64,000 bases of DNA, taken from positions 250,248 to 314,247 of the forward strand of contig CAVVKN010000023.1 in assembly GCA_963748825.1 (NCBI GenBank), written 5' to 3'. Shown piece by piece: positions 1-64,000 of this stretch; within the stretch, counting starts at the first letter, position 1; every line of letters begins with the position of its first letter. The notes under the pieces are model-generated. The model saw only the letters and a list, made by a program, of their open reading frames with translations. It did no database searches and had not been told where the DNA came from. A program made the translations under genes and the position numbers. Origin of the DNA: Methanotrichaceae archaeon. Lineage in GTDB: Archaea > Halobacteriota > Methanosarcinia > Methanotrichales > Methanotrichaceae.

Positions 1-69
1 CCGACGCGATTTGAACGCGTGACCTCACGGTTATCAGCCGTGCGCTCAACCTGGCTAAGCTACGGGCCC
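1..69 (-). tRNA. tRNA-Ile(GAT), 3' end cut by the window edge
   Basis: Reverse complement GGGCCCGTAGCTTAGCCAGGTTGAGCGCACGG-CTGATAA-CCGTGAGGTCACGCGTTCAAATCGCGTCGG gives D arm, anticodon stem CACGG/CCGTG with GAT, and T loop TTCAAAT. Confidence 0.95.
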
Positions 70-263
70 GATCCGCACTTTGCATTGATGATCCCATTAA
101 TAACTGTTTCCCTTCTAAAGCCCCTAGATTGGCATATAGCCCTGAGCCCAAATGGGGGATGCGTACACTTTTTATCAGCAAAAAAGACACCATCCGATTC
201 AGTTCTGCCCACTCTGCTTCAAGGCATAGCGTGGCTCTTCGACAGCCTTAAATCAAGGCAAGA

Positions 264-665
264 ATGATTCTAACCATGGTACTTATGGACACTCCCACAA
301 AAGAAAGCACAGAAAATTTGGAAGGACTTTACGACCTGGCGATCCCCCTGAGCATGCCTGTATCAGTAATCCGCGAGATAGTGGAGAATTTTGAGCTGGA
401 CCTGATCCGCCGTCTGGCCAAGATGGATATGACGGGAGAAGTGATGGACAGAGAGATCCTGGTGCTGAGAGGAGACATGGAGACTGTCAAGGCCGCCGAG
501 AAGTACATGTTCGAAGCCCTGGACAGAAAATTGGCGGATTGGAACAAGAAAGATCGAGAAGAAAAGTACAAGAAGTACTATGAGGAGCAGGCCGCCGCCA
601 GGATGAAGGAGCTTAAGGAAAATCCTGAAGCTGCGAAAAACTGGGACACGACTGCGACCCAATAG
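264..665 (+). CDS. Hypothetical protein (start may be ATG 285)
   Basis: 133 aa ORF with protein-like composition and charged helical C-terminus. Confidence 0.75.
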   Translation: MILTMVLMDTPTKESTENLEGLYDLAIPLSMPVSVIREIVENFELDLIRRLAKMDMTGEVMDREILVLRGDMETVKAAEKYMFEALDRKLADWNKKDREEKYKKYYEEQAAARMKELKENPEAAKNWDTTATQ

Positions 666-678
666 CTTCTAAACAAAA

Positions 679-1026
679 TCAGTCGATCATCACCCATTTG
701 TTCTTTCCTTCCCAAAGTTTCAAGGAAAGCAGCCTGACGGCAGTGCCGTCCATATCGTTTTTCAGCCGATCCGATATCCATTGGGCGATCGTCTCTGCTG
801 TGGGATTTGGCAAAATATCATTCAAGTAGCCGTGGTCTAGATCCTGCAATGCTCCTGCAATGATTTTCTTTAGCTGATAGAAATCCATGACAAAGCCGTC
901 GTCTCCAACATCGCCCTCCACCACAATCTCCACCTGGTAGGTGTGGCCGTGCAGATTGGCGCACTTGCCCTGGTAGCCGGGCAGGCTGTGAGCAGCATCA
1001 AACTCCGTGACTAATCCGAGCTTCAT
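679..1026 (-). CDS. queD: 6-carboxytetrahydropterin synthase QueD
   Basis: FDAAH, C-x-x-LHGHTY, LDH-x-x-LN, PTAE and WE motifs. Confidence 0.93.
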   Translation of the reverse strand: MKLGLVTEFDAAHSLPGYQGKCANLHGHTYQVEIVVEGDVGDDGFVMDFYQLKKIIAGALQDLDHGYLNDILPNPTAETIAQWISDRLKNDMDGTAVRLLSLKLWEGKNKWVMID

Positions 1027-1193
1027 TCCTGGGCGCGCCCCCTGCGTCGATCAATCTCATCTAATTGATCCAGCATCTTTCTTAGAGCTGATCTTATGGC
1101 GTCTGAGAGGCTTACGAACTTCTTTGCGTCGCCTACGTGCGCCTGGACATCATCTACGATGTGCTGAGGTATTTCCACTGTGACCTTGGGCAT
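1023..1193 (-). CDS. Ribbon-helix-helix (CopG-like) regulator
   Basis: MPKVTVEIP beta strand followed by SLSDAIRSALR helices; overlaps the queD start. Confidence 0.8.
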   Translation of the reverse strand: MPKVTVEIPQHIVDDVQAHVGDAKKFVSLSDAIRSALRKMLDQLDEIDRRRGRAQE

Positions 1194-1310
1194 AGAATCC
1201 TCTGATTTATCTTGCATATCTTTCCGGATATTCCTGTGGTATGGCCAGGAGAATATCATATTAATAGCTTATGCGTTCCTGCAATTAAGGCCGCCTTAAA
1301 ACCCACAATT

Positions 1311-2114
1311 TCATTCTACACAGTTTACGGCATCTTCAGGCGCGCCTGCCAGCTCCGTTAGGGCCTGAGCCTCCATGAAATGTAGCTTGGCAGGGACAAT
1401 CAGGATATGCAAGGGTCCGCCAAAGTCATAGCTTTGCAGACGCACTAGAAGATCCGCCTTCACCGCAGCATCATCCGAGCCCGCCCGGGCAATGCCTATG
1501 CCCACAACTTCATCCAGGACCTTCTCACCTACGTCATCCTGCATCTCCAGGAGAAGCGCTGCACCTTCGTTTACAGTCATATATCTCTCAACGGAATCGC
1601 TCTGGATATCCAGGAAGAGCATGGTATGCAAATTGCGGTCAAGGTTCTCCTTTAGTACCTGGTAGGGCGTCTGGGCAATGATTCGCTTGCCCCTGGAGAT
1701 GTAAGGAAAGGGAATGGTAGTGGACCTGCCGAAGCGGTAGTTTTGCAGGCCGCAAAGCCCCGATACAGCGGTGACGATGGAAGAGGAGTGAATCACCTGC
1801 GTCTTTATCCCCATCTTAGCCGCTCGCAGCCGCAGGTCCAGATGAGTGGTGGAGACCATGGCATCGCCCCCCACCAGGAAGGCCACGTCCTTATCCAGGG
1901 CATCCTCCATCCAGGAGGGGTCCACTTCCACCTGCTGGCGGGAGAGAAGGCTGATCTTGCGGCCATAGAATGCCTCCAGCTTCTCATGAGTTGCGCCCAT
2001 CAGCCGGGAGGTGTAAAACTCAGCATAAACCATGTCAGCCGCGCGAACCGCATCAAGGCCTTTGACGGAGATATCCCGCTCGTCGTAGAGCCCAAGACCA
2101 ATGAAGATGAGCAT
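1311..2114 (-). CDS. dph5: Diphthine synthase
   Basis: [39 protein letters not shown] and FGGPLH motifs. Confidence 0.95.
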
Positions 2115-2198
2115 AGCAATTTCCTCATTTTTCCAGTTTATAAACGCTACCACTTATCTTTCGTCAAGTCTATATTCCATACCACCGCAAATAAGGGC

Positions 2199-2849
2199 AT
2201 GATTGGCAGGGCAACTCAGGTGGTGGATTGCAGGGAGAGCATGGGCCTGGCCAAGGGTGGCGGGCTGGCCCAGAGGGGCACGCTCTCTGAGGCGACAAAG
2301 CCGGATGTGATCGCCATAGCCATGTCTCCAGGGCGGCGTCACATTACCAAACCCGTTTGCGAGATGACCTATGGGCTGCGCCGGGAGGGCATTCAGACCA
2401 GCGTGCTGGTTTTGGAGGCAGGAACAGGACTTCCGGAGAGCTTTCCCCAGGCTTCGCGAGGCTACGGCCCCACCTTCGGGCTGAACGAAAGAGAGCTGCA
2501 ACAGGTGGCGCGCCATAAGATTGCCGTTCTGCATCTGGGAAACGTGCGCTCGCACGTCATCCACAAGGCCAAAGAGATTTTGGCGCAGGTAGATATTCCC
2601 GTGGTAGTGGTAGCGCAGTGTCCCATGGATATGGAGGATTTTGCCAAAGAGGGCATCAAGACGCGCACCGTCAAGCCGGCCCACCAGAAGACGGAAACAA
2701 AAGGCGAGGTAGTGGATATCGTCACCGGCATAACCCGCGGTGCCACCTGTACCAGAGTTAAGCTCAACACGCTGGCCAAGGTTTTAAACAAGCATCTGGC
2801 GGAGATCAATGCCCGAGAGGCCGATGCGGCCTTGAAAAAGAAGAAATAG
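2199..2849 (+). CDS. mcrC: Methyl-coenzyme M reductase operon protein C
   Basis: VVDCRESMGLAKGGGLAQRGT, MSPGRRHITKPVC and HLGNV motifs; start taken as ATG 2199 inside the longer ORF. Confidence 0.93.
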   Translation: MIGRATQVVDCRESMGLAKGGGLAQRGTLSEATKPDVIAIAMSPGRRHITKPVCEMTYGLRREGIQTSVLVLEAGTGLPESFPQASRGYGPTFGLNERELQQVARHKIAVLHLGNVRSHVIHKAKEILAQVDIPVVVVAQCPMDMEDFAKEGIKTRTVKPAHQKTETKGEVVDIVTGITRGATCTRVKLNTLAKVLNKHLAEINAREADAALKKKK

Positions 2850-3010
2850 AGAGTGGGCTCATCTCGGCATCTTTTGGATATCCTAAAAACTCTGGGCCAA
2901 GATCAGAACATTCCGGTTCAGCGGCGGCGATACGCCATCCGCGGGAACCGGTTGTTAGCTGACCGTTTTTTTTTCGCCGCCCTGTTAGAAGCCCTCGAAG
3001 ACGTTTTATG

Positions 3011-5445
<2,435 letters not shown>

Positions 5446-5471
5446 CATATATTCATCGTAAAAAACCGGTA

Positions 5472-5510
5472 ATTATGTGCGGGGGATGAGGTTCCCGCAC
5501 AAAAATAATC
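5472..5510. repeat. GC-rich palindrome, copy 1
   Basis: tgtgcggg-ggatgaggtt-cccgcaca hairpin; resembles the reverse complement of 7862-7898. Confidence 0.7.
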
Positions 5511-5624
5511 AATTTAACTTTTCTTTAGGTAAATTTAGTTTTTTAACCAACCTTAAATAATATATCTAAGTATGCTACTTTTGGTGATGAATTTGGGGCT
5601 TGCTGATGATGCTGAGTCGAGAAA

Positions 5625-6671
5625 ATGTTAGCTGCAGTTTTAAAGGCCCCCGGACTCATTGAGCTTGAGGAGGTGCCGGACGCGGAGTGCCCAAAAGGCG
5701 GAGCCCTTCTAGAGGTAAAGGCCTGCGCTGTATGCGGCACGGACATCAAAATGCTGCAGCATGGCCACAAAGACCTTGCTTATCCGCGCATTCTGGGGCA
5801 TGAGATAGTTGGCAGGATCATCGAGATCGATCGTGACTCGAGTCTGACAGAAGGTGATCTAGTACAGGTCTGGCCCGGGATTACCTGTGGCAAATGCCGT
5901 CCCTGTCAACGAGGAGAAGATAATCGCTGCCATGAGATGAATATTCTGGGATTTAACCAAGATGGTGGCTTTGCCAAGCTTCTAGCTCTCCCTGGGCAGT
6001 GCGTCTCCAAAGGATTAAATCTGTTGCCTAATGGCGCTGATCCTTGTATTTCCGCCTTGGCCGAGCCTCTGGCATGCTGCATAAATGGCCAGGAGATGGC
6101 CAGAGTTTCGAAAGGAGATTTTGTTTTGATCTTGGGTGCAGGTCCCATCGGCTGTCTCCATGCTCTTTTAGCAGAACTCTCTGGTGCTGAGAAGATAATA
6201 ATTGTAGAAAAAATACCGGAGCGCATACTACAGATAAGTAAACACTGCAGAGTCGATGCAATAAGCTCCGACACAATTGATCCTGGTGAATCTTTTGCAG
6301 GTGTTATTCTAGAGAAAACTGGTGGTGCGGGCGTAGATGTAATCCTGACTGCATCTCCTGAATTTAGAATCGACAACAATCTTCACAAGTTGCTCGCTCC
6401 CGGCGGAAGGATCTGCATATTCTCCGGGCCGAGGCCGGGAAACTATGAAGAGCTAATTAGTCTACGATCGATACACTATCGAGAGCAGACGATTACGGGA
6501 TCCTACGGCTGCTCCAGTCAGCAGAATAGAAAGGCTGCGGAACTATTGACCACAGGGATGATCAACGCAGATTGGATCATAACAAAAAAGACACACATTT
6601 CTGGCATTCAGGATGCATTGAGCCATTCTTCAAAAAGAAGCGGTTTAAAATCGGTCGTATATGGAATTTAG
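5625..6671 (+). CDS. Zinc-dependent medium-chain (polyol/threonine-type) dehydrogenase
   Basis: CGTD, GHE, CxxCxxCxxxxxxxC structural zinc site, GAGPIG. Confidence 0.9.
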   Translation: MLAAVLKAPGLIELEEVPDAECPKGGALLEVKACAVCGTDIKMLQHGHKDLAYPRILGHEIVGRIIEIDRDSSLTEGDLVQVWPGITCGKCRPCQRGEDNRCHEMNILGFNQDGGFAKLLALPGQCVSKGLNLLPNGADPCISALAEPLACCINGQEMARVSKGDFVLILGAGPIGCLHALLAELSGAEKIIIVEKIPERILQISKHCRVDAISSDTIDPGESFAGVILEKTGGAGVDVILTASPEFRIDNNLHKLLAPGGRICIFSGPRPGNYEELISLRSIHYREQTITGSYGCSSQQNRKAAELLTTGMINADWIITKKTHISGIQDALSHSSKRSGLKSVVYGI

Positions 6672-6680
6672 GTGTTTTAA

Positions 6681-7794
6681 GATGGAAGAAGATTTGAGAT
6701 ACTTCGGAAGCAAAGTTGATGCACTGATAAAAGGCCAGAACCTCACCCGAGCGGAAGCAAATGATCTATTCAGCAGGATACTAAACAATGAGCAGCCTGA
6801 CTTGCAGCAAGGTGCTTTCCTGGCGGCCATTACCGCCAAAGGTGCAACTCCTCAAGAGATTGCTGGCATCTGGGAAGCTATCTATGAATTAGATACCATA
6901 AAGGTCCACCCGGATGTGAGCGGTCCTTTAACGGAAAACTGTGGCACAGGCATGGATTCCATCAAGACTTTCAATATCAGCACGGCCGCATCAATAGTAG
7001 CTGCATCTGACGGCATAATAATGGCTAAGCACGGAGCTAGGGCAATAACCTCCAGATGCGGAGCTGTCGACATCCTAGAAACGCTTGGATTGGACGTGGA
7101 GTGCGATGTCTCGCTGGTCAAGAGGAGCATAGAACAAGCTGGCATAGGCATTTTCAACGGCATGAGTGGCAAAGTGCATCCCCAGGCTCTCTACAGGATT
7201 TTATCTCAGATCAGATTCGGGACGGTCCTCAACATCGCAGGGTCTCTCGCCAATCCGGCTCTACCTTCCTACGGCGTTCGTGGAGTCTACTCCAGAGAGA
7301 TGGTTCTTCCCATAGCTCTGGCCATGAAGGAGATTGGCTACAAACGGGCTTTGGTGATGCACGGTCGGAGTGCTGACAGCTCCCGAGGGATGGATGAACT
7401 TTCCACTCTTGGTTCCTCTTATGTGGCGGAGATAGATGAGGATGGAGAGATCCATGAGTACACAATCATCTTAGAGGGACTTGGTGTGAAGAAAGGAGAT
7501 GAAGCATCTATCCTTTATCAATCAGATCGGACCGCGGAAGCAATAAGCCTTCTAAGAGTCCTCTCTGGAAAAGATAAAAGCCACAGGAGCGAGATAGTAT
7601 GCCTTAATGCAGCACCTTTGCTTCATATCACCGGGCATGCTGAGAGCCTCAAAGATGGGGTGGACAAGGCTAGAGAGATCATAGATAGCGATAGACCCAT
7701 AAGAAAGTTGAAAGCCTGGGTGAAGCAGCAGAACTCGGAACCCGGAGAGCGGCTTGAGAAACTAGATGAGATGCTTGCATTGGCCTTGTCCTGA
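6681..7794 (+). CDS. Anthranilate phosphoribosyltransferase-like protein (divergent TrpD family)
   Basis: CGTGMD, TFNIST, AKHG, N-x-x-G-x-L-x-NP and G-x-DE motifs. Confidence 0.85.
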
Positions 7795-7861
7795 GTTGTG
7801 TAACCTGTAGTCCCTTCCCTTCAATTTCGATGTGGCCTAACGATGTGGGTTCTGAAAATGA

Positions 7862-7898
7862 GATTACTTGCGGGGGTCTCATCCCCCCGCACGTAATC
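7862..7898. repeat. GC-rich palindrome, copy 2 (inverted relative to copy 1)
   Basis: gattac-ttgcggggg-tctcat-ccccccgca-cgtaatc hairpin. Confidence 0.7.
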
Positions 7899-7921
7899 GT
7901 AGATACGGAATCCATACTTAG

Positions 7922-8062
7922 CGGGGCACGAAGAAGGTGCACGTATTCACAGGCGAGCGGGTGCAGGTGGACAAGCCCAAGGGCGCGCCGGCCTGGATGC
8001 CCGACAAGATCTGGAAGCCAATGGTTAAGAAGGTGGGCACAGAGACGCTGGAAGAGCTTTGA
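7922..8062 (+). pseudogene. C-terminal half of non-histone chromosomal protein MC1
   Basis: Translates RGTKKVHVFTGERVQVDKPKGAPAWMPDKIWKPMVKKVGTETLEEL*, matching MC1 (RGTKKVHVF...PAWMP); in-frame TAG immediately upstream and no N-terminal half. Confidence 0.85.
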
Positions 8063-8489
8063 AGGCTCGCCTCGCTCGCTACAGGTCCCGGCATGGCCTC
8101 TGCCGCAGCAGATGTATCTTAGATACCGAGCCCCCCGTTGGTCCTCTCAGCGAAGCGTGAGTTTCTTTCAGTCTACCAGGGCCTTAGAAAGGAGGCTGCA
8201 TCAGAGCCCCTCCCCCTCAGCAGTATCGTATCTTGAGTCCGTCGCCCCGGCGGCTTGTCCAAGGCTCGCCGATAAAAAGGACCGGCAGCCAGGCTGATTA
8301 TGGTTGCGCCGCAGCAGCGGGAAGCCCCCGTAGGGCCGCAGCCTTAATCTGCCTGGCTGACGAGCAGAAGGCGAGCCTGGTGCCGCTGGGGACGGACCTG
8401 ACGATACTGCTGAGGTCCTGGGGCTAAAGCCGGTCTGGCTCGTGCTCCTGGCCCTTGGACATTCGATATCATTGAAAGGAAGGTCTATC

Positions 8490-8511
8490 AGCCCGTAAAG
8501 CTCGTAGACCA
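8490..8511 (-). repeat. Orphan 22-bp core of the RM-tail repeat
   Basis: agcccgtaaagctcgtagacca is identical to the core of the repeat at 54943-55170 (encodes VYELYGL). Confidence 0.75.
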
Positions 8512-8582
8512 AACAGAAACATGGAGTGAACCCCTCCGAGTGGACAATGAGTTAAGCAACATCAACTCATGGAGGGAAGTAC

Positions 8583-8912
8583 ATGAAAAAGACGAGGCGG
8601 CGCTACGACCGAGCATTCAAGATATCAGTAGTAGCTGAACTTGAGAGTGGCAAACCTCTCGCTCAGATCGCCCGCGAGCATAGCATCCATCCGGCCCTGC
8701 CATCTCGGTGGAGAGAAGAGCTGGCCGAGAATCCCGAAAAAGCATTTAGCGGCAATGGAAATCAGTATAAAGACCAGGCAAGGATTGCAGAACTTGAGAG
8801 GCTGCTAGGCCAAGCTCATGCCGAGATCGATCTTTTAAAAAAAGCCTTCGCCATGACCCAAAAGAAGGTCCGGGAGGAGAGATTAAAACCGACACTGAGG
8901 GACGGTACATGA
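8583..8912 (+). CDS. IS3 transposase OrfA (HTH)
   Basis: RRRYDRAFKISVV...QIAREHSI HTH followed by a RIAELERLLG zipper. Confidence 0.92.
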   Translation: MKKTRRRYDRAFKISVVAELESGKPLAQIAREHSIHPALPSRWREELAENPEKAFSGNGNQYKDQARIAELERLLGQAHAEIDLLKKAFAMTQKKVREERLKPTLRDGT

Positions 8913-9778
8913 CTATCCAGGATGCCCAATCAGGCGGCCTTCAGTTGCCAATATCTCAATCCTGTCAATCACTCGAAGTGAGTCGCAGCGGCTACTACAA
9001 ATGGCGGGTACAACCAAAAAGGGTTCCATATGTGAATATGGATCTGAAGAACCAGATTCAAGAGATCGCTCTGGAATTTACTGGCTATGGTTACAGGAGG
9101 ATGACGGCAGAACTCCGATACAGGGGCTATGTCGTTAACCACAAACGCGTGCTGGACCTGATGCGACAGGATAACCTTCTGTGCCTGAAGAAGAGATTCA
9201 AGCCGATAACGACTGATTCCAGTCATGGACTTCCTGTATATCCAAACCTTCTGAAGAACATAAAGATAACCGGACTGAACCAGGCCTGGGTCTCAGATAT
9301 CACATACGTCCAGTTGCTGCATGAGCACATCTATCTCGCGGTGATCCTGGATCTCTACAGCAGAAAATGCATCGGCTGGGAGCTGAGCAGAAACATTGAC
9401 CACCGACTGGCTATGAATGCTCTGGCTAAGGCATTAGAAAATCGATGGCCAGAAGCTGCTCAAGGACTTGTTCATCATTCTGATCAGGGCGTTCAATACG
9501 CATCCAAATATTATGTAGATTGTCTTAAAAAGCACAACATCCTGGTTAGCATGTCTAGAAAAGGAAATCCATACGATAATGCGTTTGCAGAGAGCTTTAT
9601 CAAAACCCTGAAGGTCGAGGAGGTATATCTGAATGAGTACGGAACGTTTGAAGAGGCTTATAGAAACATATGGCATTTTATCGAGAAAGTTTACAACAGG
9701 AAGAGGCTGCATTCTGCCCTTGGCTATAGATCTCCAGAACAGTTCGAAATGGGGGTTGCTTTAAGTACTGTTGCTTAA
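8909..9778 (+). CDS. IS3 transposase OrfB (DDE)
   Basis: YGYRR, WVSDITY, HHSDQGVQY, DNAFAESF, YNRKRLHSALGY; ATGA overlap with orfA. Confidence 0.95.
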   Translation: MTIQDAQSGGLQLPISQSCQSLEVSRSGYYKWRVQPKRVPYVNMDLKNQIQEIALEFTGYGYRRMTAELRYRGYVVNHKRVLDLMRQDNLLCLKKRFKPITTDSSHGLPVYPNLLKNIKITGLNQAWVSDITYVQLLHEHIYLAVILDLYSRKCIGWELSRNIDHRLAMNALAKALENRWPEAAQGLVHHSDQGVQYASKYYVDCLKKHNILVSMSRKGNPYDNAFAESFIKTLKVEEVYLNEYGTFEEAYRNIWHFIEKVYNRKRLHSALGYRSPEQFEMGVALSTVA

Positions 9779-9801
9779 CTAACTGTCTACTATCAGGGGT
9801 T

Positions 9802-10629
9802 CTAAAGAGAGAACTAGAAGAAGAACGCTTGAAGATAGAGGAACCTGAAAGATACATTCAGATGAAACAGGAAGAGGAGCAATCAAAGAAAGAACAAAAA
9901 GAGAAACAAGAAGAGAATTTAAAAAGGATACGAGCAGAATATTTAAAGAAGAAACAGGAAGAGGAGCGCTTAAAGAACGAACCGGAGCGCCTAAAAAGGG
10001 AACGAGAAGAATGGCGCTTAGAGATAGAACAAACAAAAGAGCGCCTAAAAAGGGAACGAGAAGAATGGCGCTTAAAGAAAGAACAAGAAGAAGAAGAAAA
10101 GCGCTTGAAGATAGAAGAACCTGAAAGATACTTCAAGATGAAACAGGTACTAGAAGAACGCTTGAAGATAGAAGAACCTGAAAGATACTTTAAGCCGAAA
10201 CTGGAAGAGGAGCGCTTAAAGAGGATGCGAGAAGAATATTTAAAAAGGAAACAAGACGAGAATTCAAAGCGGGAACAGGAAGTAGAGCGCTTAAAAAGGA
10301 TGCGAGAAGAATATTTAAAGTGGAAACAAGAAGAGAATTCAAAGCGGGAACAGGAAGTTGAGCGCTTAAAGAGGAATCAAGAAGAGTATTTAATGCGGCA
10401 ACAAGAAGAGAATTTAAAGAAGAAACAGGAAGAAGAGCTAATAAAGGAACAAGAAGAGGAGCGCTTAAAAAAGGAACGAGAAGAAGAGCGCCTGAAGATA
10501 GAGGAACCTGAAAGATACTTCAAGATGAAACAGGAAGATGAGCGCTTAAAGAATGAGCGAGTACGATGTGTCCCCTTTTATAACACGAAAGATGAAGACC
10601 AGATAATGGCGCTTTTTCGGGATGCTTAA
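9802..10629 (+). pseudogene. Low-complexity E/K/R repeat coiled-coil protein, 5' part cut off by the IS
   Basis: Frame is open from the IS boundary; repeats RLKIEEPERYFKMKQ (4 copies) and RLKRMREEYLK; no ATG start. Confidence 0.6.
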
Positions 10630-10813
10630 ACCCAGGCATCGACATAGTTGGGATCTAGCGTGAGAGTCTTGTCGAAGCACTTGATTGCTGAATCGTAAAC
10701 CCTTTCATTAGAATAGGCAACGCCCTTATTGTGCAATCTTCTGCGGTCTGCTGACATTGTGCTGATGTCATCACTACGAGCAGAAGGACGAAAGCGGCAG
10801 ATATCAATCTCAT
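10626..10813 (-). pseudogene. Remnant of a secreted TPR protein
   Basis: Signal peptide MRLISAAFVLLLVVMTSAQCQQTAED, then after a frameshift NKGVAYSNERVYDSAIKCFDKTLTLDPNYVDAWV* (one TPR). Confidence 0.75.
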
Positions 10814-11030
10814 GAGATCGAGGAAGTGCTTAAAGAAGATATGTTTGTCGGGTTCTGAATTTCCTTGATGCATCTGCTTCATCTCGCATCTATAATAGCC
10901 ACTTGAAGCCTCTATACAGTTCACGTTCCCCGTTAAATTTTTATTTTTATCGCAATACCCCGATGCTTGCTGCGCGGGTACGCCGTCGTTTCACTTTGTG
11001 AGAAGTTTGAGTCTCAGCGAGCAAACCCCC

Positions 11031-14000
11031 CTATTTCCCCCAGGCCTTCTCCACCAGCCCCCATCCCCTGTCCCTGGTGTAGCTCTGCAAGACCTCCTGC
11101 ACCAGAACCATGAACTGCTCCTGAGTCAAGCTAAGCTGTGCTGCCAGCCTCTCCACCAGCGGCTCGACATTCTTCACATCATCGCTCTTGATGCTCCTCA
11201 AGACTATGGCAGCCAGCGCCATGAGCCGCAGACCTTCCTGCATCTTATCCTGCTGCACGGCCAGTGCTCCGAGCTGGAAGAAGGCTCCCGCCTCGCCGGG
11301 TCTATCGGCCAGCTCTTGATTGATCCGCAGGGCTTTCTGGAAGCTTTCTACCGCCGTCTCTTTCTCTCCTGCCTGGGAATGGATCATGCCGAGGCTGTGC
11401 CAAATTGCGGCCTCGCCGGCCCGGTCGCCCATCTCCTGAAAAAGCGGCAGAGCCCTGGCATACTCCGCTCCTGCCTGCGGGAAGTCGCCCTTCTCCAGAT
11501 CGAGGCTGGCCAGGTTAAAGAGAGCAAAAGCAGCGCCCTTCCTGTCTCCGGCTTCCTCCAGCAGCCCCTGTGATCTCACGATTCTCTGGCGCGCACCGTC
11601 ATAATCACACCTGCTCATATCCAGGCGGCCCATCTCCTGCAAAGCCGCAGCCTCGCCCTTCTTATCTCCCAGGATCAACATGATCTCTACAATCTTTTGC
11701 AGCTTCTCGGCAGCAGCCACATTCTCGCCTTTTATCATGTCAAGGGAGGCTAAGCTGCTCAGGCTGGCCGCCTCACCCGAGGGGTCGCAGGCGTTATGAA
11801 ATGCATCAGCAGCCTTTTGCAGGCTAACTCTTGCCAGGTCGTACTTTTCCTGGTGCATGAGGGCCGTGCCCTGGCCGTGGTAGGCAGCAGCGTCCGGGGC
11901 GATTTGCAGTGCCCGACCGTACCACTCGGCTGCTTTTCTGTATTCGCCCTGATCCAGATGGGCCTTTGCGATCCAGAGCAGCGGGTACTGACGATTGCTT
12001 GTCCAGATCCAGTAGTTCCTGATTAAGCCTTATCAGCTCATAGTAGTAGCCGCGTCTCTGCAGATAGCCGCTGATGCGGGCCGTCACATTGATGGCACTG
12101 CCTAGATCCTCCGCCGCCAGATAGTGACCGCGCGCTTCCAGCAAGACGTCCAAGCGGGAGAGCCCCAGCTCTGCAGAGCGCCCGGCCTCGGCCAGGTTTC
12201 TAAGAAATTGGCCGGCCGCCTTTTGCGCGGCGTGCTTATCCTCCGAACCTAGAGCCGCCAGAAGTGAGGCACGAATGGTTGAGGGCAGCGCCCACAGCGT
12301 TCCCGCGGCGTACGCTAACGAGAGAAACTGCCACGCGCGCCGCGTTGGCTTTTGCCTGATCTTGCGTCAGGCCCAAGACGGCTGCCAGGCCGTCTGGGCT
12401 CATGGCAATGTTGTAGACCGCAGCCTGAGAGAGGGCATGAGCGGAGGCAGAGTCCAGGCGAGAGATGAGCTTGGCCAACGGGTCTTCATTGGCAGCGAGA
12501 TCTCCCAGGCCCAGGGCTTTACCTGTTTGGGCCAGGCGAGCCGGATGGCCCGAAGCGGCAGTTGTAGTGCGCGGCAAGAGCGGCATAGGTGATCTCGCCT
12601 TTTTTATAGCGATCCGCCAGGCCCCCGTCCCGGAGAAGATATCTAATGAATGACGCCTGGCCCAGGCCCTCCAGCTTCCACTGCCAGGCGCGGGCCGGCA
12701 AGGTCAGAGCATCAGCAGGCATTGCCCTGCAGGTGATGATGGCGCGCCCGGCAGTCATGCCTTTTAGCATCTGCAAGTAGAACTCGGCCAGATCCGGGTC
12801 GGAAATCTTTGCCGGTCTTGCCGTCCAGGTCCAGGCCGTCCCAAACCATCAGAATGCGAGAGGCTTTCAGCACTTCCAGCCAGCTCTTTAGCCGCTCCCT
12901 GACAGAGCGCAGCGGGTCTTTGAGGCTTTTTGCCGCGGCCTCTTCACCCATTTTGCTCAAATGGCCCACGGCTGCCTCCAGAAGCCGGGCGGAAGTTATG
13001 CGGTTATGCGGCGAGCTGTAAATGGGCAGAACGCTGTAGCCCGGCCCCAGCAGGCGGACGAGATGAGCAGCAAGCGCGCTCTTGCCGCTGCCGTCTGGGC
13101 CGGTGATGATCAGAGTCTGCACACCACCTTCTCGCAGGGCGGGAATGAGGCGCTGCAAATCCCGCCTCCGGTCCACAAAACACTCCGCCCGGCCTTCTGT
13201 CAGTCCCGGCAGGGCGAGCAGCTCCCGGCAGAGTGGGACCAGCGGCTCTGCAGCTCTCTTTTGGGAGTCGTAGATCTTCTGGCTGATCATAGATCGAGTA
13301 CAACGCAGGAACTGAAACAGGTTCCTGAGCAAAAGCCGCAGAAATCTCCCGGCGCACGGTTAGAAGCGCTTCATCCATTGATTGGCCGGCGGCCAGGGCC
13401 CGGTACAGGGGCTTGGCGGCAGAGGCAGGCGCATTCCAGGCCACGGCCAGAGGAATGCTCTCCGCCAGGCTCTGGCAGAGCAGATGAAGAGCTGAAGGCT
13501 GCTCGCTCTGGCCGCTCAGGATTATGCCCGCAATGCCGGAGCCCTTCAGGGCAGCGGCCAGCATCCTCTGCGAATCGCAAATCGGCCCGGCCCGCCGTTC
13601 CCTGCATAGAAAATGCCGCCCTGCCTCCGGACACTTTTCCCTGGACGGACAGGTGCAGCAGATGGGGCCCGAAGGTCTCTACCTGTTCCAACAGCTCCTC
13701 CCAGGTGCCGTCCTCGCTGATGGCGAGAGTCATATCCAAACCCTCTGATACCTCCAGGATCGACTGCTCTTCCACTTCATAGTCCAGAGGCTCGGCAGCT
13801 AAAAAAAGTACCCGCAAAGGCCCCGGCGCCAGCGTGGTCGTGGAAGCAATCGGACCGTCCGCGGTTCTGGGCAGGCGAATGATGCTGCACTCTTCACTGC
13901 CGCCCGGCTGACTGGAAAGAGGGAGCAGCTCCCAGGGAAGCTGCAGCACCTCCGGGATGGACGAGGCAACCGTCAGTCGTGCACCTGGCTGAACCATGGC

Positions 14001-14259
14001 ACTGAAATCCTGCCAGCCAGCCTCCAGGAAAAGATGAAATAATCCGTCACGGAGGATGGGCAGATAGCTTTTGGCTGCCGCCTTGCCCGTGCCCTGCAAA
14101 AGAGAGAAGTACTGAGATGTCATCTCTTGAACCTGCTGAAGTCTGAACCGGCGTGAGGGTTCTCTCCGCTACGATATTGCCCTCGATTTGGATTTTATAG
14201 GCAAAGGTCCTGGCGGCGGCAGTTCCCGCCTCCCATACTGTGATTGTGATATTTTGCAT
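11031..14259 (-). pseudogene. CHAT-like domain + P-loop (STAND-type) ATPase + TPR protein, split by about 7 frameshifts
   Basis: Consecutive overlapping ORFs carry LPWELL and LRVLF (CHAT), FVDRRRDL, GPDGSGKS, LMVWDG and MalT-type TPRs (GDRAGEAAIWHSLG). Confidence 0.8.
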
Positions 14260-14296
14260 TTTTGTTTGTCCTCCTATTTTATTATTAAGATCATAT

Positions 14297-15187
14297 CTAT
14301 TTCAAGGCGGTCCGGGCCTTCTTCTCGCAATAGTCCTTGGGCTCCAGATGCACGACCACATCCCTGACCCCAGAGACCCTGCTCTTTATCATGCTCTCCA
14401 CATCTTCGCCCACTTTATGAGCATCATCTATGGAAAGCGACGAATCCACACCAATATGCAGATCCACATAGATCTCCGCTGCCATGCCGCGGGTGCGAAC
14501 GCCGTGACAGGTGCAAACGCCCTTTACTGACTTCACCAGATCGACTATCAAGTTTTCTTCGACCAGAGCTTTATCCAGCAAGACCTTGGAGCTGTCTTTT
14601 ACAATTTCCAGGCCAGTTAATAGGATCAGGCCGCAGATAAGCAGAGCTATGACCGGATCGGCCAGAGGATAGCCCATATTGACGGCAAATAGTCCCAGAA
14701 TGACGCCAAGGGATGCGAAAATGTCGCTTCGCGTATGCAGGGAATCTGCTACCAGGATGCTGCTCTTCAGCCTCTTGCCCAGGATATATTCGTAAGCCGA
14801 GACGCCGATATTTATGAGCAGGGTTATGCCCATAACCGCGAAAGACAGCTCGGTTATCTGGGGTAGGGAATGGCTATTCAGGCGATTTACGGCCGCCAGG
14901 ACCAGTTGAATCGAGCTGGCAAATAGCAGCACGGCTATCCCCAGAGAGGCAAATGTTTCAAACTTGGCATGGCCGTAGGGATATTCCTTGTTGGGAGGGC
15001 GGGCCGCCAGGGAGATGCCAACCATGCCGATGATGTTGGATAAGCCGTCGAAGAGAGAATGCAGGCCGTCTGCGCTCATGCTGAGCGAATTGGTGAGAAG
15101 GCCATAGCCCAACTTGGCCAATGCGGTGGCTATGTTAATTACGAATATTATTATCAGGATGCGCCGAACCGTCTCATAATAGGCCAT
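14297..15187 (-). CDS. Cation diffusion facilitator family transporter (FieF-like)
   Basis: ADGLHSLFD, YPYGH, ADSLHTRSD, DPV and C-terminal HLEP. Confidence 0.93.
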   Translation of the reverse strand: MAYYETVRRILIIIFVINIATALAKLGYGLLTNSLSMSADGLHSLFDGLSNIIGMVGISLAARPPNKEYPYGHAKFETFASLGIAVLLFASSIQLVLAAVNRLNSHSLPQITELSFAVMGITLLINIGVSAYEYILGKRLKSSILVADSLHTRSDIFASLGVILGLFAVNMGYPLADPVIALLICGLILLTGLEIVKDSSKVLLDKALVEENLIVDLVKSVKGVCTCHGVRTRGMAAEIYVDLHIGVDSSLSIDDAHKVGEDVESMIKSRVSGVRDVVVHLEPKDYCEKKARTALK

Positions 15188-15239
15188 CACGATAGATATG
15201 CAGGGGAAGCGATAAATAATTATTTAGCCTGGCTGCAGA

Positions 15240-15531
15240 ATCGCCTTCCTGATCCTGAAGCGGGACAATTCTGATCTGATCGATTTTTGCCGGGAGAAGG
15301 GACTGATACTGCAGTTCATCGAGCTACTGGACCAGCGCCACCGGGGGCTTTCGGGCGACATCGACGCCATAGAGCGCCGCCTGGCCACGCGGGCGGAGCG
15401 CGTACGCACGCGGGAGATGCACCGGCGCAAGAAATACTTCCTGGATGGAGCAGAGGTTGAGGTGGTGCGGCCCATGGACAACACCGAAGTTTTGCGCCAA
15501 CTGCACGCGCTTACATGTGAGCTCGGACGCC
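15240..15531 (+). pseudogene. C-terminal fragment of a MoaA-type radical SAM enzyme
   Basis: QFIELL...HRRKKYFLDGAEVEVVRPMDNTE, then after a frameshift FCANCTRL-x-VSSD; no N-terminal half. Confidence 0.8.
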
Positions 15532-15614
15532 GGTTCGGCTCAATTATCCCGCTTTTTCAATCCTGGTGGCTCTCAACCGCCAACTACAAATATCTATAAC
15601 GATTATATGAATAG

Positions 15615-16072
15615 TTTGCCGCTTCATGCCATTGAATAGGGTGGCGGGCGTGCCGTGGGCTTAACGTATCTGATGATGCTCTGATGACAAGGGTGTTTGC
15701 TTCACCATGAAGCAACATGCTGCCAGCTCCTAAAGGCTGGATGGGCTTGATCCCTTGGTACAGGAGATGCATGCCGTCGTGGCACTGCATTTGGCTACGG
15801 GCCTGTGAGGCTGATATTTCGGCGGGCTGAAAAAGTTGCGCGCTGTAACAGGCGCAGTAATCCGCCGGATCTCACGCTAATACACGGTCGGGGCATGAAG
15901 CGGCACAAGTCAGAAGTCGAAGGCGAGAGGGCGGGCACGAGGCCCCATGAGAACGGGTTCCCGTAAAACGGACGCTGTGTGAGATTCCAGCGCTTGTGCC
16001 GCCTTCGAAGCCCGGTTTAAAGTCGAGCTTCGGGCAGGGTCAGGCCGTCACTTCGCGGTGATTGGCTCCTCC
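15615..16072 (+). ncRNA. Candidate large structured non-coding RNA of unknown class (strand tentative)
   Basis: Perfect 14-bp long-range stem 15617-15630/15892-15905 and about 10 further stems; no credible ORF; AT-rich TATA-like sequence just upstream. Confidence 0.5.
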
Positions 16073-16609
16073 TAAAAGGACGCTGTGGATTGGCGCTGGC
16101 CCGCCTGGGACTTGATATCTCTTTCTCTTGATGATTTCTCTCTTGGGTGGAGAATGGTCTTTTCTAACTTGAAGCGAAAGCCTTTTATCTCGGCAATTGA
16201 CGTATAGTGTATTGGCGAAAGTCGATGGCTATTTTTCCCTCCTACATCCAATTGACTTTCTCCTCCCTCCTTCTTATCCATCTTTCATGAGATCCTACAG
16301 CATCCTGCCTCCGCTTTCTCAAAGAAAGACTTATAGCCTGACTCGTCCTTATTCTCTCCAGAACGCCAGCCATTAGGAGGAGAGAGGCAATAAGTCGGAG
16401 CTATGGGGCTTGAGGACTGGCCAGGCCCGCAGCTCCATTTATCTCATTCAGCATAATCGATTTTATGGGCTCGCTACTTTTCTGATAGGAATGCACATTA
16501 CACGCACCACGTTATACAATCATTCCAAACATTATTTATAAAACTAATAATTTAAATTTAGGAGCGACCGGATTTTCAGGGCTTATCTCCTGCAAGGAAT
16601 CCGGGCAAC

Positions 16610-16750
16610 TTAGACCGCATATACGCCTCTCGGCGGTGGTTGGGACTGACTTTGAGGTATATGCCCGTTGTGGCCAGGGACGACATGCCCTAGCTGGTCC
16701 TGTAGGTTGCCCACAGGTACGCCGCTATCCAGGCTCCAGACGGCGAAAAG
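16610..16750 (-). pseudogene. Tyrosine recombinase C-terminal remnant
   Basis: FAVWSLDSGVPVGNLQDQLGH, then after a frameshift LATTGIYLKVSPNHRREAY (LGH...TT-x-x-Y catalytic end). Confidence 0.8.
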
Positions 16751-16973
16751 GAAGACCTCATTACTTTTAAGCGTACGTGGTCGTCGTGCCAATGTATATG
16801 CAATGTTAGTATTATGGCCTAGAACTACTTGCTTCTTTTCAAGCAGAAGTCTAAGATGTTTATAATTGGGTAAAAATTTGAGGCTGTCATCACCACATTA
16901 TCAACGAGATTAGCATTAGGTCTCCCAACACCTTTATTAATCAAGTTACCATTTCCAGAAGGAGGCTTGAATT

Positions 16974-17717
16974 ATGGAATTCCTTGACATTATGAGCATC
17001 TCACACCGCTATATGGAGATACTAAACCCTTCCACGCCTGAAAAGATCATCAAACTTGGCAAATTACTCAAATTGAAAAAAGGAAACCGGGTCATTGACT
17101 TCGGTTGTGGTTGTGCCGGACCCCTTACTCTTTGGGCTGAGGAATTCGGTATTACTGGTATTGGAATAGATATATCCGAGGATTTCTGCGACAGGGCTAG
17201 GCAAAAACTGGCTTCGAAAGGTTTATCGGACCGAATCGAAATCGTTTGCTCCAATGGGGCTGATTACGTATTCGAAGAAGGGGTTTTCGATGCCGCAACA
17301 TGTATTGGGTCAACGTTTATTTTTGGCGGCTGCCAGCAGACAATCCAAGTACTGAAGCGAGCTGTTCATCAGAATGGACGCCTTGGTATCGGTGAAACCC
17401 ACTGGCTTAGCAATCAGGTACATCCGGTATACGCCCAAAAACAGACAACTACCCATACAGAAACGGAACTAACTCAATTTACCCGGGATGAAGGCTTTGA
17501 ACTCGAATACATCATTCGTGCCAGCTACGACGACTGGGACAGGTACATTTCGGATGGTTGGTATGGACTGATACGTTGGCTCGAAGAAAATCCCACCCAC
17601 ACTGACTATGAACAGGTATTCAAGCATTTCCGTACTGACCAGGATGATTATTTACAGTTCCAACGCCAATATATGGGTTGGGCCATGTACTGCCTCGCTC
17701 CCATGAAATCTCGTTGA
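16974..17717 (+). CDS. Class I SAM-dependent methyltransferase
   Basis: VIDFGCG, GIDIS and FDAATCIG motifs. Confidence 0.9.
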   Translation: MEFLDIMSISHRYMEILNPSTPEKIIKLGKLLKLKKGNRVIDFGCGCAGPLTLWAEEFGITGIGIDISEDFCDRARQKLASKGLSDRIEIVCSNGADYVFEEGVFDAATCIGSTFIFGGCQQTIQVLKRAVHQNGRLGIGETHWLSNQVHPVYAQKQTTTHTETELTQFTRDEGFELEYIIRASYDDWDRYISDGWYGLIRWLEENPTHTDYEQVFKHFRTDQDDYLQFQRQYMGWAMYCLAPMKSR

Positions 17718-18220
17718 CATGTAGTCATCTATGAAAATATTTTTTATTGACACTGCTTAGGCACACTTGTATATGCTACCACCCTAGAGCAGACGTCTTA
17801 AATTTAAGTATTTTTATATAATAATTTCCCGAATAAAATAATTTCCAGCCAAGTTTATTTGTATTGGTCTTCTAGAATATTATTTCCGCATGCTAACCAT
17901 GAAACTAGCGCGTAGAACCATACTTATCGAGCAGACTGATGTTGCGCGGCGGATTTTATTTTTGATTTTTGTCGCTATGGGTTGCGATTTTCCGATAACG
18001 GGCAATTGTCGATAAATCATTCCATGGTGTCCTAGAATGATAATTTGCCAGAAGCGAATTTGTTACCATCCAAGCCAAAAGAGAAAATTGGCTGGAAGAT
18101 TTGCAGGTTATACGCACATCTCTTCTTATCGAGACGCTCTTAGATCCATGCACTCACCGGCCAAACCAATAATCAAGCCTCTTTTAGATCCGTGCATTCA
18201 CCGGCCCGAATCCATGCAGA

Positions 18221-18547
18221 TCATACGCCTCCTTCACCAGGGGCCAGCGCCACGGTGGCGTAGATCTCCGTCGTGGACAGCCTCTTTGTGCCCCCACCCG
18301 GCTTCTGGATCATGGGCACCGGCACGCCTGGCATGAGCGCATTCACCACATGGCTGTGGGGCGTGACCTTCCTCCTGGAGAGCTTCTGCCTGGGCGAGAT
18401 CTCCTGGATCCCGACCTCTTCTGCCAGGCGGCCCATGGTCCGGAGCACCGTCTTGGTGCACAGGTGTCCCGAGCTCCGGTCAGGGAAGAGCCACACCTGG
18501 CCGGGCTGCAGGCTCTCCCTGATGACCTGCAGAGTGGTCTGGCTCAC
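18221..18547 (-). pseudogene. Tyrosine recombinase (XerA/C-like) remnant
   Basis: WLFP...KVTPH (LRH deleted) SHVVNAL-x-x-GVPVPMIQK, with frameshifted GHKRLSTTEIYA. Confidence 0.8.
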
Positions 18548-18625
18548 CCGGGCGGCCCCGCTTCACAGATCAGATTGCTAGAACAAGCAAGAAGCATAAT
18601 AATCTTCAAAATATCTACCGGGAAT

Positions 18626-19565
18626 TCAATCCATCCCTCCTATCCTATGCTCGTACCCCCTCGCCTCCACCCGTCTCCTCTCGCCTCCTTTCTCCATCCA
18701 GATCCCCGCCTCCACCACCTCGCCAATCACCGTCAGCTCGCAAGCTCGCCGGGCAGCCTCCAGCATCTCCGGCCTGACTGTGAACACGAGCTCGAAGTCC
18801 CCGCCCGCGCTCATCACCATCTCTAGCGCCTTCTCCTGCCCCACCATCTCAGCTAGGCCCGCGGCCACAGGCAGCGCCTCCTCCTGCACCACAAAGCCCA
18901 CCCGGCTCACCTCGGCGAGGTCGGAGAGTGAGAGCGCCAGCCCGTCGCTGTTGTCCATCATGGCCGTGACCGCCCGACTTTTGGCTAGGGCGCGGCCTTC
19001 CTCAAGACGCGGCTCGGGCTCCAGCAGTCGCGTGATGAAATCGCTCTCCATCCCGTGCTGCCAGGCCCACAGGCCCCCGCCCGCGCCGCCCAGCGCGCCC
19101 GTGGTGCAGAGCAGATCGCCCGACACGCGCGCCCCTCCTCCTAAGCACCAGATCCTTCTCTACAAAGCCCAGGGCCGTGCCGGTGATGGTCAGCTCCTGG
19201 TGGCTGTCTGTGTCGCCGCCTATGATTCGTGTGCCGTAGTAAGCGGCGCAGTCTCCGAAGCCCGAGAAAAGCTCGTCGATGAAGTACAGGTCCGCCTCTG
19301 GCGGCAGGCCCGCCGCGATGAGAACGCCCGCTGGCTCTGCGCCCATGGCGGCAATGTCGCTCAGGTTCACAGCTACCGCCATCCAGCCCATCTGCCAGGG
19401 ATTCATGATATCGGGAAAGTCCGTTTTCCGGTGCAGCATGTCCGTAGTAGCTACCAGATAGCGCTCGCCTGCATCAATCACGGCACAGTCGTCGTTCTCC
19501 ACACCGCCCAGGATCTCGGAGATGCGCCGGATCAGCTCTCTCTCACCCAAAACATTTCCCGACAT
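18626..19565 (-). CDS. thiL: Thiamine-monophosphate kinase, single frameshift near 19120 (probable sequence error)
   Basis: DDCAV, NLSDIAAMGA, IIGGDT, then GDLL, MMDNSDGL and GGDFELVF in the second frame. Confidence 0.9.
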
Positions 19566-19639
19566 GAATGCCTGCCCGCCTTCTTCTTGCTGAATCGATC
19601 AGAAGGCTAATAAATTTTGAGACTATTACTATCAATACC

Positions 19640-20578
19640 ATGCCCGATTACAAAAGATTATTTATTCCTGTCCTGGCGCTCCTCCTGCTCCTGCCGCCTT
19701 CTGTTGCCGAGACACGGGTCTGCTCCGAAGGGTGCGATTACACTGCCGTCCAGGCAGCGCTCGATGCCGCCTCCCCCGATGACAAAATCGTAGTGGAGAG
19801 CGGAACCTATCGCGAATCGCTGATGATCAGCAAGAATGTAAACCTGCACGGCCTGGACACTGGCAAGGGAAAGCCCGTGCTCGCACCGGAAAACGGGCGG
19901 GTAATCCTGGCCGCCCTAGGCGGCGTCTTGCGGGGCTTTGAGATCGGCGGGCCGGTCGGCTCGGATGAATCCGGTTCAAATGCTGGCAACTGCACAATAG
20001 AAGTCGTCCTTCCCGCCGGCATTTACCTCAATGACTTTGCCGGCAAGAAGAGCGTCTGCCCGGAGGATGCCACTTCCTGGAATTCCAGTGATGGCATCAA
20101 CTATCAGTTCAACAGCCGGGTGCTGCGTAGCCGCCTGGGAAACTACTGGGCTGACTACACAGGAAAGGATGAGAATGGTGACGGAATTGGCGACCAGCCC
20201 ATGGTCCTGAACGAAAAAAATATAGACTATTACCCCCTAATACTTCCTGTGGACAGCTATCGAATACCTGATGAAAAGGAAACGAAAGTAGAGCTTATTC
20301 GCGCCAAGGTGAACGAGCCCTTCACCATCTCTTTGCCGGCCAATCCCTCTACAGGTTATGAGTGGAAGGTAGATTATGATTATGTCCTGCTCAAACAGGA
20401 GAGCGCCCAGTTTGAGAGGGCCTCCGCAGAGACAGTGCGCATGGGCGCTGGGGGAACTTCCGTCTTTGTCTTCACGCCCATCAAACCTGGCAAGAGCACC
20501 ATCTACTTTGTCTATAAACGGTCCTGGGAGAATATTGTAGCCGACACGAGATCCTTCCATGTGGAGATAACTGCCTGA
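19640..20578 (+). CDS. Secreted NosD/CASH-like protein with C-terminal chagasin (I42 inhibitor) domain
   Basis: Signal peptide, Q-x-A-x-DAA...GTY-x-E, GNYWADY-x-G-x-D-x-NGDGIGD, then NPSTGYEW...GAGG...YKRSWE. Confidence 0.85.
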   Translation: MPDYKRLFIPVLALLLLLPPSVAETRVCSEGCDYTAVQAALDAASPDDKIVVESGTYRESLMISKNVNLHGLDTGKGKPVLAPENGRVILAALGGVLRGFEIGGPVGSDESGSNAGNCTIEVVLPAGIYLNDFAGKKSVCPEDATSWNSSDGINYQFNSRVLRSRLGNYWADYTGKDENGDGIGDQPMVLNEKNIDYYPLILPVDSYRIPDEKETKVELIRAKVNEPFTISLPANPSTGYEWKVDYDYVLLKQESAQFERASAETVRMGAGGTSVFVFTPIKPGKSTIYFVYKRSWENIVADTRSFHVEITA

Positions 20579-20710
20579 GCTGACGGGCTTTTATCTCCAA
20601 AAAAATTTATAGAACTAGCTCTTAAAGTTTATCAAATAGAAATATCCCACGGGCCCTAACCGGGTGAAAGCTGCTGGTTTGAGCTTTCGGAAGAGGTGAG
20701 GTGGATCTTC

Positions 20711-20956
20711 ATGTTTGGCATATTTTCGTTTATCGGCTGGCTGATCATAGGAGCTATCATCGGCTGGATCGCAGGAAAGGTTTGGATGGGCCACGGCTTC
20801 GGCCTGATGGGAAACATAGTGGTCGGCATTGTGGGCTCCATAATTGGCGGAGCACTCTTTGGCGGGCTCTTGGGCACGTCCGGCATAGGTGGCTGGATTA
20901 CATCCATCCTGGGGGCCATTGTACTGCTAATTATTGCGGGATTTATTAAGAGATAG
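20711..20956 (+). CDS. GlsB/YeaQ/YmgE family membrane protein
   Basis: IIGAIIGWIA...GNIVVGIVGSIIGG glycine-rich transmembrane pattern. Confidence 0.9.
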   Translation: MFGIFSFIGWLIIGAIIGWIAGKVWMGHGFGLMGNIVVGIVGSIIGGALFGGLLGTSGIGGWITSILGAIVLLIIAGFIKR

Positions 20957-20967
20957 GGTATTTGACC

Positions 20968-21249
20968 ATGGCTGAGATAGGACGGTTAAGGAAAAACGAA
21001 ACCACTGAGGTTGTGGTACAGAAGACCGAGTTTCACGGCTCAGTGGGAATAGATGTCCGCGAGTATGTGACCAGTGAGAGATACACGGGCTGGTCCAAGA
21101 ACGGAATCAGAATCCCTGTGGAGAAGTGGCAGGATTTCAAGGAGATCTTGGACAAAGTGGACAATGCAGACAAAGCAGATAAAGTGGACAAAGCGGATAA
21201 AGTAGACAAGGTGGACACGGTTAAAAAGGTGGACAGTGCCGAAAGATGA
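20968..21249 (+). CDS. PC4/p15-like ssDNA-binding protein with DK(V/A) repeat tail
   Basis: EFHG-x-x-x-IDVREY...KNGIRI; 9-bp repeats at 21150-21215. Confidence 0.8.
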   Translation: MAEIGRLRKNETTEVVVQKTEFHGSVGIDVREYVTSERYTGWSKNGIRIPVEKWQDFKEILDKVDNADKADKVDKADKVDKVDTVKKVDSAER

Positions 21250-22051
21250 TCGCGAGAGGTTTGAAGAAGACTATTGTGACTGGATCCGGCTCATGTCACG
21301 GGACGCGGCCTGCCGGCTCTCCGCCCTGCCTCTTCCCGAGCAGAAGAGAATTCTGAAGGCTTACGAGGACTTCAAAGACCCAGGCCTTGTCTTTCGCGAA
21401 CTGTCCCAGGCAGAGCGAGTAAGGAGCCTGGCAGGGGAGCGAATTTCCTCCTTCATCGTAGTAGAAACAAGCTCGATCACCTTCTTTCCATCTGTCTGCA
21501 GTCATATTCCCGGCGCGCTTGATTATGCCGTGGCCATGAACAGACGACTTTTTTGCCGCAACCTGTGGTTTCCGATCATTTCTATTAACTCCGAATATAT
21601 CCTTCAGAGTCCCGACCACACCCTGGCCTTCGCTCTGGAGCACGAGTTTGAGATGAGCCGCATCTATCAGGAAATATCCTCACGCCTGAACGCGATCTCC
21701 CCTGATGAAAAACGCGATATAATGATCTCCGCTCGGGAAATCTCCCAAAAGAAGCTGACGATAACTCCAGAGGAACTGATAGAAGACGAGCGTCTCATGC
21801 ATCAGCTCTCGCTGTCTTCTCCGCTTCTGCCAAAAGCCTATGCGGAAATGGCCCTGCTCCATTATCTTGAGGCAAATTTCCCCCGCCTGGAGCCCTTTGG
21901 CCAGAAAAGTGCAAGCCCCGAAGAGGAAGCCCTCGGCGAGGAGCTGGCAGAGGAGTTTTCAAGTTGGTCGGAGTTCTCGGCAAAGACCTATGAGCTTTTC
22001 GTGCGGGAGATTGCCGCCAACCAGAGAGATGCAAACCATGGCTACGCCTGA
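21236..22051 (+). CDS. Hypothetical protein
   Basis: 271 aa ORF overlapping the preceding gene; LEHEFE motif. Confidence 0.75.
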   Translation: MPKDDRERFEEDYCDWIRLMSRDAACRLSALPLPEQKRILKAYEDFKDPGLVFRELSQAERVRSLAGERISSFIVVETSSITFFPSVCSHIPGALDYAVAMNRRLFCRNLWFPIISINSEYILQSPDHTLAFALEHEFEMSRIYQEISSRLNAISPDEKRDIMISAREISQKKLTITPEELIEDERLMHQLSLSSPLLPKAYAEMALLHYLEANFPRLEPFGQKSASPEEEALGEELAEEFSSWSEFSAKTYELFVREIAANQRDANHGYA

Positions 22052-22131
22052 AAGCCGGGACTAGCCAGGAAGTATTTATATAGTGATCACCATCAATTCC
22101 TGGTCATTACAATCCTTAAGGAGATTTCAAT

Positions 22132-23427
22132 TTGGCAAAATCCGATATCAAATCTGAGGCTAGTTCAGATCCCAAAGCCGAGGCGAAGAAGCCTGCGGCC
22201 CCTAAACCGGAGGTCAACATCGGCATGGTGGGCCATGTCGATCACGGCAAAACCACCCTTGTAAAGTCACTCTCAGGCGTCTGGACCGATCAGCACAGCG
22301 AGGAAGTTAAAAGGGGCATCTCCATCCGCCTGGGTTATGCAGATGCAACCTTCCGAAAATGCCCAAGCTGTCCCGAACCGGATGCTTACACCGTGGAGGA
22401 GATTTGCTCCCACTGCGGCACAGAGACACAGGTTTTGCGCACCGTTTCTTTCGTAGACTCGCCGGGCCACGAAACGCTCATGGCTACCATGCTCTGCGGA
22501 GCGGCGATCATGGACGGAGCCGTGCTGGTCATCTCAGCCAATGAGCCCTGCCCCCAGCCCCAGACCAAAGAGCACCTTATGGCCCTCAACATCACGGGCA
22601 TAGACAAAATCGTGATAGTGCAAAATAAGATAGATCTCATGTCCAGAGAACAGGTAATGGAGCACTATCGCCAGATCAAGGATTTCGTAAAGGGAACTGT
22701 GGCCGAGAATGCGCCCATTGTACCTATTTCCGCCCAGCAGAACCTCAACGTCGACATGGTCATTGAGGCCGTCGAGAAGGTCATTCCAACCCCGCCCCGA
22801 GACGTCAAAAAGCCGGCTCTTCTGAAGATTGCTCGCTCCTTCGACATCAATCGGCCGGGCGCTACCCCCGAAGCCCTTAAAGGCGGAGTCATCGGCGGCT
22901 CTCTCAGCCAGGGCGTCATGCATACGGGCGACAAGATAGAGATCTGTCCGGGTCGACTCGTGGAATACGAGGGCAGGAAACAATGGGTACCCATCCAGAC
23001 CAAAGTGGTTACACTGCTGGCTGGAAAACAGGTTCAGGAAGAGATCACTCCCGGAGGCCTGATGGGCGTGGGCACTCTGCTCGACCCCATCATGACCAAG
23101 AGCGATGCTCTGGTGGGACAGGTAGCAGGAGCGCCTGGCAAGCTTCCGCCCGCGAGGTCCTCATTTACCATGAATATGCGGCTTTTGGAGCGCGTCGTTG
23201 GAGTCACGGACGAGTCTTCTGTCGAGCCCATCCACTCCAGCGAACCCTTGATGCTCAATGTCGGCACGGCCACAACCGTAGGTGTTGTAACCAGCGCTCG
23301 TGAGGGCGGCATTGTTCAGGTGCAGCTCAAGAGGCCTGTATGCGCCGACAAAGGTGAACGTGTGGCGGTTAGCAGGCGAATTGGTGCCAGATGGCGTCTC
23401 ATTGGCGTTGGCACCATAACCGAGTAG
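22132..23427 (+). CDS. eif2g: Translation initiation factor 2 gamma subunit
   Basis: [18 protein letters not shown], zinc knuckle, DSPGHE, NKID, WRLIG. Confidence 0.97.
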
Positions 23428-23428
23428 C

Positions 23429-23839
23429 ATGAAGGCATACATTGATACCAGTAGCGTAAAGGTCGTCCTCGATACCAACGCATTGATGGTGCCCGAGCAG
23501 TTCGGTGTGGACATCTTCAGCGAGCTCTTGCGCCTGGGGTATGCAGAGTGGCTGGTCCCGGCCTCTGTCCTGGGAGAGCTTCGCTCGCTGGCAACGCGGG
23601 CCGACAAAGGAAAAGATAAGATTGCCGCCCGCGTGGCACTGAGTCTGGCTGAGGGCTGCAATGCCGTTGGGGTGGACAATTATAATGCCGATCAGGCAAT
23701 CATTGAGCTTGCCCTAGAGACGGGCGCCGCTGTCTTTACTAATGACAAAGCTTTAAAGAAAAGGTTATTTAGTAAAGGCATCACCGTAGTATACCTGCGC
23801 CAGGGGCAATATCTAGAGGCGTCGAAGAAGGAGTACTAG
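23429..23839 (+). CDS. PIN-domain protein (Fcf1-like)
   Basis: VVLDTNAL, ADQAI, TND; conserved position after aIF2-gamma. Confidence 0.9.
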   Translation: MKAYIDTSSVKVVLDTNALMVPEQFGVDIFSELLRLGYAEWLVPASVLGELRSLATRADKGKDKIAARVALSLAEGCNAVGVDNYNADQAIIELALETGAAVFTNDKALKKRLFSKGITVVYLRQGQYLEASKKEY

Positions 23840-24415
23840 ATGTATAAGAAGATGAAGCTTAAGGGTGTGGCCAAGATAGAACCGGATCATCTGGGTGATC
23901 CCCTCGAGGCGGCAGTGGACAAGTCACTGCGCGACAAATACGAGGCAGTAGTTGACAAGTCATTGGGAACCATCGTGGCCGTACTCGGAGCAGATGACAT
24001 TGGAGAAGGTCACATCCTGGCAGGGGATGGGTCTATTTACTACGAAGTCAATTTTGATGCCCTCGTCTTTAAGCCCGAGATGCAGGAGATCATCGAAGGC
24101 GAGGTAGTGGAGATAGTTAAATTCGGAGCTTTTCTCTCCTTAGGACCATTCGATGGCCTTCTGCACGTCAGCCAGATCACCAATGAGTATATATCTTATG
24201 ATGAAAAGAACGCGCGGCTGGTCAGCAAAGAGTCGAACAAGTCCCTCGGAGAAGGAGATAAGGTTCGAGCCAGGGTTATAGCCGTAAGCCTGAATGAGAA
24301 AGAGCCTCGCGAGAGCAAGATTGGTCTTACCATGAGGCAAACAGGCCTGGGACGGCTGGAGTGGCTAGAGGGCAATACCAATGTCGAAGTAAGTGTTGAG
24401 GCTGAGGTGAAATGA
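23840..24415 (+). CDS. rpoE1: RNA polymerase subunit Rpo7 (E')
   Basis: GDG-x-x-Y, EGEVVEIVKFGAF, DGLLHVSQI S1 domain, LTMRQ-x-GLG. Confidence 0.96.
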   Translation: MYKKMKLKGVAKIEPDHLGDPLEAAVDKSLRDKYEAVVDKSLGTIVAVLGADDIGEGHILAGDGSIYYEVNFDALVFKPEMQEIIEGEVVEIVKFGAFLSLGPFDGLLHVSQITNEYISYDEKNARLVSKESNKSLGEGDKVRARVIAVSLNEKEPRESKIGLTMRQTGLGRLEWLEGNTNVEVSVEAEVK

Positions 24416-24597
24416 CAGAGCAGGCATGCAGAGAATGTCGCAGAATCGTTGAGGGTCAGGTCTGTCCCATCTGTAATTCAGCCTCGCTCAGCAAGGACTG
24501 GAGCGGATATGTCGTGATCATCGATCCCAAGGAATCGATCCTCGCGCAAAAGCTGGAGATTACCCTTCCCGGCAGATATGCTTTGAAGGTGCGTTAG
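24412..24597 (+). CDS. spt4: Transcription elongation factor Spt4 (RpoE'')
   Basis: ACREC...CPIC...DWSG...PGRYALKV. Confidence 0.95.
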   Translation: MTEQACRECRRIVEGQVCPICNSASLSKDWSGYVVIIDPKESILAQKLEITLPGRYALKVR

Positions 24598-24599
24598 AA

Positions 24600-25130
24600 T
24601 TGCGTCTCCTCCTTCTCCCAGATGAGTTGCGCTCTTCACTGAAAGAGCCATTAGGAAGGCTATACAAGGGAAACGGTCAAGAGTGCGTAAAGGCCATGGA
24701 AAAAGAGCTTCTTTCTGCCAAGAAAGTTGCTGCGATCGGCGATATGACTGCCTTCTATCTCTTGAAGGCATCCATAGTGCCGGATCTGTTAGTCGTGGAC
24801 AATAAGACTAAGAGGATTCCGGTTTCCGATGACGTCATAGAGATGCTGGATCACGAAAGCTATAAGATAGTAAGAGTAAAAAATCCGGCGGCAACTATCA
24901 CCAAAGAGCTAATAGACCTTATATCGGAATCTCTGCATGGCACTACGCATGTTAAGATAGTAGTAGAGGGCGAAGAAGATCTGGCAACGCTTCCTGCCAT
25001 CCTCTATGCGCCGCTGGGCTCAGTGGTGGTCTACGGCCAGCCCAATGAGGGAAGCGTTCTGGTTGACGTTACTCCCGAAAGGAAGCTACATATCGAAGAA
25101 TTCATGAAGCGAATGATTGTGGAGGAATGA
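24600..25130 (+). CDS. GTP-dependent dephospho-CoA kinase (DUF359)
   Basis: LKEPLG, GD, D-x-KTKR, VEGEEDL, YGQP-x-EG. Confidence 0.9.
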   Translation: MRLLLLPDELRSSLKEPLGRLYKGNGQECVKAMEKELLSAKKVAAIGDMTAFYLLKASIVPDLLVVDNKTKRIPVSDDVIEMLDHESYKIVRVKNPAATITKELIDLISESLHGTTHVKIVVEGEEDLATLPAILYAPLGSVVVYGQPNEGSVLVDVTPERKLHIEEFMKRMIVEE

Positions 25131-25441
25131 AGTTGGATATTCAAGTAATAGAAGCAAAAAACAACACCATCTTGAATCGGCGGGAGCTTGTTTTCAAGGT
25201 TATTCACGATGAATCGACGCCATCCAGAAAGAGCGTTGTGGAGAGACTGGCAGCAACTCAAAACTCAAAGGTAGGCTTGGTCTATGTGGACAGCCTGAAG
25301 ACAGAGTTTGGAAAGCGCGAGACCATTGGATATGCCAAGATCTACGAGACTGCTGAGAGGGCCAAGGAAATAGAGAGAGCTCATATCATTGAGCGCAATA
25401 CATTCAACAAGCCACAAGAATCCAAGACGGAGGCAAGCTAG
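25127..25441 (+). CDS. rps24e: 30S ribosomal protein S24e
   Basis: N-x-ILNRRE, TPSR, T-x-FG, GYAKIY. Confidence 0.95.
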   Translation: MKLDIQVIEAKNNTILNRRELVFKVIHDESTPSRKSVVERLAATQNSKVGLVYVDSLKTEFGKRETIGYAKIYETAERAKEIERAHIIERNTFNKPQESKTEAS

Positions 25442-25627
25442 ATGGCTGCCAAGAAGGGTGCCAAGAAGGGCGCAGTTATGGGAGCCTCTAGATTTTATGA
25501 GGTAACCGGCGACTCTATCAAGTCCAAAAAGTCGGTCTGTCCCAGATGCGGCAATGGCGTATTTTTGGCCAGCCATGCCGACCGGCAAAGCTGCGGCAAG
25601 TGCGGTTATACGGAGTTCAAGAAATAG
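25442..25627 (+). CDS. rps27ae: 30S ribosomal protein S27ae
   Basis: CPRCG-x-GVFLA-x-H-x-DR-x-x-CGKCGYT. Confidence 0.95.
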
Positions 25628-25737
25628 ACCTGGGGTTACACGGGTCCTGATTATTGGACCTGATTTTACTATTTTATTCGATTCACCTTTCGTTTCTACT
25701 GCAGGGTATCTATTTAAGGAGAAGATGCACAATTATA

Positions 25738-26604
25738 ATGGGTGTTTGTTTGGCTGAAATTGGTCTATCTACTTTCATAGCTCTTCTGGTAGCGTTTATT
25801 ATCTTATCCCAGGCTATAAAGATCGTTCGAGAGTATGAACGAGTGGTCATATTTCGACTGGGGCGCTTTTCCGGAGTGAAGGGTCCAGGCATATTCTTCA
25901 TCATCCCCATCATCGATCGCGTAATGCTGCTTGACCTGAGGGTCTTTACCATCGATGTGGCCAAGCAGGTGGTCATAACCAAGGATAACGTGAGCGTAGA
26001 GGTGGATGCAGTCATCTACTACCGGGTGATGGATCCCTCCCGGGCTATCATACAGGTAGAAAATTACAAGGTTGCTACCTCTTTGCTGGCACAGACCACC
26101 TTGCGAGACGTTCTCGGACAGATTGAACTGGACGATCTGCTCTCCAAGCGCGACGAATTGAACAAGAAGCTGCAGGATATTTTAGATCGGCACACTGATC
26201 CCTGGGGAATCAAGGTGACCGCGGTCACACTGCGGGATGTATCTCTGCCCGAATCGATGAGAAGAGCGATTGCCAAGCAGGCCGAATCTGAAAGAGAAAA
26301 GAGGTCACGCATCATCCTGGCCGACGGCGAGTTCCTGGCCTCCAAGACCATGACCGATGCCGCCCGGCTTTATGCGGAAGTGCCTGCCGCCCTGAAGCTG
26401 CGGGAGCTGCAGACATTGGTCGACATCGCCAGGGAGAAGACGCTCATCGTTGTCACTCCCAGTGGGGACGCCGGGGCCGGGGCTGTGGTCGGCCTGACGG
26501 CCGCTTTGAACCGGGAGCTTTCCGAGAGAGAGACATTCCGAAAAGACGAGGCTAAGAAAGATGCCTTGAGAGAAGCACAGAGCGAGGCAGGAACCAGGAG
26601 ATAA
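25738..26604 (+). CDS. Stomatin-like (slipin/SPFH) protein; start uncertain
   Basis: EYERVVIFRLG, GPGIFF, TKDNV, QTTLR, WGIKV, QAE-x-ERE. Confidence 0.93.
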   Translation: MGVCLAEIGLSTFIALLVAFIILSQAIKIVREYERVVIFRLGRFSGVKGPGIFFIIPIIDRVMLLDLRVFTIDVAKQVVITKDNVSVEVDAVIYYRVMDPSRAIIQVENYKVATSLLAQTTLRDVLGQIELDDLLSKRDELNKKLQDILDRHTDPWGIKVTAVTLRDVSLPESMRRAIAKQAESEREKRSRIILADGEFLASKTMTDAARLYAEVPAALKLRELQTLVDIAREKTLIVVTPSGDAGAGAVVGLTAALNRELSERETFRKDEAKKDALREAQSEAGTRR

Positions 26605-26611
26605 AAAACCG

Positions 26612-27966
26612 ATGGAGAAGAGCCTGTACTGCTCGGGATTTATGGGGAGAGCGGGCCCGTCCTCTCCTCCCTGGAGGCAGAGAGGAGCCTCCCTTTTCCT
26701 TTTATCGCTATTGCTGTTTTTATTGCCGGCGCTTCCCATCGCTTCCGCCACATCTCCGGGCCGGTTTTGGCTGTAGAGCTGCAAGGTCCCATCACACCGG
26801 CCAGCGATGACATCGTCGGTGCTGCTTTGCAGGAGGCAGAAGCTGGCGGCTTTCAGGCTGTGATGCTCCTATTGGATACGCCGGGTGGCGGCCTGACCGA
26901 GACCTATGAGATCCTCAGGCAAATGGAAGAGACTGAGATACCCGTCATAGCCTACGTCCATCCCGAAGGTGCAGTCGCCTGGTCGGCAGGAACGCTCATC
27001 CTGATCAGCTCCGACGTGGCGGCTATGGCGCCGCACTGCATCATCGGCTCGGCTCAGCCGGTGCGGCTCTCGGCTTTGGGCGAAGCCGAGCCCATCAACG
27101 ACAGCAAGACCACCAATGCCATCGTGGCCCTGATCGAGGAGAAGGCAAGAGCTCACGGGCGAAACACGACTGCTGCCAAAGAGTTCGTAGCCTCTAATCT
27201 GAACCTGAATTCTGATGAGGCCAAAAATTATGGCGTGATCGAATACATCGCCGCCTCGCCCGAGAGCCTGGCGAGTCAGATCAACGGCAGCCGTGCCAAG
27301 AATACTACCCTGCTCACAGAGGCAGCAACGGTGCAGCTTTTTCAGCCGCCCATAAACCTGCAGCTCTTAAGGCTCCTCTCCGATCCGACTCTGGCCGGGC
27401 TGCTCATGCTGGTGGGCCTTTATGCACTCATCTTCGGCCTATCCAGCCCCGGCATCGGATCGGAGGCCCTGGGCGTGGTGGCTCTGGCTTTAGGGCTGAT
27501 TGGACTGGGTTTCAATGTGAATATCGGAGCTGTTTTTCTGCTACTGCTTGGCCTGGGGCTGATTTTGGCGGAGCTGCACAGCCATTCCTTTGGAATTTTG
27601 GCCGTGGCCGGGCTGATATGCGTAATAGTCGGCAGCATTCTCTTTGTTCCTACCAGCTTTCCCCAGTGGTATGTGCCGGGTAGCTACCAGCAGTCTATGG
27701 CCCTGGCCATCATCCTGCCCTCGCTGATCTTGGGCGCATTCCTGGCCTTTGCCATTTACAAGGTAGCAAAAGCCCGGTTAGCCCCGCCGATGCTGGGCCA
27801 CATTGTCGGTGAGGAGGCGCAGGCCATTGACAGGCTGGACCGGGAGGGCTACGTGCTCTTTCAGGGAGAGTACTGGCAGGCGAATGCGGAGGACACAGTA
27901 GAGAAGGGCGAGATAGTGGTGATCACCGGCAAGGATGGGGCCAGGCTGAAGGTGAAACGGCGATGA
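26612..27966 (+). CDS. nfeD: NfeD membrane serine protease, single frameshift near 26760 separating the signal peptide
   Basis: DTPGG, AWSAG, IGSAQP, transmembrane region and C-terminal GEYW OB-fold; classic partner of stomatin. Confidence 0.9.
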
Positions 27967-27994
27967 GATTAGAAAGAAGTTATTCTGAAGAGGT

Positions 27995-29260
27995 ATGAAA
28001 AAGATGTGCAAGATTTGGACCATAGCCCTAATTGCCTTATTGGTGACTGTAAATTGCGTCAGCGCCGGTATGGTAAGCCTGGCTTATGATGACGGCATTC
28101 CTGAAGACGGCGTTTGGATCGATGAACCAAATGGACATGCAGTAGTCTTCACAGCACCGACCGATAATTGGAGTCTGAACCGGTTGGCTGTTTTTGGAAT
28201 GCTCGCCCCGAAGCCCAAATCAGAGCTATTTGTGGTTGAGGTCTGGGATCAGAATCTGAGTCTTCTCTCCAGAACGACCGATAAAGCGAGTTCGTTCTTC
28301 GCTAGCAACCTATCCTGGTCTCTGATTGACATCCCGGAGGTCAAGGTATCTGGTGATTTTCTTATCACCTTCTTTGAGTTTGGCGGAGTATTTCTTGGAG
28401 TTGACACGGCCCCCTCATCCGGAAGGTCCCTATTAGTGGCCAGAAATCCCAGCAGGATACTTAATTGGAGTGTGCAAAACCATTCGCAAAACCGGACCAA
28501 CTGGATGATCCAGGTGGTCGGACACTCTCCAGAGCCCGGCCTAGCCCTCGAGATCCTCTCCGATACAGCCGGCGAAAAGAGCCCCGCAAAAATACGGGCG
28601 AAGGCTACAGACCACGATGGCAATCTCAAGAGCGCCACGCTTTACGTTGTAGACAACAAGACCAGAGAGATCGTCTGGTCGGAAGTAAAGGAGATGAAGG
28701 GCAGCAGCTCTGAAGCGGAGTTCTCCTGGTCGGCATCCATGTCCAGGATTTCGGCAAATGGCCAGGATGATGGCGTTTTATTCGTGATCAATAATCTGGG
28801 TGTTATGGAGAATTTGAGTAGTTTGCTAGCCTACTCTGCCCCCTGCGTCCTTCTGCTGGATAAGAACGTGAACCTCACCGCCCGAGCTTATTTCGGAGAG
28901 GATGGGCAGTTTAATGCATTGATAGATGCGTATGGATTCTCTCATTACCTGTCACAAGATGTGCTGAATATCACAGCGCCTGGCATCGATTACGAGAAGT
29001 TCGCTACGAATAATATTACCATAATCAAAGATAAGAGCAAGATCGGCTTTATCAATATGAAGGTTCCCATCAGGCAAAATGAGCAGGCATCGGAAATAAT
29101 CGGGCCGATAGTGCTCTCAGGCACTCCATCTTCCAATTACGATCTCAAATTACTGCGATCGAATGCTGGGATGGGTGAATATATTGCCATAGTCAAGGTA
29201 GAGGATCTTGCATTCAACGAATTGAGCGACATCGGGGACAGGGCAATCAGGGTGAAATGA
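27995..29260 (+). CDS. Secreted hypothetical protein
   Basis: Signal peptide, LAYDDG motif, 421 aa. Confidence 0.8.
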   Translation: MKKMCKIWTIALIALLVTVNCVSAGMVSLAYDDGIPEDGVWIDEPNGHAVVFTAPTDNWSLNRLAVFGMLAPKPKSELFVVEVWDQNLSLLSRTTDKASSFFASNLSWSLIDIPEVKVSGDFLITFFEFGGVFLGVDTAPSSGRSLLVARNPSRILNWSVQNHSQNRTNWMIQVVGHSPEPGLALEILSDTAGEKSPAKIRAKATDHDGNLKSATLYVVDNKTREIVWSEVKEMKGSSSEAEFSWSASMSRISANGQDDGVLFVINNLGVMENLSSLLAYSAPCVLLLDKNVNLTARAYFGEDGQFNALIDAYGFSHYLSQDVLNITAPGIDYEKFATNNITIIKDKSKIGFINMKVPIRQNEQASEIIGPIVLSGTPSSNYDLKLLRSNAGMGEYIAIVKVEDLAFNELSDIGDRAIRVK

Positions 29261-29592
29261 TTTCAGGGCTACCATCTGGTTTTGGTCATGATGCAATAAT
29301 TGGTTGACGTTTTGATCGCCGACTAATGCTTACGATCATGGTCAATCCAACTCTGGGATTGCTTTCGGACAAATCCGCGTGTTATGACGCTATGACCTTT
29401 GGCAGATCGGCAGATCTAAATTCCAACCCATAATTGATCCACTACCGAATTGCATAATATTACAAATAAGTATCTCAAATACTGATTTTTAAATCATTAA
29501 GCAAACTCAAAAACCTTAAATAGTTTCAGTTGCCGTAGAATCTTAAAAAATTTAAAACGCCTGCGATTTTCTTGAATGGCGTTATTGGAGGA

Positions 29593-30489
29593 ATGCGGAT
29601 GTTTGTATTAAAAGCTGATGAGCTTGGGCTGCAGAATGAAGGATTTATCGGCATGGGATGGCTGCGCGAACTGCCAGACTTCAGGGATTACACCTTTAGT
29701 ACACCCTCAATAAAGGCTCTACTCGGCAAGATTGATTTCCCTAAAGCGCCACCATCATCAATAGACTTGAGGACTTGGTGCGCTCCAATTGAAAACCAGG
29801 GCCAGCTAGGATCATGTACAGCAAACGCGGGTGTGGGCTTATTCGAGTACTTTGAGAAAAAGGCCTCTAATTCATATATCGACGCATCCCGTCTATTCCT
29901 TTACAAGACCACCAGAAATCTCATGGGTCTCACTGGCGACACCGGCGCGTACCTTAGGACGACTGCGGCAGCCATGCTCCTCTTCGGAGTTCCACCGGAA
30001 AAATACTATCAATACATAATCAGCAAGTTTGATGACGAACCGACCGCATTTTTATATGCCTTCGCCGAAAACTACAAGGCGCTTCAGTACTACCGGTACG
30101 ATCCTCCGGGAACAACCAAAGCGAAGCTGTTGACTGCCATAAAAGAAAACCTCTCTGCTGGACTGCCTTCCATGTTCGGATTCACAGTCTACAGTTCAAT
30201 CAGTCAGGCCGCTACATCGGGCTTGATACCATTACCGGCTAATGGCGAAAATGTGCTGGGAGGTCATGCCATAGATGCAGTAGGATACGATGACGCTAAG
30301 GTTATCACCAACGCCAATAACAATAAATCCACCAAAGGAGCCTTCTTGATCAGGAATAGCTGGGGCACAGGTTGGGGCAGCAAAGGATATGGCTGGTTGC
30401 CGTACGATTATGTCTTAAACGGCTTAGCCAGCGATTGGTGGTCACTGCTAAAAGCCGAATGGGTTGACTCCGGTATGTTCGGTATTTAG
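29593..30489 (+). CDS. Papain-like (C1) cysteine peptidase
   Basis: DLR, NQGQLGSCTA, SRLFLY, GGHA-x-x-x-VGY, RNSWG-x-x-WG-x-x-GY. Confidence 0.93.
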   Translation: MRMFVLKADELGLQNEGFIGMGWLRELPDFRDYTFSTPSIKALLGKIDFPKAPPSSIDLRTWCAPIENQGQLGSCTANAGVGLFEYFEKKASNSYIDASRLFLYKTTRNLMGLTGDTGAYLRTTAAAMLLFGVPPEKYYQYIISKFDDEPTAFLYAFAENYKALQYYRYDPPGTTKAKLLTAIKENLSAGLPSMFGFTVYSSISQAATSGLIPLPANGENVLGGHAIDAVGYDDAKVITNANNNKSTKGAFLIRNSWGTGWGSKGYGWLPYDYVLNGLASDWWSLLKAEWVDSGMFGI

Positions 30490-30547
30490 AAAAGATTTTT
30501 CTTATGGGATTTCAGGGGCGGTTTGGCTTTGCCCCGCCCCGCTTTTT

Positions 30548-31423
30548 TTAGCTCCTGCGGATCATGGTGCCCACGCCTTCCGTGGTGAGCAGCTCCAGCA
30601 GTATGGCGTGATGCTTTCTGCCGTCTATGATGTGGGCTTTCTCCACCCCTTCCCGCACCACGGCAACGCATGCTTCCACTTTTGGAATCATGCCGCCCTT
30701 GATGACGCCCTCCGCCACCAGACGGTCGAAGTCGGATGCCGGAAACTCGGATATGACGCTTGCCGGGTCGTCCGGATTCATGCGCACACCCTCCACATCG
30801 GTGATGGAGAAGAGCTTCTTGGCCCGCATGGCAACAGCCACAGCTCCGGCCACGGTGTCGGCATTGACATTCAGGTTATTGCCCTGGCCGTCAGCCGCTA
30901 TTGGAGAGATGACGGGGATATAGCCCTTGCCAGCCATGATCATTAGTATCTCCGGGTCCACCTTCTCCACATCGCCTACGAATCCCAGGTCCACAGGCTC
31001 CATGCCCTCTACCTTGAGCAGTGCCTTCTTCCTGGCTTTCAGGAACATGCCGTCCTGGCCGGAAAGTCCGATGCCCTTGCCTCCGTGCTTGCTGATGAGG
31101 TTGACAAGCTCCGCATTGATGTTGCCGAGCAATACCATGCGTGCGATGCCCAGTGTCTCTCTATCGGTGACACGAAGGCCCCCCACGAACTCGGCCTTCT
31201 TGCCGAACTTCTCCATGGCCTGGGAGATCTCAGGGCCGCCGCCGTGCACAATGATGGGATGGATGCCGATGTAGCGCAATAGCACAATGTCCTGGATGAA
31301 ATCCTCCAGCACGGTGCGGTCAGACATGATCGATCCGCCGATCTTGAAGACCATTATGCTGTCGTAGAACTCACGAATGTAAGGCAGAGCCTCAATGAGC
31401 ACCTGTTCTCTCTTAGCTGTCAC
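30548..31423 (-). CDS. argB: Acetylglutamate kinase
   Basis: EALPYI, KIGG, VHGGGP, GLRVT, NVNAD, GGMIPK. Confidence 0.96.
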   Translation of the reverse strand: MTAKREQVLIEALPYIREFYDSIMVFKIGGSIMSDRTVLEDFIQDIVLLRYIGIHPIIVHGGGPEISQAMEKFGKKAEFVGGLRVTDRETLGIARMVLLGNINAELVNLISKHGGKGIGLSGQDGMFLKARKKALLKVEGMEPVDLGFVGDVEKVDPEILMIMAGKGYIPVISPIAADGQGNNLNVNADTVAGAVAVAMRAKKLFSITDVEGVRMNPDDPASVISEFPASDFDRLVAEGVIKGGMIPKVEACVAVVREGVEKAHIIDGRKHHAILLELLTTEGVGTMIRRS

Positions 31424-31436
31424 AACTCATACCCCT

Positions 31437-33143
31437 CTATTCGATGGACATCAGCACGTCGCCCGGTGTTACGGTAGTGCCTTCTTTGATGTAGATCTCT
31501 TTTACAGTTCCATTCTTGTTGGCCAGGATGTTCTGCTCCATCTTCATGGCCTCTAAGACGGCCACTGCATCTCCCTCGGCCACCTTATCGCCCTTCTTGA
31601 CCTTGTAGCGGATGATAACGCCCTGCATGGGCACGGTTAATCCATCCTTGGGTGCTTTGGGCACAGCCTCCTGGATGGTCATGCCAGCCGGGGCAACCTT
31701 GACCAGATAGGACTCCCCATCGATCTCAACATTAAGGGCAATGGGCTCTGCCTTCAGAGGAGCAGACGCCGCTGCTGCGGGCTGCTTTTTGACCAGTTGC
31801 TCTTCCACAGCCGCACCCTGCAGGAACTTAAGGGCCACCTGAGGATAGAGAGCATAAGTGAGATAATCCTCTTCCTGTTTGGCCAATTTGAGAGCATCGA
31901 CTGCTTTCTTGGCGTTTTCGTATTCAGGCGGCAGCAGATCTGCGGGGCGCACGGTAATGGGCTCCTCATCGCAAAGGACCTTCAGCCTGACCTTGGGGTC
32001 GATCATAGCAGGCGACTTTCCGTAAAGGCCCTTGACATAGTCCTTGACCTCTTTGGGGACCATCTTGTATCGATCGCCTGTGATGACATTAAGAACTGCC
32101 TGCGTGCCCACTATCTGGCTGGTGGGCGTGACCAGGGGAGGATATCCCAGGTCCTTTCGAACCTTCGGTATCTCGGCCAGCACCTCATCATACTTGTCCA
32201 ATGCCTTTTGCTCAATGAGCTGGGAGACCAGATTGGAGAGCATGCCGCCCGGGACCTGATAGATCAGGACATTGGTATCCACGCGCGCAGAGATGGCATT
32301 GAAGACCGGCGCATAGATCTCCATGATCTTCTCGAAGTACCTCTTAATCTCGGTAAGAAGCTCCAGATCCAGACCTGTGTCGTAGGACGTTCCCTGCAGC
32401 GATGCCACCAGGCTCTCTGTGGCAGGCTGAGAGCTGCCGCCGGAGAGGGGCGACATAGCCGTATCCAGGATGTCGACTCCTGCCTGGCAGGCATGGAAGT
32501 AGCTCATCTGGGCCATGCCGCTGGTGCAGTGCGTATGGAGATTCACCGGTAGGTTGACCTCCTTTTTCACAGCCCGGATAAGGTCGTAGGCATTTTGAGG
32601 GGTTATCAGTCCGGCCATATCCTTGATGCAGATAGAGTCGCATCCGAGTTCTGAGAGCTGCACGGCAAACTGCGCAAACAGCTCATTACTATGCACAGGG
32701 CTGATGGTGTAGCTAATGCCTCCCTGAACGTGCTTTTCCATCTTTTTCGCGGCTTTGATCGATCGTTCCATGTTGCGAATGTCGTTCACGGCATCGAAGA
32801 TCCTGAAGATATCAACACCATTAGTGGCCGCCTTTTGCACAAACTTGTCCACTACATCATCGGCATAATGCCTGTATCCGACCAGGTTCTGCCCGCGAAG
32901 CAGCATCTGCATCGGTGTATTAGGCATGGCCTTCTTTAATGCCCTCAGCCTTTCCCAGGGATCTTCGTTCAGGTACCGAATGCAGGTATCGAACGTCGCT
33001 CCGCCCCATGTTTCCAACGAGAAGAAACCAACCTGGTCCATCTTCTCCGCTATGGGTAGCATGTCCCTGGTCCTCATCCTGGTGGCCAGAAGAGACTGGT
33101 GAGCATCCCTAAAAACCGTGTCTGTAAGCTTAACCCTGCCCAT
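31437..33143 (-). CDS. pycB: Pyruvate carboxylase subunit B
   Basis: RDAHQS, WGGATFD, IKDMAG, HTH, PGGM, VTPTSQ and the biotinyl EAMKM motif. Confidence 0.93.
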   Translation of the reverse strand: MGRVKLTDTVFRDAHQSLLATRMRTRDMLPIAEKMDQVGFFSLETWGGATFDTCIRYLNEDPWERLRALKKAMPNTPMQMLLRGQNLVGYRHYADDVVDKFVQKAATNGVDIFRIFDAVNDIRNMERSIKAAKKMEKHVQGGISYTISPVHSNELFAQFAVQLSELGCDSICIKDMAGLITPQNAYDLIRAVKKEVNLPVNLHTHCTSGMAQMSYFHACQAGVDILDTAMSPLSGGSSQPATESLVASLQGTSYDTGLDLELLTEIKRYFEKIMEIYAPVFNAISARVDTNVLIYQVPGGMLSNLVSQLIEQKALDKYDEVLAEIPKVRKDLGYPPLVTPTSQIVGTQAVLNVITGDRYKMVPKEVKDYVKGLYGKSPAMIDPKVRLKVLCDEEPITVRPADLLPPEYENAKKAVDALKLAKQEEDYLTYALYPQVALKFLQGAAVEEQLVKKQPAAAASAPLKAEPIALNVEIDGESYLVKVAPAGMTIQEAVPKAPKDGLTVPMQGVIIRYKVKKGDKVAEGDAVAVLEAMKMEQNILANKNGTVKEIYIKEGTTVTPGDVLMSIE

Positions 33144-33662
33144 GAAGATCTTCTCCTATACGGTCCCTCTTCTTTAAAACCCCTTCGCCTTTTGCTTTTT
33201 GATTCTCCAGCACAACCACGGATAAGCTATATAAAGCTAATGGCAAGCAGAGAATGACAAGGGCTTTCTTATCTTATGCTACACGGCTGCTCTTTGCTCC
33301 TTTTCCAAAACGCTGCCAAGCTGTATCTAAATTGAAATCGCGAAGCTTGGTTCCACTGAAGTTACCAAATATCAAATTCTAAAAAAATAGTGGCATTTCG
33401 GTTACGGTAGGGTCATTTAGCACAATCCCTCTAGAAATTATGCAATTTTTTCTGAATTGAAGGGCTAAATTTTTAAGAATATAGCAGATATGGTCACATC
33501 TGTAAACCACATAACGGATGATACCTTTCCAGATAGTTTATGTGTGATAACTGTTAGCATTTCGCATTGAGTAATGCATTTATCAGGTCGATTCTCAGAT
33601 ATCTTGCCATAAGAACTGATAAACTAATTTTTAGCGGACATTTGGCATTGCCGAACTCGATT

Positions 33663-33697
33663 TGTACGGATGTGTACAGTGCAAGTGTCTATTAATA
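33663..33697 (+). promoter_or_regulatory. Palindromic operator TGTAC-N6-GTACA plus TATA-like box upstream of DUF1699 copy 1
   Basis: tgtacggatgtgtaca-N8-gtctattaata, conserved with identical spacing before the paralogue. Confidence 0.7.
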
Positions 33698-33732
33698 ATA
33701 TCAATGCGTATTAATGACTGGAGTGATAAAGA

Positions 33733-34140
33733 ATGAGGCTTAGAGTTGTCAGCGCAAGAAATGAGATCCCCAATCTAAATCCCAATGAGAAGATGGTTCA
33801 CCTGGCTTTTCGTGCCAGCAATGTAGATTTTCTCAATCTGATGCAAAAATGCCCCCGCCTGAGGATGATCCAGGTTCCACCTTCCTATCGCAAGACGATG
33901 TCCAATGCCATCCAGGTGTTCCTGGACATGCAGGGCATTGAGCTCTTGGAAGGAGATGTGTGGGGCCACAGAAAGGACCTGAACGAGTACTTCACCGTGG
34001 AAGGTACCACCATGGAAGAGATACGCGCCCTGGTTGCCGGAGGCACCAACATGGACGACCTGACAAGCCAGGTGCAAAAGAAGGCCAGAATCGGTCCGGA
34101 GCTCATCAAGTTCATCGCCAGAACCAAGATCACAGCTTGA
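33733..34140 (+). CDS. DUF1699 family protein, copy 1
   Basis: MRLRVVS...HLAFR...LLEGDVWGHRKD. Confidence 0.9.
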   Translation: MRLRVVSARNEIPNLNPNEKMVHLAFRASNVDFLNLMQKCPRLRMIQVPPSYRKTMSNAIQVFLDMQGIELLEGDVWGHRKDLNEYFTVEGTTMEEIRALVAGGTNMDDLTSQVQKKARIGPELIKFIARTKITA

Positions 34141-34152
34141 GACTTGAAATAT

Positions 34153-34176
34153 GAGCCAGAACCCCCGATCTGGCTC
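34153..34176 (+). terminator. Hairpin downstream of DUF1699 copy 1
   Basis: gagccag-N10-ctggctc followed by pyrimidine tracts; related hairpin gagccgg/ctggctc after copy 2. Confidence 0.5.
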
Positions 34177-34579
34177 TTCCACCGATTATTTCCTCGACTC
34201 ACCCCTCTATTTTTTCTCTAATATCTTCTCTAATCCACTATATCACTACCAACTGTGGTCCAACGGAAGTCTGCATGAGTTGAGGCTGGCACTCACAATG
34301 TTGAATTCAAAAATATTTGCCCTTTTTCGTAGCTGTGTTCTTCTCATTATTGTCAATAGTAGGCCTGAAAGATCGAAAGCTTCAGGTAAAAAATGCATTT
34401 GCCGCATTATAAGAATTAAGGGCAAACCGCAAGGCTTTGCTCTTGCCATGTTTTCTGCAGACTGCCGAGTATATTTGTCATGTTATATTTCATATTAGTC
34501 TCAGTTTTGTCAAATTTAGTACTTCAAAAGCCGTCGAGATTTGTTTTGTTAACATGTATATGGACGGAGGATACCGTTC

Positions 34580-34614
34580 TGTACAGATGTGTACATCTAA
34601 AGCGTCTATTAATA
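34580..34614 (+). promoter_or_regulatory. Palindromic operator TGTAC-N6-GTACA plus TATA-like box upstream of DUF1699 copy 2
   Basis: tgtacagatgtgtaca-N8-gtctattaata. Confidence 0.7.
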
Positions 34615-34647
34615 CAAGGAAACATTATTTAGCAAACTGGAGAATCT

Positions 34648-35055
34648 ATGAGACTTAGAGTTGTCAGCGCAAGAAATGAGATTCCAAATCTCAACCCTAA
34701 TGAAAAGACGGTCCATCTGGCTTTCCGCGCCAGCAATGTAGACTTCCTCAATCTGATGCAGAGATGCCCCAGGCTGAGGATGATTCAGGTACCTCCTTCC
34801 TACCGCAAGACCATGTCCAATGCCATCCAGGTGTTCCTGGACATGCAGGGCATTGAACTTCTGGAAGGAGATGTTTGGGGCCACAGAAAGGATTTGGATG
34901 AGTACTTCACCGTGGACGACACCACCATGGAAGATATCCGCTCCTTGGCTGCCAGCGGTGCCAGCATGGACGAGGTAGCTAATCAGATTCAGAAGAAGGC
35001 CAGAATCGGGCCAGAGCTGATCAAGTACATCGTCAAGAGCAAGATCACAGCTTGA
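34648..35055 (+). CDS. DUF1699 family protein, copy 2
   Basis: Close paralogue of 33733-34140 with the same length. Confidence 0.9.
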   Translation: MRLRVVSARNEIPNLNPNEKTVHLAFRASNVDFLNLMQRCPRLRMIQVPPSYRKTMSNAIQVFLDMQGIELLEGDVWGHRKDLDEYFTVDDTTMEDIRSLAASGASMDEVANQIQKKARIGPELIKYIVKSKITA

Positions 35056-35243
35056 GATTTTGAAATACGAGCCGGACTACTGATCTGGCTCCCCCCATCT
35101 ATTTCGATTCTTTGTAGTTCTTTAGCAATCTCTTCTGCACCGTCCTTTCTTCAATTATCGTTTTTTCCCTTTGGAAAAGTAAAAGAACCAGGCGGATGAT
35201 GAATTGGCGGAGTAGTCACCAGGGCAATGATGTTAGGGATACT

Positions 35244-35696
35244 ATGATCAAAAAAATTATGATAGCAACGGATGGATCGGATACGAGCAAGAAGGCAGCA
35301 ATGATTGGCATAGACATCGCGCACCGCGCAAACGGCAGCATCACTGCGGTCTACGTCATGGAGATCTTGCGCCTGGCCCACCTGCCAGGATATGCGACCT
35401 TGCCGGGACTAAAAGAGAAGGTTTTAGAGCTCATGCAAGAAGAGGGGCAACAAGCAACGCAGTTCGTTGAAGATCAAGCACAGATGATGAACGTTTCCTG
35501 CCAAAAGATCGTGGCCCAGGGCAGCCCAAGTGAGGAGCTTCTCAAGGCTTCTCAAAAGCTGGGAATGGACCTCATCATCATGGGCAGCCTGGGCCGGACG
35601 GGCATAGAAAAATTTCTCCTGGGGAGCGTTGCCGAGAAAGTAGTTTTGCAGTCCACAATTCCTGTGCTCTTGATTAAAGGGGATGAGATAGGATAG
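35244..35696 (+). CDS. Universal stress protein
   Basis: KIMIATDGS, G-x-P, DLIIMGSLGRTG, LLGSVAEKV. Confidence 0.93.
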   Translation: MIKKIMIATDGSDTSKKAAMIGIDIAHRANGSITAVYVMEILRLAHLPGYATLPGLKEKVLELMQEEGQQATQFVEDQAQMMNVSCQKIVAQGSPSEELLKASQKLGMDLIIMGSLGRTGIEKFLLGSVAEKVVLQSTIPVLLIKGDEIG

Positions 35697-35810
35697 GTTC
35701 ATCTCCTACTTCAGAAGGCAAATTGGATGCTCAATTCCTAAAAAATATTTGCGGCAGCGGCAAATCGCCCTTGCCGTCTGCCTTTACCATACAGCCAAAG
35801 GGAGATCGAT

Positions 35811-36209
35811 TTACATGCTCACGCCTGACGAGCCAAAATCGATGAAAATCCCCACCATTTTGTTTGCTTTGAAGTATCCGTAGACAGGATAACTGCCCGG
35901 ACCCGGGGTGAAATGCAGGCTACTGCCACTGTCGCTTGCGACAATTAAACCAGAGGTCACATTCAGATATCCGACGATTCGGTAGTCTGAACCAAGGCTA
36001 GGCGCACTTTGCATCTGATTGTCGCCCATTCCCATGCTCGATGCGAAGGGATCGCCGCCCACCCACGGATTTCCGATACCTTTGTTAAAGAGATTCTCTG
36101 CAACCGTTTCTACGGGACGCATCTCAACCTCGCCCACGCCAAGAGCAAGCATAGGCAGCAATAAAGCAGCTACCAGCGAGACCAATATCGCCTTTGCAAA
36201 CATCTGCAT
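35811..36209 (-). CDS. Secreted hypothetical protein
   Basis: Hydrophobic signal peptide; GSYPVYGY motif. Confidence 0.7.
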   Translation of the reverse strand: MQMFAKAILVSLVAALLLPMLALGVGEVEMRPVETVAENLFNKGIGNPWVGGDPFASSMGMGDNQMQSAPSLGSDYRIVGYLNVTSGLIVASDSGSSLHFTPGPGSYPVYGYFKANKMVGIFIDFGSSGVSM

Positions 36210-36467
36210 ATGATTTCACCTTCCTGAATATCTTTCTAATAGGATTACTTCATTAGATTATGTATCCTAGATTATGCATTCTATATTATATTGCTTTCCC
36301 TGCAACTTTGCTACAAGATTTGAATTTACATCGAAAAATGTACTTTGAGAATGAGAAAAGAGCGAGGCGGATCTTGCCAAAAACTGCCTGGCTTTCTGGG
36401 AAAGATTTATATTGCCTTTGCGGTATTGTCAACCGAAATTCGATATTTGGTTTACAATTCGGGAGAT

Positions 36468-37829
36468 ATGTTTACGAATCAATCCGCCATCGTAATAGTG
36501 GTTTACCTGCTGGCCACGCTGACGATTGGAGCCTGGGGGCTACGCTTGAGAGGTTTGGAGGATTTTCATCTGGCGGGCAGATGCTTGAGAAAGATCCTGC
36601 TCATAGGCACCTTCTGTGCCACGATTGTAGGGGCCTCTTCCACCATCGGCATGGCCGGCCTGGGATTTCGGAGCGGTCTGCCGGGTGCCTGGTGGATGCT
36701 CTCCGGCACCATAGGAATGCTAATCCTGTCTCTTTTTTTTGCGGAGAAGATCCGATCCAAGGGATATTATACTCTGCCGGAACTGGTTGGCTCTTTTTAT
36801 GGCGAGAGGGTGAGAACTGCCGCCTCGCTTCTCATCGCCGTCTCCTGGGTTGGAGTGATTGCTGTGCAGATAGCAGCCGCTGGCAAGGTCCTCGGCGCCA
36901 TATTTGGAGGAGACGGCACCATATTTATGATTGCCTGCACTCTGGTATTCGTTCTCTACACAGTGCACGGAGGGCAAAGCTCAGTAGTGAGAACCGATCT
37001 GGTGCAGTTTCTAATAATAATAACGGGAATGGTTGTCCTATTTTTTGCGGCGCTCAGTTCCGCTGGCAGCGGCCCTATTTTAAGCCAGAGCTTTCCCACA
37101 TCGGCTCAAATGGGCGGATGGAAAGTATTATCCATGATAATAGTAGTGGGCTCTGCCTATCTGGTCGGCCCGGATATGTACTCGCGCCTGCTTTCCGCCT
37201 CCAGCCCCAGAGACGCAAAGATTTCGGCATTGATCGCGGCCATCATCCTCTTACCGCTGGCATTTATCATCACATCTCTCGGCGTGTTCTGCCGGTCTCT
37301 TTATCCTGCCTCCCCCTCGGAGGGGGCCATCTTATCGCTCATGACTGGACTTCTCTCGCCTGGAATGGTGGGACTGGTAGCTGCGGCTCTTCTGGCGGCC
37401 TTTATGTCCTCGGCGGACACGAGCCTCATGACCGTGACATCCATCCTCACCTTCGATATCTACAAAAAGGCAAGACCCCAGGTAAGCCCAGCCCATCTGA
37501 TGAAGATCTCCCGGATCATGGTCGTGCTCATTGGATCCTGTGCCCTCCTCCTGGCAATCTCGTTGCCCGGCATTATCAAGACCTTGCTCATCGCCTATAC
37601 TGTATTTACCAGCGGCCTGCTCCTGCCAACAGTTGCCGGATTTTATAAAGAAAGGCTGGGCCTGACCTCGGGCGGAGCGCTCTGTGCGCTCGTGGGAGGA
37701 GGAACAACTGCCCTATTCCTGGGTCAAAGCTATCCACTGCTGGGCATGGCCGTCTCTTTGATCCTGCTATTGGCCGTAAGCCATCTGGAAAGGCGGCATG
37801 CGAAAGGAAATGCGGGCCGTGCATTGTAG
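36468..37829 (+). CDS. Sodium:solute symporter family protein
   Basis: DF-x-LAGR, YT-x-x-GG...TDLVQ, AAFMSSAD; many transmembrane segments. Confidence 0.92.
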   Translation: MFTNQSAIVIVVYLLATLTIGAWGLRLRGLEDFHLAGRCLRKILLIGTFCATIVGASSTIGMAGLGFRSGLPGAWWMLSGTIGMLILSLFFAEKIRSKGYYTLPELVGSFYGERVRTAASLLIAVSWVGVIAVQIAAAGKVLGAIFGGDGTIFMIACTLVFVLYTVHGGQSSVVRTDLVQFLIIITGMVVLFFAALSSAGSGPILSQSFPTSAQMGGWKVLSMIIVVGSAYLVGPDMYSRLLSASSPRDAKISALIAAIILLPLAFIITSLGVFCRSLYPASPSEGAILSLMTGLLSPGMVGLVAAALLAAFMSSADTSLMTVTSILTFDIYKKARPQVSPAHLMKISRIMVVLIGSCALLLAISLPGIIKTLLIAYTVFTSGLLLPTVAGFYKERLGLTSGGALCALVGGGTTALFLGQSYPLLGMAVSLILLLAVSHLERRHAKGNAGRAL

Positions 37830-37850
37830 TTGGCGAAACGACGGCGGCAC

Positions 37851-38125
37851 ACCCGCGCAGCAAGCTGCGGAGTATTCATTTAAAAATCAAACTGCGTGCG
37901 GCCACCCCACCCTAAAGGGATGGGGTATGCTTCGGGCCGCACGCACGCCCGGTTAGCTGGAGATCAGAAATCATCGAGTCTTCTTTGTCTGGTCTCCCTG
38001 ATCTGTGCAATTGACACTCTGCTTTCGAATTCCAGCTTATCTGTTTAAGTGAGCACAAATAACGTGCGAGGGTTCACTTCATCCCCAACCTGAAGGTCGG
38101 GGTATTCGTGACCCTCCGCGCTCCC
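37851..38125. mobile_element. Cluster of IS200/IS605-type end hairpins (non-autonomous remnant)
   Basis: Three related hairpins: cgcagcaagctgcggagtattc, ccccaccctaaagggatggggtatgc and ccccaacctgaaggtcggggtattc. Confidence 0.6.
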
Positions 38126-38131
38126 GATGTA

Positions 38132-38257
38132 ATCAAACCGCATATGGGTTTGGATGGAAAGACGCCTGCTGAGGCTTGTGGAATTCGGGCCAACGGAGAT
38201 AACAAGTGGATTACCTTGATTCAAAATGCAAGCGAAAAAGCGAAGGCTAAAATATAA
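38132..38257 (+). pseudogene. C-terminal remnant of an archaeal DDE transposase (IS6-like)
   Basis: IKPHMGLDGKTPAEACGIRANGDNKWITLIQNA* tail. Confidence 0.75.
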
Positions 38258-38638
38258 TCATGTTAATATATTTATTATTTCTTGTGCATCCTCTAATGCA
38301 TCTGTTGCTAAATCATTAAGGTTTTGCATAATTTCATCATCATAATCACAGAAGTTGCGCCACTGCCTTAAATCGTCAAGGTTCTCTGCAATATCACCAA
38401 AGTCCTGGTTTGTTGTTCCAAGCACTTTATAAAAGGCAATAAGCTCAGCGTGTTCTTTTGAACTCTTGCGCTTGGTGCGTCCATATTGATCTTGAGCATA
38501 ATTCCGAGCAAAACAAAACGCAGCATAATAGGCCCTACTAACAGCCGCGCGTTTGGCAGATTCTTCGGAATAACCCACTTCGATTTTGCCTCGGAGATAT
38601 TGGGCTAGGTCAAGATACTCTTTCCAATTAAAAGCCAT
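38258..38638 (-). CDS. HEPN domain protein
   Basis: F-x-W-x-x-YL-x-LA, RAAVSRAYYAAF, H, LR-x-x-RN-x-x-DYD. Confidence 0.9.
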   Translation of the reverse strand: MAFNWKEYLDLAQYLRGKIEVGYSEESAKRAAVSRAYYAAFCFARNYAQDQYGRTKRKSSKEHAELIAFYKVLGTTNQDFGDIAENLDDLRQWRNFCDYDDEIMQNLNDLATDALEDAQEIINILT

Positions 38639-38643
38639 AATAA

Positions 38644-39252
38644 CTACCCAGGAGAACGGAAGTCAGTTGTCAGTAAGAATCTACCTTTGGTCTCCTTTGC
38701 TAAACCTCTATATGTTCTCCTTATCTGCTTGATTTTCGTCATTATTTCAGGATCATATTTGCTTTGTCTTACATATAAAGTAAGATATTCGTCGTTTGTT
38801 TCAACATCATTATAGACCTCTAGAGATAATTGCACGTGAGGTCCAAATATCTGGCGCGACGCTCCCGAAGTGCTGTTTAATAGATCAGACAACTCTGGAT
38901 AATGGCCCAAATAGGCACGCACTGTTTCAATTTGCGGGATATCGATATCTCTCCGGTGGATGAGTTCAATCGGATCACGCAGACCAAATGGCATGGCACC
39001 CTCACCATAGTACATATATACATTACCTACATTTATAGACTGCGGCGAACTGAACGACGACGTATGCTTTTTTTGCCATCTCGTAGATCTATTATCCAAC
39101 CTTAAACCGACCTTTGCGGTGGGCAGCGTATGGGAAGAAGAACGAGAACGCGCTTGCCATTGCGAAACATGCGGGTCTTTTCTAATCTCGATTGTAGATG
39201 GCCCGGCGGCAGGAGAATATGCGGATTTGGAGCAACAATTTATATGAATCAT
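38644..39252 (-). CDS. Hypothetical protein, probable HEPN partner (start uncertain)
   Basis: Ends 5 bp upstream of the HEPN gene; C-terminal domain VRAYL...LSLEVYND...L-x-LYVR. Confidence 0.65.
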   Translation of the reverse strand: MIHINCCSKSAYSPAAGPSTIEIRKDPHVSQWQARSRSSSHTLPTAKVGLRLDNRSTRWQKKHTSSFSSPQSINVGNVYMYYGEGAMPFGLRDPIELIHRRDIDIPQIETVRAYLGHYPELSDLLNSTSGASRQIFGPHVQLSLEVYNDVETNDEYLTLYVRQSKYDPEIMTKIKQIRRTYRGLAKETKGRFLLTTDFRSPG

Positions 39253-39256
39253 AATA

Positions 39257-39742
39257 TCACTCCTTCTTGAGGTCTCCTAATTTCTCTATGAGTTCATTTG
39301 ATGTAAATATTAAATCACGACATATTTGATTCATGGCCGCGTTTAATCGTCCCTCTGTCAACTCGTCATATGTTATCTCTTTTACAAAAAAAATAGATTC
39401 GGGATTTTGTGGCGTGGGCTCAAATGCAAAGTTAGGGGGCAGGAATATAAGATATTTCGCAATATCATCGAAGATTTTTTCGCGCTTCTTCTCATCAAAG
39501 GCACGGAGCTTTTCTAAGTGCTCAGGAGCTATAGCTATTCGTGATAATACACCTATAACCCTTACTATCTCCTTTGGCTGTTGAATCGAGAATTCAAATT
39601 CTCCGGCTAAGTTGCCATCATACTGAAAATGAAATGCATCACTGCTATTATCGCTCTTGAAGACCTTACTATCTTTCATCCATTTTCTAATTAACTCGCT
39701 TGCTTCTTTGGGGGTTTCGACAGGCATGAAGCGTATCTCCAT
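39257..39742 (-). CDS. DUF2299-like hypothetical protein
   Basis: I-x-x-W...FH...I-x-I-x-PEH...I-x-YD-x-LT pattern. Confidence 0.6.
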   Translation of the reverse strand: MEIRFMPVETPKEASELIRKWMKDSKVFKSDNSSDAFHFQYDGNLAGEFEFSIQQPKEIVRVIGVLSRIAIAPEHLEKLRAFDEKKREKIFDDIAKYLIFLPPNFAFEPTPQNPESIFFVKEITYDELTEGRLNAAMNQICRDLIFTSNELIEKLGDLKKE

Positions 39743-39871
39743 CTATAGTGGAACTTCTGGATGCATACAGGAGATATAAAGTTTTCTAAAGGTCTTCAGC
39801 TACCGCGTTTTGACAGGCGTTTCTAGGCTGAAGAACTACCGACAACTTGACAGAACCTGTCCGAATAATTC

Positions 39872-40348
39872 TCACTGCAGATAGTTTTCGATGCTGATCA
39901 GCTTCTCAACATCGCTCTTGTTGATGCTTGACTCCAAGACTACCTTCTCCTGCACCTCGATGGGTGAGCGGCTCCTCAGAGCCAGGGCCAGGCAGTCGCT
40001 GGGCCGGGCATCTATCTCGCTCTGTTTGCCGTCACTCTTGATGGTGAGGCGAGCGTAGTAGATGCCGCCGTCCAGATCATCGATGAGCACATTGGTGATG
40101 CTGGCGGAAAGGCACTCCAGGACGGAGATGAAGAGATCATGGGTCATGGGCCGGGGCGACAGCTCCCCGGAAAGGGCATGATGAATGGAGACGGCCTCGG
40201 ACAGCCCCACAAAGATGGGCACGATCCTCGATGCCTCATCCTCCAGAAGGACTACAGGCACAGGCGCGCTTCCTTCCGATTCGGCGATGTAGACCCCTTT
40301 GACCCTGACGGGAACTGGTGCCACCATGATATCATCTTCTGTGCTCAT
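39872..40348 (-). CDS. Bifunctional nuclease family (DUF151) protein
   Basis: PIFVG-x-x-EA, RPMTHDL, IDARPSD. Confidence 0.93.
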   Translation of the reverse strand: MSTEDDIMVAPVPVRVKGVYIAESEGSAPVPVVLLEDEASRIVPIFVGLSEAVSIHHALSGELSPRPMTHDLFISVLECLSASITNVLIDDLDGGIYYARLTIKSDGKQSEIDARPSDCLALALRSRSPIEVQEKVVLESSINKSDVEKLISIENYLQ

Positions 40349-40387
40349 CTCATAAAACTCCGGCGATCTAAATCTTTCTCATGCCAT

Positions 40388-43300
40388 TCATTTTATATCT
40401 ATGCCGATTCTCACACAGACACCCTCGATATCCCAGTCTTTAACCAGCTTTCCCTGCAGTTCCAGACCCAGGCCCAACTGGAAATCTGCAGCTCGAACCT
40501 CGCTGGCAATATGCTCCTTCTTTTGCAGGGCTAAGTCGAGGATCGGCTTGCTCTCGATATCAACCATGGCCCGGATCTGATCTTCCACGCGCAGATCCAG
40601 CTCTTTTCTCATGTCCTGAATGCGGCGGATGATCTCTCGGGCATAACCTTCCGCCTCAAGCTCGGGAGTGAGGACAATGTCCACGTAGACGAATCCCTTG
40701 GAAAACTCAGCCGCCGGCAAATTTTGCGGCGGCAATTCCTTGATTTGCACCATCTCGGAGGTTATTTTATACTCCTTTCCTTTGTAGGATAAGGTCGCAT
40801 CACCGCCGTCCAGCTGCCTCTTGACATCCGCCGGATCGGCTGCTGCTATCGCCTCGACGACCATCTTGGCTTCGCCCTTGTAGACCGGCCCGATCTTCTT
40901 ATGAACGGGAGCGATCTCCAGGTCCATTCTTGGCTTTTCTCCGGCTGCGAGCACGGTTATCTTCTTGGAGTTGGTCTGGCCCTTGAGAACATTTTCCAGG
41001 CCGTCCAGGTCCACGACCTCTTTGGCCGGAGCGATGACGATCTCTGAGACCGGCCAGCGCAATTTGCGGCCTCCTTTCTGGCGGGCATTGGAGGCGGCCA
41101 TGGAAACCTCCCTCACCAGTGCCATGCTGCCTTCCAGGCGCTTGTCTATGCGCGCCGGATCAGCTTTGGGCCACTGGCACATGTGCACCGACTGCGGCGC
41201 ACTCTCATCCAGGCCTTTCACCAGATTCTGGTAGATGGACTCGGAGATGAAAGGCGCAAACGGAGCCATGAGCTGAGAGAGTTTAACTAAAACTTCATAG
41301 ATGGTGGCATAGGCGGCGAGCTTGTCCGGATTGTCCTGCTCAATCCAGGTGCGGGGCCGCACCAGCTGGATGTACCAGCGGGAGAGATCTTCCAGTATGA
41401 AGTCGGAGATGGAGCGCACAATGCGGTGCAGCTGGTAGACCTCCATCTCTTTTGTGACATCCTCTATCAGACTGTTTACCCGGGACAGGATCCAGCGATC
41501 CTCGGGACGCAAACAGCTCTCATATTGGGACAGATCTGCCTTGCCGGCATCGAACTTATCCAGGACCATGTAGGGCAGAGCAAAGCGATAAGCATTCCAG
41601 AAGATGTTGAGCATGCGACTGGTGTTCTCCACGCCGTCCCAGGAGAAGTGCAGATCCTCCCAGGGGGCATTGGCTCCCAGCACATAAAAGCGCAGGATGT
41701 CGGCTCCGAACTTCTTGACAACCTCCTCCGGCTGGACGATGTTGCCTATGCTCTTGGACATCTTCCTGCCCTGGTCGTCTAAGGTAAAGCCGTGCATGAG
41801 AACGCTCTTGTAAGGCGCTCTGCCAAAGGAGACCATGGCGGCCCCCAGTTGAGAGTAGAACCATCCGCGCGTCTGGTCATGCCCTTCCGTGATGAAATCG
41901 GCTGGCCACCAGTCAGCGAATTCCTCCTCGTGGCTGGGGAAGCGTAAAGTAGCCCAGGAGGCTACCGCGCTGTCAAACCAGACATCAAAGACATCCGGCG
42001 AGCGTTTCATCTTTCCTCCGCAGGGGCAGTCCAAAAAGACATGGTCCACATCCGGCCGGTGCAGATCAGCCAGCTTCTGACCACTTCTCTCTTCGAGCTC
42101 TGCCGCAGTGCCGATCACTTCCAAATGGCCGCAGGCCGGGCAGGTCCAGATGGGCAGGGGAATTCCCCAGTATCTCTGCCGGGAGATGCACCAGTCGCGG
42201 GCATTGTTTATCCAGTCAGCGAAGCGAGCCGATCCTGCCCACTCCGGATACCAGGTTATGCGCGAGACCTCATCGAGCATCTTGTCCCGCAGATCGGATA
42301 TTCGCAAAAACCACTGGCTAGTGGCGATGAAGATAATGGGCGTCTTGCAGCGCCAGCAATGGCCGTAGCGGTGCGCCAGCCGTCCTTGAGACAACAGCTT
42401 ACCCTGCTCCTCCAGATCGGCGATAACTTCGCTATCAGCTTCCTTGACATACAGGCCCTTATACTTCTCTCCTGCCTCTGCCGTGTAGCGTCCGTCTCCG
42501 CCCACGGGGCAGAAGATCTCCATATGATGTTTCATTCCCAGCTCATAGTCCTCGAGGCCGTGGCCGGGAGCGATGTGCACGCAGCCCGTGTTCTCCGCCG
42601 TCACAAAGTCGGCGGCATAAACATTATGCTGAATATCTTTTTGTCTGGGGACAAGGCTTCCCAGCGGATGGCTATATTTCAGCTCCTGCATCTGCTGGGC
42701 AGATAGGGTGGAAAACAGCTCGTAGTCTTGATAGCGGCCTATCTTGAGCACCGACTCGACCAGGTCCGATGCCATGATGAGGATCTCGGCCTTTCCATCC
42801 TTCCAGGCCCGTACTTTGGAATATTGGAAGGCGGGGTTCACAGCCACGGCCACGTTGGCGGGAATGGTCCAGGGTGTAGTGGTCCAGATGACAATATAGG
42901 TGTTCTCTTCGCCCAGAACGGGGAACTTGACATAGATGGAGTAGTCGGTCTCATCCCAGTACTCCACCTCGGAGTCGGCAATGGCCGTCTGGCAGCGCGG
43001 GCACCAGTTGACTACTCTTAGGCCCCTCTCCAGGAGGTTATTCTCATGCGCCTTTTTTAGAGTCCACCAGGCAGCCTCCAGATACTCGTTCTTAAGAGTC
43101 ATGTAGGGATCTTCCCAGTCCAGCCAGGCCCCCAAGATCTTGAACTGAGCAGTCATGTCGTCTTTCTGCCGCAGTGCGAACTCCTTGCACCTCTGTATGA
43201 ACTTATCTACGCCATAAGCCTCGATATCCTTCTTGTTTCTAAAGCCGAAGGACTCCTCTACTTTGACCTCGATGGGCAGACCGTGCATATCCCAGCCCGC

Positions 43301-43546
43301 CCTGTCCTTGACCTCAAAGCAGTTCATGGACTTGTAGCGAAGCACAGAGTCTTTGATCACCTTGTTCCAGGCGGTGCCGAGGTGAATGCGCCCCGTGGTG
43401 TAGGGCGGTCCATCTACAAAAAAGAACTTCTTGCCGCCCACGCGAAGCTGCCGTACCTTGCGGTAGGTTTCTTCCCTCTCCCACAACAATCTGATCTGGT
43501 TCTCTAGATCCCCTGCATTATACTGTCCCGCCACCTCAGAGATCAC
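40388..43546 (-). CDS. ileS: Isoleucine-tRNA ligase
   Basis: DGPPY, HLGT, WTTTPWT, DWCISRQRYWG, DQTRGWF, KMSKS. Confidence 0.98.
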   Translation of the reverse strand: MISEVAGQYNAGDLENQIRLLWEREETYRKVRQLRVGGKKFFFVDGPPYTTGRIHLGTAWNKVIKDSVLRYKSMNCFEVKDRAGWDMHGLPIEVKVEESFGFRNKKDIEAYGVDKFIQRCKEFALRQKDDMTAQFKILGAWLDWEDPYMTLKNEYLEAAWWTLKKAHENNLLERGLRVVNWCPRCQTAIADSEVEYWDETDYSIYVKFPVLGEENTYIVIWTTTPWTIPANVAVAVNPAFQYSKVRAWKDGKAEILIMASDLVESVLKIGRYQDYELFSTLSAQQMQELKYSHPLGSLVPRQKDIQHNVYAADFVTAENTGCVHIAPGHGLEDYELGMKHHMEIFCPVGGDGRYTAEAGEKYKGLYVKEADSEVIADLEEQGKLLSQGRLAHRYGHCWRCKTPIIFIATSQWFLRISDLRDKMLDEVSRITWYPEWAGSARFADWINNARDWCISRQRYWGIPLPIWTCPACGHLEVIGTAAELEERSGQKLADLHRPDVDHVFLDCPCGGKMKRSPDVFDVWFDSAVASWATLRFPSHEEEFADWWPADFITEGHDQTRGWFYSQLGAAMVSFGRAPYKSVLMHGFTLDDQGRKMSKSIGNIVQPEEVVKKFGADILRFYVLGANAPWEDLHFSWDGVENTSRMLNIFWNAYRFALPYMVLDKFDAGKADLSQYESCLRPEDRWILSRVNSLIEDVTKEMEVYQLHRIVRSISDFILEDLSRWYIQLVRPRTWIEQDNPDKLAAYATIYEVLVKLSQLMAPFAPFISESIYQNLVKGLDESAPQSVHMCQWPKADPARIDKRLEGSMALVREVSMAASNARQKGGRKLRWPVSEIVIAPAKEVVDLDGLENVLKGQTNSKKITVLAAGEKPRMDLEIAPVHKKIGPVYKGEAKMVVEAIAAADPADVKRQLDGGDATLSYKGKEYKITSEMVQIKELPPQNLPAAEFSKGFVYVDIVLTPELEAEGYAREIIRRIQDMRKELDLRVEDQIRAMVDIESKPILDLALQKKEHIASEVRAADFQLGLGLELQGKLVKDWDIEGVCVRIGIDIK

Positions 43547-43695
43547 TACTGTTCCTCCGAAAAACGATTTGCCTTCATGTGCGCATCTATATTTAGCCTT
43601 TGTTGCCCTGCAAAAAGCCGGGAGATACGCCAGGCAGCTCTTTGCAGGAATATTGATATAATGACAGAGCGAACCATTCTTCAGAGGGGTTATTC

Positions 43696-44649
43696 ATCAA
43701 AGAGGAGATCTGGATCGAGAAGTACCGGCCTGAGAAGCTGGACGACATTGTGGGCCAGGACGAGATAATCCGCCGTCTCAAGTCCTATGTAAAGACCAGA
43801 AACCTGCCACACCTTCTGTTCTCCGGTCCGCCGGGTGTGGGCAAGACGGCAGCCTCCATCTCCATCGTCAAAGAGATCTTTGGCGAGACCTGGAGGAACA
43901 ATTTCATCGAGCTGAATGCCAGTGATGAGCGGGGCATAGACATCATCCGCCACAAGGTAAAGGACTTCGCCCGCATGGCGCCTCTTGGTGAAGCCGATTT
44001 TAAAGTTATATTTCTCGATGAGGCCGATGCCCTGACCAACGACGCTCAGAGCGCTCTGCGGCGCACTATGGAGCGCTACTCGGCCACAACCCGGTTCATA
44101 CTCTCCTGCAACTATTCCTCCAAGATCATTGAGCCCATCCAGTCTCGCTGTGCCGTCTACCGCTTTAAGCCTCTCTCTGCAACGGCCGTCACCAAGCGCA
44201 TCAAATTCATCGCCGATGAGGAGAAGCTGATAGTATCCGATGGGGGTCTTTCCGCCATTGAATATGTTGCCGGCGGAGATATGCGAAAGGCCATCAATGC
44301 CTTGCAGGCGGCTGCCCTTTTGGGCGATAAGGTGGACGAGGAGACGATCTACCAGATTACATCCACCGCTAAGCCGGAGGAAATTCGAAATTTTATAAAG
44401 ACAGCTCTTTCCGGAGACTTCGTTGGGGCGCGGGCGGCATTGGACGATCTGCTGCTCTCCAAAGGTCTCTCCGGCCAGGACGTGGTGGTTCAGATTCACC
44501 GGGCCATGCTGGACCTGGATATACCGGACAGGGACAAAGTCAGACTGATCGACCGCATCGGAGAGATCGATTTTCGCATGACGGAAGGCGCTAATGAGAG
44601 AATTCAGCTGGAAGCCCTGCTGGCATACTTTGCCCTGAGCGCTTCCTGA
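43696..44649 (+). CDS. rfcS: Replication factor C small subunit (no canonical start upstream of the conserved N-terminus)
   Basis: [40 protein letters not shown]. Confidence 0.95.
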
Positions 44650-44651
44650 AA

Positions 44652-45323
44652 TCACCTCACTAAGACGGCTCGCAGTGGAGAGGCTTCTGCATCCTTTAGG
44701 CTCAAAGGAAGGCAGATGAGAGAATATCTGCCGCTTGGGACATCGGCAAGATCGATGCCTTCCAGGATGAGAACATCATTTTCCAGAAGAGTGCGATGCA
44801 CGGGCAAAGAGTCGTCCCCATATTTATCTACGGAGAGGTAGTCGATTCCCACCAGGCCGACCTCTCCGGCAACACAAAGATGGGCAACATCCAAAGAAAG
44901 GTAGACAAACTCTTCCGAGAAGACGGCTTGATGCAGGAGTTGCTTTTTGGAATTGCCGGTCTTGAAGAGCAGGGCCTGACCCCGATCAATCTTGCAGCCC
45001 TGCAAGCTGGACGGCAGGACCGGCCCATCTCCTGGGACGGAGATAACTTCTGCCGGGATGATGAATCGCTTCAGGGAATAACTGTCCTGGGCCTTTCCGC
45101 CCCTCAGTAGATGGGAAGGAAAATCCAGATGCGTGCCGGCATGAGAGCTTAGGGCCAAGGCAGATAAACAATAGTCATCCCCCTCATCCAACCTTGCCAT
45201 CCACTCCCGAAAGTACGGCCTGTCGCCAGGGTAGGCGGGCACCATGTTTAGGGGCGCACTTATATCGTACACTTCCCGAAAATCCAGGGGATTGTTAAGG
45301 ATGATTTCAGATGCAAGAGGCAT
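44652..45323 (-). CDS. Cyclase family (kynurenine formamidase-like) protein
   Basis: YPGD, HAGTHLD-x-P-x-H, GID-x-x-S, H-x-x-LL...ILE, ASP-x-RAV. Confidence 0.9.
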   Translation of the reverse strand: MPLASEIILNNPLDFREVYDISAPLNMVPAYPGDRPYFREWMARLDEGDDYCLSALALSSHAGTHLDFPSHLLRGGKAQDSYSLKRFIIPAEVISVPGDGPVLPSSLQGCKIDRGQALLFKTGNSKKQLLHQAVFSEEFVYLSLDVAHLCVAGEVGLVGIDYLSVDKYGDDSLPVHRTLLENDVLILEGIDLADVPSGRYSLICLPLSLKDAEASPLRAVLVR

Positions 45324-45403
45324 AAGATAAGACCTTTTTCAGGGGTGATCCTTCTGAGCATACTACTATTTAAATGGGGCTCTTCGCTATTTCCTGTGGC
45401 GAA

Positions 45404-45508
45404 CCTCTGTGAGCTTTGTGCCTCTGTGGTTGATGTTAATAGTCTTTAAGGATGGGTAAATGCAAATTGCTACAGACTACCACAGAGCGCACTTAGAACT
45501 CACAAAGG
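45404..45508. repeat. Imperfect ~27-bp inverted repeat pair
   Basis: cctctgtgagctttgtgcctctgtggt versus accacagagcgcacttagaactcacaaagg, about 48 bp apart. Confidence 0.65.
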
Positions 45509-45561
45509 ACTAAAGACATGAGTCCGCAAAGCCTTATAACCTCTAAGCAAGACTTTTGTCC

Positions 45562-46164
45562 ATGAAGAACCTGGGCACCTCTGACCGGCTCATCAGGGTG
45601 ATAATAGCTGAAGCATGCATTCTCGCGGCATTCTTCTGGGCGGCAGAGAATCTGCAAATTTTGCTTGTTCTGGCAGCTGCGGTAATGATGATCCCGGTGA
45701 TCAAGGGAAATTGCGGCCTGTACGAGATGCTGGGCTGGAGTAGCTGCGAGATTGTAAAGCGCAAGGACAAGAACATCAAAACGACCTTTGTGGTGGTAGC
45801 CCTGCTTCTGGCCGTTGTGGGAAGCTTTGCCAGCGCCGTTCTGACCAAGAATATATTTCTGGACGATCTGGGAAGTGTAGATGAGGCTTACTCTCTAGCT
45901 CTTCAGTCCACCGGCCAGGGAGAAACGGGTAATGCGACTTTGCAGTACGAAAAGCTGGAGAGCGCTTTTGCATCCTTCCAGGACAAATATTCCAAATACA
46001 GGCCGCTGACGGTTAAATTCGATGGCAATTTTACATCTCAAATGAATAATATTTCGGAGGCAATTGCCGGATCAAAGGAAGACATGCTTCAGGGCAATCT
46101 CACCTCTGCTCACGAGGAGCTGCAGAAGGTCGGACCGATCATTGAGAAGATGCAGGACAGATAG
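45562..46164 (+). CDS. DUF2892 (YgaP-like) membrane protein with helical C-terminal extension
   Basis: MKNLG-x-x-DR-x-IR...C-x-LY-x-x-LG-x-x-SC. Confidence 0.85.
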   Translation: MKNLGTSDRLIRVIIAEACILAAFFWAAENLQILLVLAAAVMMIPVIKGNCGLYEMLGWSSCEIVKRKDKNIKTTFVVVALLLAVVGSFASAVLTKNIFLDDLGSVDEAYSLALQSTGQGETGNATLQYEKLESAFASFQDKYSKYRPLTVKFDGNFTSQMNNISEAIAGSKEDMLQGNLTSAHEELQKVGPIIEKMQDR

Positions 46165-46250
46165 GCATTATTGATGAAAATGTCAAAGATGAGATGGGTC
46201 GAATTGTCGACTCGACCTGATCTCCCTAATGAAAGCCTTTTTCTGATCTT

Positions 46251-46535
46251 CTATTTTCTATCCAGGACCTTGATAAGGTGATAGCCGAACTGGGTCTTCA
46301 CCGGCCCCAGAATCTTGCCCTTCTCGCCCTCGAAGGCGGCCTTCTCAAACTCCAGGGCCATTTTGCCCTTGCCAAACCAGCCCAGGTCGCCGCTGTTTTT
46401 GCCGGAAGGGCACATCGAGTATTTGCGAGCCATCTCGGCAAAGTTTTCCTGCCCCGTGGCCAGCTTTTCTGCAACCTCTTTTGCTTTCTTTTCCGTCTTG
46501 CACAGGATGTGAGCGGCGTGTACTTCTTTTACCAT
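46251..46535 (-). CDS. ppiC: Parvulin-type peptidyl-prolyl isomerase
   Basis: AHIL, F-x-x-x-A-x-KYS-x-CPS, GDLG, PVKTQFGYH. Confidence 0.93.
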   Translation of the reverse strand: MVKEVHAAHILCKTEKKAKEVAEKLATGQENFAEMARKYSMCPSGKNSGDLGWFGKGKMALEFEKAAFEGEKGKILGPVKTQFGYHLIKVLDRK

Positions 46536-46567
46536 GGCAGGGTGTGTGGAAAAGGAGGGATAAAAAG

Positions 46568-46774
46568 CTATTCGATGATCTCCTGCACCCGGCCCACCTG
46601 GCCGTCCTGCAGCCTCACTTTGATGCCGTGCGGATGAGTTGGGGAACTGGTCAGTAGCTCTTTGACGATGCCGCGCGTCCGCTTGCCGGTGCGCTGGTCA
46701 TTCTTGAGGACGACGTCCACGGTCAGGCCGGGGCGGACGTCCTTACGATTTTGTCCACTTTTTGCGGGTGACAT
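46568..46774 (-). CDS. YwbE family (DUF2196) protein
   Basis: VLK-x-DQRTG...LT-x-S-x-x-HPHGIKVRL-x-x-GQVGRV. Confidence 0.93.
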   Translation of the reverse strand: MSPAKSGQNRKDVRPGLTVDVVLKNDQRTGKRTRGIVKELLTSSPTHPHGIKVRLQDGQVGRVQEIIE

Positions 46775-46957
46775 TTAACCTCTAAATCGTTTCGCAATGG
46801 ATTCCAATTATAGTTAACCCCCGACTATCGAAAGCCTTTTACAGATCAATGAACTCTAGAATTACTGATAGGTTCTCGTATCCAAATTACCAGATTTAGA
46901 TGCTTTACCTCGCCGAATAATTTATCGAGAAGGACACAAAGCTTAGGGGAATGGAAT

Positions 46958-48634
46958 ATGAATATAAATGCTGCAATCATCGACCAACGACTCAATTCAG
47001 TATGCGATGAGATTCGTGACCGCGCAAAGGATGAGTTAAAGATCGCTGATGAGGAGAGACTTCGATCTCTGGCCTTCGTCCATCTCTCAGTAAAGACAAT
47101 GCTGGATCTGTCCGATGATGAGGCTTTTGATTGCCTCGTAGAGGGCGGGCAAGACTTCGGGGTGGACGCGATCCACTTCACCGAAGAACGAGATGGTGAG
47201 TTTACCGTTAGCCTTTTTCAGGGAAAATACAGTCGCAAACTCGAAGCGGCATCGAATTATCCAGAAAACGGTATCAAGGCACTTATCAATGCCATTCGCC
47301 ACCTATTTGATCCTTCCTCAAGACTCGAAAACTTAAATCCACGACTCGGCGCAAAGGTGGAGGAAATTCGGTCTATGATTCGGGAAGGAAACATTCCCCA
47401 AGTTCGGGCATTAGCCTGTAATAACGGTCTGTCGTGGAACGAGGGCGCAGAACAGACAATATCACAGGAGGGATTTGGAAATCAAGTCACTTGGGAGCAT
47501 GTTAACCACGATCGACTCGTGATGATCTTCCAAAGGGCAAAGCCGGTCAACGATGCCTTGCAGCTTACTGGGGCTGCTATCATCGAGGATCTCCATTTCA
47601 GCCGCGTGCTTGTGGCAAGGATAGCCGCAACTGAAGTGGCTGCATTGATACAACGGCATGGTGAACGCCTACTCGAGCGAAATATTCGCCGTTATCTTGG
47701 ACTACAAGGTAATCGGGTCAATGAGGCGATGAGAGATACATTGAGAGGAGAAGAGAATAGCAACTTCTATTTTTATAATAACGGAATTACCTTGACCTGT
47801 GATAAATTTACCTACAATGCACTGCAAAACAGGGATTATCAAGTAAGGGTGGAGAACCTCCAGATCATCAACGGCGGTCAGACATGCATAACCATATTTA
47901 AAACATTGCAGGAGATGCCTGAGTCCAAAATCCCGGTGAATGCCTACTTGCTTGTACGTCTCTACCAGCTTCCAAGTGACAACGAAGATCTTGTCAAAAG
48001 AATCACCTTTGCCACCAATAGTCAAAATCCAGTGGATCTCCGCGACCTGCGGGCCAATGACGATAGACAGCGTAGGCTTGAGACCGACATTAACCAGTTA
48101 GGATTCACCTATAGACGAAAACGCACAGATTCATCCCTGAAACAAAAGGATATCACCACAGGCGTGGCGGCAGAAGCTATTCTATCGGTCTGGAGGAAGA
48201 GGCCCCATCAGGCAAAGTTCCTTACTCGAGAGCACTTCGGAAAGCTGTACGACCTAATCTTCTCAAACGACCTCAACGGGGCCCAGGTAATCATTTCAAC
48301 ATTAATCTATCGGCATGCAGAGAATAAAAGAAAAAGACCGCCAGAAGGTGCGCCGCAGTTCATCCGCTATGCATCATGCTTCATATCTATGCAGATGGGT
48401 AAATATCTGCTAAAGGATTTAGGATGTGATATCTCTGGTTTGACGCACCAGAACTATGAAACAGCGAGGCTGCTTGTTGAGCAGAAAGGTGATGAGTATT
48501 TTAGGCAAGCAGTCTCTGATGTAGCGAATGCACTTAAGATGCTATATAGAGAATCAGATATATCCCTTCAGCAACTTTCTGCCACATTTCGGCGTAGTGA
48601 TCTTATTGAAAAATTGGACCACTTGGATGGCTAG
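46958..48634 (+). CDS. AIPR family (abortive infection phage resistance) protein
   Basis: D-x-GVDA, FQGKY, NIR-x-YLG, FYFYNNGIT, QIINGGQT, TNSQN. Confidence 0.93.
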   Translation: MNINAAIIDQRLNSVCDEIRDRAKDELKIADEERLRSLAFVHLSVKTMLDLSDDEAFDCLVEGGQDFGVDAIHFTEERDGEFTVSLFQGKYSRKLEAASNYPENGIKALINAIRHLFDPSSRLENLNPRLGAKVEEIRSMIREGNIPQVRALACNNGLSWNEGAEQTISQEGFGNQVTWEHVNHDRLVMIFQRAKPVNDALQLTGAAIIEDLHFSRVLVARIAATEVAALIQRHGERLLERNIRRYLGLQGNRVNEAMRDTLRGEENSNFYFYNNGITLTCDKFTYNALQNRDYQVRVENLQIINGGQTCITIFKTLQEMPESKIPVNAYLLVRLYQLPSDNEDLVKRITFATNSQNPVDLRDLRANDDRQRRLETDINQLGFTYRRKRTDSSLKQKDITTGVAAEAILSVWRKRPHQAKFLTREHFGKLYDLIFSNDLNGAQVIISTLIYRHAENKRKRPPEGAPQFIRYASCFISMQMGKYLLKDLGCDISGLTHQNYETARLLVEQKGDEYFRQAVSDVANALKMLYRESDISLQQLSATFRRSDLIEKLDHLDG

Positions 48635-48672
48635 AATGGCAGATATCCAATCGACACCGATGCTACCTTGCC

Positions 48673-49446
48673 TTAGAGCCAGGGCATAGCTACCCCAACC
48701 AGATACAGGATCGCGATTATCACCGGCTGATGGACCAGATAGATGGCCAGCGAGTTTCGGCCCAGGAATGCCAGGGCTCTCACAAAAGGTGACCGAGAAA
48801 GATCAGGCAGATCCATCTTGCGCCGGTAGTCGGGATAGAGGAGGCTGCCCAGGCCAATCCCCGCCAGAATCACCCCGAACCAGGGAAACACAGGAAAGTA
48901 GTCCACCGAATAGAAATCAGGCGGCGCCAGTCCCAGCCAGAGCAGCCAGGAAAAGCCGACACCGATGTTCTGTAAATATATTCCAAATAATATAAATAGT
49001 AATCCGAAAATTATGCTTGCTCTTTGCAGCCGGAGAAATGGATAAGCCAACAGCAGCGAGAGGCCGATGAGGTGCAGCACTCCGAATACGATGAAGCCTT
49101 TGCCGATGAAGAGATAGGTGACGAGGGTTACACCCAGGGCCAGGCCCAATATCCAGGCGCTCCTCTTTAAAAGCCGCAGGCGAAACCGGTCTTCTTGCCC
49201 CAGCAGCCGGGCCCGGGAGTGGCTCAGGGTGAGGGAGAGGCCGACAAGGAGGAGAAAGAGCGAGGCGGCGGCGCGGGCCACCGCCAGCCAGAAGCCGGAA
49301 GATACTTCGATATCGTAGACGGCAAAATAGTTGAGATCAAAGACAAGATGGTAAAGGACCATCAGGACGATGGCCACGCCTCGCAGCAAGTCCACCTCCC
49401 AGAAACGGACCGTCGGGCTCTCGACCATTTCACCATCATTTTTCAT
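48673..49446 (-). CDS. DUF1624 membrane protein (heparan-alpha-glucosaminide N-acetyltransferase-like)
   Basis: D-x-LRG-x-A-x-x-LM-x-x-YH, FGVLH, DY-x-P-x-x-PW, GRNSL-x-IYL-x-HQP. Confidence 0.9.
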   Translation of the reverse strand: MKNDGEMVESPTVRFWEVDLLRGVAIVLMVLYHLVFDLNYFAVYDIEVSSGFWLAVARAAASLFLLLVGLSLTLSHSRARLLGQEDRFRLRLLKRSAWILGLALGVTLVTYLFIGKGFIVFGVLHLIGLSLLLAYPFLRLQRASIIFGLLFILFGIYLQNIGVGFSWLLWLGLAPPDFYSVDYFPVFPWFGVILAGIGLGSLLYPDYRRKMDLPDLSRSPFVRALAFLGRNSLAIYLVHQPVIIAILYLVGVAMPWL

Positions 49447-49601
49447 TCTCTTGTCCATTCGTCTCTCAAGGCTGCGCTCTCTTTTTTGGCATCCGCCAAC
49501 AGGTCTTTGCACATTCCTCTGTACTTTAATTGATCCCAATTAGTGATGGCAATATTAATATGCAATGAACCCACTAATGGGATTAGGGGAAATAGTGTTC
49601 C

Positions 49602-49862
49602 ATGCCGTTTACTAAAGTTGATGAAAAAGGCAGAATGGTTCTGCCCAATGAGATAAGGCGCAGGATGAGCATTACTGCGGGGGACGAATTTGTAATAGAT
49701 GAAGTGGGCCCGGACACGATTCTTCTCAGAAAAGTGGATGTAAAGGCCATGATCCAGGACGCAATTGAGCGCGCCAAGTCCGTGGACCTCGATAAGCTGC
49801 AGAAGGATATGGAAGAAGAGGGAAACAGAGTTGCCAGAAAGATGTACAAGGTTCTTGATTGA
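49602..49862 (+). CDS. AbrB/MazE-type antitoxin (cassette D')
   Basis: KVDEKGRMVLP-x-EIR-x-x-x-x-I-x-x-GD. Confidence 0.92.
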   Translation: MPFTKVDEKGRMVLPNEIRRRMSITAGDEFVIDEVGPDTILLRKVDVKAMIQDAIERAKSVDLDKLQKDMEEEGNRVARKMYKVLD

Positions 49863-50244
49863 CTCTAATCTTTTTATTGCAGCCGTTAAAAACGGTTGGA
49901 CAAAAAGTTCGGAGCTTCTTTCTGCTCTCTTGGGCGGCTCTGCAGAGCTGGTAGCCAACAAGGCTCTTCTTGCAGAGTATGAGAAGTATGCTCAGCAGCT
50001 CGAAGCAGAATATATATTCCTTTATCTGAAGAGCAGAATTATTTTAATTAGTGTATCTGATGAGGAGATACAGAGGTGCAAGCTATTCTTTCCCGAAAGC
50101 CAGTTTTCAGATGCGGTTCATGCAGCGACCTGCCTTCAGAGTGGAGCGCTCTTAATCACAAATGACAAGCATTTCGATAAGATCAAAGGTGATGGGCTTA
50201 TTCGAGTCTGGACAATCTCCGAGGCCATCAGGAATCTGCTTTGA
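49831..50244 (+). CDS. VapC PIN toxin (cassette D'), probable TTG start
   Basis: FLIDSN, EY, DAVHAA, LITNDKHF; overlaps the antitoxin. Confidence 0.9.
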   Translation: MPERCTRFLIDSNLFIAAVKNGWTKSSELLSALLGGSAELVANKALLAEYEKYAQQLEAEYIFLYLKSRIILISVSDEEIQRCKLFFPESQFSDAVHAATCLQSGALLITNDKHFDKIKGDGLIRVWTISEAIRNLL

Positions 50245-50292
50245 GGTTCTATGGTTTGAGCAGCAATCATGGCATTATTTTCCCTATTTTGC

Positions 50293-50489
50293 CGCTTCCT
50301 CCACAATCCCGATCTCCTCTTCCGTTAGCCCGTAAAGCCGGGCCCAGGTCGATCTGCCGGTCCGTAGCCTCGATGCGGCGGGCGAGCTGCGCCCTTGTTG
50401 TGATCGGTGCCGGCAGAGGCGAGTCTGTGTTGATCGAGCTGGACAGCCATCAGCTCCACCATGCAGTCGTGACGGGCGACGTCGGCGGG
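50293..50489 (-). repeat. RM-tail repeat R7 (degenerate, VYELY core lost)
   Basis: Homologous to 56631-56858. Confidence 0.9.
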
Positions 50490-50534
50490 ATGGGCAGATC
50501 TAGCGATATGAGACAAAAGCAACTGCAGAAAACG

Positions 50535-50795
50535 TCATATGTTGTATGCGTAATCGTGATGATCAAAGTTAACGAACCAGACTTCTGCGATAATAATCTT
50601 ATAAATGATAACCCAATTTCCGACATGGGCGCTTCGATAACCAGCAAGGTTTTGCGTAAGTGTTTCTCCAATCTCAGGATTTTGCAGGATTTCTCGAATC
50701 TTTTTAAGAGTTCTTTCTTTCAAAATGGCATTCTTTTTGGTCAGGCGCTTAAAATTTTTGTCGAAAAGAGGTGACGATTGCGGCGAATAATTCAT
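50535..50795 (-). CDS. RelE/ParE-family toxin (cassette C')
   Basis: F-x-KNFKRL...NPEIGE-x-L-x-x-NLAGYRSAHV...IIY...DHHD-x-AY. Confidence 0.88.
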   Translation of the reverse strand: MNYSPQSSPLFDKNFKRLTKKNAILKERTLKKIREILQNPEIGETLTQNLAGYRSAHVGNWVIIYKIIIAEVWFVNFDHHDYAYNI

Positions 50796-50801
50796 GTGAA
50801 T

Positions 50802-50963
50802 CTACAGGTTTGAAAGGTGCTCTATGAATTCGTCCGCATTTTTAAAGCGCTTTCCAAGACCTGCCCGAAGCTCTGCATCTCCTTTTAGGGTATTGGCTAC
50901 GATGCGTTCATCATCCTCGATAGACCTGCATTTCGTTTCTGGCTTCTTGATAGTCTTTGCCAT
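50802..50963 (-). CDS. Small antitoxin (cassette C'), 53 aa, below the ORF-track cutoff
   Basis: MAKTIKKPETKCRSIEDDERIVANTLKGDAELRAGLGKRFKNADEFIEHLSNL*, directly upstream of RelE. Confidence 0.8.
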   Translation of the reverse strand: MAKTIKKPETKCRSIEDDERIVANTLKGDAELRAGLGKRFKNADEFIEHLSNL

Positions 50964-51023
50964 CATTTAGGATCGCCAATATGTACATGGACTCTCTGCT
51001 TTAAAGACTTTCGCCGATGGCTT

Positions 51024-51253
51024 CTACCTGTTCGCTTCCTCCACAATCCCGATCTCCTCTTCCGTTAGCCCGTAAAGCTCGTACACCAGCCTGTCGATCT
51101 GCCGGTCCGTGGCCTCGATCCGGCGGGCGAGCAGCGTCCTTGTCGTGATCGGTGCCGGCAGAGGCGAGCTTGTGAAGATCGAGCATGGACTGCCACCAGC
51201 TCTACCATGCGGTCGTGGCGGGCGACATCGGCGGGGTCGGAGAAGTCGATGGT
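51024..51253 (-). repeat. RM-tail repeat R6 (full length, frameshifted, hybrid type)
   Basis: Homologous to 56631-56858. Confidence 0.92.
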
Positions 51254-51279
51254 TAGGATCGCAAAAATTTCGATTCGTT

Positions 51280-51549
51280 TCACATATCATAAGCATGATC
51301 ATGATGGTCGAAGTTTTGAAACTCGATCTTATTATCGTCAGAAAAGACTTGATAGATTATAACCCAATGCTTGGCTACATGCGCGCTCTGTTTCCCCGCT
51401 AGGTTTCCGCTTAAATTTTCGCCTATTTCTGGGTTTGCAGCAATATCCTCTACCCTTTTGAGAACTCTTTCTCTTAAAGGCGTATTCTTTTTCGTTAAGC
51501 GTTTGAAATTTCTTTGAAATTGTGGAGCAAAATCAAGATGAAATATCAT
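51280..51549 (-). CDS. RelE/ParE-family toxin (cassette B')
   Basis: FQRNFKRL...NPEIGENL-x-GNLAG-x-x-SAHV...IIY...DHHD-x-AY. Confidence 0.88.
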   Translation of the reverse strand: MIFHLDFAPQFQRNFKRLTKKNTPLRERVLKRVEDIAANPEIGENLSGNLAGKQSAHVAKHWVIIYQVFSDDNKIEFQNFDHHDHAYDM

Positions 51550-51710
51550 AGATCACGTAAATATGCGATTGCGTCCTCCACTTTATCAAATCGCTTTGCC
51601 AACCCCATTTTGCATTCCCTGGCGCCTTTTAGAGCCCCGGCAACAATGCGCTCATCTTCTTCAAGAGCCACCGTCTTCTTTGCTGGCACCTTGGATATTT
51701 TCGCTTTCAT
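51546..51710 (-). CDS. Small antitoxin (cassette B')
   Basis: 54 aa ending KRFDKVEDAIAYL; ATGA overlap with the toxin. Confidence 0.8.
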   Translation of the reverse strand: MKAKISKVPAKKTVALEEDERIVAGALKGARECKMGLAKRFDKVEDAIAYLRDL

Positions 51711-51767
51711 CTCTAATCGCCAGACTGAACATGGCCTCAATCCTTTAAAGACTTTCGCCGATGGCTT

Positions 51768-51972
51768 CTACCTGTTCGCTTCCTCCACAATCCTGATCTC
51801 CTCTTCCGTTAGCCCGTAGAGCTCGTACACCAGCCTGTCGATCTGCCGGTCGGTGGCCTCGATGCGGCGGGCGAGCAGCGCCCTTGTCGTGATCGGTGCC
51901 GGCAGAGGCGAGTCTGTGTTGATCGAGCGGGACCGCCACCAGCTCCACCATGCGGTCGTGGCGGGCGGCATC
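51768..51972 (-). repeat. RM-tail repeat R5
   Basis: Encodes LLARRIEATDRQIDRLVYELYGLTEEEIRIVEEANR*. Confidence 0.92.
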
Positions 51973-52019
51973 TTGTCGGCTGCAGATTCAATAATTGATC
52001 TGAAGCCTCATCAGTTTTA

Positions 52020-52500
52020 TCAAATACCTATCGTTTCCCGAGCTTCTCTGAGCGAGACAATTTTAAGCCGAAAGCCATCTGGAACCTGATAGTGCCGAAG
52101 AATTTTGTCGGTCGTAATAAGAAAGTCCATGCCATAAGCTAACGAGTATCCAAGATGGGTTCGATCTGTAGGCTGCATTCGACCTTGGCATTCTTCAACG
52201 AGATTCCAGCAAATTTCAGCCGCTTCATCGCTCGGCAGAAGAAAACGGATCTCCAGTTTTCTCCACAGCTCGATCAAAGCCGAGATCTGCTCCAGCTTCT
52301 GCGGATCTTTGCTTTCCTTCTCGGCGGTTATGGTTTTGAAGACTGTTTCAGCCAGAACGGAGAACGGAACACCGTAGTTCAAGATCAGGATGATTATCGA
52401 TGTGCTCCAGAAGGCTGGAGGCCAGACGCACATTTCTATCTCTTTTATCCTGGCCGACAGAAAAGAAGAAAATATCAGAATCAACTGCTACATGTTTCAT
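52020..52500 (-). pseudogene. PIN toxin with a 1-nt frameshift (cassette A')
   Basis: MKHVAVDSDIF in one frame and VPFSVLAE...DRTHL...LITTD in another; 481 nt. Confidence 0.8.
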
Positions 52501-52655
52501 TTCTTATGGAAAGCGTTCTTGATTCGTTCCCTGGTTGCAAGAGCTTCCTCTTTGGTTACTGCCCAAACTATATTGCCGTTGATATCCACGGCGCCGCCAT
52601 AGGGAAGCTGGTTTTTCTCCGAATCGTATCTTTGGCCGACTACTTCTTCAGTCAT
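52497..52655 (-). CDS. Small putative antitoxin (cassette A')
   Basis: 52 aa, GAGG Shine-Dalgarno-like sequence, ATGA overlap with the PIN gene. Confidence 0.7.
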   Translation of the reverse strand: MTEEVVGQRYDSEKNQLPYGGAVDINGNIVWAVTKEEALATRERIKNAFHKK

Positions 52656-52713
52656 TCTTTTCCTCAATTCGTGTTTTGCTTTTTGAAAAGAAATAGTTTT
52701 TCGTCGGATTCTT

Positions 52714-52862
52714 TTACCTGCTCGCTTCCTCCACAATCCCGATCTCCTCTTCCGTTAGCCCGTAAAGCTCGGTACACCAGCCTGTCGATCTGCCAGGTCG
52801 GTGGCCTCGATCTGGCGGGCGAGCAGCGTCTTGTCGTGATCGGTGCCGAGATGGAGCTTGTG
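52714..52862 (-). repeat. RM-tail repeat R4 (partial, at the duplication junction)
   Basis: Homologous to 56631-56780 with several single-base indels. Confidence 0.9.
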
Positions 52863-53365
52863 GCAGCAGGAAAAGCCGACACGATGTTCTGTAAATATAT
52901 TCCAAATAATATAAATAGTAATCCGAAAATTATGCTTGCTCTTTGCAGCCGGAGAAATGGATAAGCCAACAGCAGCGAGAGGCCGATGAGGTGCAGCACT
53001 CCGAATACGATGAAGCCTTTGCCGATGAAGAGATAGGTGACGAGGGTTACACCCAGGGCCAGGCCCAATATCCAGGCGCTCCTCTTTAAAAGCCGCAGGC
53101 GAAACCGGTCTTCTTGCCCCAGCAGCCGGGCCCGGGAGTGGCTCAGAGTGAGAGAGAGGCCGACAAGGAGGAGGAAGAGCGAGGCGGCGGCGCGGGCCAC
53201 CGCCAGCCAGAAGCCGGAGGAGACATCGATATCGTAGACTGCAAAATAGTTGAGATCGAAGACCAGATGGTAGAGGACCATGAGGACGAATGGCCACGCC
53301 TCGCAGCAAGTCCACCTCCCAGAAACGGACCGTCGGGCTCTCGACCATTTCACCATCATTTTTCA
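52863..53365 (-). pseudogene. Truncated, frameshifted copy of the DUF1624 gene
   Basis: 5' two-thirds of 48673-49446 fused to repeat R4. Confidence 0.85.
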
Positions 53366-53520
53366 TTCTCTTGTCCATTCGTCTCTCAAGGCTGCGCTCT
53401 CTTTTTTGGCATCCGCCAACAGGTCTTTGCACATTCCTCTGTACTTTAATTGATCCCAATTAGTATGGCAATATTAATATGCAATGAACCCACTAATGGG
53501 ATTAGGGGAAATAGTGTTCC

Positions 53521-53781
53521 ATGCCGTTTACTAAAGTTGATGAAAAAGGCAGAATGGTTCTGCCCAATGAGATAAGGCGCAGGATGAGCATTACTGCGGG
53601 GGACGAATTTGTAATAGATGAAGTGGGCCCGGACACGATTCTTCTCAGAAAAGTGGATGTAAAGGCCATGATCCAGGACGCAATTGAGCGCGCCAAGTCC
53701 GTGGACCTCGATAAGCTGCAGAAGGATATGGAAGAAGAGGGAAACAGAGTTGCCAGAAAGATGTACAAGGTTCTTGATTGA
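53521..53781 (+). CDS. AbrB/MazE-type antitoxin (cassette D)
   Basis: Identical protein to 49602-49862. Confidence 0.92.
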   Translation: MPFTKVDEKGRMVLPNEIRRRMSITAGDEFVIDEVGPDTILLRKVDVKAMIQDAIERAKSVDLDKLQKDMEEEGNRVARKMYKVLD

Positions 53782-54163
53782 CTCTAATCTTTTTATTGCA
53801 GCCGTTAAAAACGGTTGGACAAAAAGTTCGGAGCTTCTTTCTGCTCTCTTGGGCGGCTCTGCAGAGCTGGTAGCCAACAAGGCTCTTCTTGCAAAGTATG
53901 AGAAGTATGCTCAGCAGCTCGAAGCAGAATATATATTCCTTTATCTGAAGAGCAGAATTATTTTAATTAGTGTATCTGATGAGGAGATACAGAGGTGCAA
54001 GCTATTCTTTCCCGAAAGCCAGTTTTCAGATGCGGTTCATGCAGCGACCTGCCTTCAGAGTGGAGCGCTCTTAATCACAAATGACAAGCATTTCGATAAG
54101 ATCAAAGGTGATGGGCTTATTCGAGTCTGGACAATCTCCGAGGCCATCAGGAATCTGCTTTGA
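53750..54163 (+). CDS. VapC PIN toxin (cassette D), E-to-K change at a conserved acidic position
   Basis: As 49831-50244 but LLAKY instead of LLAEY. Confidence 0.88.
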   Translation: MPERCTRFLIDSNLFIAAVKNGWTKSSELLSALLGGSAELVANKALLAKYEKYAQQLEAEYIFLYLKSRIILISVSDEEIQRCKLFFPESQFSDAVHAATCLQSGALLITNDKHFDKIKGDGLIRVWTISEAIRNLL

Positions 54164-54211
54164 GGTTCTATGGTTTGAGCAGCAATCATGGCATTATTTT
54201 CCCTATTTTGC

Positions 54212-54408
54212 CGCTTCCTCCACAATCCCGATCTCCTCTTCCGTTAGCCCGTAAAGCCGGGCCCAGGTCGATCTGCCGGTCCGTAGCCTCGATGCGGCGG
54301 GCGAGCTGCGCCCTTGTTGTGATCGGTGCCGGCAGAGGCGAGTCTGTGTTGATCGAGCTGGACAGCCATCAGCTCCACCATGCAGTCGTGACGGGCGACG
54401 TCGGCGGG
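54212..54408 (-). repeat. RM-tail repeat R3 (degenerate, VYELY core lost)
   Basis: Homologous to 56631-56858. Confidence 0.9.
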
Positions 54409-54453
54409 ATTGGCAGATCTAGCGATATGAGACAAAAGCAACTGCAGAAAACG

Positions 54454-54714
54454 TCATATGTTGTATGCGTAATCGTGATGATCAAAGTTAACGAACCAGA
54501 CTTCTGCGACAATAATCTTATAAATGATAACCCAATTTCCGACATGGGCGCTTCGATAACCAGCAAGGTTTTGCGTAAGTGTTTCTCCAATCTCAGGATT
54601 TTGCAGGATTTCTCGAATCTTTTTAAGAGTTCTTTCTTTCAAAATGGCATTCTTTTTGGTCAGGCGCTTAAAATTTTTGTCGAAAAGAGGTGACGATTGC
54701 GGCGAATAATTCAT
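54454..54714 (-). CDS. RelE/ParE-family toxin (cassette C)
   Basis: As 50535-50795 with one I/V difference. Confidence 0.88.
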   Translation of the reverse strand: MNYSPQSSPLFDKNFKRLTKKNAILKERTLKKIREILQNPEIGETLTQNLAGYRSAHVGNWVIIYKIIVAEVWFVNFDHHDYAYNI

Positions 54715-54720
54715 GTGAAT

Positions 54721-54882
54721 CTACAGGTTTGAAAGGTGCTCTATGAATTCGTCCGCATTTTTAAAGCGCTTTCCAAGACCTGCCCGAAGCTCTGCATCTC
54801 CTTTTAGGGTATTGGCTACGATGCGTTCATCATCCTCGATAGACCTGCATTTCGTTTCTGGCTTCTTGATAGTCTTTGCCAT
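54721..54882 (-). CDS. Small antitoxin (cassette C)
   Basis: 53 aa, paralogous to the cassette B antitoxin (E-x-DERIVA-x-x-LKG...GL-x-KRF). Confidence 0.8.
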   Translation of the reverse strand: MAKTIKKPETKCRSIEDDERIVANTLKGDAELRAGLGKRFKNADEFIEHLSNL

Positions 54883-54942
54883 CCTTTAGGATCGCCAATA
54901 TGTACATGGACACTCTGCTTTAAAGACTTTCGCCGATGGCTT

Positions 54943-55200
54943 CTACCTGTTCGCTTCCTCCACAATCTCGATCTCCTCTTCCGTTAGCCCGTAAAGCTCG
55001 TAGACCAGCCTGTCGATCTGCCGGTCCGTGGCCTCGATACGGCGGGCGAGCAGCGTCTTGTCGTGATCGGTGCCGGCAGATGCAAGCTTGTGAAGATCGA
55101 GCATGGACTGCACCAGTTCCACCATGCGGTCGTGGCGGGCGACGTCGGCGGGGTCGGAGAAGTCGATGGTTAGGATCGCAAAAATTTCGATTCGTTTCAC
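54943..55200 (-). CDS. Stand-alone copy of the RM C-terminal helical domain (repeat R2, 54943-55170, intact frame)
   Basis: 85 aa ORF: MKRIEIFAIL followed by 75 aa nearly identical to the RM C-terminus; ATGA overlap with the RelE stop. Confidence 0.6.
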   Translation of the reverse strand: MKRIEIFAILTIDFSDPADVARHDRMVELVQSMLDLHKLASAGTDHDKTLLARRIEATDRQIDRLVYELYGLTEEEIEIVEEANR

Positions 55201-55466
55201 ATATCATAAGCATGATCATGATGGTCGAAGTTTTGAAACTCGATCTTATTATCGTCAGAAAAGACTTGATAGATTATAACCCAATGCTTGGCTACATGCG
55301 CGCTCTGTTTCCCCGCTAGGTTTCCGCTTAAATTTTCGCCTATTTCTGGGTTTGCAGCAATATCCTCTACCCTTTTGAGAACTCTTTCTCTTAAAGGCGT
55401 ATTCTTTTTCGTTAAGCGTTTGAAATTTCTTTGAAATTGTGGAGCAAAATCAAGATGAAATATCAT
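55197..55466 (-). CDS. RelE/ParE-family toxin (cassette B)
   Basis: Identical protein to 51280-51549. Confidence 0.88.
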   Translation of the reverse strand: MIFHLDFAPQFQRNFKRLTKKNTPLRERVLKRVEDIAANPEIGENLSGNLAGKQSAHVAKHWVIIYQVFSDDNKIEFQNFDHHDHAYDM

Positions 55467-55627
55467 AGATCACGTAAATATGCGATTGCGTCCTCCACTT
55501 TATCAAATCGCTTTGCCAACCCCATTTTGCATTCCCTGGCGCCTTTTAGAGCCCCGGCAACAATGCGCTCATCTTCTTCAAGAGCCACCGTCTTCTTTGC
55601 TGGCACCTTGGATATTTTCGCTTTCAT
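55463..55627 (-). CDS. Small antitoxin (cassette B)
   Basis: Identical to 51546-51710. Confidence 0.8.
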   Translation of the reverse strand: MKAKISKVPAKKTVALEEDERIVAGALKGARECKMGLAKRFDKVEDAIAYLRDL

Positions 55628-55684
55628 CTCTAATCGCCAGACTGAACATGGCCTCAATCCTTTAAAGACTTTCGCCGATGGCTT

Positions 55685-55889
55685 CTACCTGTTCGCTTCC
55701 TCCACAATCCTGATCTCCTCTTCCGTTAGCCCGTAGAGCTCGTACACCAGCCTGTCGATCTGCCGGTCGGTGGCCTCGATGCGGCGGGCGAGCAGCGCCC
55801 TTGTCGTGATCGGTGCCGGCAGAGGCGAGTCTGTGTTGATCGAGCGGGACCGCCACCAGCTCCACCATACGGTCGTGGCGGGCGGCATC
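55685..55889 (-). repeat. RM-tail repeat R1
   Basis: Homologous to 56631-56858; 5' part degenerate. Confidence 0.92.
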
Positions 55890-55936
55890 TTGTCGGCTGC
55901 AGATTCAATAATTGATCTGAAGCCTCATCAGTTTTA

Positions 55937-56417
55937 TCAAATACCTATCGTTTCCCGAGCTTCTCTGAGCGAGACAATTTTAAGCCGAAAGCCATCTGGA
56001 ACCTGATAGTGCCGAAGAATTTTGTCGGTCGTAATAAGAAAGTCCATGCCATAAGCTAACGAGTATCCAAGATGGGTTCTATCTGTTGGCTGCATTCGAC
56101 CTTGGCACTCTTCAACGAGATTCCAGCAAATCTCAGCCGCTTCATCGCTCGGCAGAAGAAAATGGATCTCCAGTTTTCTCCACAGCTCGATCAAAGCCGA
56201 GATCTGCTCCAGCTTCTGCGGATCTTTGCTTTCCTTCTCAGTGGTTATGGTTTTGAAGACTGTTTCAGCCAGAACGGAGAACGGAACACCGTAGTTCAAG
56301 ATCAGGATGATTATCGATGTGCTCCAGAAGACTGGAGGCCAGACGCACGTTTCTATCTCTTTTATCCTGGCCGACAGAAAAGAAGAAAATATCAGAATCA
56401 ACTGCTACAAGTTTCAT
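55937..56417 (-). pseudogene. PIN toxin with a 1-nt frameshift (cassette A)
   Basis: MKLVAVDSDIF... then a frame change near 56290; same lesion as in copy A'. Confidence 0.8.
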
Positions 56418-56572
56418 TTCTTATGGAAAGCTTTCTTGATTCGTTCCCTGGTTGCAAGAGCTTCCTCTTTGGTTACTGCCCAAACTATATTGCCGTTGAT
56501 ATCCACGGCGCCGCCATAGGGAAGCTGGTTTTTCTCCGAATCGTATCTTTGGCCGACTACGTCTTCAGTCAT
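56414..56572 (-). CDS. Small putative antitoxin (cassette A)
   Basis: MTEDVVGQRY...KAFHKK*, ATGA overlap with the PIN gene. Confidence 0.7.
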   Translation of the reverse strand: MTEDVVGQRYDSEKNQLPYGGAVDINGNIVWAVTKEEALATRERIKKAFHKK

Positions 56573-56630
56573 TCTTTTCCTCAATTCGTGTTTTGCTTTT
56601 TGAAAAGAAATAGTTTTTCGTCGGATTCTT

Positions 56631-59600
56631 TTACCTGCTCGCTTCCTCCACAATCCCGATCTCCTCTTCCGTTAGCCCGTAAAGCTCGTACACCAGCCTG
56701 TCGATCTGCCGGTCCGTGGCCTCGATCCGGCGGGCGAGCAGCGTCTTGTCGTGATCGGTGCCTGTTGATGCGAGCTTGTGAAGATCGAGCATGGACTGCA
56801 CCAGCTCCACCATGCGGTCGTGGCGGGCGACATCGGCGGGGTCGGAGAAGTCGATGGTACGAATGGGGAGCAGTTCGATATATTGGCGATTCAATGCAAT
56901 ATATCCTCCACGGAAAGGTGTGCTAATCGACACCAAATAAGCACTCAATAAATGGGAATTTAATAGCCCTAGCAGATATAGATAAGATATTTCTACCTTC
57001 TCTAATAAAGTTATACCGTATCCTCCACCACCTCCACCACCGCTACCGACAAAGTAATAAATTCCATCTAAATCCGCGGCAAAACAACTACCCGTTGCAA
57101 TCGAAGGAACCAGCAATTTTACGGCGTTAAATCGAGTATGGTTTTTCTTATACACGTAACCATACCATAATTGTCCCATTTGACCTTTATTCCTCTTGGA
57201 TAGCCGTTCATAATTCTCTTCCAGATAAGCCCATGTAAGAGGGTATAATGACATATACTCATTCGCATTGATAATTACAGATTTATTATTAATATTATTG
57301 TATGGAAATATCAAACGTTTATTGGCATTCGCCAAATTATATCTGCGAATGTTTAGCGATCCTTTTAGAAAAGGCTTTAAGTGACTATTTTCGAGCCAAT
57401 GTTTTTTCCCTGTAGATTTCGATTCACAAAGTACTTTATCTCCATCACATTTTATTTCTTCAAGAATGAACACATCGTCGGCGTCCGTCTGCAAACCGAC
57501 GAATAGATGTGCTACATCGCCTAATTTCTCTCGGCTTTTTGCCAACCGCTCGAATATTTCGGCACTACGGCCAATAGAAAAATTCCATTCTGTATTTGTT
57601 AAATTTTTGGTGGCTACAGTTCCAGAAGTTGCTTTGCCATCAAAACGCCATCTTCTAAGGTCATTTACCTTTACGAGCGCGAAGCATTCTGATCGAGTGC
57701 TGCTTAAAAATAACAAACACGTGTAGGTTGTTGCACCCTCGAATACTTGCTCCCCTCCGAAATGTACAATTTCAGAAATCTGTCCGCTTTCTGCAAGAAG
57801 AAAACGCAAGCTTTCTCCATATTGAGCATTGAAAAACTTGTGCGGCAAGATAAATCCTAGTCTTCCATGCTCGTTCAGCAGATCAAGTCCTCTTTCCACA
57901 AAGACTACGTAAATATCGTAGTTGCCCTTGCTTGCGGAAACATACTTCTGCTTGTAATGCTCCACTTCCAGAGGAGCCCATTCCTTCATAGTCTGAATGC
58001 GAATGTAAGGCGGATTGCCTATCACCGCATCAAACCCGCCCCGCTCGAAGATCTCCGGGAACTCCGTCTTCCACTCGAAGGCGTTGATCCTCTGCACTTC
58101 TTCTGCACTCAGGTTCTTATGGTCATCATAATAATCGTAGCCTATGAGCGAGTTTCCGCACTTGATATTGCTGCCCAGATCCGGCAGCGCCCGCTCTTTA
58201 AAGTAGCGCAGCAGGCTGCTGATGCTCTCCTCTGTCTCTCCCTCCAGGACCTTCAGCAAGAGCGAGAGCTTGGTCACCTCCACCGCCTGCGGGTCGATGT
58301 CCACCCCATAAATGTTGCTCTGCAAGATGCGCTTTCTCTCCGTGGTGGTCAGGCGCCATTCGTTGCCGTTGGCCTTGAAGATGGGGAGGGATGCCTGGGC
58401 GGCGCGGGCGTGGATCTTCCTGGCCCGCCGGTCGGCTCGCTGCTCGGGCGCTGCCGGCAGGAGCCGCAGCACTTCGGGCGAGGCGACCGAGTTGTTTTTC
58501 TCCAGCAGGGGACCCAGGTTGGCCTTGTACCATTCCATGTGCCAGTCCAGCAGGAACTGGTAGGCTCCGATGAGAAACGAGCCCGAGCCGCAGGCGGGAT
58601 CGAGGATACGAAGCTGTGCCGCTTTTGCGGGAGTATTGCCTTCCAAAAGCTTTCCCACGGTGTTCTTGACGATGTACTCCACGATGTAGGGAGGCGTGTA
58701 GTAGACTCCGCCCGCTTTTCGCACCTCAGGCTTGTCCTCCACTATCGCTTTGTGGCCTTCTTCCAGCCGGATGACCTTGCCCAAAAATTGCTCATAAACC
58801 TGGCCTAAAATCTCAGCCGGGATCTCGGAGAAGACATAAGGGCTGTCCGGGAAGTAAAGGTCCTGGATGATCTCTTTTAAAGTTGCATCATCGATAACCA
58901 GGGCAGTCGTCAGGCTGTCGGGCGACTCCTTTCTCTCCCGCTCCTCCTGGAAGTGGAAGATGCCGGAGTTGTAACGCTCGTCTGCCTCTGCAAAGAGCTG
59001 GAGCAGCCGGGCGTAGACCCCTTCCTCCTTGAGCAGTGCCTTGAGCCGTCCGTACTCCTCAATGGCCCGATCCTCACAAATGCGCAAAAATAGGAGCCGG
59101 TCAATTGTCCTCTGCACGGAAAAGTTCAAATCCCGCTGGCTGAGGGCCGGATTTCGCAGGGCAAGGTTCCTGGCCAGGGCCTCGCGCCAGAGCGAGATCT
59201 CCTCCAGAAGGGCTGCGTCCACCCGCTTGATGCCGCGCTTTTCCGGTATCGACTCGATAAACCTTTCCAGTGATCCGCCCAGCACCGCTTCCTTGGAAAA
59301 GAGGGCAGCAATCTCATCCCAGCGCTCTACGTACTGGTCGTACTGCAGGTAGAGAAGGCGGCCTTTTCCGGGTTTGTCCGTCTTGCTGGGCTCTGCCCGG
59401 CAATCGTAGACCGCAAACTCCTCGAAGTCCGTGAGAATTGAGACGGCCAGGCTCGCCGACCAGGCGTATCTGCGCAGTTGGAAACGCAGGATAAACACCA
59501 CCCTCGATGTTGATGGAGGGCTTCTTGGTCTCCACAAAGAACTTGCGGCTTTTTCCTAATCGAAAGCTGTAATCCGGATTCTTGATGCTCTCCTCCATCC

Positions 59601-59799
59601 GGATGGACTCTTCCAGCTTCACCTCTTTGCTGTCGCTCGATAGTCCCTGCCGGTTGTGCACATCCCAGCCCAATGCCGCAAAGAAGGGATTTACAAACTC
59701 ATCCCTCAGCTCCGTCTCGTTGTACTGGCTGCAGCGATACTCGTTTATCCTGCGGCCAAAGCCCTCTACAAGTTCAACTATCTCACGTGGTGCAGACAA
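56631..59799 (-). CDS. Type IIG (Eco57I-like) restriction-modification enzyme, one frameshift near 59480
   Basis: N-terminal nuclease (NE-x-x-x-R-x-EF, PDY...VETKK), GVYYTP, motif I ILDPACGSGSFL, motif IV GNPPY, TaqI-C-like TRD, C-terminal IDRLVYELYGL helix. Confidence 0.93.
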
Positions 59800-59989
59800 T
59801 ACCCGATCTCCTCTTGCAACACTTCATAGAAAGAGGACAGGAAAAAGGTTTTGCCATGCAGAGCAAACTAAAATGCAATAACCAAAATAGTGCAAAATGA
59901 TTTAAAAAGTAAAGCTATTAATAATAAAAGAATAGATAGAAAGCCTTACGACCATCTATCGTATCTTTATTATATTTCACTGCGAATGT

Positions 59990-60184
59990 TTACTGTTTCT
60001 CTACTTTGTCAGCCTTGGGGCCTTTCTCGCCCTCAATGACCTCGAAGCTTACCTTGTCACCCTCATCGATAGTGACACCGGGCTTCAGGCCGGTTACGTG
60101 TACAAAATAGTCCTTACCATCGTCGCCTGCTATGAATCCAAAGCTCTTGACTCTGTTGAAAAACTTAACTGTTCCATTTACCAT
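59990..60184 (-). CDS. Cold-shock domain protein
   Basis: GTVKFFN-x-x-KSFGFI, DYFVH, V-x-F, KGPKA. Confidence 0.93.
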   Translation of the reverse strand: MVNGTVKFFNRVKSFGFIAGDDGKDYFVHVTGLKPGVTIDEGDKVSFEVIEGEKGPKADKVEKQ

Positions 60185-60382
60185 TTTTGATTCCTCTGAT
60201 TGGGTTAGCATGGGTACCACGATCTTCCTGTACTTATAGTTTCTGGCTGATCGCTTGGGCCACACCATTGGCCGCCCTAGAACAATCGTATGCTGTCGTA
60301 TTTTAGGGAAATTCTTTTATAGAAGATCAAATACTGTGAACCTGAGAATTCGCAAATAAGCAATTACTGGAGGATTATCAAA

Positions 60383-62074
60383 ATGGCAGGAATGGGCGGA
60401 TCGCCAATTATCATTTTAAGGGACACCCGCAGAGAGTCGGGAAAAGATGCTATCTCGAATAACATCATGGCTGCCCGCGCCGTGGCCAATGCGGTGAGGA
60501 GCACCCTGGGCCCCAAAGGCATGGACAAATTGCTGGTGGACTCCATTGGAGACGTAACCATCACCAATGATGGCGTGACTATTTTAAAAGAGATGGATGT
60601 ACAGCACCCCGCGGCTAAGATGCTTATCGAGGCCGCCAAAACCCAGGATAAGGAGGTAGGCGACGGCACCACCACCGTGGCCGTCCTGGCTGGCGAGCTG
60701 CTCAAGAAAGCCGAGGTCCTCTTAGACCAGAAGGTTCACCCCACCATGATTGTGCAGGGGTACAGATTGGCTGCGGAAAAGGCCATACAGATTGTGAAAT
60801 CCATCTCCATTGATGCCTCGGAAACCGATCGCGCCCTCCTGGAGAGGATCGCCGAGACGGCCATGACCGGAAAGCTGGCCGAGTCCCCGGACAGCAAGAT
60901 GGCCAGTTATGCCGTCGACCTGGTCCTCAACGCCATTGAGACCTACAACGGCAAGAAAAGCTTTGACATGGATCGGGTCAATGTGGAAAAGAAGGTCGGC
61001 GAGAGCACCATGGATTCACAGATCATTGAAGGCATAGCGATCGATAAGGAGATCGTCCACCAGAACATGCCCCGCAAGGTTGTGAATGCCAAAATTGCTC
61101 TTCTCTCTACGGCCATCGAATCCAAGGAAACCGAGACCAAGACCGAGCTGCAAATCACCTCTTCCACTCAGTTCCAGCAATTCATGGATCATGAGAAGCA
61201 GAGGATAAAAGAGGCTGCGGATAAAGTGATCGCCAGCGGCGCCACAGTGGTCTTCTGCCAGAAGGGCATCGACGATCTGGCCCAGCATCATCTGGCCAAT
61301 GCCGGAATTCTGGCTCTGCGTCGCGTCATCAAGAAGGACATGGACAAGCTGGCCAAAGCTACGGGAGCTAACATCGTCACGGGTCTGGATGAGCTCGGCC
61401 CCAGCGATCTGGGCACAGCCGCCCTGGTAGAGGAGAAGCGCATGGGGAGCGGCATCATGACCTTTGTCACCGGCACCAAGAACCATTCTGCAACCCTTCT
61501 GCTGCGAGGCGGCACTCAGCAGGTCTTAAACGGCCTGGAGAGAGCATTAGATGATGCCCTTCACGCCGTGGCAGATGTGGTGGAGGACGGCAAGATGGTC
61601 GCAGGTGGCGGAGCTCCTGAGATCGAGCTTTCCCTGCGCCTGCGTGAGTATGCATCCACTTTAAAGGGCCGCGAGCAACTGGCAGTCACCAAGTTCGCCG
61701 AGGCCATGGAGATCGTGCCAAAGACCCTGGCAGAGAACGCCGGCTTTGATGCCATCGACAAGGCTATCGAACTGAAGAACAAGCACGAGACGAACAAGAA
61801 CATGGGCCTTAACGCCTACACCGGCGATATCCAGGACATGTTGAAACTGGGGGTTGTCGAGCCACTACGCGTCAAGATTCAGGCCATTTTGTCGGCAACT
61901 GATGCCGCCTGCCTCATCCTGCGCATCGATGATGTTCTTGCTTCAACCAAGACGCCGCCACCGCGTGGTGCAGGTGGAATGCCACCAGGAATGGGAGGCA
62001 TGGGCGGAATGGGTGGTATGGGAATGCCGCCGGGCATGGGTGGAATGGGCGGCATGCCGCCAGGGATGTTCTAG
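60383..62074 (+). CDS. Thermosome (group II chaperonin) subunit
   Basis: [13 protein letters not shown]-x-TIL, GDGTTT, GGGA-x-E, LRIDD and GGM tail. Confidence 0.97.
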
Positions 62075-62254
62075 GCAAGGGATGCCAGAAATCCCTTTTA
62101 TTAATTTATTCATAGAATTATTTTAGTAATTTATATTTTGGGTTATGCATCACATTTTAACACACCGCCATTATATAATACAATATATATTATATACATA
62201 TTGATTACACAATATTTATATAACTTGCAATAGAGATATTTCTTCTAAAGGTCG

Positions 62255-63046
62255 ATGGGAATGGAGGGGTACTTGATATGGCTGATCTTTCTAGCGTTGG
62301 CGATATTCTCAGTAAGCATCATCCAGCTCCAGGAAGGCCGGAGCCGGAGACTGCAAGAAGACTGCCGGCAATTGCAGCAAAACATGCAGCTCTGGCAGGA
62401 TAAACTGCGGAAGAAGGAGAGCCACATTGATCATCTCCAGCGCGATTTTGCCCAATTGCTCAAGTGGAAAGAACGCGCCTCTGAACTGGAAGAGGAGCTT
62501 AAGAGAGTCAAACAGACGCCGGATTATGCCTCCGCCCAAAGGCTGCAGTTCTTGGAAGATTACATCGCAAACTCTCAAAAAAATCCGCACGCTATTTTCC
62601 TGGGCACCTTCTCTTCCCTGGGACGGCATGCATTCGAGGACGAACTGCGCCGCATGCTGGGGGATGCCAAATTCGAGATCGTAATAGTGTCACCCTGGAT
62701 AAAAAGGCAGACATGGAACAGGATGAAAGGGCCACTACGAAAGTTCTCCCGAGGGGGAGGAAAGCTGAGGGTATTTATGCGAGGAAGCGAGTCGGACTAC
62801 TCATTAGGCCTGAGTGACAATTTGCAGGAGGAGATCTCTGACCTGAGTGGGGAGGTTGTGCTGATAGCCCAGCTTCATGCCAAGATCTACATGGTGGACC
62901 GAAGGGAAGCGATCGTCACTTCTGCCAACCTTACCAAAGGCGGTACAGAGGCCAACTACGAGGGCGGAATCTGGGTGAACGATCCGGTTGTGTTGCACGA
63001 AATATGCGAGTTTGTAGACGACATCTATCAGATCGGAGCAAGATGA
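62255..63046 (+). CDS. Membrane-anchored coiled-coil protein with a single PLD (HKD) domain
   Basis: N-terminal transmembrane helix, coiled coil, IVSPWI, LHAKIYMVD...TSANLT...N-x-E. Confidence 0.88.
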   Translation: MGMEGYLIWLIFLALAIFSVSIIQLQEGRSRRLQEDCRQLQQNMQLWQDKLRKKESHIDHLQRDFAQLLKWKERASELEEELKRVKQTPDYASAQRLQFLEDYIANSQKNPHAIFLGTFSSLGRHAFEDELRRMLGDAKFEIVIVSPWIKRQTWNRMKGPLRKFSRGGGKLRVFMRGSESDYSLGLSDNLQEEISDLSGEVVLIAQLHAKIYMVDRREAIVTSANLTKGGTEANYEGGIWVNDPVVLHEICEFVDDIYQIGAR

Positions 63047-63086
63047 TTGCCATAGAGACTAAAAATATTTGATAATAAAAATGTAT

Positions 63087-64000
63087 CTATTGGACTTTCG
63101 ACATCTTCTCCCTCCAGGCCCTCGCCTGGCTCCCGGCATGCTCGGAAGGCCTGACATCGATGCTTCCTCCCTGGAAGCTGCCTCCTGTCTCTCCCATCTT
63201 CTCCTCCATCCAGCCTTCGATCTCCAGGTAGCTGGATTTCAGGGCATCCAGAATCTCCTGATCGGCCTTCCAAAGGCCCCTCGAACTAGCCTCCAGTAGC
63301 CTTCTGCCCATCTCTTCCATGGCCCAGGGATTGTTCTCCTGGAAGAACTTGCGGTTCTCTTCATCCAGGATGAAGGTCTTGGCGATGTCGTCGAATATCC
63401 AGTCGTCTACCTCTTCAGTTGTCGCCTCCCAGCCATAGACCCGGCCCACCCGCTTGGAGATGTCGCCTGCGCCCTTGTAGCCGTGCCGCTTCATGCCTTC
63501 GATCCATTTGGGATTGAGCAGACGGGTTCGAACCACACGACGCACCTCCTCGGCCAGGGTTCTGATATCAGCATTCTCCCTGTCCCTGGTATCTCCGTAA
63601 TAGGTTGAGACCTCATGGCCCGATAGCTCACGTGCGGCATTGGTCAGGCCGCCATAAGTGCCGAAGTAGCAACAGCAGCCCAAGAGGTCGTATTCATCGG
63701 TAACCGTTTTGTTGAAGGTCAAATCCACGCTCTTAAGCTGTGCTGCAAGCGCTTGAGGGGCCTCTTGTCCGAAGACGTCCTTGCCGTAGGCATAACTGTT
63801 CCATTGCATGAAGACATCTGTCAGATCCTTCTCCTCTTTCCAGGCGCTGGCATAGACGGCCAGGTTCACCCCGTTGCCGTAAGTTCCCGGTCGGCTGGCA
63901 AAGATGCGAGCTGGGCTGCTGCCCTGCAAGGAGTGCTTGCGGATAAAGTTCATATCCTCCGGCTCGTCCAGGGCGGCCACCTCTTGGATGGCAGAGTCGA
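63087..64000 (-). CDS. CobN/Mg-chelatase H subunit family, 3' part only
   Basis: RIF...GTYG-x-GV, R-x-RLLNPKWIEGM-x-x-HGYKGA, NPWA, RLLEA-x-x-RGLW; continues past the window end. Confidence 0.92.
   Translation of the reverse strand, partial: DSAIQEVAALDEPEDMNFIRKHSLQGSSPARIFASRPGTYGNGVNLAVYASAWKEEKDLTDVFMQWNSYAYGKDVFGQEAPQALAAQLKSVDLTFNKTVTDEYDLLGCCCYFGTYGGLTNAARELSGHEVSTYYGDTRDRENADIRTLAEEVRRVVRTRLLNPKWIEGMKRHGYKGAGDISKRVGRVYGWEATTEEVDDWIFDDIAKTFILDEENRKFFQENNPWAMEEMGRRLLEASSRGLWKADQEILDALKSSYLEIEGWMEEKMGETGGSFQGGSIDVRPSEHAGSQARAWREKMSKVQ

Follow-up and report, generated by a model that had tools for sequence, protein, structure and literature searches.

The window analysed here, a 64,000-nucleotide stretch of a contig of a Methanotrichaceae archaeon (GenBank assembly GCA_963748825.1), carries on its forward strand a predicted gene for a large structured RNA, placed between the remains of two protein-coding genes (Table 1). 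A sequence-only reading had proposed at positions 15615-16072 a non-coding RNA of about 450 nt. The presence of a non-coding RNA gene stood, but its extent was wider than proposed: the conserved AT-rich block and the T-rich tract found downstream were the reasons for assigning the promoter and the transcript as given in Table 1. The AT-rich, TATA-like sequence which had been noticed upstream is part of this promoter block, and the block is nearly unchanged even in copies whose RNA body has diverged, including those of another genus. It contains a 7-bp inverted repeat (ATCTATA ... TATAGAT), operator-like in look, which is perfect in 15 of the 51 family members described below and carries no more than one mismatch in 34 of them; the window copy presents two mismatches, both in the right arm. 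According to the alignment, T-rich tails also follow the last module of the RNA (M2) in other copies, and the similarity among copies continues through the T-rich tract into the companion block B. This block lies 3' of the RNA in most copies of the window's genus and was also found alone at another site of the same genome (G000:C2:105055-105411); its hairpin was returned by the repeat finder as well. Regarding the coding capacity, no credible ORF had been seen in the region and this was borne out, since only short ORFs overlap it and each frame contains from 2 to 10 stops. In addition, the variation among members is without three-base periodicity, and 421 of the 527 indel events in the family alignment are not multiples of three. 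The region, which gives no coding signal, is non-coding.

Table 1. Features of the RNA locus and its surroundings (window coordinates).
Feature	Position	Strand	Basis and remarks
Decayed MoaA fragment	15237-15528	+	tblastn, 77% identity over 87 residues
Terminator hairpin	15519-15541	+	Flank alignments
Promoter block	15573-15613	+	AT-rich, TATA-like boxes; similarity among copies begins abruptly at ~15573
Primary transcript, ncRNA of ~511 nt	15614-~16124	+	Ends predicted from promoter and T-tract geometry
5' domain	15617-15905	+	Closed by P1 (15617-15630/15892-15905); multi-helix junction, four hairpins inside
P2	15649-15657/15883-15890	+	Consensus fold of 39 close members
5'-domain hairpins	15697-15715, 15767-15790, 15835-15861	+	Consensus fold
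5'-domain arm	15804-15810/15870-15876 with 15820-15825/15862-15867	+	Consensus fold
Most conserved hairpin	15835-15861	+	Bulged A at 15856; invariant columns of the 51-member alignment
Module M1, cloverleaf-like	15911-16015	+	Closing stem and three hairpins, consensus fold
Module M2, second cloverleaf-like unit	16016-16120	+	Best conserved part of the family
T-rich tract, presumed archaeal terminator	16120-16144	+	Direct sequence reading
Companion block B	16172-16281	+	Second TATA-like box, hairpin 16214-16226/16251-16263, CU-rich run
Decayed tyrosine integrase	18187-18556	-	~2 kb downstream of the RNA

The surroundings had been described as a decayed island. The neighbours are indeed decayed, with the MoaA fragment upstream and the integrase fragment downstream, but the RNA gene itself is intact. 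In the commonest context found in the genus a DUF1699 gene lies upstream on the same strand, preceded in several loci by MoaA; Pfam searches on intact relatives gave Radical_SAM/Mob_synth_C for the latter and DUF1699 at 3.2e-55. The distance from the end of DUF1699 to the promoter is mostly 51-79 nt (202 and 267 nt in two rows), and at intact loci the terminator hairpin of Table 1 ends the DUF1699 gene just 5' of the RNA promoter. This MoaA-DUF1699-RNA context accounts for 21 of 86 rows, or for 17 of 51 when only rows with 500 nt or more of upstream sequence are counted, the rows being non-independent. As only the MoaA fragment and the terminator hairpin are left, the window locus was interpreted as a decayed duplicate of the arrangement, which occurs intact in the same genome on contig C17. 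As for the integrase, an intact relative of it adjoins an RNA copy on a predicted viral contig (L112), where the intact RNA has ParA/ParB-like genes on one side and a tyrosine integrase on the other, that of the promoter. Integrase homologues were also found near the copies at L064, L083, L087 and L092, and ParA near those at L085 and L087.

The RNA belongs to a gene family. BLAST of positions 15560-16120 found in the window's own genome three full copies with 100, 93, and 84% identity, together with fragments, and matches in all 24 other genomes of the genus; none of the 16 genomes examined from other genera of the class gave a match. Shorter or diverged paralogues with the promoter are located in the same genome at C23:149428-149870, C6:117491-117815, and near position 8800 of C16. 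Furthermore, M2 adjoins a B-like block at C4:43937-44041 and stands alone directly 3' of the stop codon of a protein gene at C6:30991-31091. The 29 matches to an exact pattern came from records of Methanothrix, Methanotrichaceae or uncultured Methanosarcinales MAGs.

From 59 loci fetched, 51 full-length members of 433-564 nt were aligned with MAFFT. Default RNAalifold on this plain alignment of all 51 gave poor structures; the consensus fold was derived from 39 close members and then mapped back onto the 51. The resulting 150 pairs are formed in 88.9% of cases over the 51 members, against 37-41% with the partners slid, a control that leans toward structure because the alignment used for the counting is also the one from which the fold came. 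For covariation, proposed beforehand as a check, compensatory changes were counted: 75 of the 150 pairs show them, compared with 45.6 ± 4.4 in shuffled alignments, of which none among 500 reached 75. At the level of individual cells, 243 carried a compensatory change against 89 ± 10 in the shuffles, again without any of 500 reaching the observed value. At 19 of the 150 positions G.U occurs more often than any other pair, which points to the plus strand only. The folding energy gave the expected outcome as well, as the plus strand of the window copy folds at -194.5 kcal/mol and 100 dinucleotide shuffles at -177.3 ± 6.4 (z = -2.69, none as low). The minus strand gave z = -1.74, with 5 of 100 shuffles folding equally well. 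Both the fold scores and the G.U pairs indicate that the transcribed strand is the plus one.

Most of the helices that had been read from the single sequence reappear in this fold. The repeat finder confirmed the perfect 14-bp stem P1 and, inside the domain that it closes, also returned the 8-bp hairpin 15697-15704/15708-15715. Among the nested stems, caaggg/cccttg, ttgcttca/tgaagcaa, atgca-tgcc/ggca-tgcat, gtgag/ctcac, cggcgg/ccgccg and tgcgc/gcgca are all contained in the consensus fold of the 39 close relatives, and ccagc/gctgg is recovered in part. In the consensus, a stack of short helices runs to a three-way junction, and compensatory changes are found in helices 1-17 of the 51-member pair count, which make up the 5' domain. 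The last of them, the hairpin with the bulged A (helix 17), is paired in 96.1% of cells and has compensatory changes in 5 of its 10 pairs. It contains five of the eight invariant positions of the alignment, a sixth (A15832) lying just 5' of it, and it is also present in the other subtype of the RNA described below.

Downstream of this domain, the 9-bp stem tcgaaggcg/cgccttcga (15917-15925/16000-16008) was found in the window copy by the repeat finder, as had been read; the other subtypes use a shifted register for this closing stem. The hairpins cgctg...cagcg and gccgtcac/gtgattggc belong to the consensus fold of the 39 relatives, and cgaagc/gcttcg is missing from the family consensus and was dropped. 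The first of these, described as T-loop-like, is the third hairpin of M1 (15973-15992) and has a G-C closed loop of 7 nt; in at least 23 of the 51 members the first loop position is U and the fifth is A. Compensatory changes in this hairpin convert CGCUG/CAGCG to CACUG/CAGUG and CACCG/CGGUG. M1 resembles a tRNA, in likeness only, in its closing stem, its three hairpins, its 7-nt T-loop pattern (U1...A5) and the G-C closure of the latter. For M2, a covariance model (R1) of 103 positions and 38 pairs was built, with which the window M2 scores 110.3 bits. Its pairs are formed in 91.6% of cells, against 35-46% with the partners slid, and 16 of them are compensatory, compared with 7.8 ± 1.8 in shuffles (reached in 1 of 500). 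The closing stems of both modules have 12 bp. M1 is a duplicate of M2 that has diverged: it matches the M2 model weakly, with 18.2 bits in the window and 23-26 bits in three other copies.

Two features of the original description were real in the window copy but are not characteristic of the family. The alternative 10-bp helix (15900-15909/15993-16002) can be formed here, but the family keeps only 6 bp of it and shows no compensatory change, so that the mutually exclusive pairings are possible in the window copy and are not backed by covariation. By comparison P1a, with which the alternative helix competes, is paired in 94.4% of cells and does have compensatory changes. Likewise the tandem CUGAUGA exists, but it is not conserved, its first copy being found in 7 of 51 members and its second in 23, and the motifs sit in helices and junctions of the larger fold. 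The likeness to a K-loop of archaeal box C/D sRNAs is given by UGAUGA and CUGA motifs 4 nt apart in the window copy; unlike in those sRNAs, the motifs occur in this minority of members and within a larger structure, and the Rfam box C/D families gave no match in the region.

A second subtype, 430-490 nt or so in length, has the promoter, P1, M1, M2 and the hairpin with the bulged A in common with the window's form and differs from it in the interior of the 5' domain. It occurs in the window's genus and is the form found at six loci of another genus, where the RNA lies among ordinary and varied chromosomal genes and two pairs of loci share flanks between genomes. Its 14 sequences, from two genera, have the same architecture, with 145 pairs of which 46 are compensatory and 88.1% of cells paired. 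Few pairs of flanks matched when the synteny of this subtype was compared, the flanks being short. The form present in the window gives the impression of an expanded subtype specific to one lineage. With model R1, 79 of 101 Methanotrichaceae genomes gave from 1 to 12 matches to M2 each, and 12 of 16 genera were represented among them. By genus, 52 of 54 genomes of the window's genus and 9 of 16 of another one gave matches, and four others gave 0 of 7, 0 of 3, 0 of 2, and 0 of 1. In a class-wide draw the model matched 47 of 69 Methanotrichaceae genomes and none of 71 genomes from four other families. These counts come from samples of genomes, many of them incomplete, and a copy not found is not equivalent to an absent one. 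Among the genomes searched, the RNA family appears restricted to Methanotrichaceae, and its patchiness among genomes and genera argues that the RNA is not essential. No match was obtained in a plasmid collection. In a viral collection 23 stretches matched the pattern, 22 of which failed the model, leaving as the one true copy that of L112.

The possible relationship with known RNA families was studied. None of the 4227 families of Rfam 15 matches the region at gathering thresholds; with the limit relaxed to E ≤ 10 a single match was seen there, one of 12.8 bits to ALIL, taken as chance. On the six loci of the other subtype Rfam gave only an unrelated tRNA, and the mascRNA model matched that tRNA gene alone. 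ARAGORN detected no tRNA or tmRNA gene in 15400-16600, in which the Rfam tRNA model had no match either. That the sequence-only reading could not match the RNA to RNase P or SRP RNA was borne out: RF00373 had no match in the window, at gathering threshold or at E ≤ 10, and RF01857 had none in the region, while the true RNAs of this genome are encoded at G000:C9:33744-34048 (216 bits) and G000:C23:164670-164984 (193.5 bits), respectively, behind promoters that differ in look from that of the RNA family. Signs of a group II intron were likewise not found, no Rfam intron family matching at E ≤ 10; the RNA starts with GUUUG behind its own promoter, the motif looked for being 5' GUGYG. The models for OLE, ROOL, GOLLD, and HEARO gave no match in the region or at the six loci of the other subtype, and no ribozyme family did at E ≤ 10. 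No recurring TnpB, IscB or IS110 neighbour was present in the ORF lists of 25 loci, the flanking ORFs of which were in part searched with Pfam. The Ro protein domain (TROVE, PF05731) had no match in G000, a genome estimated as 94.9% complete. In the literature no description of the RNA was found, journals behind subscription and supplements being outside the scope of this search.

Public sequencing runs were considered as a source of evidence of transcription. Parts of the stretch are contained in 20 runs, 14 of them recorded as RNA, and four runs from four studies were examined; the 19 others among 23 runs listed, with word shares of 0.23-0.30, were given no weight as evidence. In three of these (X1, X2, and X3, from three studies; sediment and wetland RNA libraries) contigs cover 15629-16098, with 5468, 4528, and 706 contigs, respectively; such contigs reveal neither ends, strand, level nor which copy is expressed. 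The summed word depth peaks at 2.4-2.8 million in X1 and X2, absolute values that are untrustworthy because depth multiplied by length nears the whole size of these runs. Along the RNA, the depth in X1 and X2 is 0.5-2.8 million at 15629-15910, 0.2-0.6 million at 15911-16004, 0.04-0.14 million at 16005-16051, and 0.001-0.016 million at 16052-16098. Between the 5' domain and M2 it drops by a factor of about 1000, with steps at about the module borders, a pattern that hints at processing and that decay or assembly effects fit equally well. Almost no cover was found in X1-X3 at or before 15581 or from 16146 onwards, and little over the promoter bin; these edges carry no weight, as the flanks are strain-specific and the short variant tips were likely trimmed in assembly. 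The fourth run (X6, rRNA-depleted) gave a low and flat cover of 2-72 that extends into the flanks, for which reason it may be DNA.

One X1 contig, with a depth of 68, runs from 16091 through 33 further letters, which match a variant copy's 3' tail, and goes on at 15614. Its shorter side has 35 letters, and the junction unites both ends predicted from promoter and terminator. Such a junction may come from circular RNA, from an artefact of ligation or from DNA copies in tandem. Contigs that skip from 15693 to 15751 were considered as evidence of splicing and rejected, since they match natural deletion variants of the family.

Taken with the conserved promoter, the conserved fold and the deep cover in RNA libraries, we regard it as very likely that the locus is a real, transcribed gene for a structured RNA of a new family. 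The central claim of the sequence-only reading, a large folded non-coding RNA, is supported by the conserved fold and the lack of coding signal; its suggestions about the kind of RNA (ribozyme-like, intron-derived or a mobile-element guide) did not find a match in Rfam at E ≤ 10, and the ORF lists of 25 loci showed no transposase or nuclease gene accompanying the copies. Going one step further, the gene is probably an intact one for a large and stable non-coding RNA of a family not described before. The mechanism that we tentatively favour, with a good deal of reserve about its details, combines a scaffold with a 3' cassette. The conserved promoter with its palindromic operator-like element would drive the predicted transcript. 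Its body would be the P1-closed 5' domain, some 290 nt long, in which the bulged-A hairpin would be the likeliest protein-binding or active centre. The tandem of related tRNA-like modules, M1 with its T-loop-like hairpin and M2, together with the oligo-T tract, would form a 3' cassette serving in 3'-end formation, protection or processing, like the tRNA-like 3' modules of some long RNAs. The RNA itself would most likely work in trans, either as a scaffold, of RNA or RNP, or as a decoy.

Several other explanations must be confronted with these data. First of all, the RNA could belong to integrative plasmids or proviruses of Methanothrix, with a role in maintenance, copy control or counter-defence, and the chromosomal copies would then be remains of decay. 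This explanation is favoured by the fact that several copies adjoin integrase or ParA genes, among them the intact copy on the predicted viral contig, and the window itself contains the decayed integrase; moreover, the RNA is multi-copy, at times clustered within a few kb, and patchy within a genus. However, a single true copy among the 23 pattern matches of the viral collection and the absence of any match in the plasmid collection were not in agreement with it, nor were the ordinary chromosomal genes around the six loci of the other genus, with two pairs sharing flanks, or the fixed MoaA-DUF1699-RNA locus as the commonest context. On balance we consider it improbable. Secondly, by analogy the RNA could assemble with itself into an RNA-only particle, being an archaeal counterpart of ROOL, GOLLD, and OLE. 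Its large and intricate fold, its restriction to one lineage, the very deep cover in RNA libraries and the repeated modules would all suit such a particle, as would the self-complementary GAUC of the commonest loop of M2 hairpin 3, present in 18 of the 51 members. But the loop of the window copy does not have this palindrome and the Rfam models of the three RNAs find nothing, which leaves this possibility as a decidedly improbable one.

A different proposal, compatible with any function of the RNA, is that integrases find their attachment site in its tRNA-like 3' end, in the way known for tRNA and tmRNA genes. Such a role would explain both the islands and the orphan pieces of M2, namely the one alone after a stop codon and the one beside a B-like block, and integrase remnants are found 2 kb downstream in the window. 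Nevertheless, no direct repeat of the RNA 3' end is present in the window, where a few 13-15-mers are chance matches inside genes, and the L112 integrase is at the promoter side, not at the 3' side; we give the proposal a very slight chance. Just as slight is that of a self-cleaving ribozyme, a group II intron remnant or a transposon guide RNA, to which only the size, the dense structure, the alternative 10-bp helix and the neighbourhood of mobile DNA would point: the RNA has its own promoter and terminator and is not within a host gene, the ORF lists of 25 loci show no recurring nuclease or transposase neighbour, the alternative helix does not covary and no such Rfam family appears at E ≤ 10. 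Finally, a role in cis, as leader or riboswitch of block B or of genes past it, to which one might be led by the position of B and by a phosphoglycerate-mutase-like ORF (named by eye from its translation) after B at L012, is hardly credible given the T-rich terminator and second promoter-like box between the RNA and B, the downstream genes that vary between copies and the other genus in which B is lacking.

The scaffold reading can be set beside systems already known. OLE, ROOL, and GOLLD are large ornate non-coding RNAs of bacteria and phages, of more than 400 nt and with many covarying helices, which are lineage-restricted, highly expressed and sometimes tied to mobile DNA, and whose function was not known at their discovery; these ornate RNAs form multimeric cages or membrane complexes. 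The Methanothrix RNA is like them in its size above 400 nt, its covarying helices, its restriction to a lineage and some links with mobile DNA. It is unlike them in being archaeal, in its conserved palindrome-bearing promoter and its 3'-terminal tandem of tRNA-like modules, and in forming a diversified multi-copy family within one genome, without match in Rfam. Another precedent is given by MALAT1 and MEN-beta, eukaryotic long RNAs in which a tRNA-like 3' module (mascRNA) is cut by RNase P and RNase Z. Here too a cloverleaf-like module comes after a long structured RNA, and the steps in depth fall near the module borders, but there are two modules, with 12-bp closing stems, and their cleavage is only suggested by these steps.

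With the archaeal RNase P and SRP RNAs (~300 nt), the RNA would share abundance, stability, structure, an own promoter and a terminal stem joining the 5' and 3' parts; it differs from them in matching neither model and in the look of its promoter. Y RNAs and YrlA, which act with Ro, are similar to it as stable RNAs with a tRNA-like module carrying a T-loop-like hairpin and with several paralogues per genome, but they are far smaller and this genome has yielded no TROVE protein.

In its most far-reaching form, which is possible but rather unlikely as a whole, the interpretation would be that of a new class of large archaeal RNA, possibly among the most abundant non-ribosomal RNAs of Methanothrix in nature, acting as an RNA machine or an RNA-only assembly. 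Expression would depend on a regulated promoter, the P1-closed domain would be catalytic or serve as scaffold and would mature out of a precursor through cleavage at the two tRNA-like modules, and part of the RNA might be circularised.

To our knowledge, hardly any large highly structured archaeal RNAs are known beyond rRNA, RNase P RNA, and SRP RNA. A family-wide, multi-copy, deeply covered RNA of about 500 nt with some 150 conserved pairs would be a new object for RNA biology, and it raises questions about its structure, its partners, its processing by tRNA enzymes and its possible circularisation. The family would also account for sequence that is now unannotated or called as short hypothetical genes. 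Archaea of the Methanothrix type count among the chief biological producers of methane in wetlands, rice fields, sediments, and digesters. The RNA could moreover serve to mark Methanothrix activity in metatranscriptomes.

Parts of the RNA were also found apart from it in the window's own genome. At one locus its promoter was fused to a protein gene whose start resembles a signal peptide, and it looks as if this gene has captured a strong RNA promoter. At another, the second of the two tandem cloverleaf-like 3' modules (M2) stood alone, starting directly where a protein ORF terminates at its stop codon, and its break point was exactly the linker between M1 and M2. The coordinates of these and the other features are collected in the table.

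Downstream of the RNA, the companion block B followed in most copies within the window's genus and was found without the RNA as well. It contains a TATA-like box, a CU-rich run similar to an anti-Shine-Dalgarno sequence, and a hairpin in which 16214-26 pairs with 16251-63. Block B, M1 and M2 share the start AAGUCGA. Contigs of X6, an rRNA-depleted run whose low cover reaches the flanks and may be DNA, spanned the block. Block B could represent either a small RNA gene in its own right or a third module that has degenerated.

Upstream in the window, the terminator hairpin that follows the decayed MoaA fragment is the one that ends the DUF1699 gene in intact loci; the DUF1699 gene itself was absent from this locus. 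The near-identical pair elsewhere in the window is seemingly a duplicated gene end plus the sequence downstream.

Regarding the neighbours of other copies, an intact 194-aa relative of the decayed window integrase adjoins a copy of the RNA on the IMG/VR contig L112, accompanied by ParA and ParB-like genes. Between the two copies of locus L008 lies, on the opposite strand, a MazF/PemK-like toxin ORF (Pfam E = 3.2e-4, below the cut-off).

Finally, a single RNA-library contig joined the RNA 3' tail (16091-16124) to its first base, 15614. This junction may mean that the RNA is circularised, that the ends were ligated artefactually or that the DNA carries tandem copies.

Features in the window and at related loci (G000, the window's own genome)
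Feature	Location	Strand	Remark
tRNA gene, truncated by window start	window 1-69	-	Rfam, 52.5 bits
Putative two-ORF IS3-type transposase	window 8583-9778		by eye
266-aa ORF of Glu/Lys/Arg-rich repeats, after the transposase	window 9829-10629		by eye
Decayed MoaA gene fragment, then terminator hairpin	window 15237-15541		
Block B	window 16172-16281; G000:C2:105055-105411		
Decayed tyrosine integrase	window 18187-18556	-	
Two near-identical stretches	window 50700-50900 and 54620-54820	-	~3.9 kb apart
RNA promoter and first ~15 bases of RNA, fused to protein gene	G000:C20:14020-14110		
Solitary M2	G000:C6:30991-31091	-	79 bits with R1, the M2 covariance model
Two RNA copies	L008 (G012:C5) 1509-2053 and 2952-3492	same strand	1.4 kb apart

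Follow-up and report, generated by a model that had tools for sequence, protein, structure and literature searches.

The window analysed here, 64,000 nt of DNA from a Methanotrichaceae archaeon (GCA_963748825.1, CAVVKN010000023.1, positions 250,248-314,247, forward strand), contains on its minus strand a type IIG RM gene whose main frame (56631..59537) encodes 968 aa comprising methylase, TRD and tail, with Pfam matches to Eco57I (4.9e-52), N6_Mtase, MmeI_Mtase and TaqI_C. The N-terminal part of the same gene lies in another frame (59314..59799, minus strand; weak HSDR_N match) and shares 97 of 106 residues with residues 11-116 of an intact 1067-aa orthologue, the gene being broken in this assembly by a +1 frameshift near 59485; relatives' contigs, in 4/4 runs, lack the extra base at 59485. 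The gene is a three-part mosaic of a conserved nuclease/methylase, a swappable TRD and a conserved C-terminal tail of ~75 codons. Relative to its orthologues at two other loci, L027 and L031, its 5' 1.8 kb is ~90% identical, its ~1.1-kb TRD does not align, and its tail is 86-89% identical. The tail is the last block of DNA homology common to different RM alleles, and it also forms the downstream edge of TRD swaps.

Tail repeats, cassettes and a tandem duplication

Direct copies of the 3' end of the RM gene had been noted downstream of it in the original prediction, and blastn of the whole assembly with the 301-nt RM tail finds eight, all on the minus strand of the window's contig (86-100% identity over 183-301 nt), together with only five weak matches of 31-146 nt on other contigs. 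The head copy R0 (56631-56858; coordinates of all repeats are approximate) is the gene's own 3' tail. It is followed by R1 (55685-55889), which is 5'-truncated and frameshifted (89% identity over 209 nt), R2 (54943-55191), near full-length with an open frame (95% over 231 nt), and R3 (54212-54402), which has an internal deletion and whose 3' end matches the resident end preceding a 73-aa gene at locus L022. Further downstream lie R4 (52711-52862), R5 (51765-51972), R6 (51021-51253) and R7 (50293-50489).

Open reading frames and Pfam matches agree with the arrangement first described, one two-gene module in each interval from R0 to R3 and a further one after R3, in the order PIN, RelE/ParE, RelE/ParE and inverted AbrB-VapC. 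Cassette A (minus strand) consists of a 52-aa putative antitoxin gene (56414..56572) that matches no Pfam family but has orthologues of 52-63 aa in six loci (cluster CL6), and a PIN toxin gene (55937..56417) that is frameshifted in both duplicate copies, read here in two frames and recognised through an intact orthologue (L021:12053-12550; PIN, 6.4e-7). Cassettes B and C, also on the minus strand, each pair a small upstream gene, a putative antitoxin, with a ParE/RelE-type toxin gene: 55463..55657 (no Pfam family) with 55197..55466 (89 aa; ParE_toxin, 8.5e-7) in B, and 54721..54882 (53 aa; cluster CL2, nine loci) with 54454..54714 (86 aa; ParE_toxin, 2.8e-8) in C. Cassette D (53521..54163) is encoded on the plus strand by a MazE/AbrB antitoxin gene (53521-53781; MazE_antitoxin, 1.9e-9) and a PIN/VapC toxin gene (53684-54163; PIN, 5.3e-7), and is inverted relative to the RM gene in 4/4 loci that hold it (cluster CL10). 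At the end of each of cassettes A, B and C stands a 5'-truncated repeat of the RM gene's final ~200 nt. Cassette D has no following tail in the window and adjoins the surviving C-terminal part of a resident 73-aa RelB-like gene (49443..49541, minus strand; RelB-like, 1.8e-4), which is intact in L022 and likewise a remnant in L027. The distal border of this locus is a membrane gene (48673..49539, minus strand; HGSNAT_cat, 1.1e-75) that is syntenic in L022, L025 and L027.

The distal half of the array has a different origin from that first proposed. A second block containing R4-R7 is indeed present, but it is not the product of serial, cassette-wise integration: positions 48942-52862 and 52863-56780 form a single tandem duplication of 3.9 kb (98.7% identity, 41 mismatches, 10 gap openings), the distal unit carrying R4, A', R5, B', R6, C', R7 and D' (49602-50244). 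Four separate insertions are rejected, as one exact tandem duplication explains all four copies. Its junction joins mid-R0, with at most one or two bases of shared sequence, to the middle of the HGSNAT-type gene; R4 is cut there and is fused to a duplicated 5' fragment of the membrane gene (52863..53459, minus strand). One breakpoint of the duplication lies in the tail, an example of how a further truncated tail can be generated.

Variable arrays at RM loci in Methanothrix and beyond

Tail DNA occurs in 47 of 59 Methanothrix genomes (E<=1e-8), at two RM loci, in combination with about ten cassette types whose order differs from locus to locus, some sites being empty. A survey by nhmmer of the window plus 37 loci yielded 123 tail copies and 85 same-strand intervals, 17 of them 406-456 nt and 31 of them 598-768 nt long, although these counts are not from a random sample, since the loci were picked from match lists, partly for clustered matches. 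Downstream of the RM gene, L040 carries RelE, PIN-E+Mrr, HEPN, PIN-A, PIN_2 and RelE; L042 carries MazF+Mrr, HEPN, RelE and PIN-A; L024 carries RelE, PIN-A, PIN_2, D and GNAT; L029 carries PIN-A and PIN_2; L047 carries PIN-E and RelE; and L052 carries MazF, while L027 and L036 have one tail only. L027, an RM gene with a single tail, is the empty counterpart of L031, which equals L027 plus PIN-A and a tail: both tails of L031 align to the one in L027, and so do the flanks. The proposal that the RM tail is the homology or attachment site of a variable array that keeps the RM frame intact thus comes through the comparison with relatives, where gene order is not fixed, empty sites exist, tail copies elsewhere are clustered and linked to TA or defence cargo rather than scattered, and independent assemblies, including the one-contig genome G020, agree on the structure. 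With the origin of R4-R7 revised, and that of the extra tails as discussed below, the earlier interpretation is partly supported. The further suggestion that the array might stabilise the RM locus or back it up by abortive infection is to be seen beside the frameshifts that the RM gene and one of the toxin genes carry in the window.

Cassettes are shared between loci and between species. The RelE-C cassette is 97.0% and 97.2% identical to its counterparts in genomes G020 and G074, as against 89.9% and 90.3% for the thermosome gene and 84.8% and 81.6% for the HGSNAT gene beside the array, and G012 has these same PIN-A and RelE-C cassettes (93-94% identical) at the other of the two RM loci. The tails themselves are mosaic. 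The 34 nt past the stop codon are 63.4% identical between copies with the same downstream cassette type and 39.7% between copies with different ones, and the 5' part is 69.7% identical with the same upstream cassette type versus 62.4% with different ones; the interior has no link to either and is 79.8% identical within an array versus 72.4% between genomes. Tail edges, in short, move with the adjoining cassette, and interiors resemble the local array. The divergence of the tails was constrained at the protein level: compared with their own head tail, extra tails differ mostly at synonymous sites (dN/dS 0.37, 0.24 and 0.32; dS 0.46-0.54). They changed as coding sequence, not as in-place duplicates left to drift. 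Rather than the gene's "own" tail, as originally thought, the copies appear to be remnants of other RM alleles that were functional.

The phenomenon is far broader than Methanothrix and than TA cargo, the same architecture recurring in further archaeal families as well as in bacteria. A broad genome scan detected extra tails at 18 of 80 RM loci (14 bacterial, 4 archaeal) and at 16 of the 57 whose downstream sequence reached 3 kb or more. The sequence searched amounted to 503 kb upstream and 508 kb downstream, and every one of the 34 extra matches was downstream, on the strand of the RM gene. The RM C-terminal regions of these array carriers share only 35-71% amino-acid identity with that in the window, and such a range of tail sequences is easier to reconcile with a homology-driven process than with a sequence-specific one.

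Recombination within the tail and its alternatives

We lean towards the reading that recombination inside the tail homology, most likely general homologous recombination, accounts for the gain, loss and shuffling of cassettes. The downstream modules are small, mostly co-oriented TA/defence units, each followed by a 5'-truncated tail that would come from a once-functional RM allele. A module could pop out between two direct tails, a circle of module plus tail could re-enter any tail in Campbell fashion, and unequal crossing-over with incoming arrays could exchange modules, the older, displaced tail coming to stand behind the new module. On this proposal the RM reading frame would always be regenerated because the crossover falls in homologous coding sequence. 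The same process would move modules between RM loci and species, and the founding event would require one illegitimate joint, such as the one that the window itself has at its duplication junction. We infer a circular intermediate, an enzyme for the recombination, transcription of the modules together with the RM gene and some benefit, for instance a defence island with the RM gene as its anchor; among short contigs from related metagenome populations we saw neither excised circles nor deletion products nor intermediates of recombination. A limit on this reading is that tails within an array are ~75-90% identical over at most 230 nt, which makes them a poor substrate for homologous recombination except in the well-conserved last ~75 nt. 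If true, it would provide a simple recombination-based route to collecting defence genes.

That conserved end is also where a recombinase encoded elsewhere (integron-, CIME- or Xer-like) might act, moving units of module plus tail at a core within the last ~75 nt, a site-specific system that we regard as unlikely. The 3' border of the repeat is sharp and common to the copies, lying ~15 nt short of the stop codon, and nearly every copy retains the core (reference positions ~181-255), with a top-base frequency of 0.80-0.92, features that would suit an enzyme supplied in trans as well. However, no integrase was found in or beside the arrays examined: in agreement with what was first noticed for the array, PF00589 is absent from its contig (two weak matches lie on other contigs of the genome), no recombinase family is among the best 25 of the 93 Pfam families matched by 136 cargo cluster representatives, and the 30 largest cargo proteins include no recombinase, two being IS transposases. 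The attC-like fold sought in the tails is also lacking, as they fold no better than shuffled sequence (z -0.28 to +1.47). Moreover, the 5' borders, though common to several genomes, vary by cassette type (model position ~136 after Mrr, ~15 after RelE), tails of such divergent amino-acid sequence would demand a co-evolving recombinase for each lineage, and interiors are reshuffled relative to flanks, as crossovers spread along the homology predict.

Compatible with either mode of recombination, but rather improbable, is retention of the tails for a function of their own, as stand-alone peptides of 55-100 aa or as signals for the regulation or expression of the module that follows. Beyond Methanothrix, a single open frame and the expected stop are seen in 57 of 66 extra tails (29/33 and 28/33), many tails begin at a Met inside the tail motif, and a repeat stands directly upstream of each co-oriented module; the low dN/dS would fit as well. 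The single-frame copies would not be predicted if the tails were simple relics, yet the tblastn search, being protein-based, favours copies with intact frames, and relics of formerly functional alleles predict a low dN/dS equally. In Methanothrix only 29 of 74 extra tails are intact, 25 being frameshifted and 19 having a lost or displaced 3' end, and no RNA family gave a match.

Decay of tandem RM paralogues, each with its downstream TA pair and with its body deleted, is disfavoured and very improbable. RM bodies do decay, having been lost at both loci in G020 and reduced to fragments in L025, and dN/dS below 1 indicates that the tails were once functional, but five body queries (E<=1e-5) found no RM-body remnant in 146 intervals (147,288 nt). 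This account would require more than 100 independent deletions, each leaving no more than the final 230 nt, whereas truncation points are cassette-specific and common to several genomes, orders are shuffled, a given cassette recurs at two loci, and the empty and occupied sites differ by exactly one cassette and tail. Mis-joining of strain variants during metagenome assembly, to which the 25 contigs, the window's end at a contig end, the breaks of many relatives' contigs at tails and the 1.3% difference between duplicate units might point, is scarcely credible, given that dozens of independent assemblies, among them genomes in one or a few contigs, show the same structure, that copies differ by 4-14% and in their borders, and that the duplication has a unique novel joint, which overlap of similar sequence could not create.

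Comparison with known systems

No published description of tail-anchored cassette arrays was found. The units of these arrays resemble integron cassettes in being small, gene-poor, co-oriented and devoid of mobility genes, a likeness that counts for a site-specific system, as does the downstream stacking of truncated 3' ends, the classic trace left by integrases whose target is the 3' end of a gene. Islands integrated at the tmRNA gene ssrA are described in PMC3146451.

The restriction-modification gene and the tail copies behind it

The restriction-modification (RM) gene at the head of the array lies on the minus strand and ends at position 56631. Its product matches the Pfam families Eco57I (4.9e-52), N6_Mtase (1.6e-18), MmeI_Mtase and TaqI_C (2.2e-7), with a weak N-terminal match to HSDR_N (3.3e-5) just under the cut-off, and is predicted to be a type IIG enzyme of the Eco57I-like single-chain R-M-S kind, combining a nuclease-type domain, a gamma-type N6-adenine methylase and a TaqI_C-type target-recognition domain (TRD). 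The frame is broken by a +1 frameshift near 59485, after about codon 106 (59440-59540, minus strand), and one base at 59485 is missing from the Logan contigs of related populations in four of four sequencing runs; the break reflects either a genuine pseudogene or an assembly error. The last ~230 nt of the gene (its tail, R0) are present seven further times downstream (R1 to R7), all as direct copies. When a 301-nt tail was compared with the whole 2.88-Mb assembly, eight matches fell on the window contig (86-100% identity over 183-301 nt) and only five, weak and short, elsewhere, which excludes repetition by chance.

Between the tails stand cassette A, a 52-aa gene followed by a PIN gene, and cassettes B and C, each a small gene followed by a ParE/RelE gene that matches ParE_toxin; cassette D, after R3, pairs a MazE/AbrB gene with a PIN gene (MazE_antitoxin and PIN matches), is inverted relative to the RM gene, and borders, instead of on a tail, on what is left of the C-terminal end of a resident RelB-like gene of 73 aa. 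No Pfam family matches the small first gene of A, B or C. Since in every case a small gene directly precedes a toxin of known family (recognized through an orthologue for the PIN of cassette A), the four are classed from their sequences as putative type II toxin-antitoxin (TA) modules. The R4-R7 block is one exact 3.9-kb tandem duplication (48942-52862 versus 52863-56780, 98.7% identity, 41 mismatches and 10 gap openings). At its joint R0 breaks off halfway and continues into the adjacent HGSNAT-type membrane gene, likewise at its middle, essentially without shared sequence; this created the truncated tail R4. The original prediction of direct tail copies with TA modules between them thus holds, whereas its reading of R4-R7 as serial cassette integration gives way to a single duplication event. 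Both duplication units (55937-56417 and 52020-52500) carry a frameshift at the identical place in the PIN toxin gene of cassette A, so that this break is older than the duplication; the 52-aa partner gene is intact. Two further genes of defence type lie nearby on the plus strand, one for an AIPR-family protein just past the membrane gene (46958-48634, 5.3e-53) and one for a PLD-like (PLDc_2) protein past the thermosome gene (62255-63046).

Recurrence in Methanothrix, other archaea and bacteria

In a first draw of genomes, tail DNA occurred in 19 of 24 members of the genus and in none of 16 from other genera; a larger set of the genus has it in 47 of 59 genomes at E<=1e-8, the window's own genome included. 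Thirty-seven Methanothrix loci were picked from the match lists, partly for clustered matches, and are not a random sample; on the fetched loci a tail profile delimited 123 tail copies and 85 same-strand intervals, among which 17 measure 406-456 nt, 31 measure 598-768 nt, and five are gene-less spacers of 156-181 nt. About ten types of cargo recur, namely PIN-A, RelE/ParE, PIN_2, PIN-E, the inverted AbrB-VapC pair, HEPN with a partner gene, MazF, Mrr, GNAT and HicA-like genes, and ten of the eleven recurrent Methanothrix cassette types are co-oriented with the RM gene, the AbrB-VapC pair being the exception. As had been supposed for a variable array, cassette content and order differ from genome to genome, and some sites consist of an RM gene and a single tail alone. 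An open frame of more than 300 aa runs into the head tail, the RM gene's own, in 21 of 38 sources.

These arrays occupy two chromosomal positions. In the window, L022, L025 and L027 the array has cold-shock and thermosome genes on one side and the HGSNAT gene on the other; in L021, L024 and L028 it lies beside hydantoinase and deacetylase genes. The same cassettes are found at both positions. Genome G020, a single contig, still has the arrays at the two loci but no longer the RM body at either. The window's own genome holds a third locus (contig C22, 74459-81000) with a fragmented RM-like gene of another subfamily, where the stop of the RM-like tail overlaps the start of a PIN-E-type gene that is followed by a dCTP-deaminase-like gene, as also at locus L030; a lone frameshifted tail lies among TA genes on contig C11 (about 50985-51129). 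The gene-less spacers share a common sequence between adjacent tails (L026:6629-6784; L028:5581-5753 and 6771-6938), and the same type occurs in three short intervals of L043 and downstream of the RM gene in L027; they may be empty cassettes or a small element of another kind. L024:8115-8522 is a case of array erosion: a deletion took the C-terminus of a PIN_2 toxin and most of a tail copy, so that the toxin gene now reads in frame into the final ~20 codons of that tail. Insertion sequences also lie within arrays (a DDE_Tnp_1 transposase at L021:4957-6558 and an IS605 OrfB/TnpB at L044:6764-7969), and these two transposases are the only mobility genes observed between tails.

The architecture is confined neither to Methanothrix nor to TA cargo. 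A tail-peptide search of 401 genomes of the phylum matched 135, mostly at the ends of ordinary ~1000-aa RM genes, and in many genomes short open-frame tail copies also follow such a gene at a distance of 1-3 kb. Larger cargo is found in the arrays of 20 loci taken from other families, including SIR2_2, GmrSD/DUF262, AlbA_2 (with HATPase_c_4), DUF2254 membrane proteins, DUF6414, MNT/HepT, HicAB, an HNH protein and a weak TIR-like match. In a broader scan with one genome per species, which yielded at least 531 relatives of the RM C-terminus, extra tail copies (those beyond the head tail) were present at 18 of the best 80 loci, 14 bacterial and 4 archaeal, and at 16 of the 57 among these 80 with at least 3 kb downstream; locus L080 was left out of the 18, its match being antisense and within the head tail itself. 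Without exception, the 34 extra matches are same-strand and downstream, in a scan that covered equal sequence upstream. The bacterial carriers belong to Anaerolineae, Rubrobacteraceae, Acidobacteriota, Thermotogae, Proteobacteria, Ignavibacteriaceae and others, and among their cargo are VapBC-like pairs, RhuM, an IrrE-like HTH-peptidase, an AAA_15/AAA_21 ATPase and several family-less proteins. PADLOC families matched by cargo include PDC-S09, PDC-S05, HEC-06, a SIR2 family and mREase_IV. The feature is real and widespread.

Of the 66 extra tails in arrays outside Methanothrix (L058-L157), 57 are intact small ORFs of ~55-100 aa that end at the expected stop and often begin with an internal Met of the tail motif, compared with only 29 intact open frames among 74 extra tails in Methanothrix. 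Simple relics do not predict so many open frames. Recent events or gene conversion may lie behind them, as may detection bias or some function of these ORFs, which might also feed back on the RM enzyme.

Probable recombination within the tail

The empty site sought under the original prediction exists: locus L031 equals L027, which has an RM gene and one tail, plus a unit of PIN-A cassette and tail, and both L031 tails align to the single L027 tail, as do the flanks. The tail also bounds exchange on its other side. Between RM alleles, identity is ~90% in the opening 1.8 kb and 86-89% in the tail, but the intervening 1.1-kb TRD does not align, which makes the tail the downstream boundary of TRD replacement. 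The C-terminal 300 aa of the window's RM protein (56631-57530, TRD plus tail) are closest to bacterial RM genes, with 71% amino acid identity to an Anaerolineales record and 65-71% to RM genes of Anaerolineales, Rubrobacteraceae and Armatimonadetes MAGs (L078-L082), and only 36-44% to seven other archaeal C-termini (one from Methanothrix and six from further families within the phylum). These identities suggest that the specificity part of the enzyme has been exchanged across domains. Among the cassettes, RelE-C is 97.0% identical to its counterpart in genome G020 and 97.2% in G074, against 89.9% and 90.3% for the thermosome gene and 84.8% and 81.6% for the HGSNAT gene in the same comparison.

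Individual tails are mosaics in their associations. The 34 nt past the stop codon are 63.4% identical between copies sharing the downstream cassette type and 39.7% between those that do not; for the upstream cassette type, identity in the 5' tail portion is 69.7% where the type is shared and 62.4% where it differs, and the interior is linked to neither neighbouring cassette, being 79.8% identical within arrays and 72.4% between genomes. Repeat borders are ragged at the 5' side and sharp at the 3' side, ~15 nt ahead of the stop codon, and the truncation points are cassette-specific, for instance at model position ~136 after Mrr (4/4) and ~15 after most RelE cassettes. Three joints, 53460>56700, 53460>54261 and 50383>55060, are each contained in a single Logan contig from related populations, with short sides of 30-41 nt and 90% likeness, and might represent other array states or chimeras; the Logan contigs examined are short pieces, and the runs contain at most 0.26 of the sampled words.

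Recombination within tail homology fits these data. A circle or an incoming array segment, made up of post-stop sequence, module and truncated tail, would cross over with the resident tail, so that the RM frame is restored and the older tail comes to sit behind the new module; pop-out and unequal exchange would also be possible between the direct tails, and would account for shuffling, empty spacers and tail-tail adjacencies. The founding of a new unit would require one illegitimate joint, such as that by which the window's duplication made R4. We infer that general homologous recombination is probably at work, since the same architecture is built on very different tails in two domains, 5' borders vary by cassette, interiors are reshuffled, and neither an integrase nor an attC-like structure was found.

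The principal alternative, a site-specific enzyme supplied in trans and acting on the conserved 3' core of the tail, we consider unlikely. No integrase or classical attC had been seen within the array, and the searches agree: PF00589 has no match on the window contig and only two weak ones in the rest of its genome (contigs C20 and C5), no recombinase family occurs among the 25 listed of 93 Pfam families matched by 136 cargo cluster representatives, and none was detected among 30 large cargo proteins scanned. Six single-strand folds (three tails, both strands) are no better than shuffled sequences (z -0.28 to +1.47), and the tails are accordingly rejected as attC sites. Rfam has no family in the array (47000-61000, E<=0.1), and in five related loci its sole match is a flanking tRNA, with none in the gene-less spacers; a degenerate 32-nt tail motif has no match in viral contigs, so that no vector was found there. 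Duplication of a local tail in place followed by neutral drift is disfavoured by the dN/dS of extra versus head tails (0.37, 0.24 and 0.32 in three sets, at dS 0.46-0.54), where changes are mostly synonymous, indicating that the extra tails diverged as parts of working RM genes. That tails are relics of tandem RM genes is likewise disfavoured, as 146 intervals totalling 147 kb hold no remnant of an RM body.

We tentatively propose, with somewhat less assurance than attaches to homologous recombination itself, a recombinase-free cassette system, in which the tail of one widespread family of type IIG RM genes in bacteria and archaea would serve as a portable homology arm and, reiterated past the stop codon, as a self-renewing docking site, allowing TRDs and TA or defence modules to be exchanged, stacked and shuffled as units. 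The locus offers a concrete, testable route by which defence islands and TA islets might be assembled and exchanged without mobility genes: a short conserved coding block that ends an RM gene would be the shared arm, and modules bearing a copy of it could stack behind the gene without damaging it. TRD swaps and the gain of defence cargo appear to share this one arm, and the displaced tails kept in arrays would be a record of past allele replacements at the RM gene. If true, the system would parallel the integron on the basis of homology, building defence islands without a dedicated enzyme. Reiterated tails behind type IIG RM genes are also a search handle that could reveal new defence genes; many intervals hold proteins without a Pfam family, and others hold PADLOC candidate families, SIR2, GmrSD, AlbA_2, dCTP-deaminase-like or DUF6414 proteins.

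Relation to known cassette systems

The arrays appear to belong with cassette-array and accretion architectures, as a variant not yet described; the full texts searched yield no description of cassette arrays delimited by RM tails (supplementary tables, for example those on the taxa and cassettes of archaeal integrons or the RM tables of PMC12988326, might list such loci). They resemble integrons in their ordered, small, co-oriented and mostly promoterless-looking cassettes, each closed by a repeat, whose contents vary among relatives, and in a cargo rich in TA, restriction and acetyltransferase genes; annotated cassette proteins of archaeal integrons are given as 10.5% TA, 8.3% methylation/restriction and 4.4% acetyltransferases (10.1101/2022.02.06.479319). 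Among the integron traits that could be assessed, the co-oriented variable array is present and both intI and an attC fold are absent. The repeats are instead 50-230-nt copies of a coding 3' end that change by lineage together with the host RM gene, and the array is attached at the stop codon of a working gene, which is rebuilt.

Tandem accretion of integrative or cis-mobilizable elements behind a tRNA, tmRNA or protein gene is similar in that direct repeats of the target's 3' end bound successive inserts, the target stays intact and truncated copies pile up downstream on the same strand. An example is given by the ssrA islands of Dehalococcoides (PMC3146451). The RM-tail inserts differ in being 0.4-1.9 kb long, with no integrase inside and none found nearby, in having a long repeat with a variable 5' side, and in their target, a conserved type IIG RM tail.

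The pdif modules of Acinetobacter plasmids are small units flanked by 28-bp Xer sites. Defence and TA islets are described as exchanged by homologous recombination at flanking core genes (PMC13617665). With both, the arrays share small TA or defence units, a lack of mobility genes and fast turnover, and recombination at flanking homology has, as the islets are described, been proposed. The islets, in that description, are flanked by two different core genes, and the pdif modules by Xer sites, whereas here each unit bears its own copy of one portable arm, which permits serial stacking at one gene end.

Domain movement (DOMO) is described as the reassortment of TRDs in RM specificity genes through recombination at conserved flanking repeats, which its authors state they were unable to assign to a site-specific or a homologous process (Furuta et al., 2011, PMC3077401). 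As portrayed in that source, it too involves variable modules bounded by RM repeats that are swapped, duplicated, deleted and moved between loci sharing the repeat, and here as well the tail bounds the TRD downstream. DOMO modules, on the same account, are TRDs inside the reading frame, whereas in the present arrays the repeats are reiterated past the stop and the modules are independent TA or defence genes. By this analogy DOMO is the closest conceptual relative, its principle seemingly extended past the stop codon to independent defence modules.
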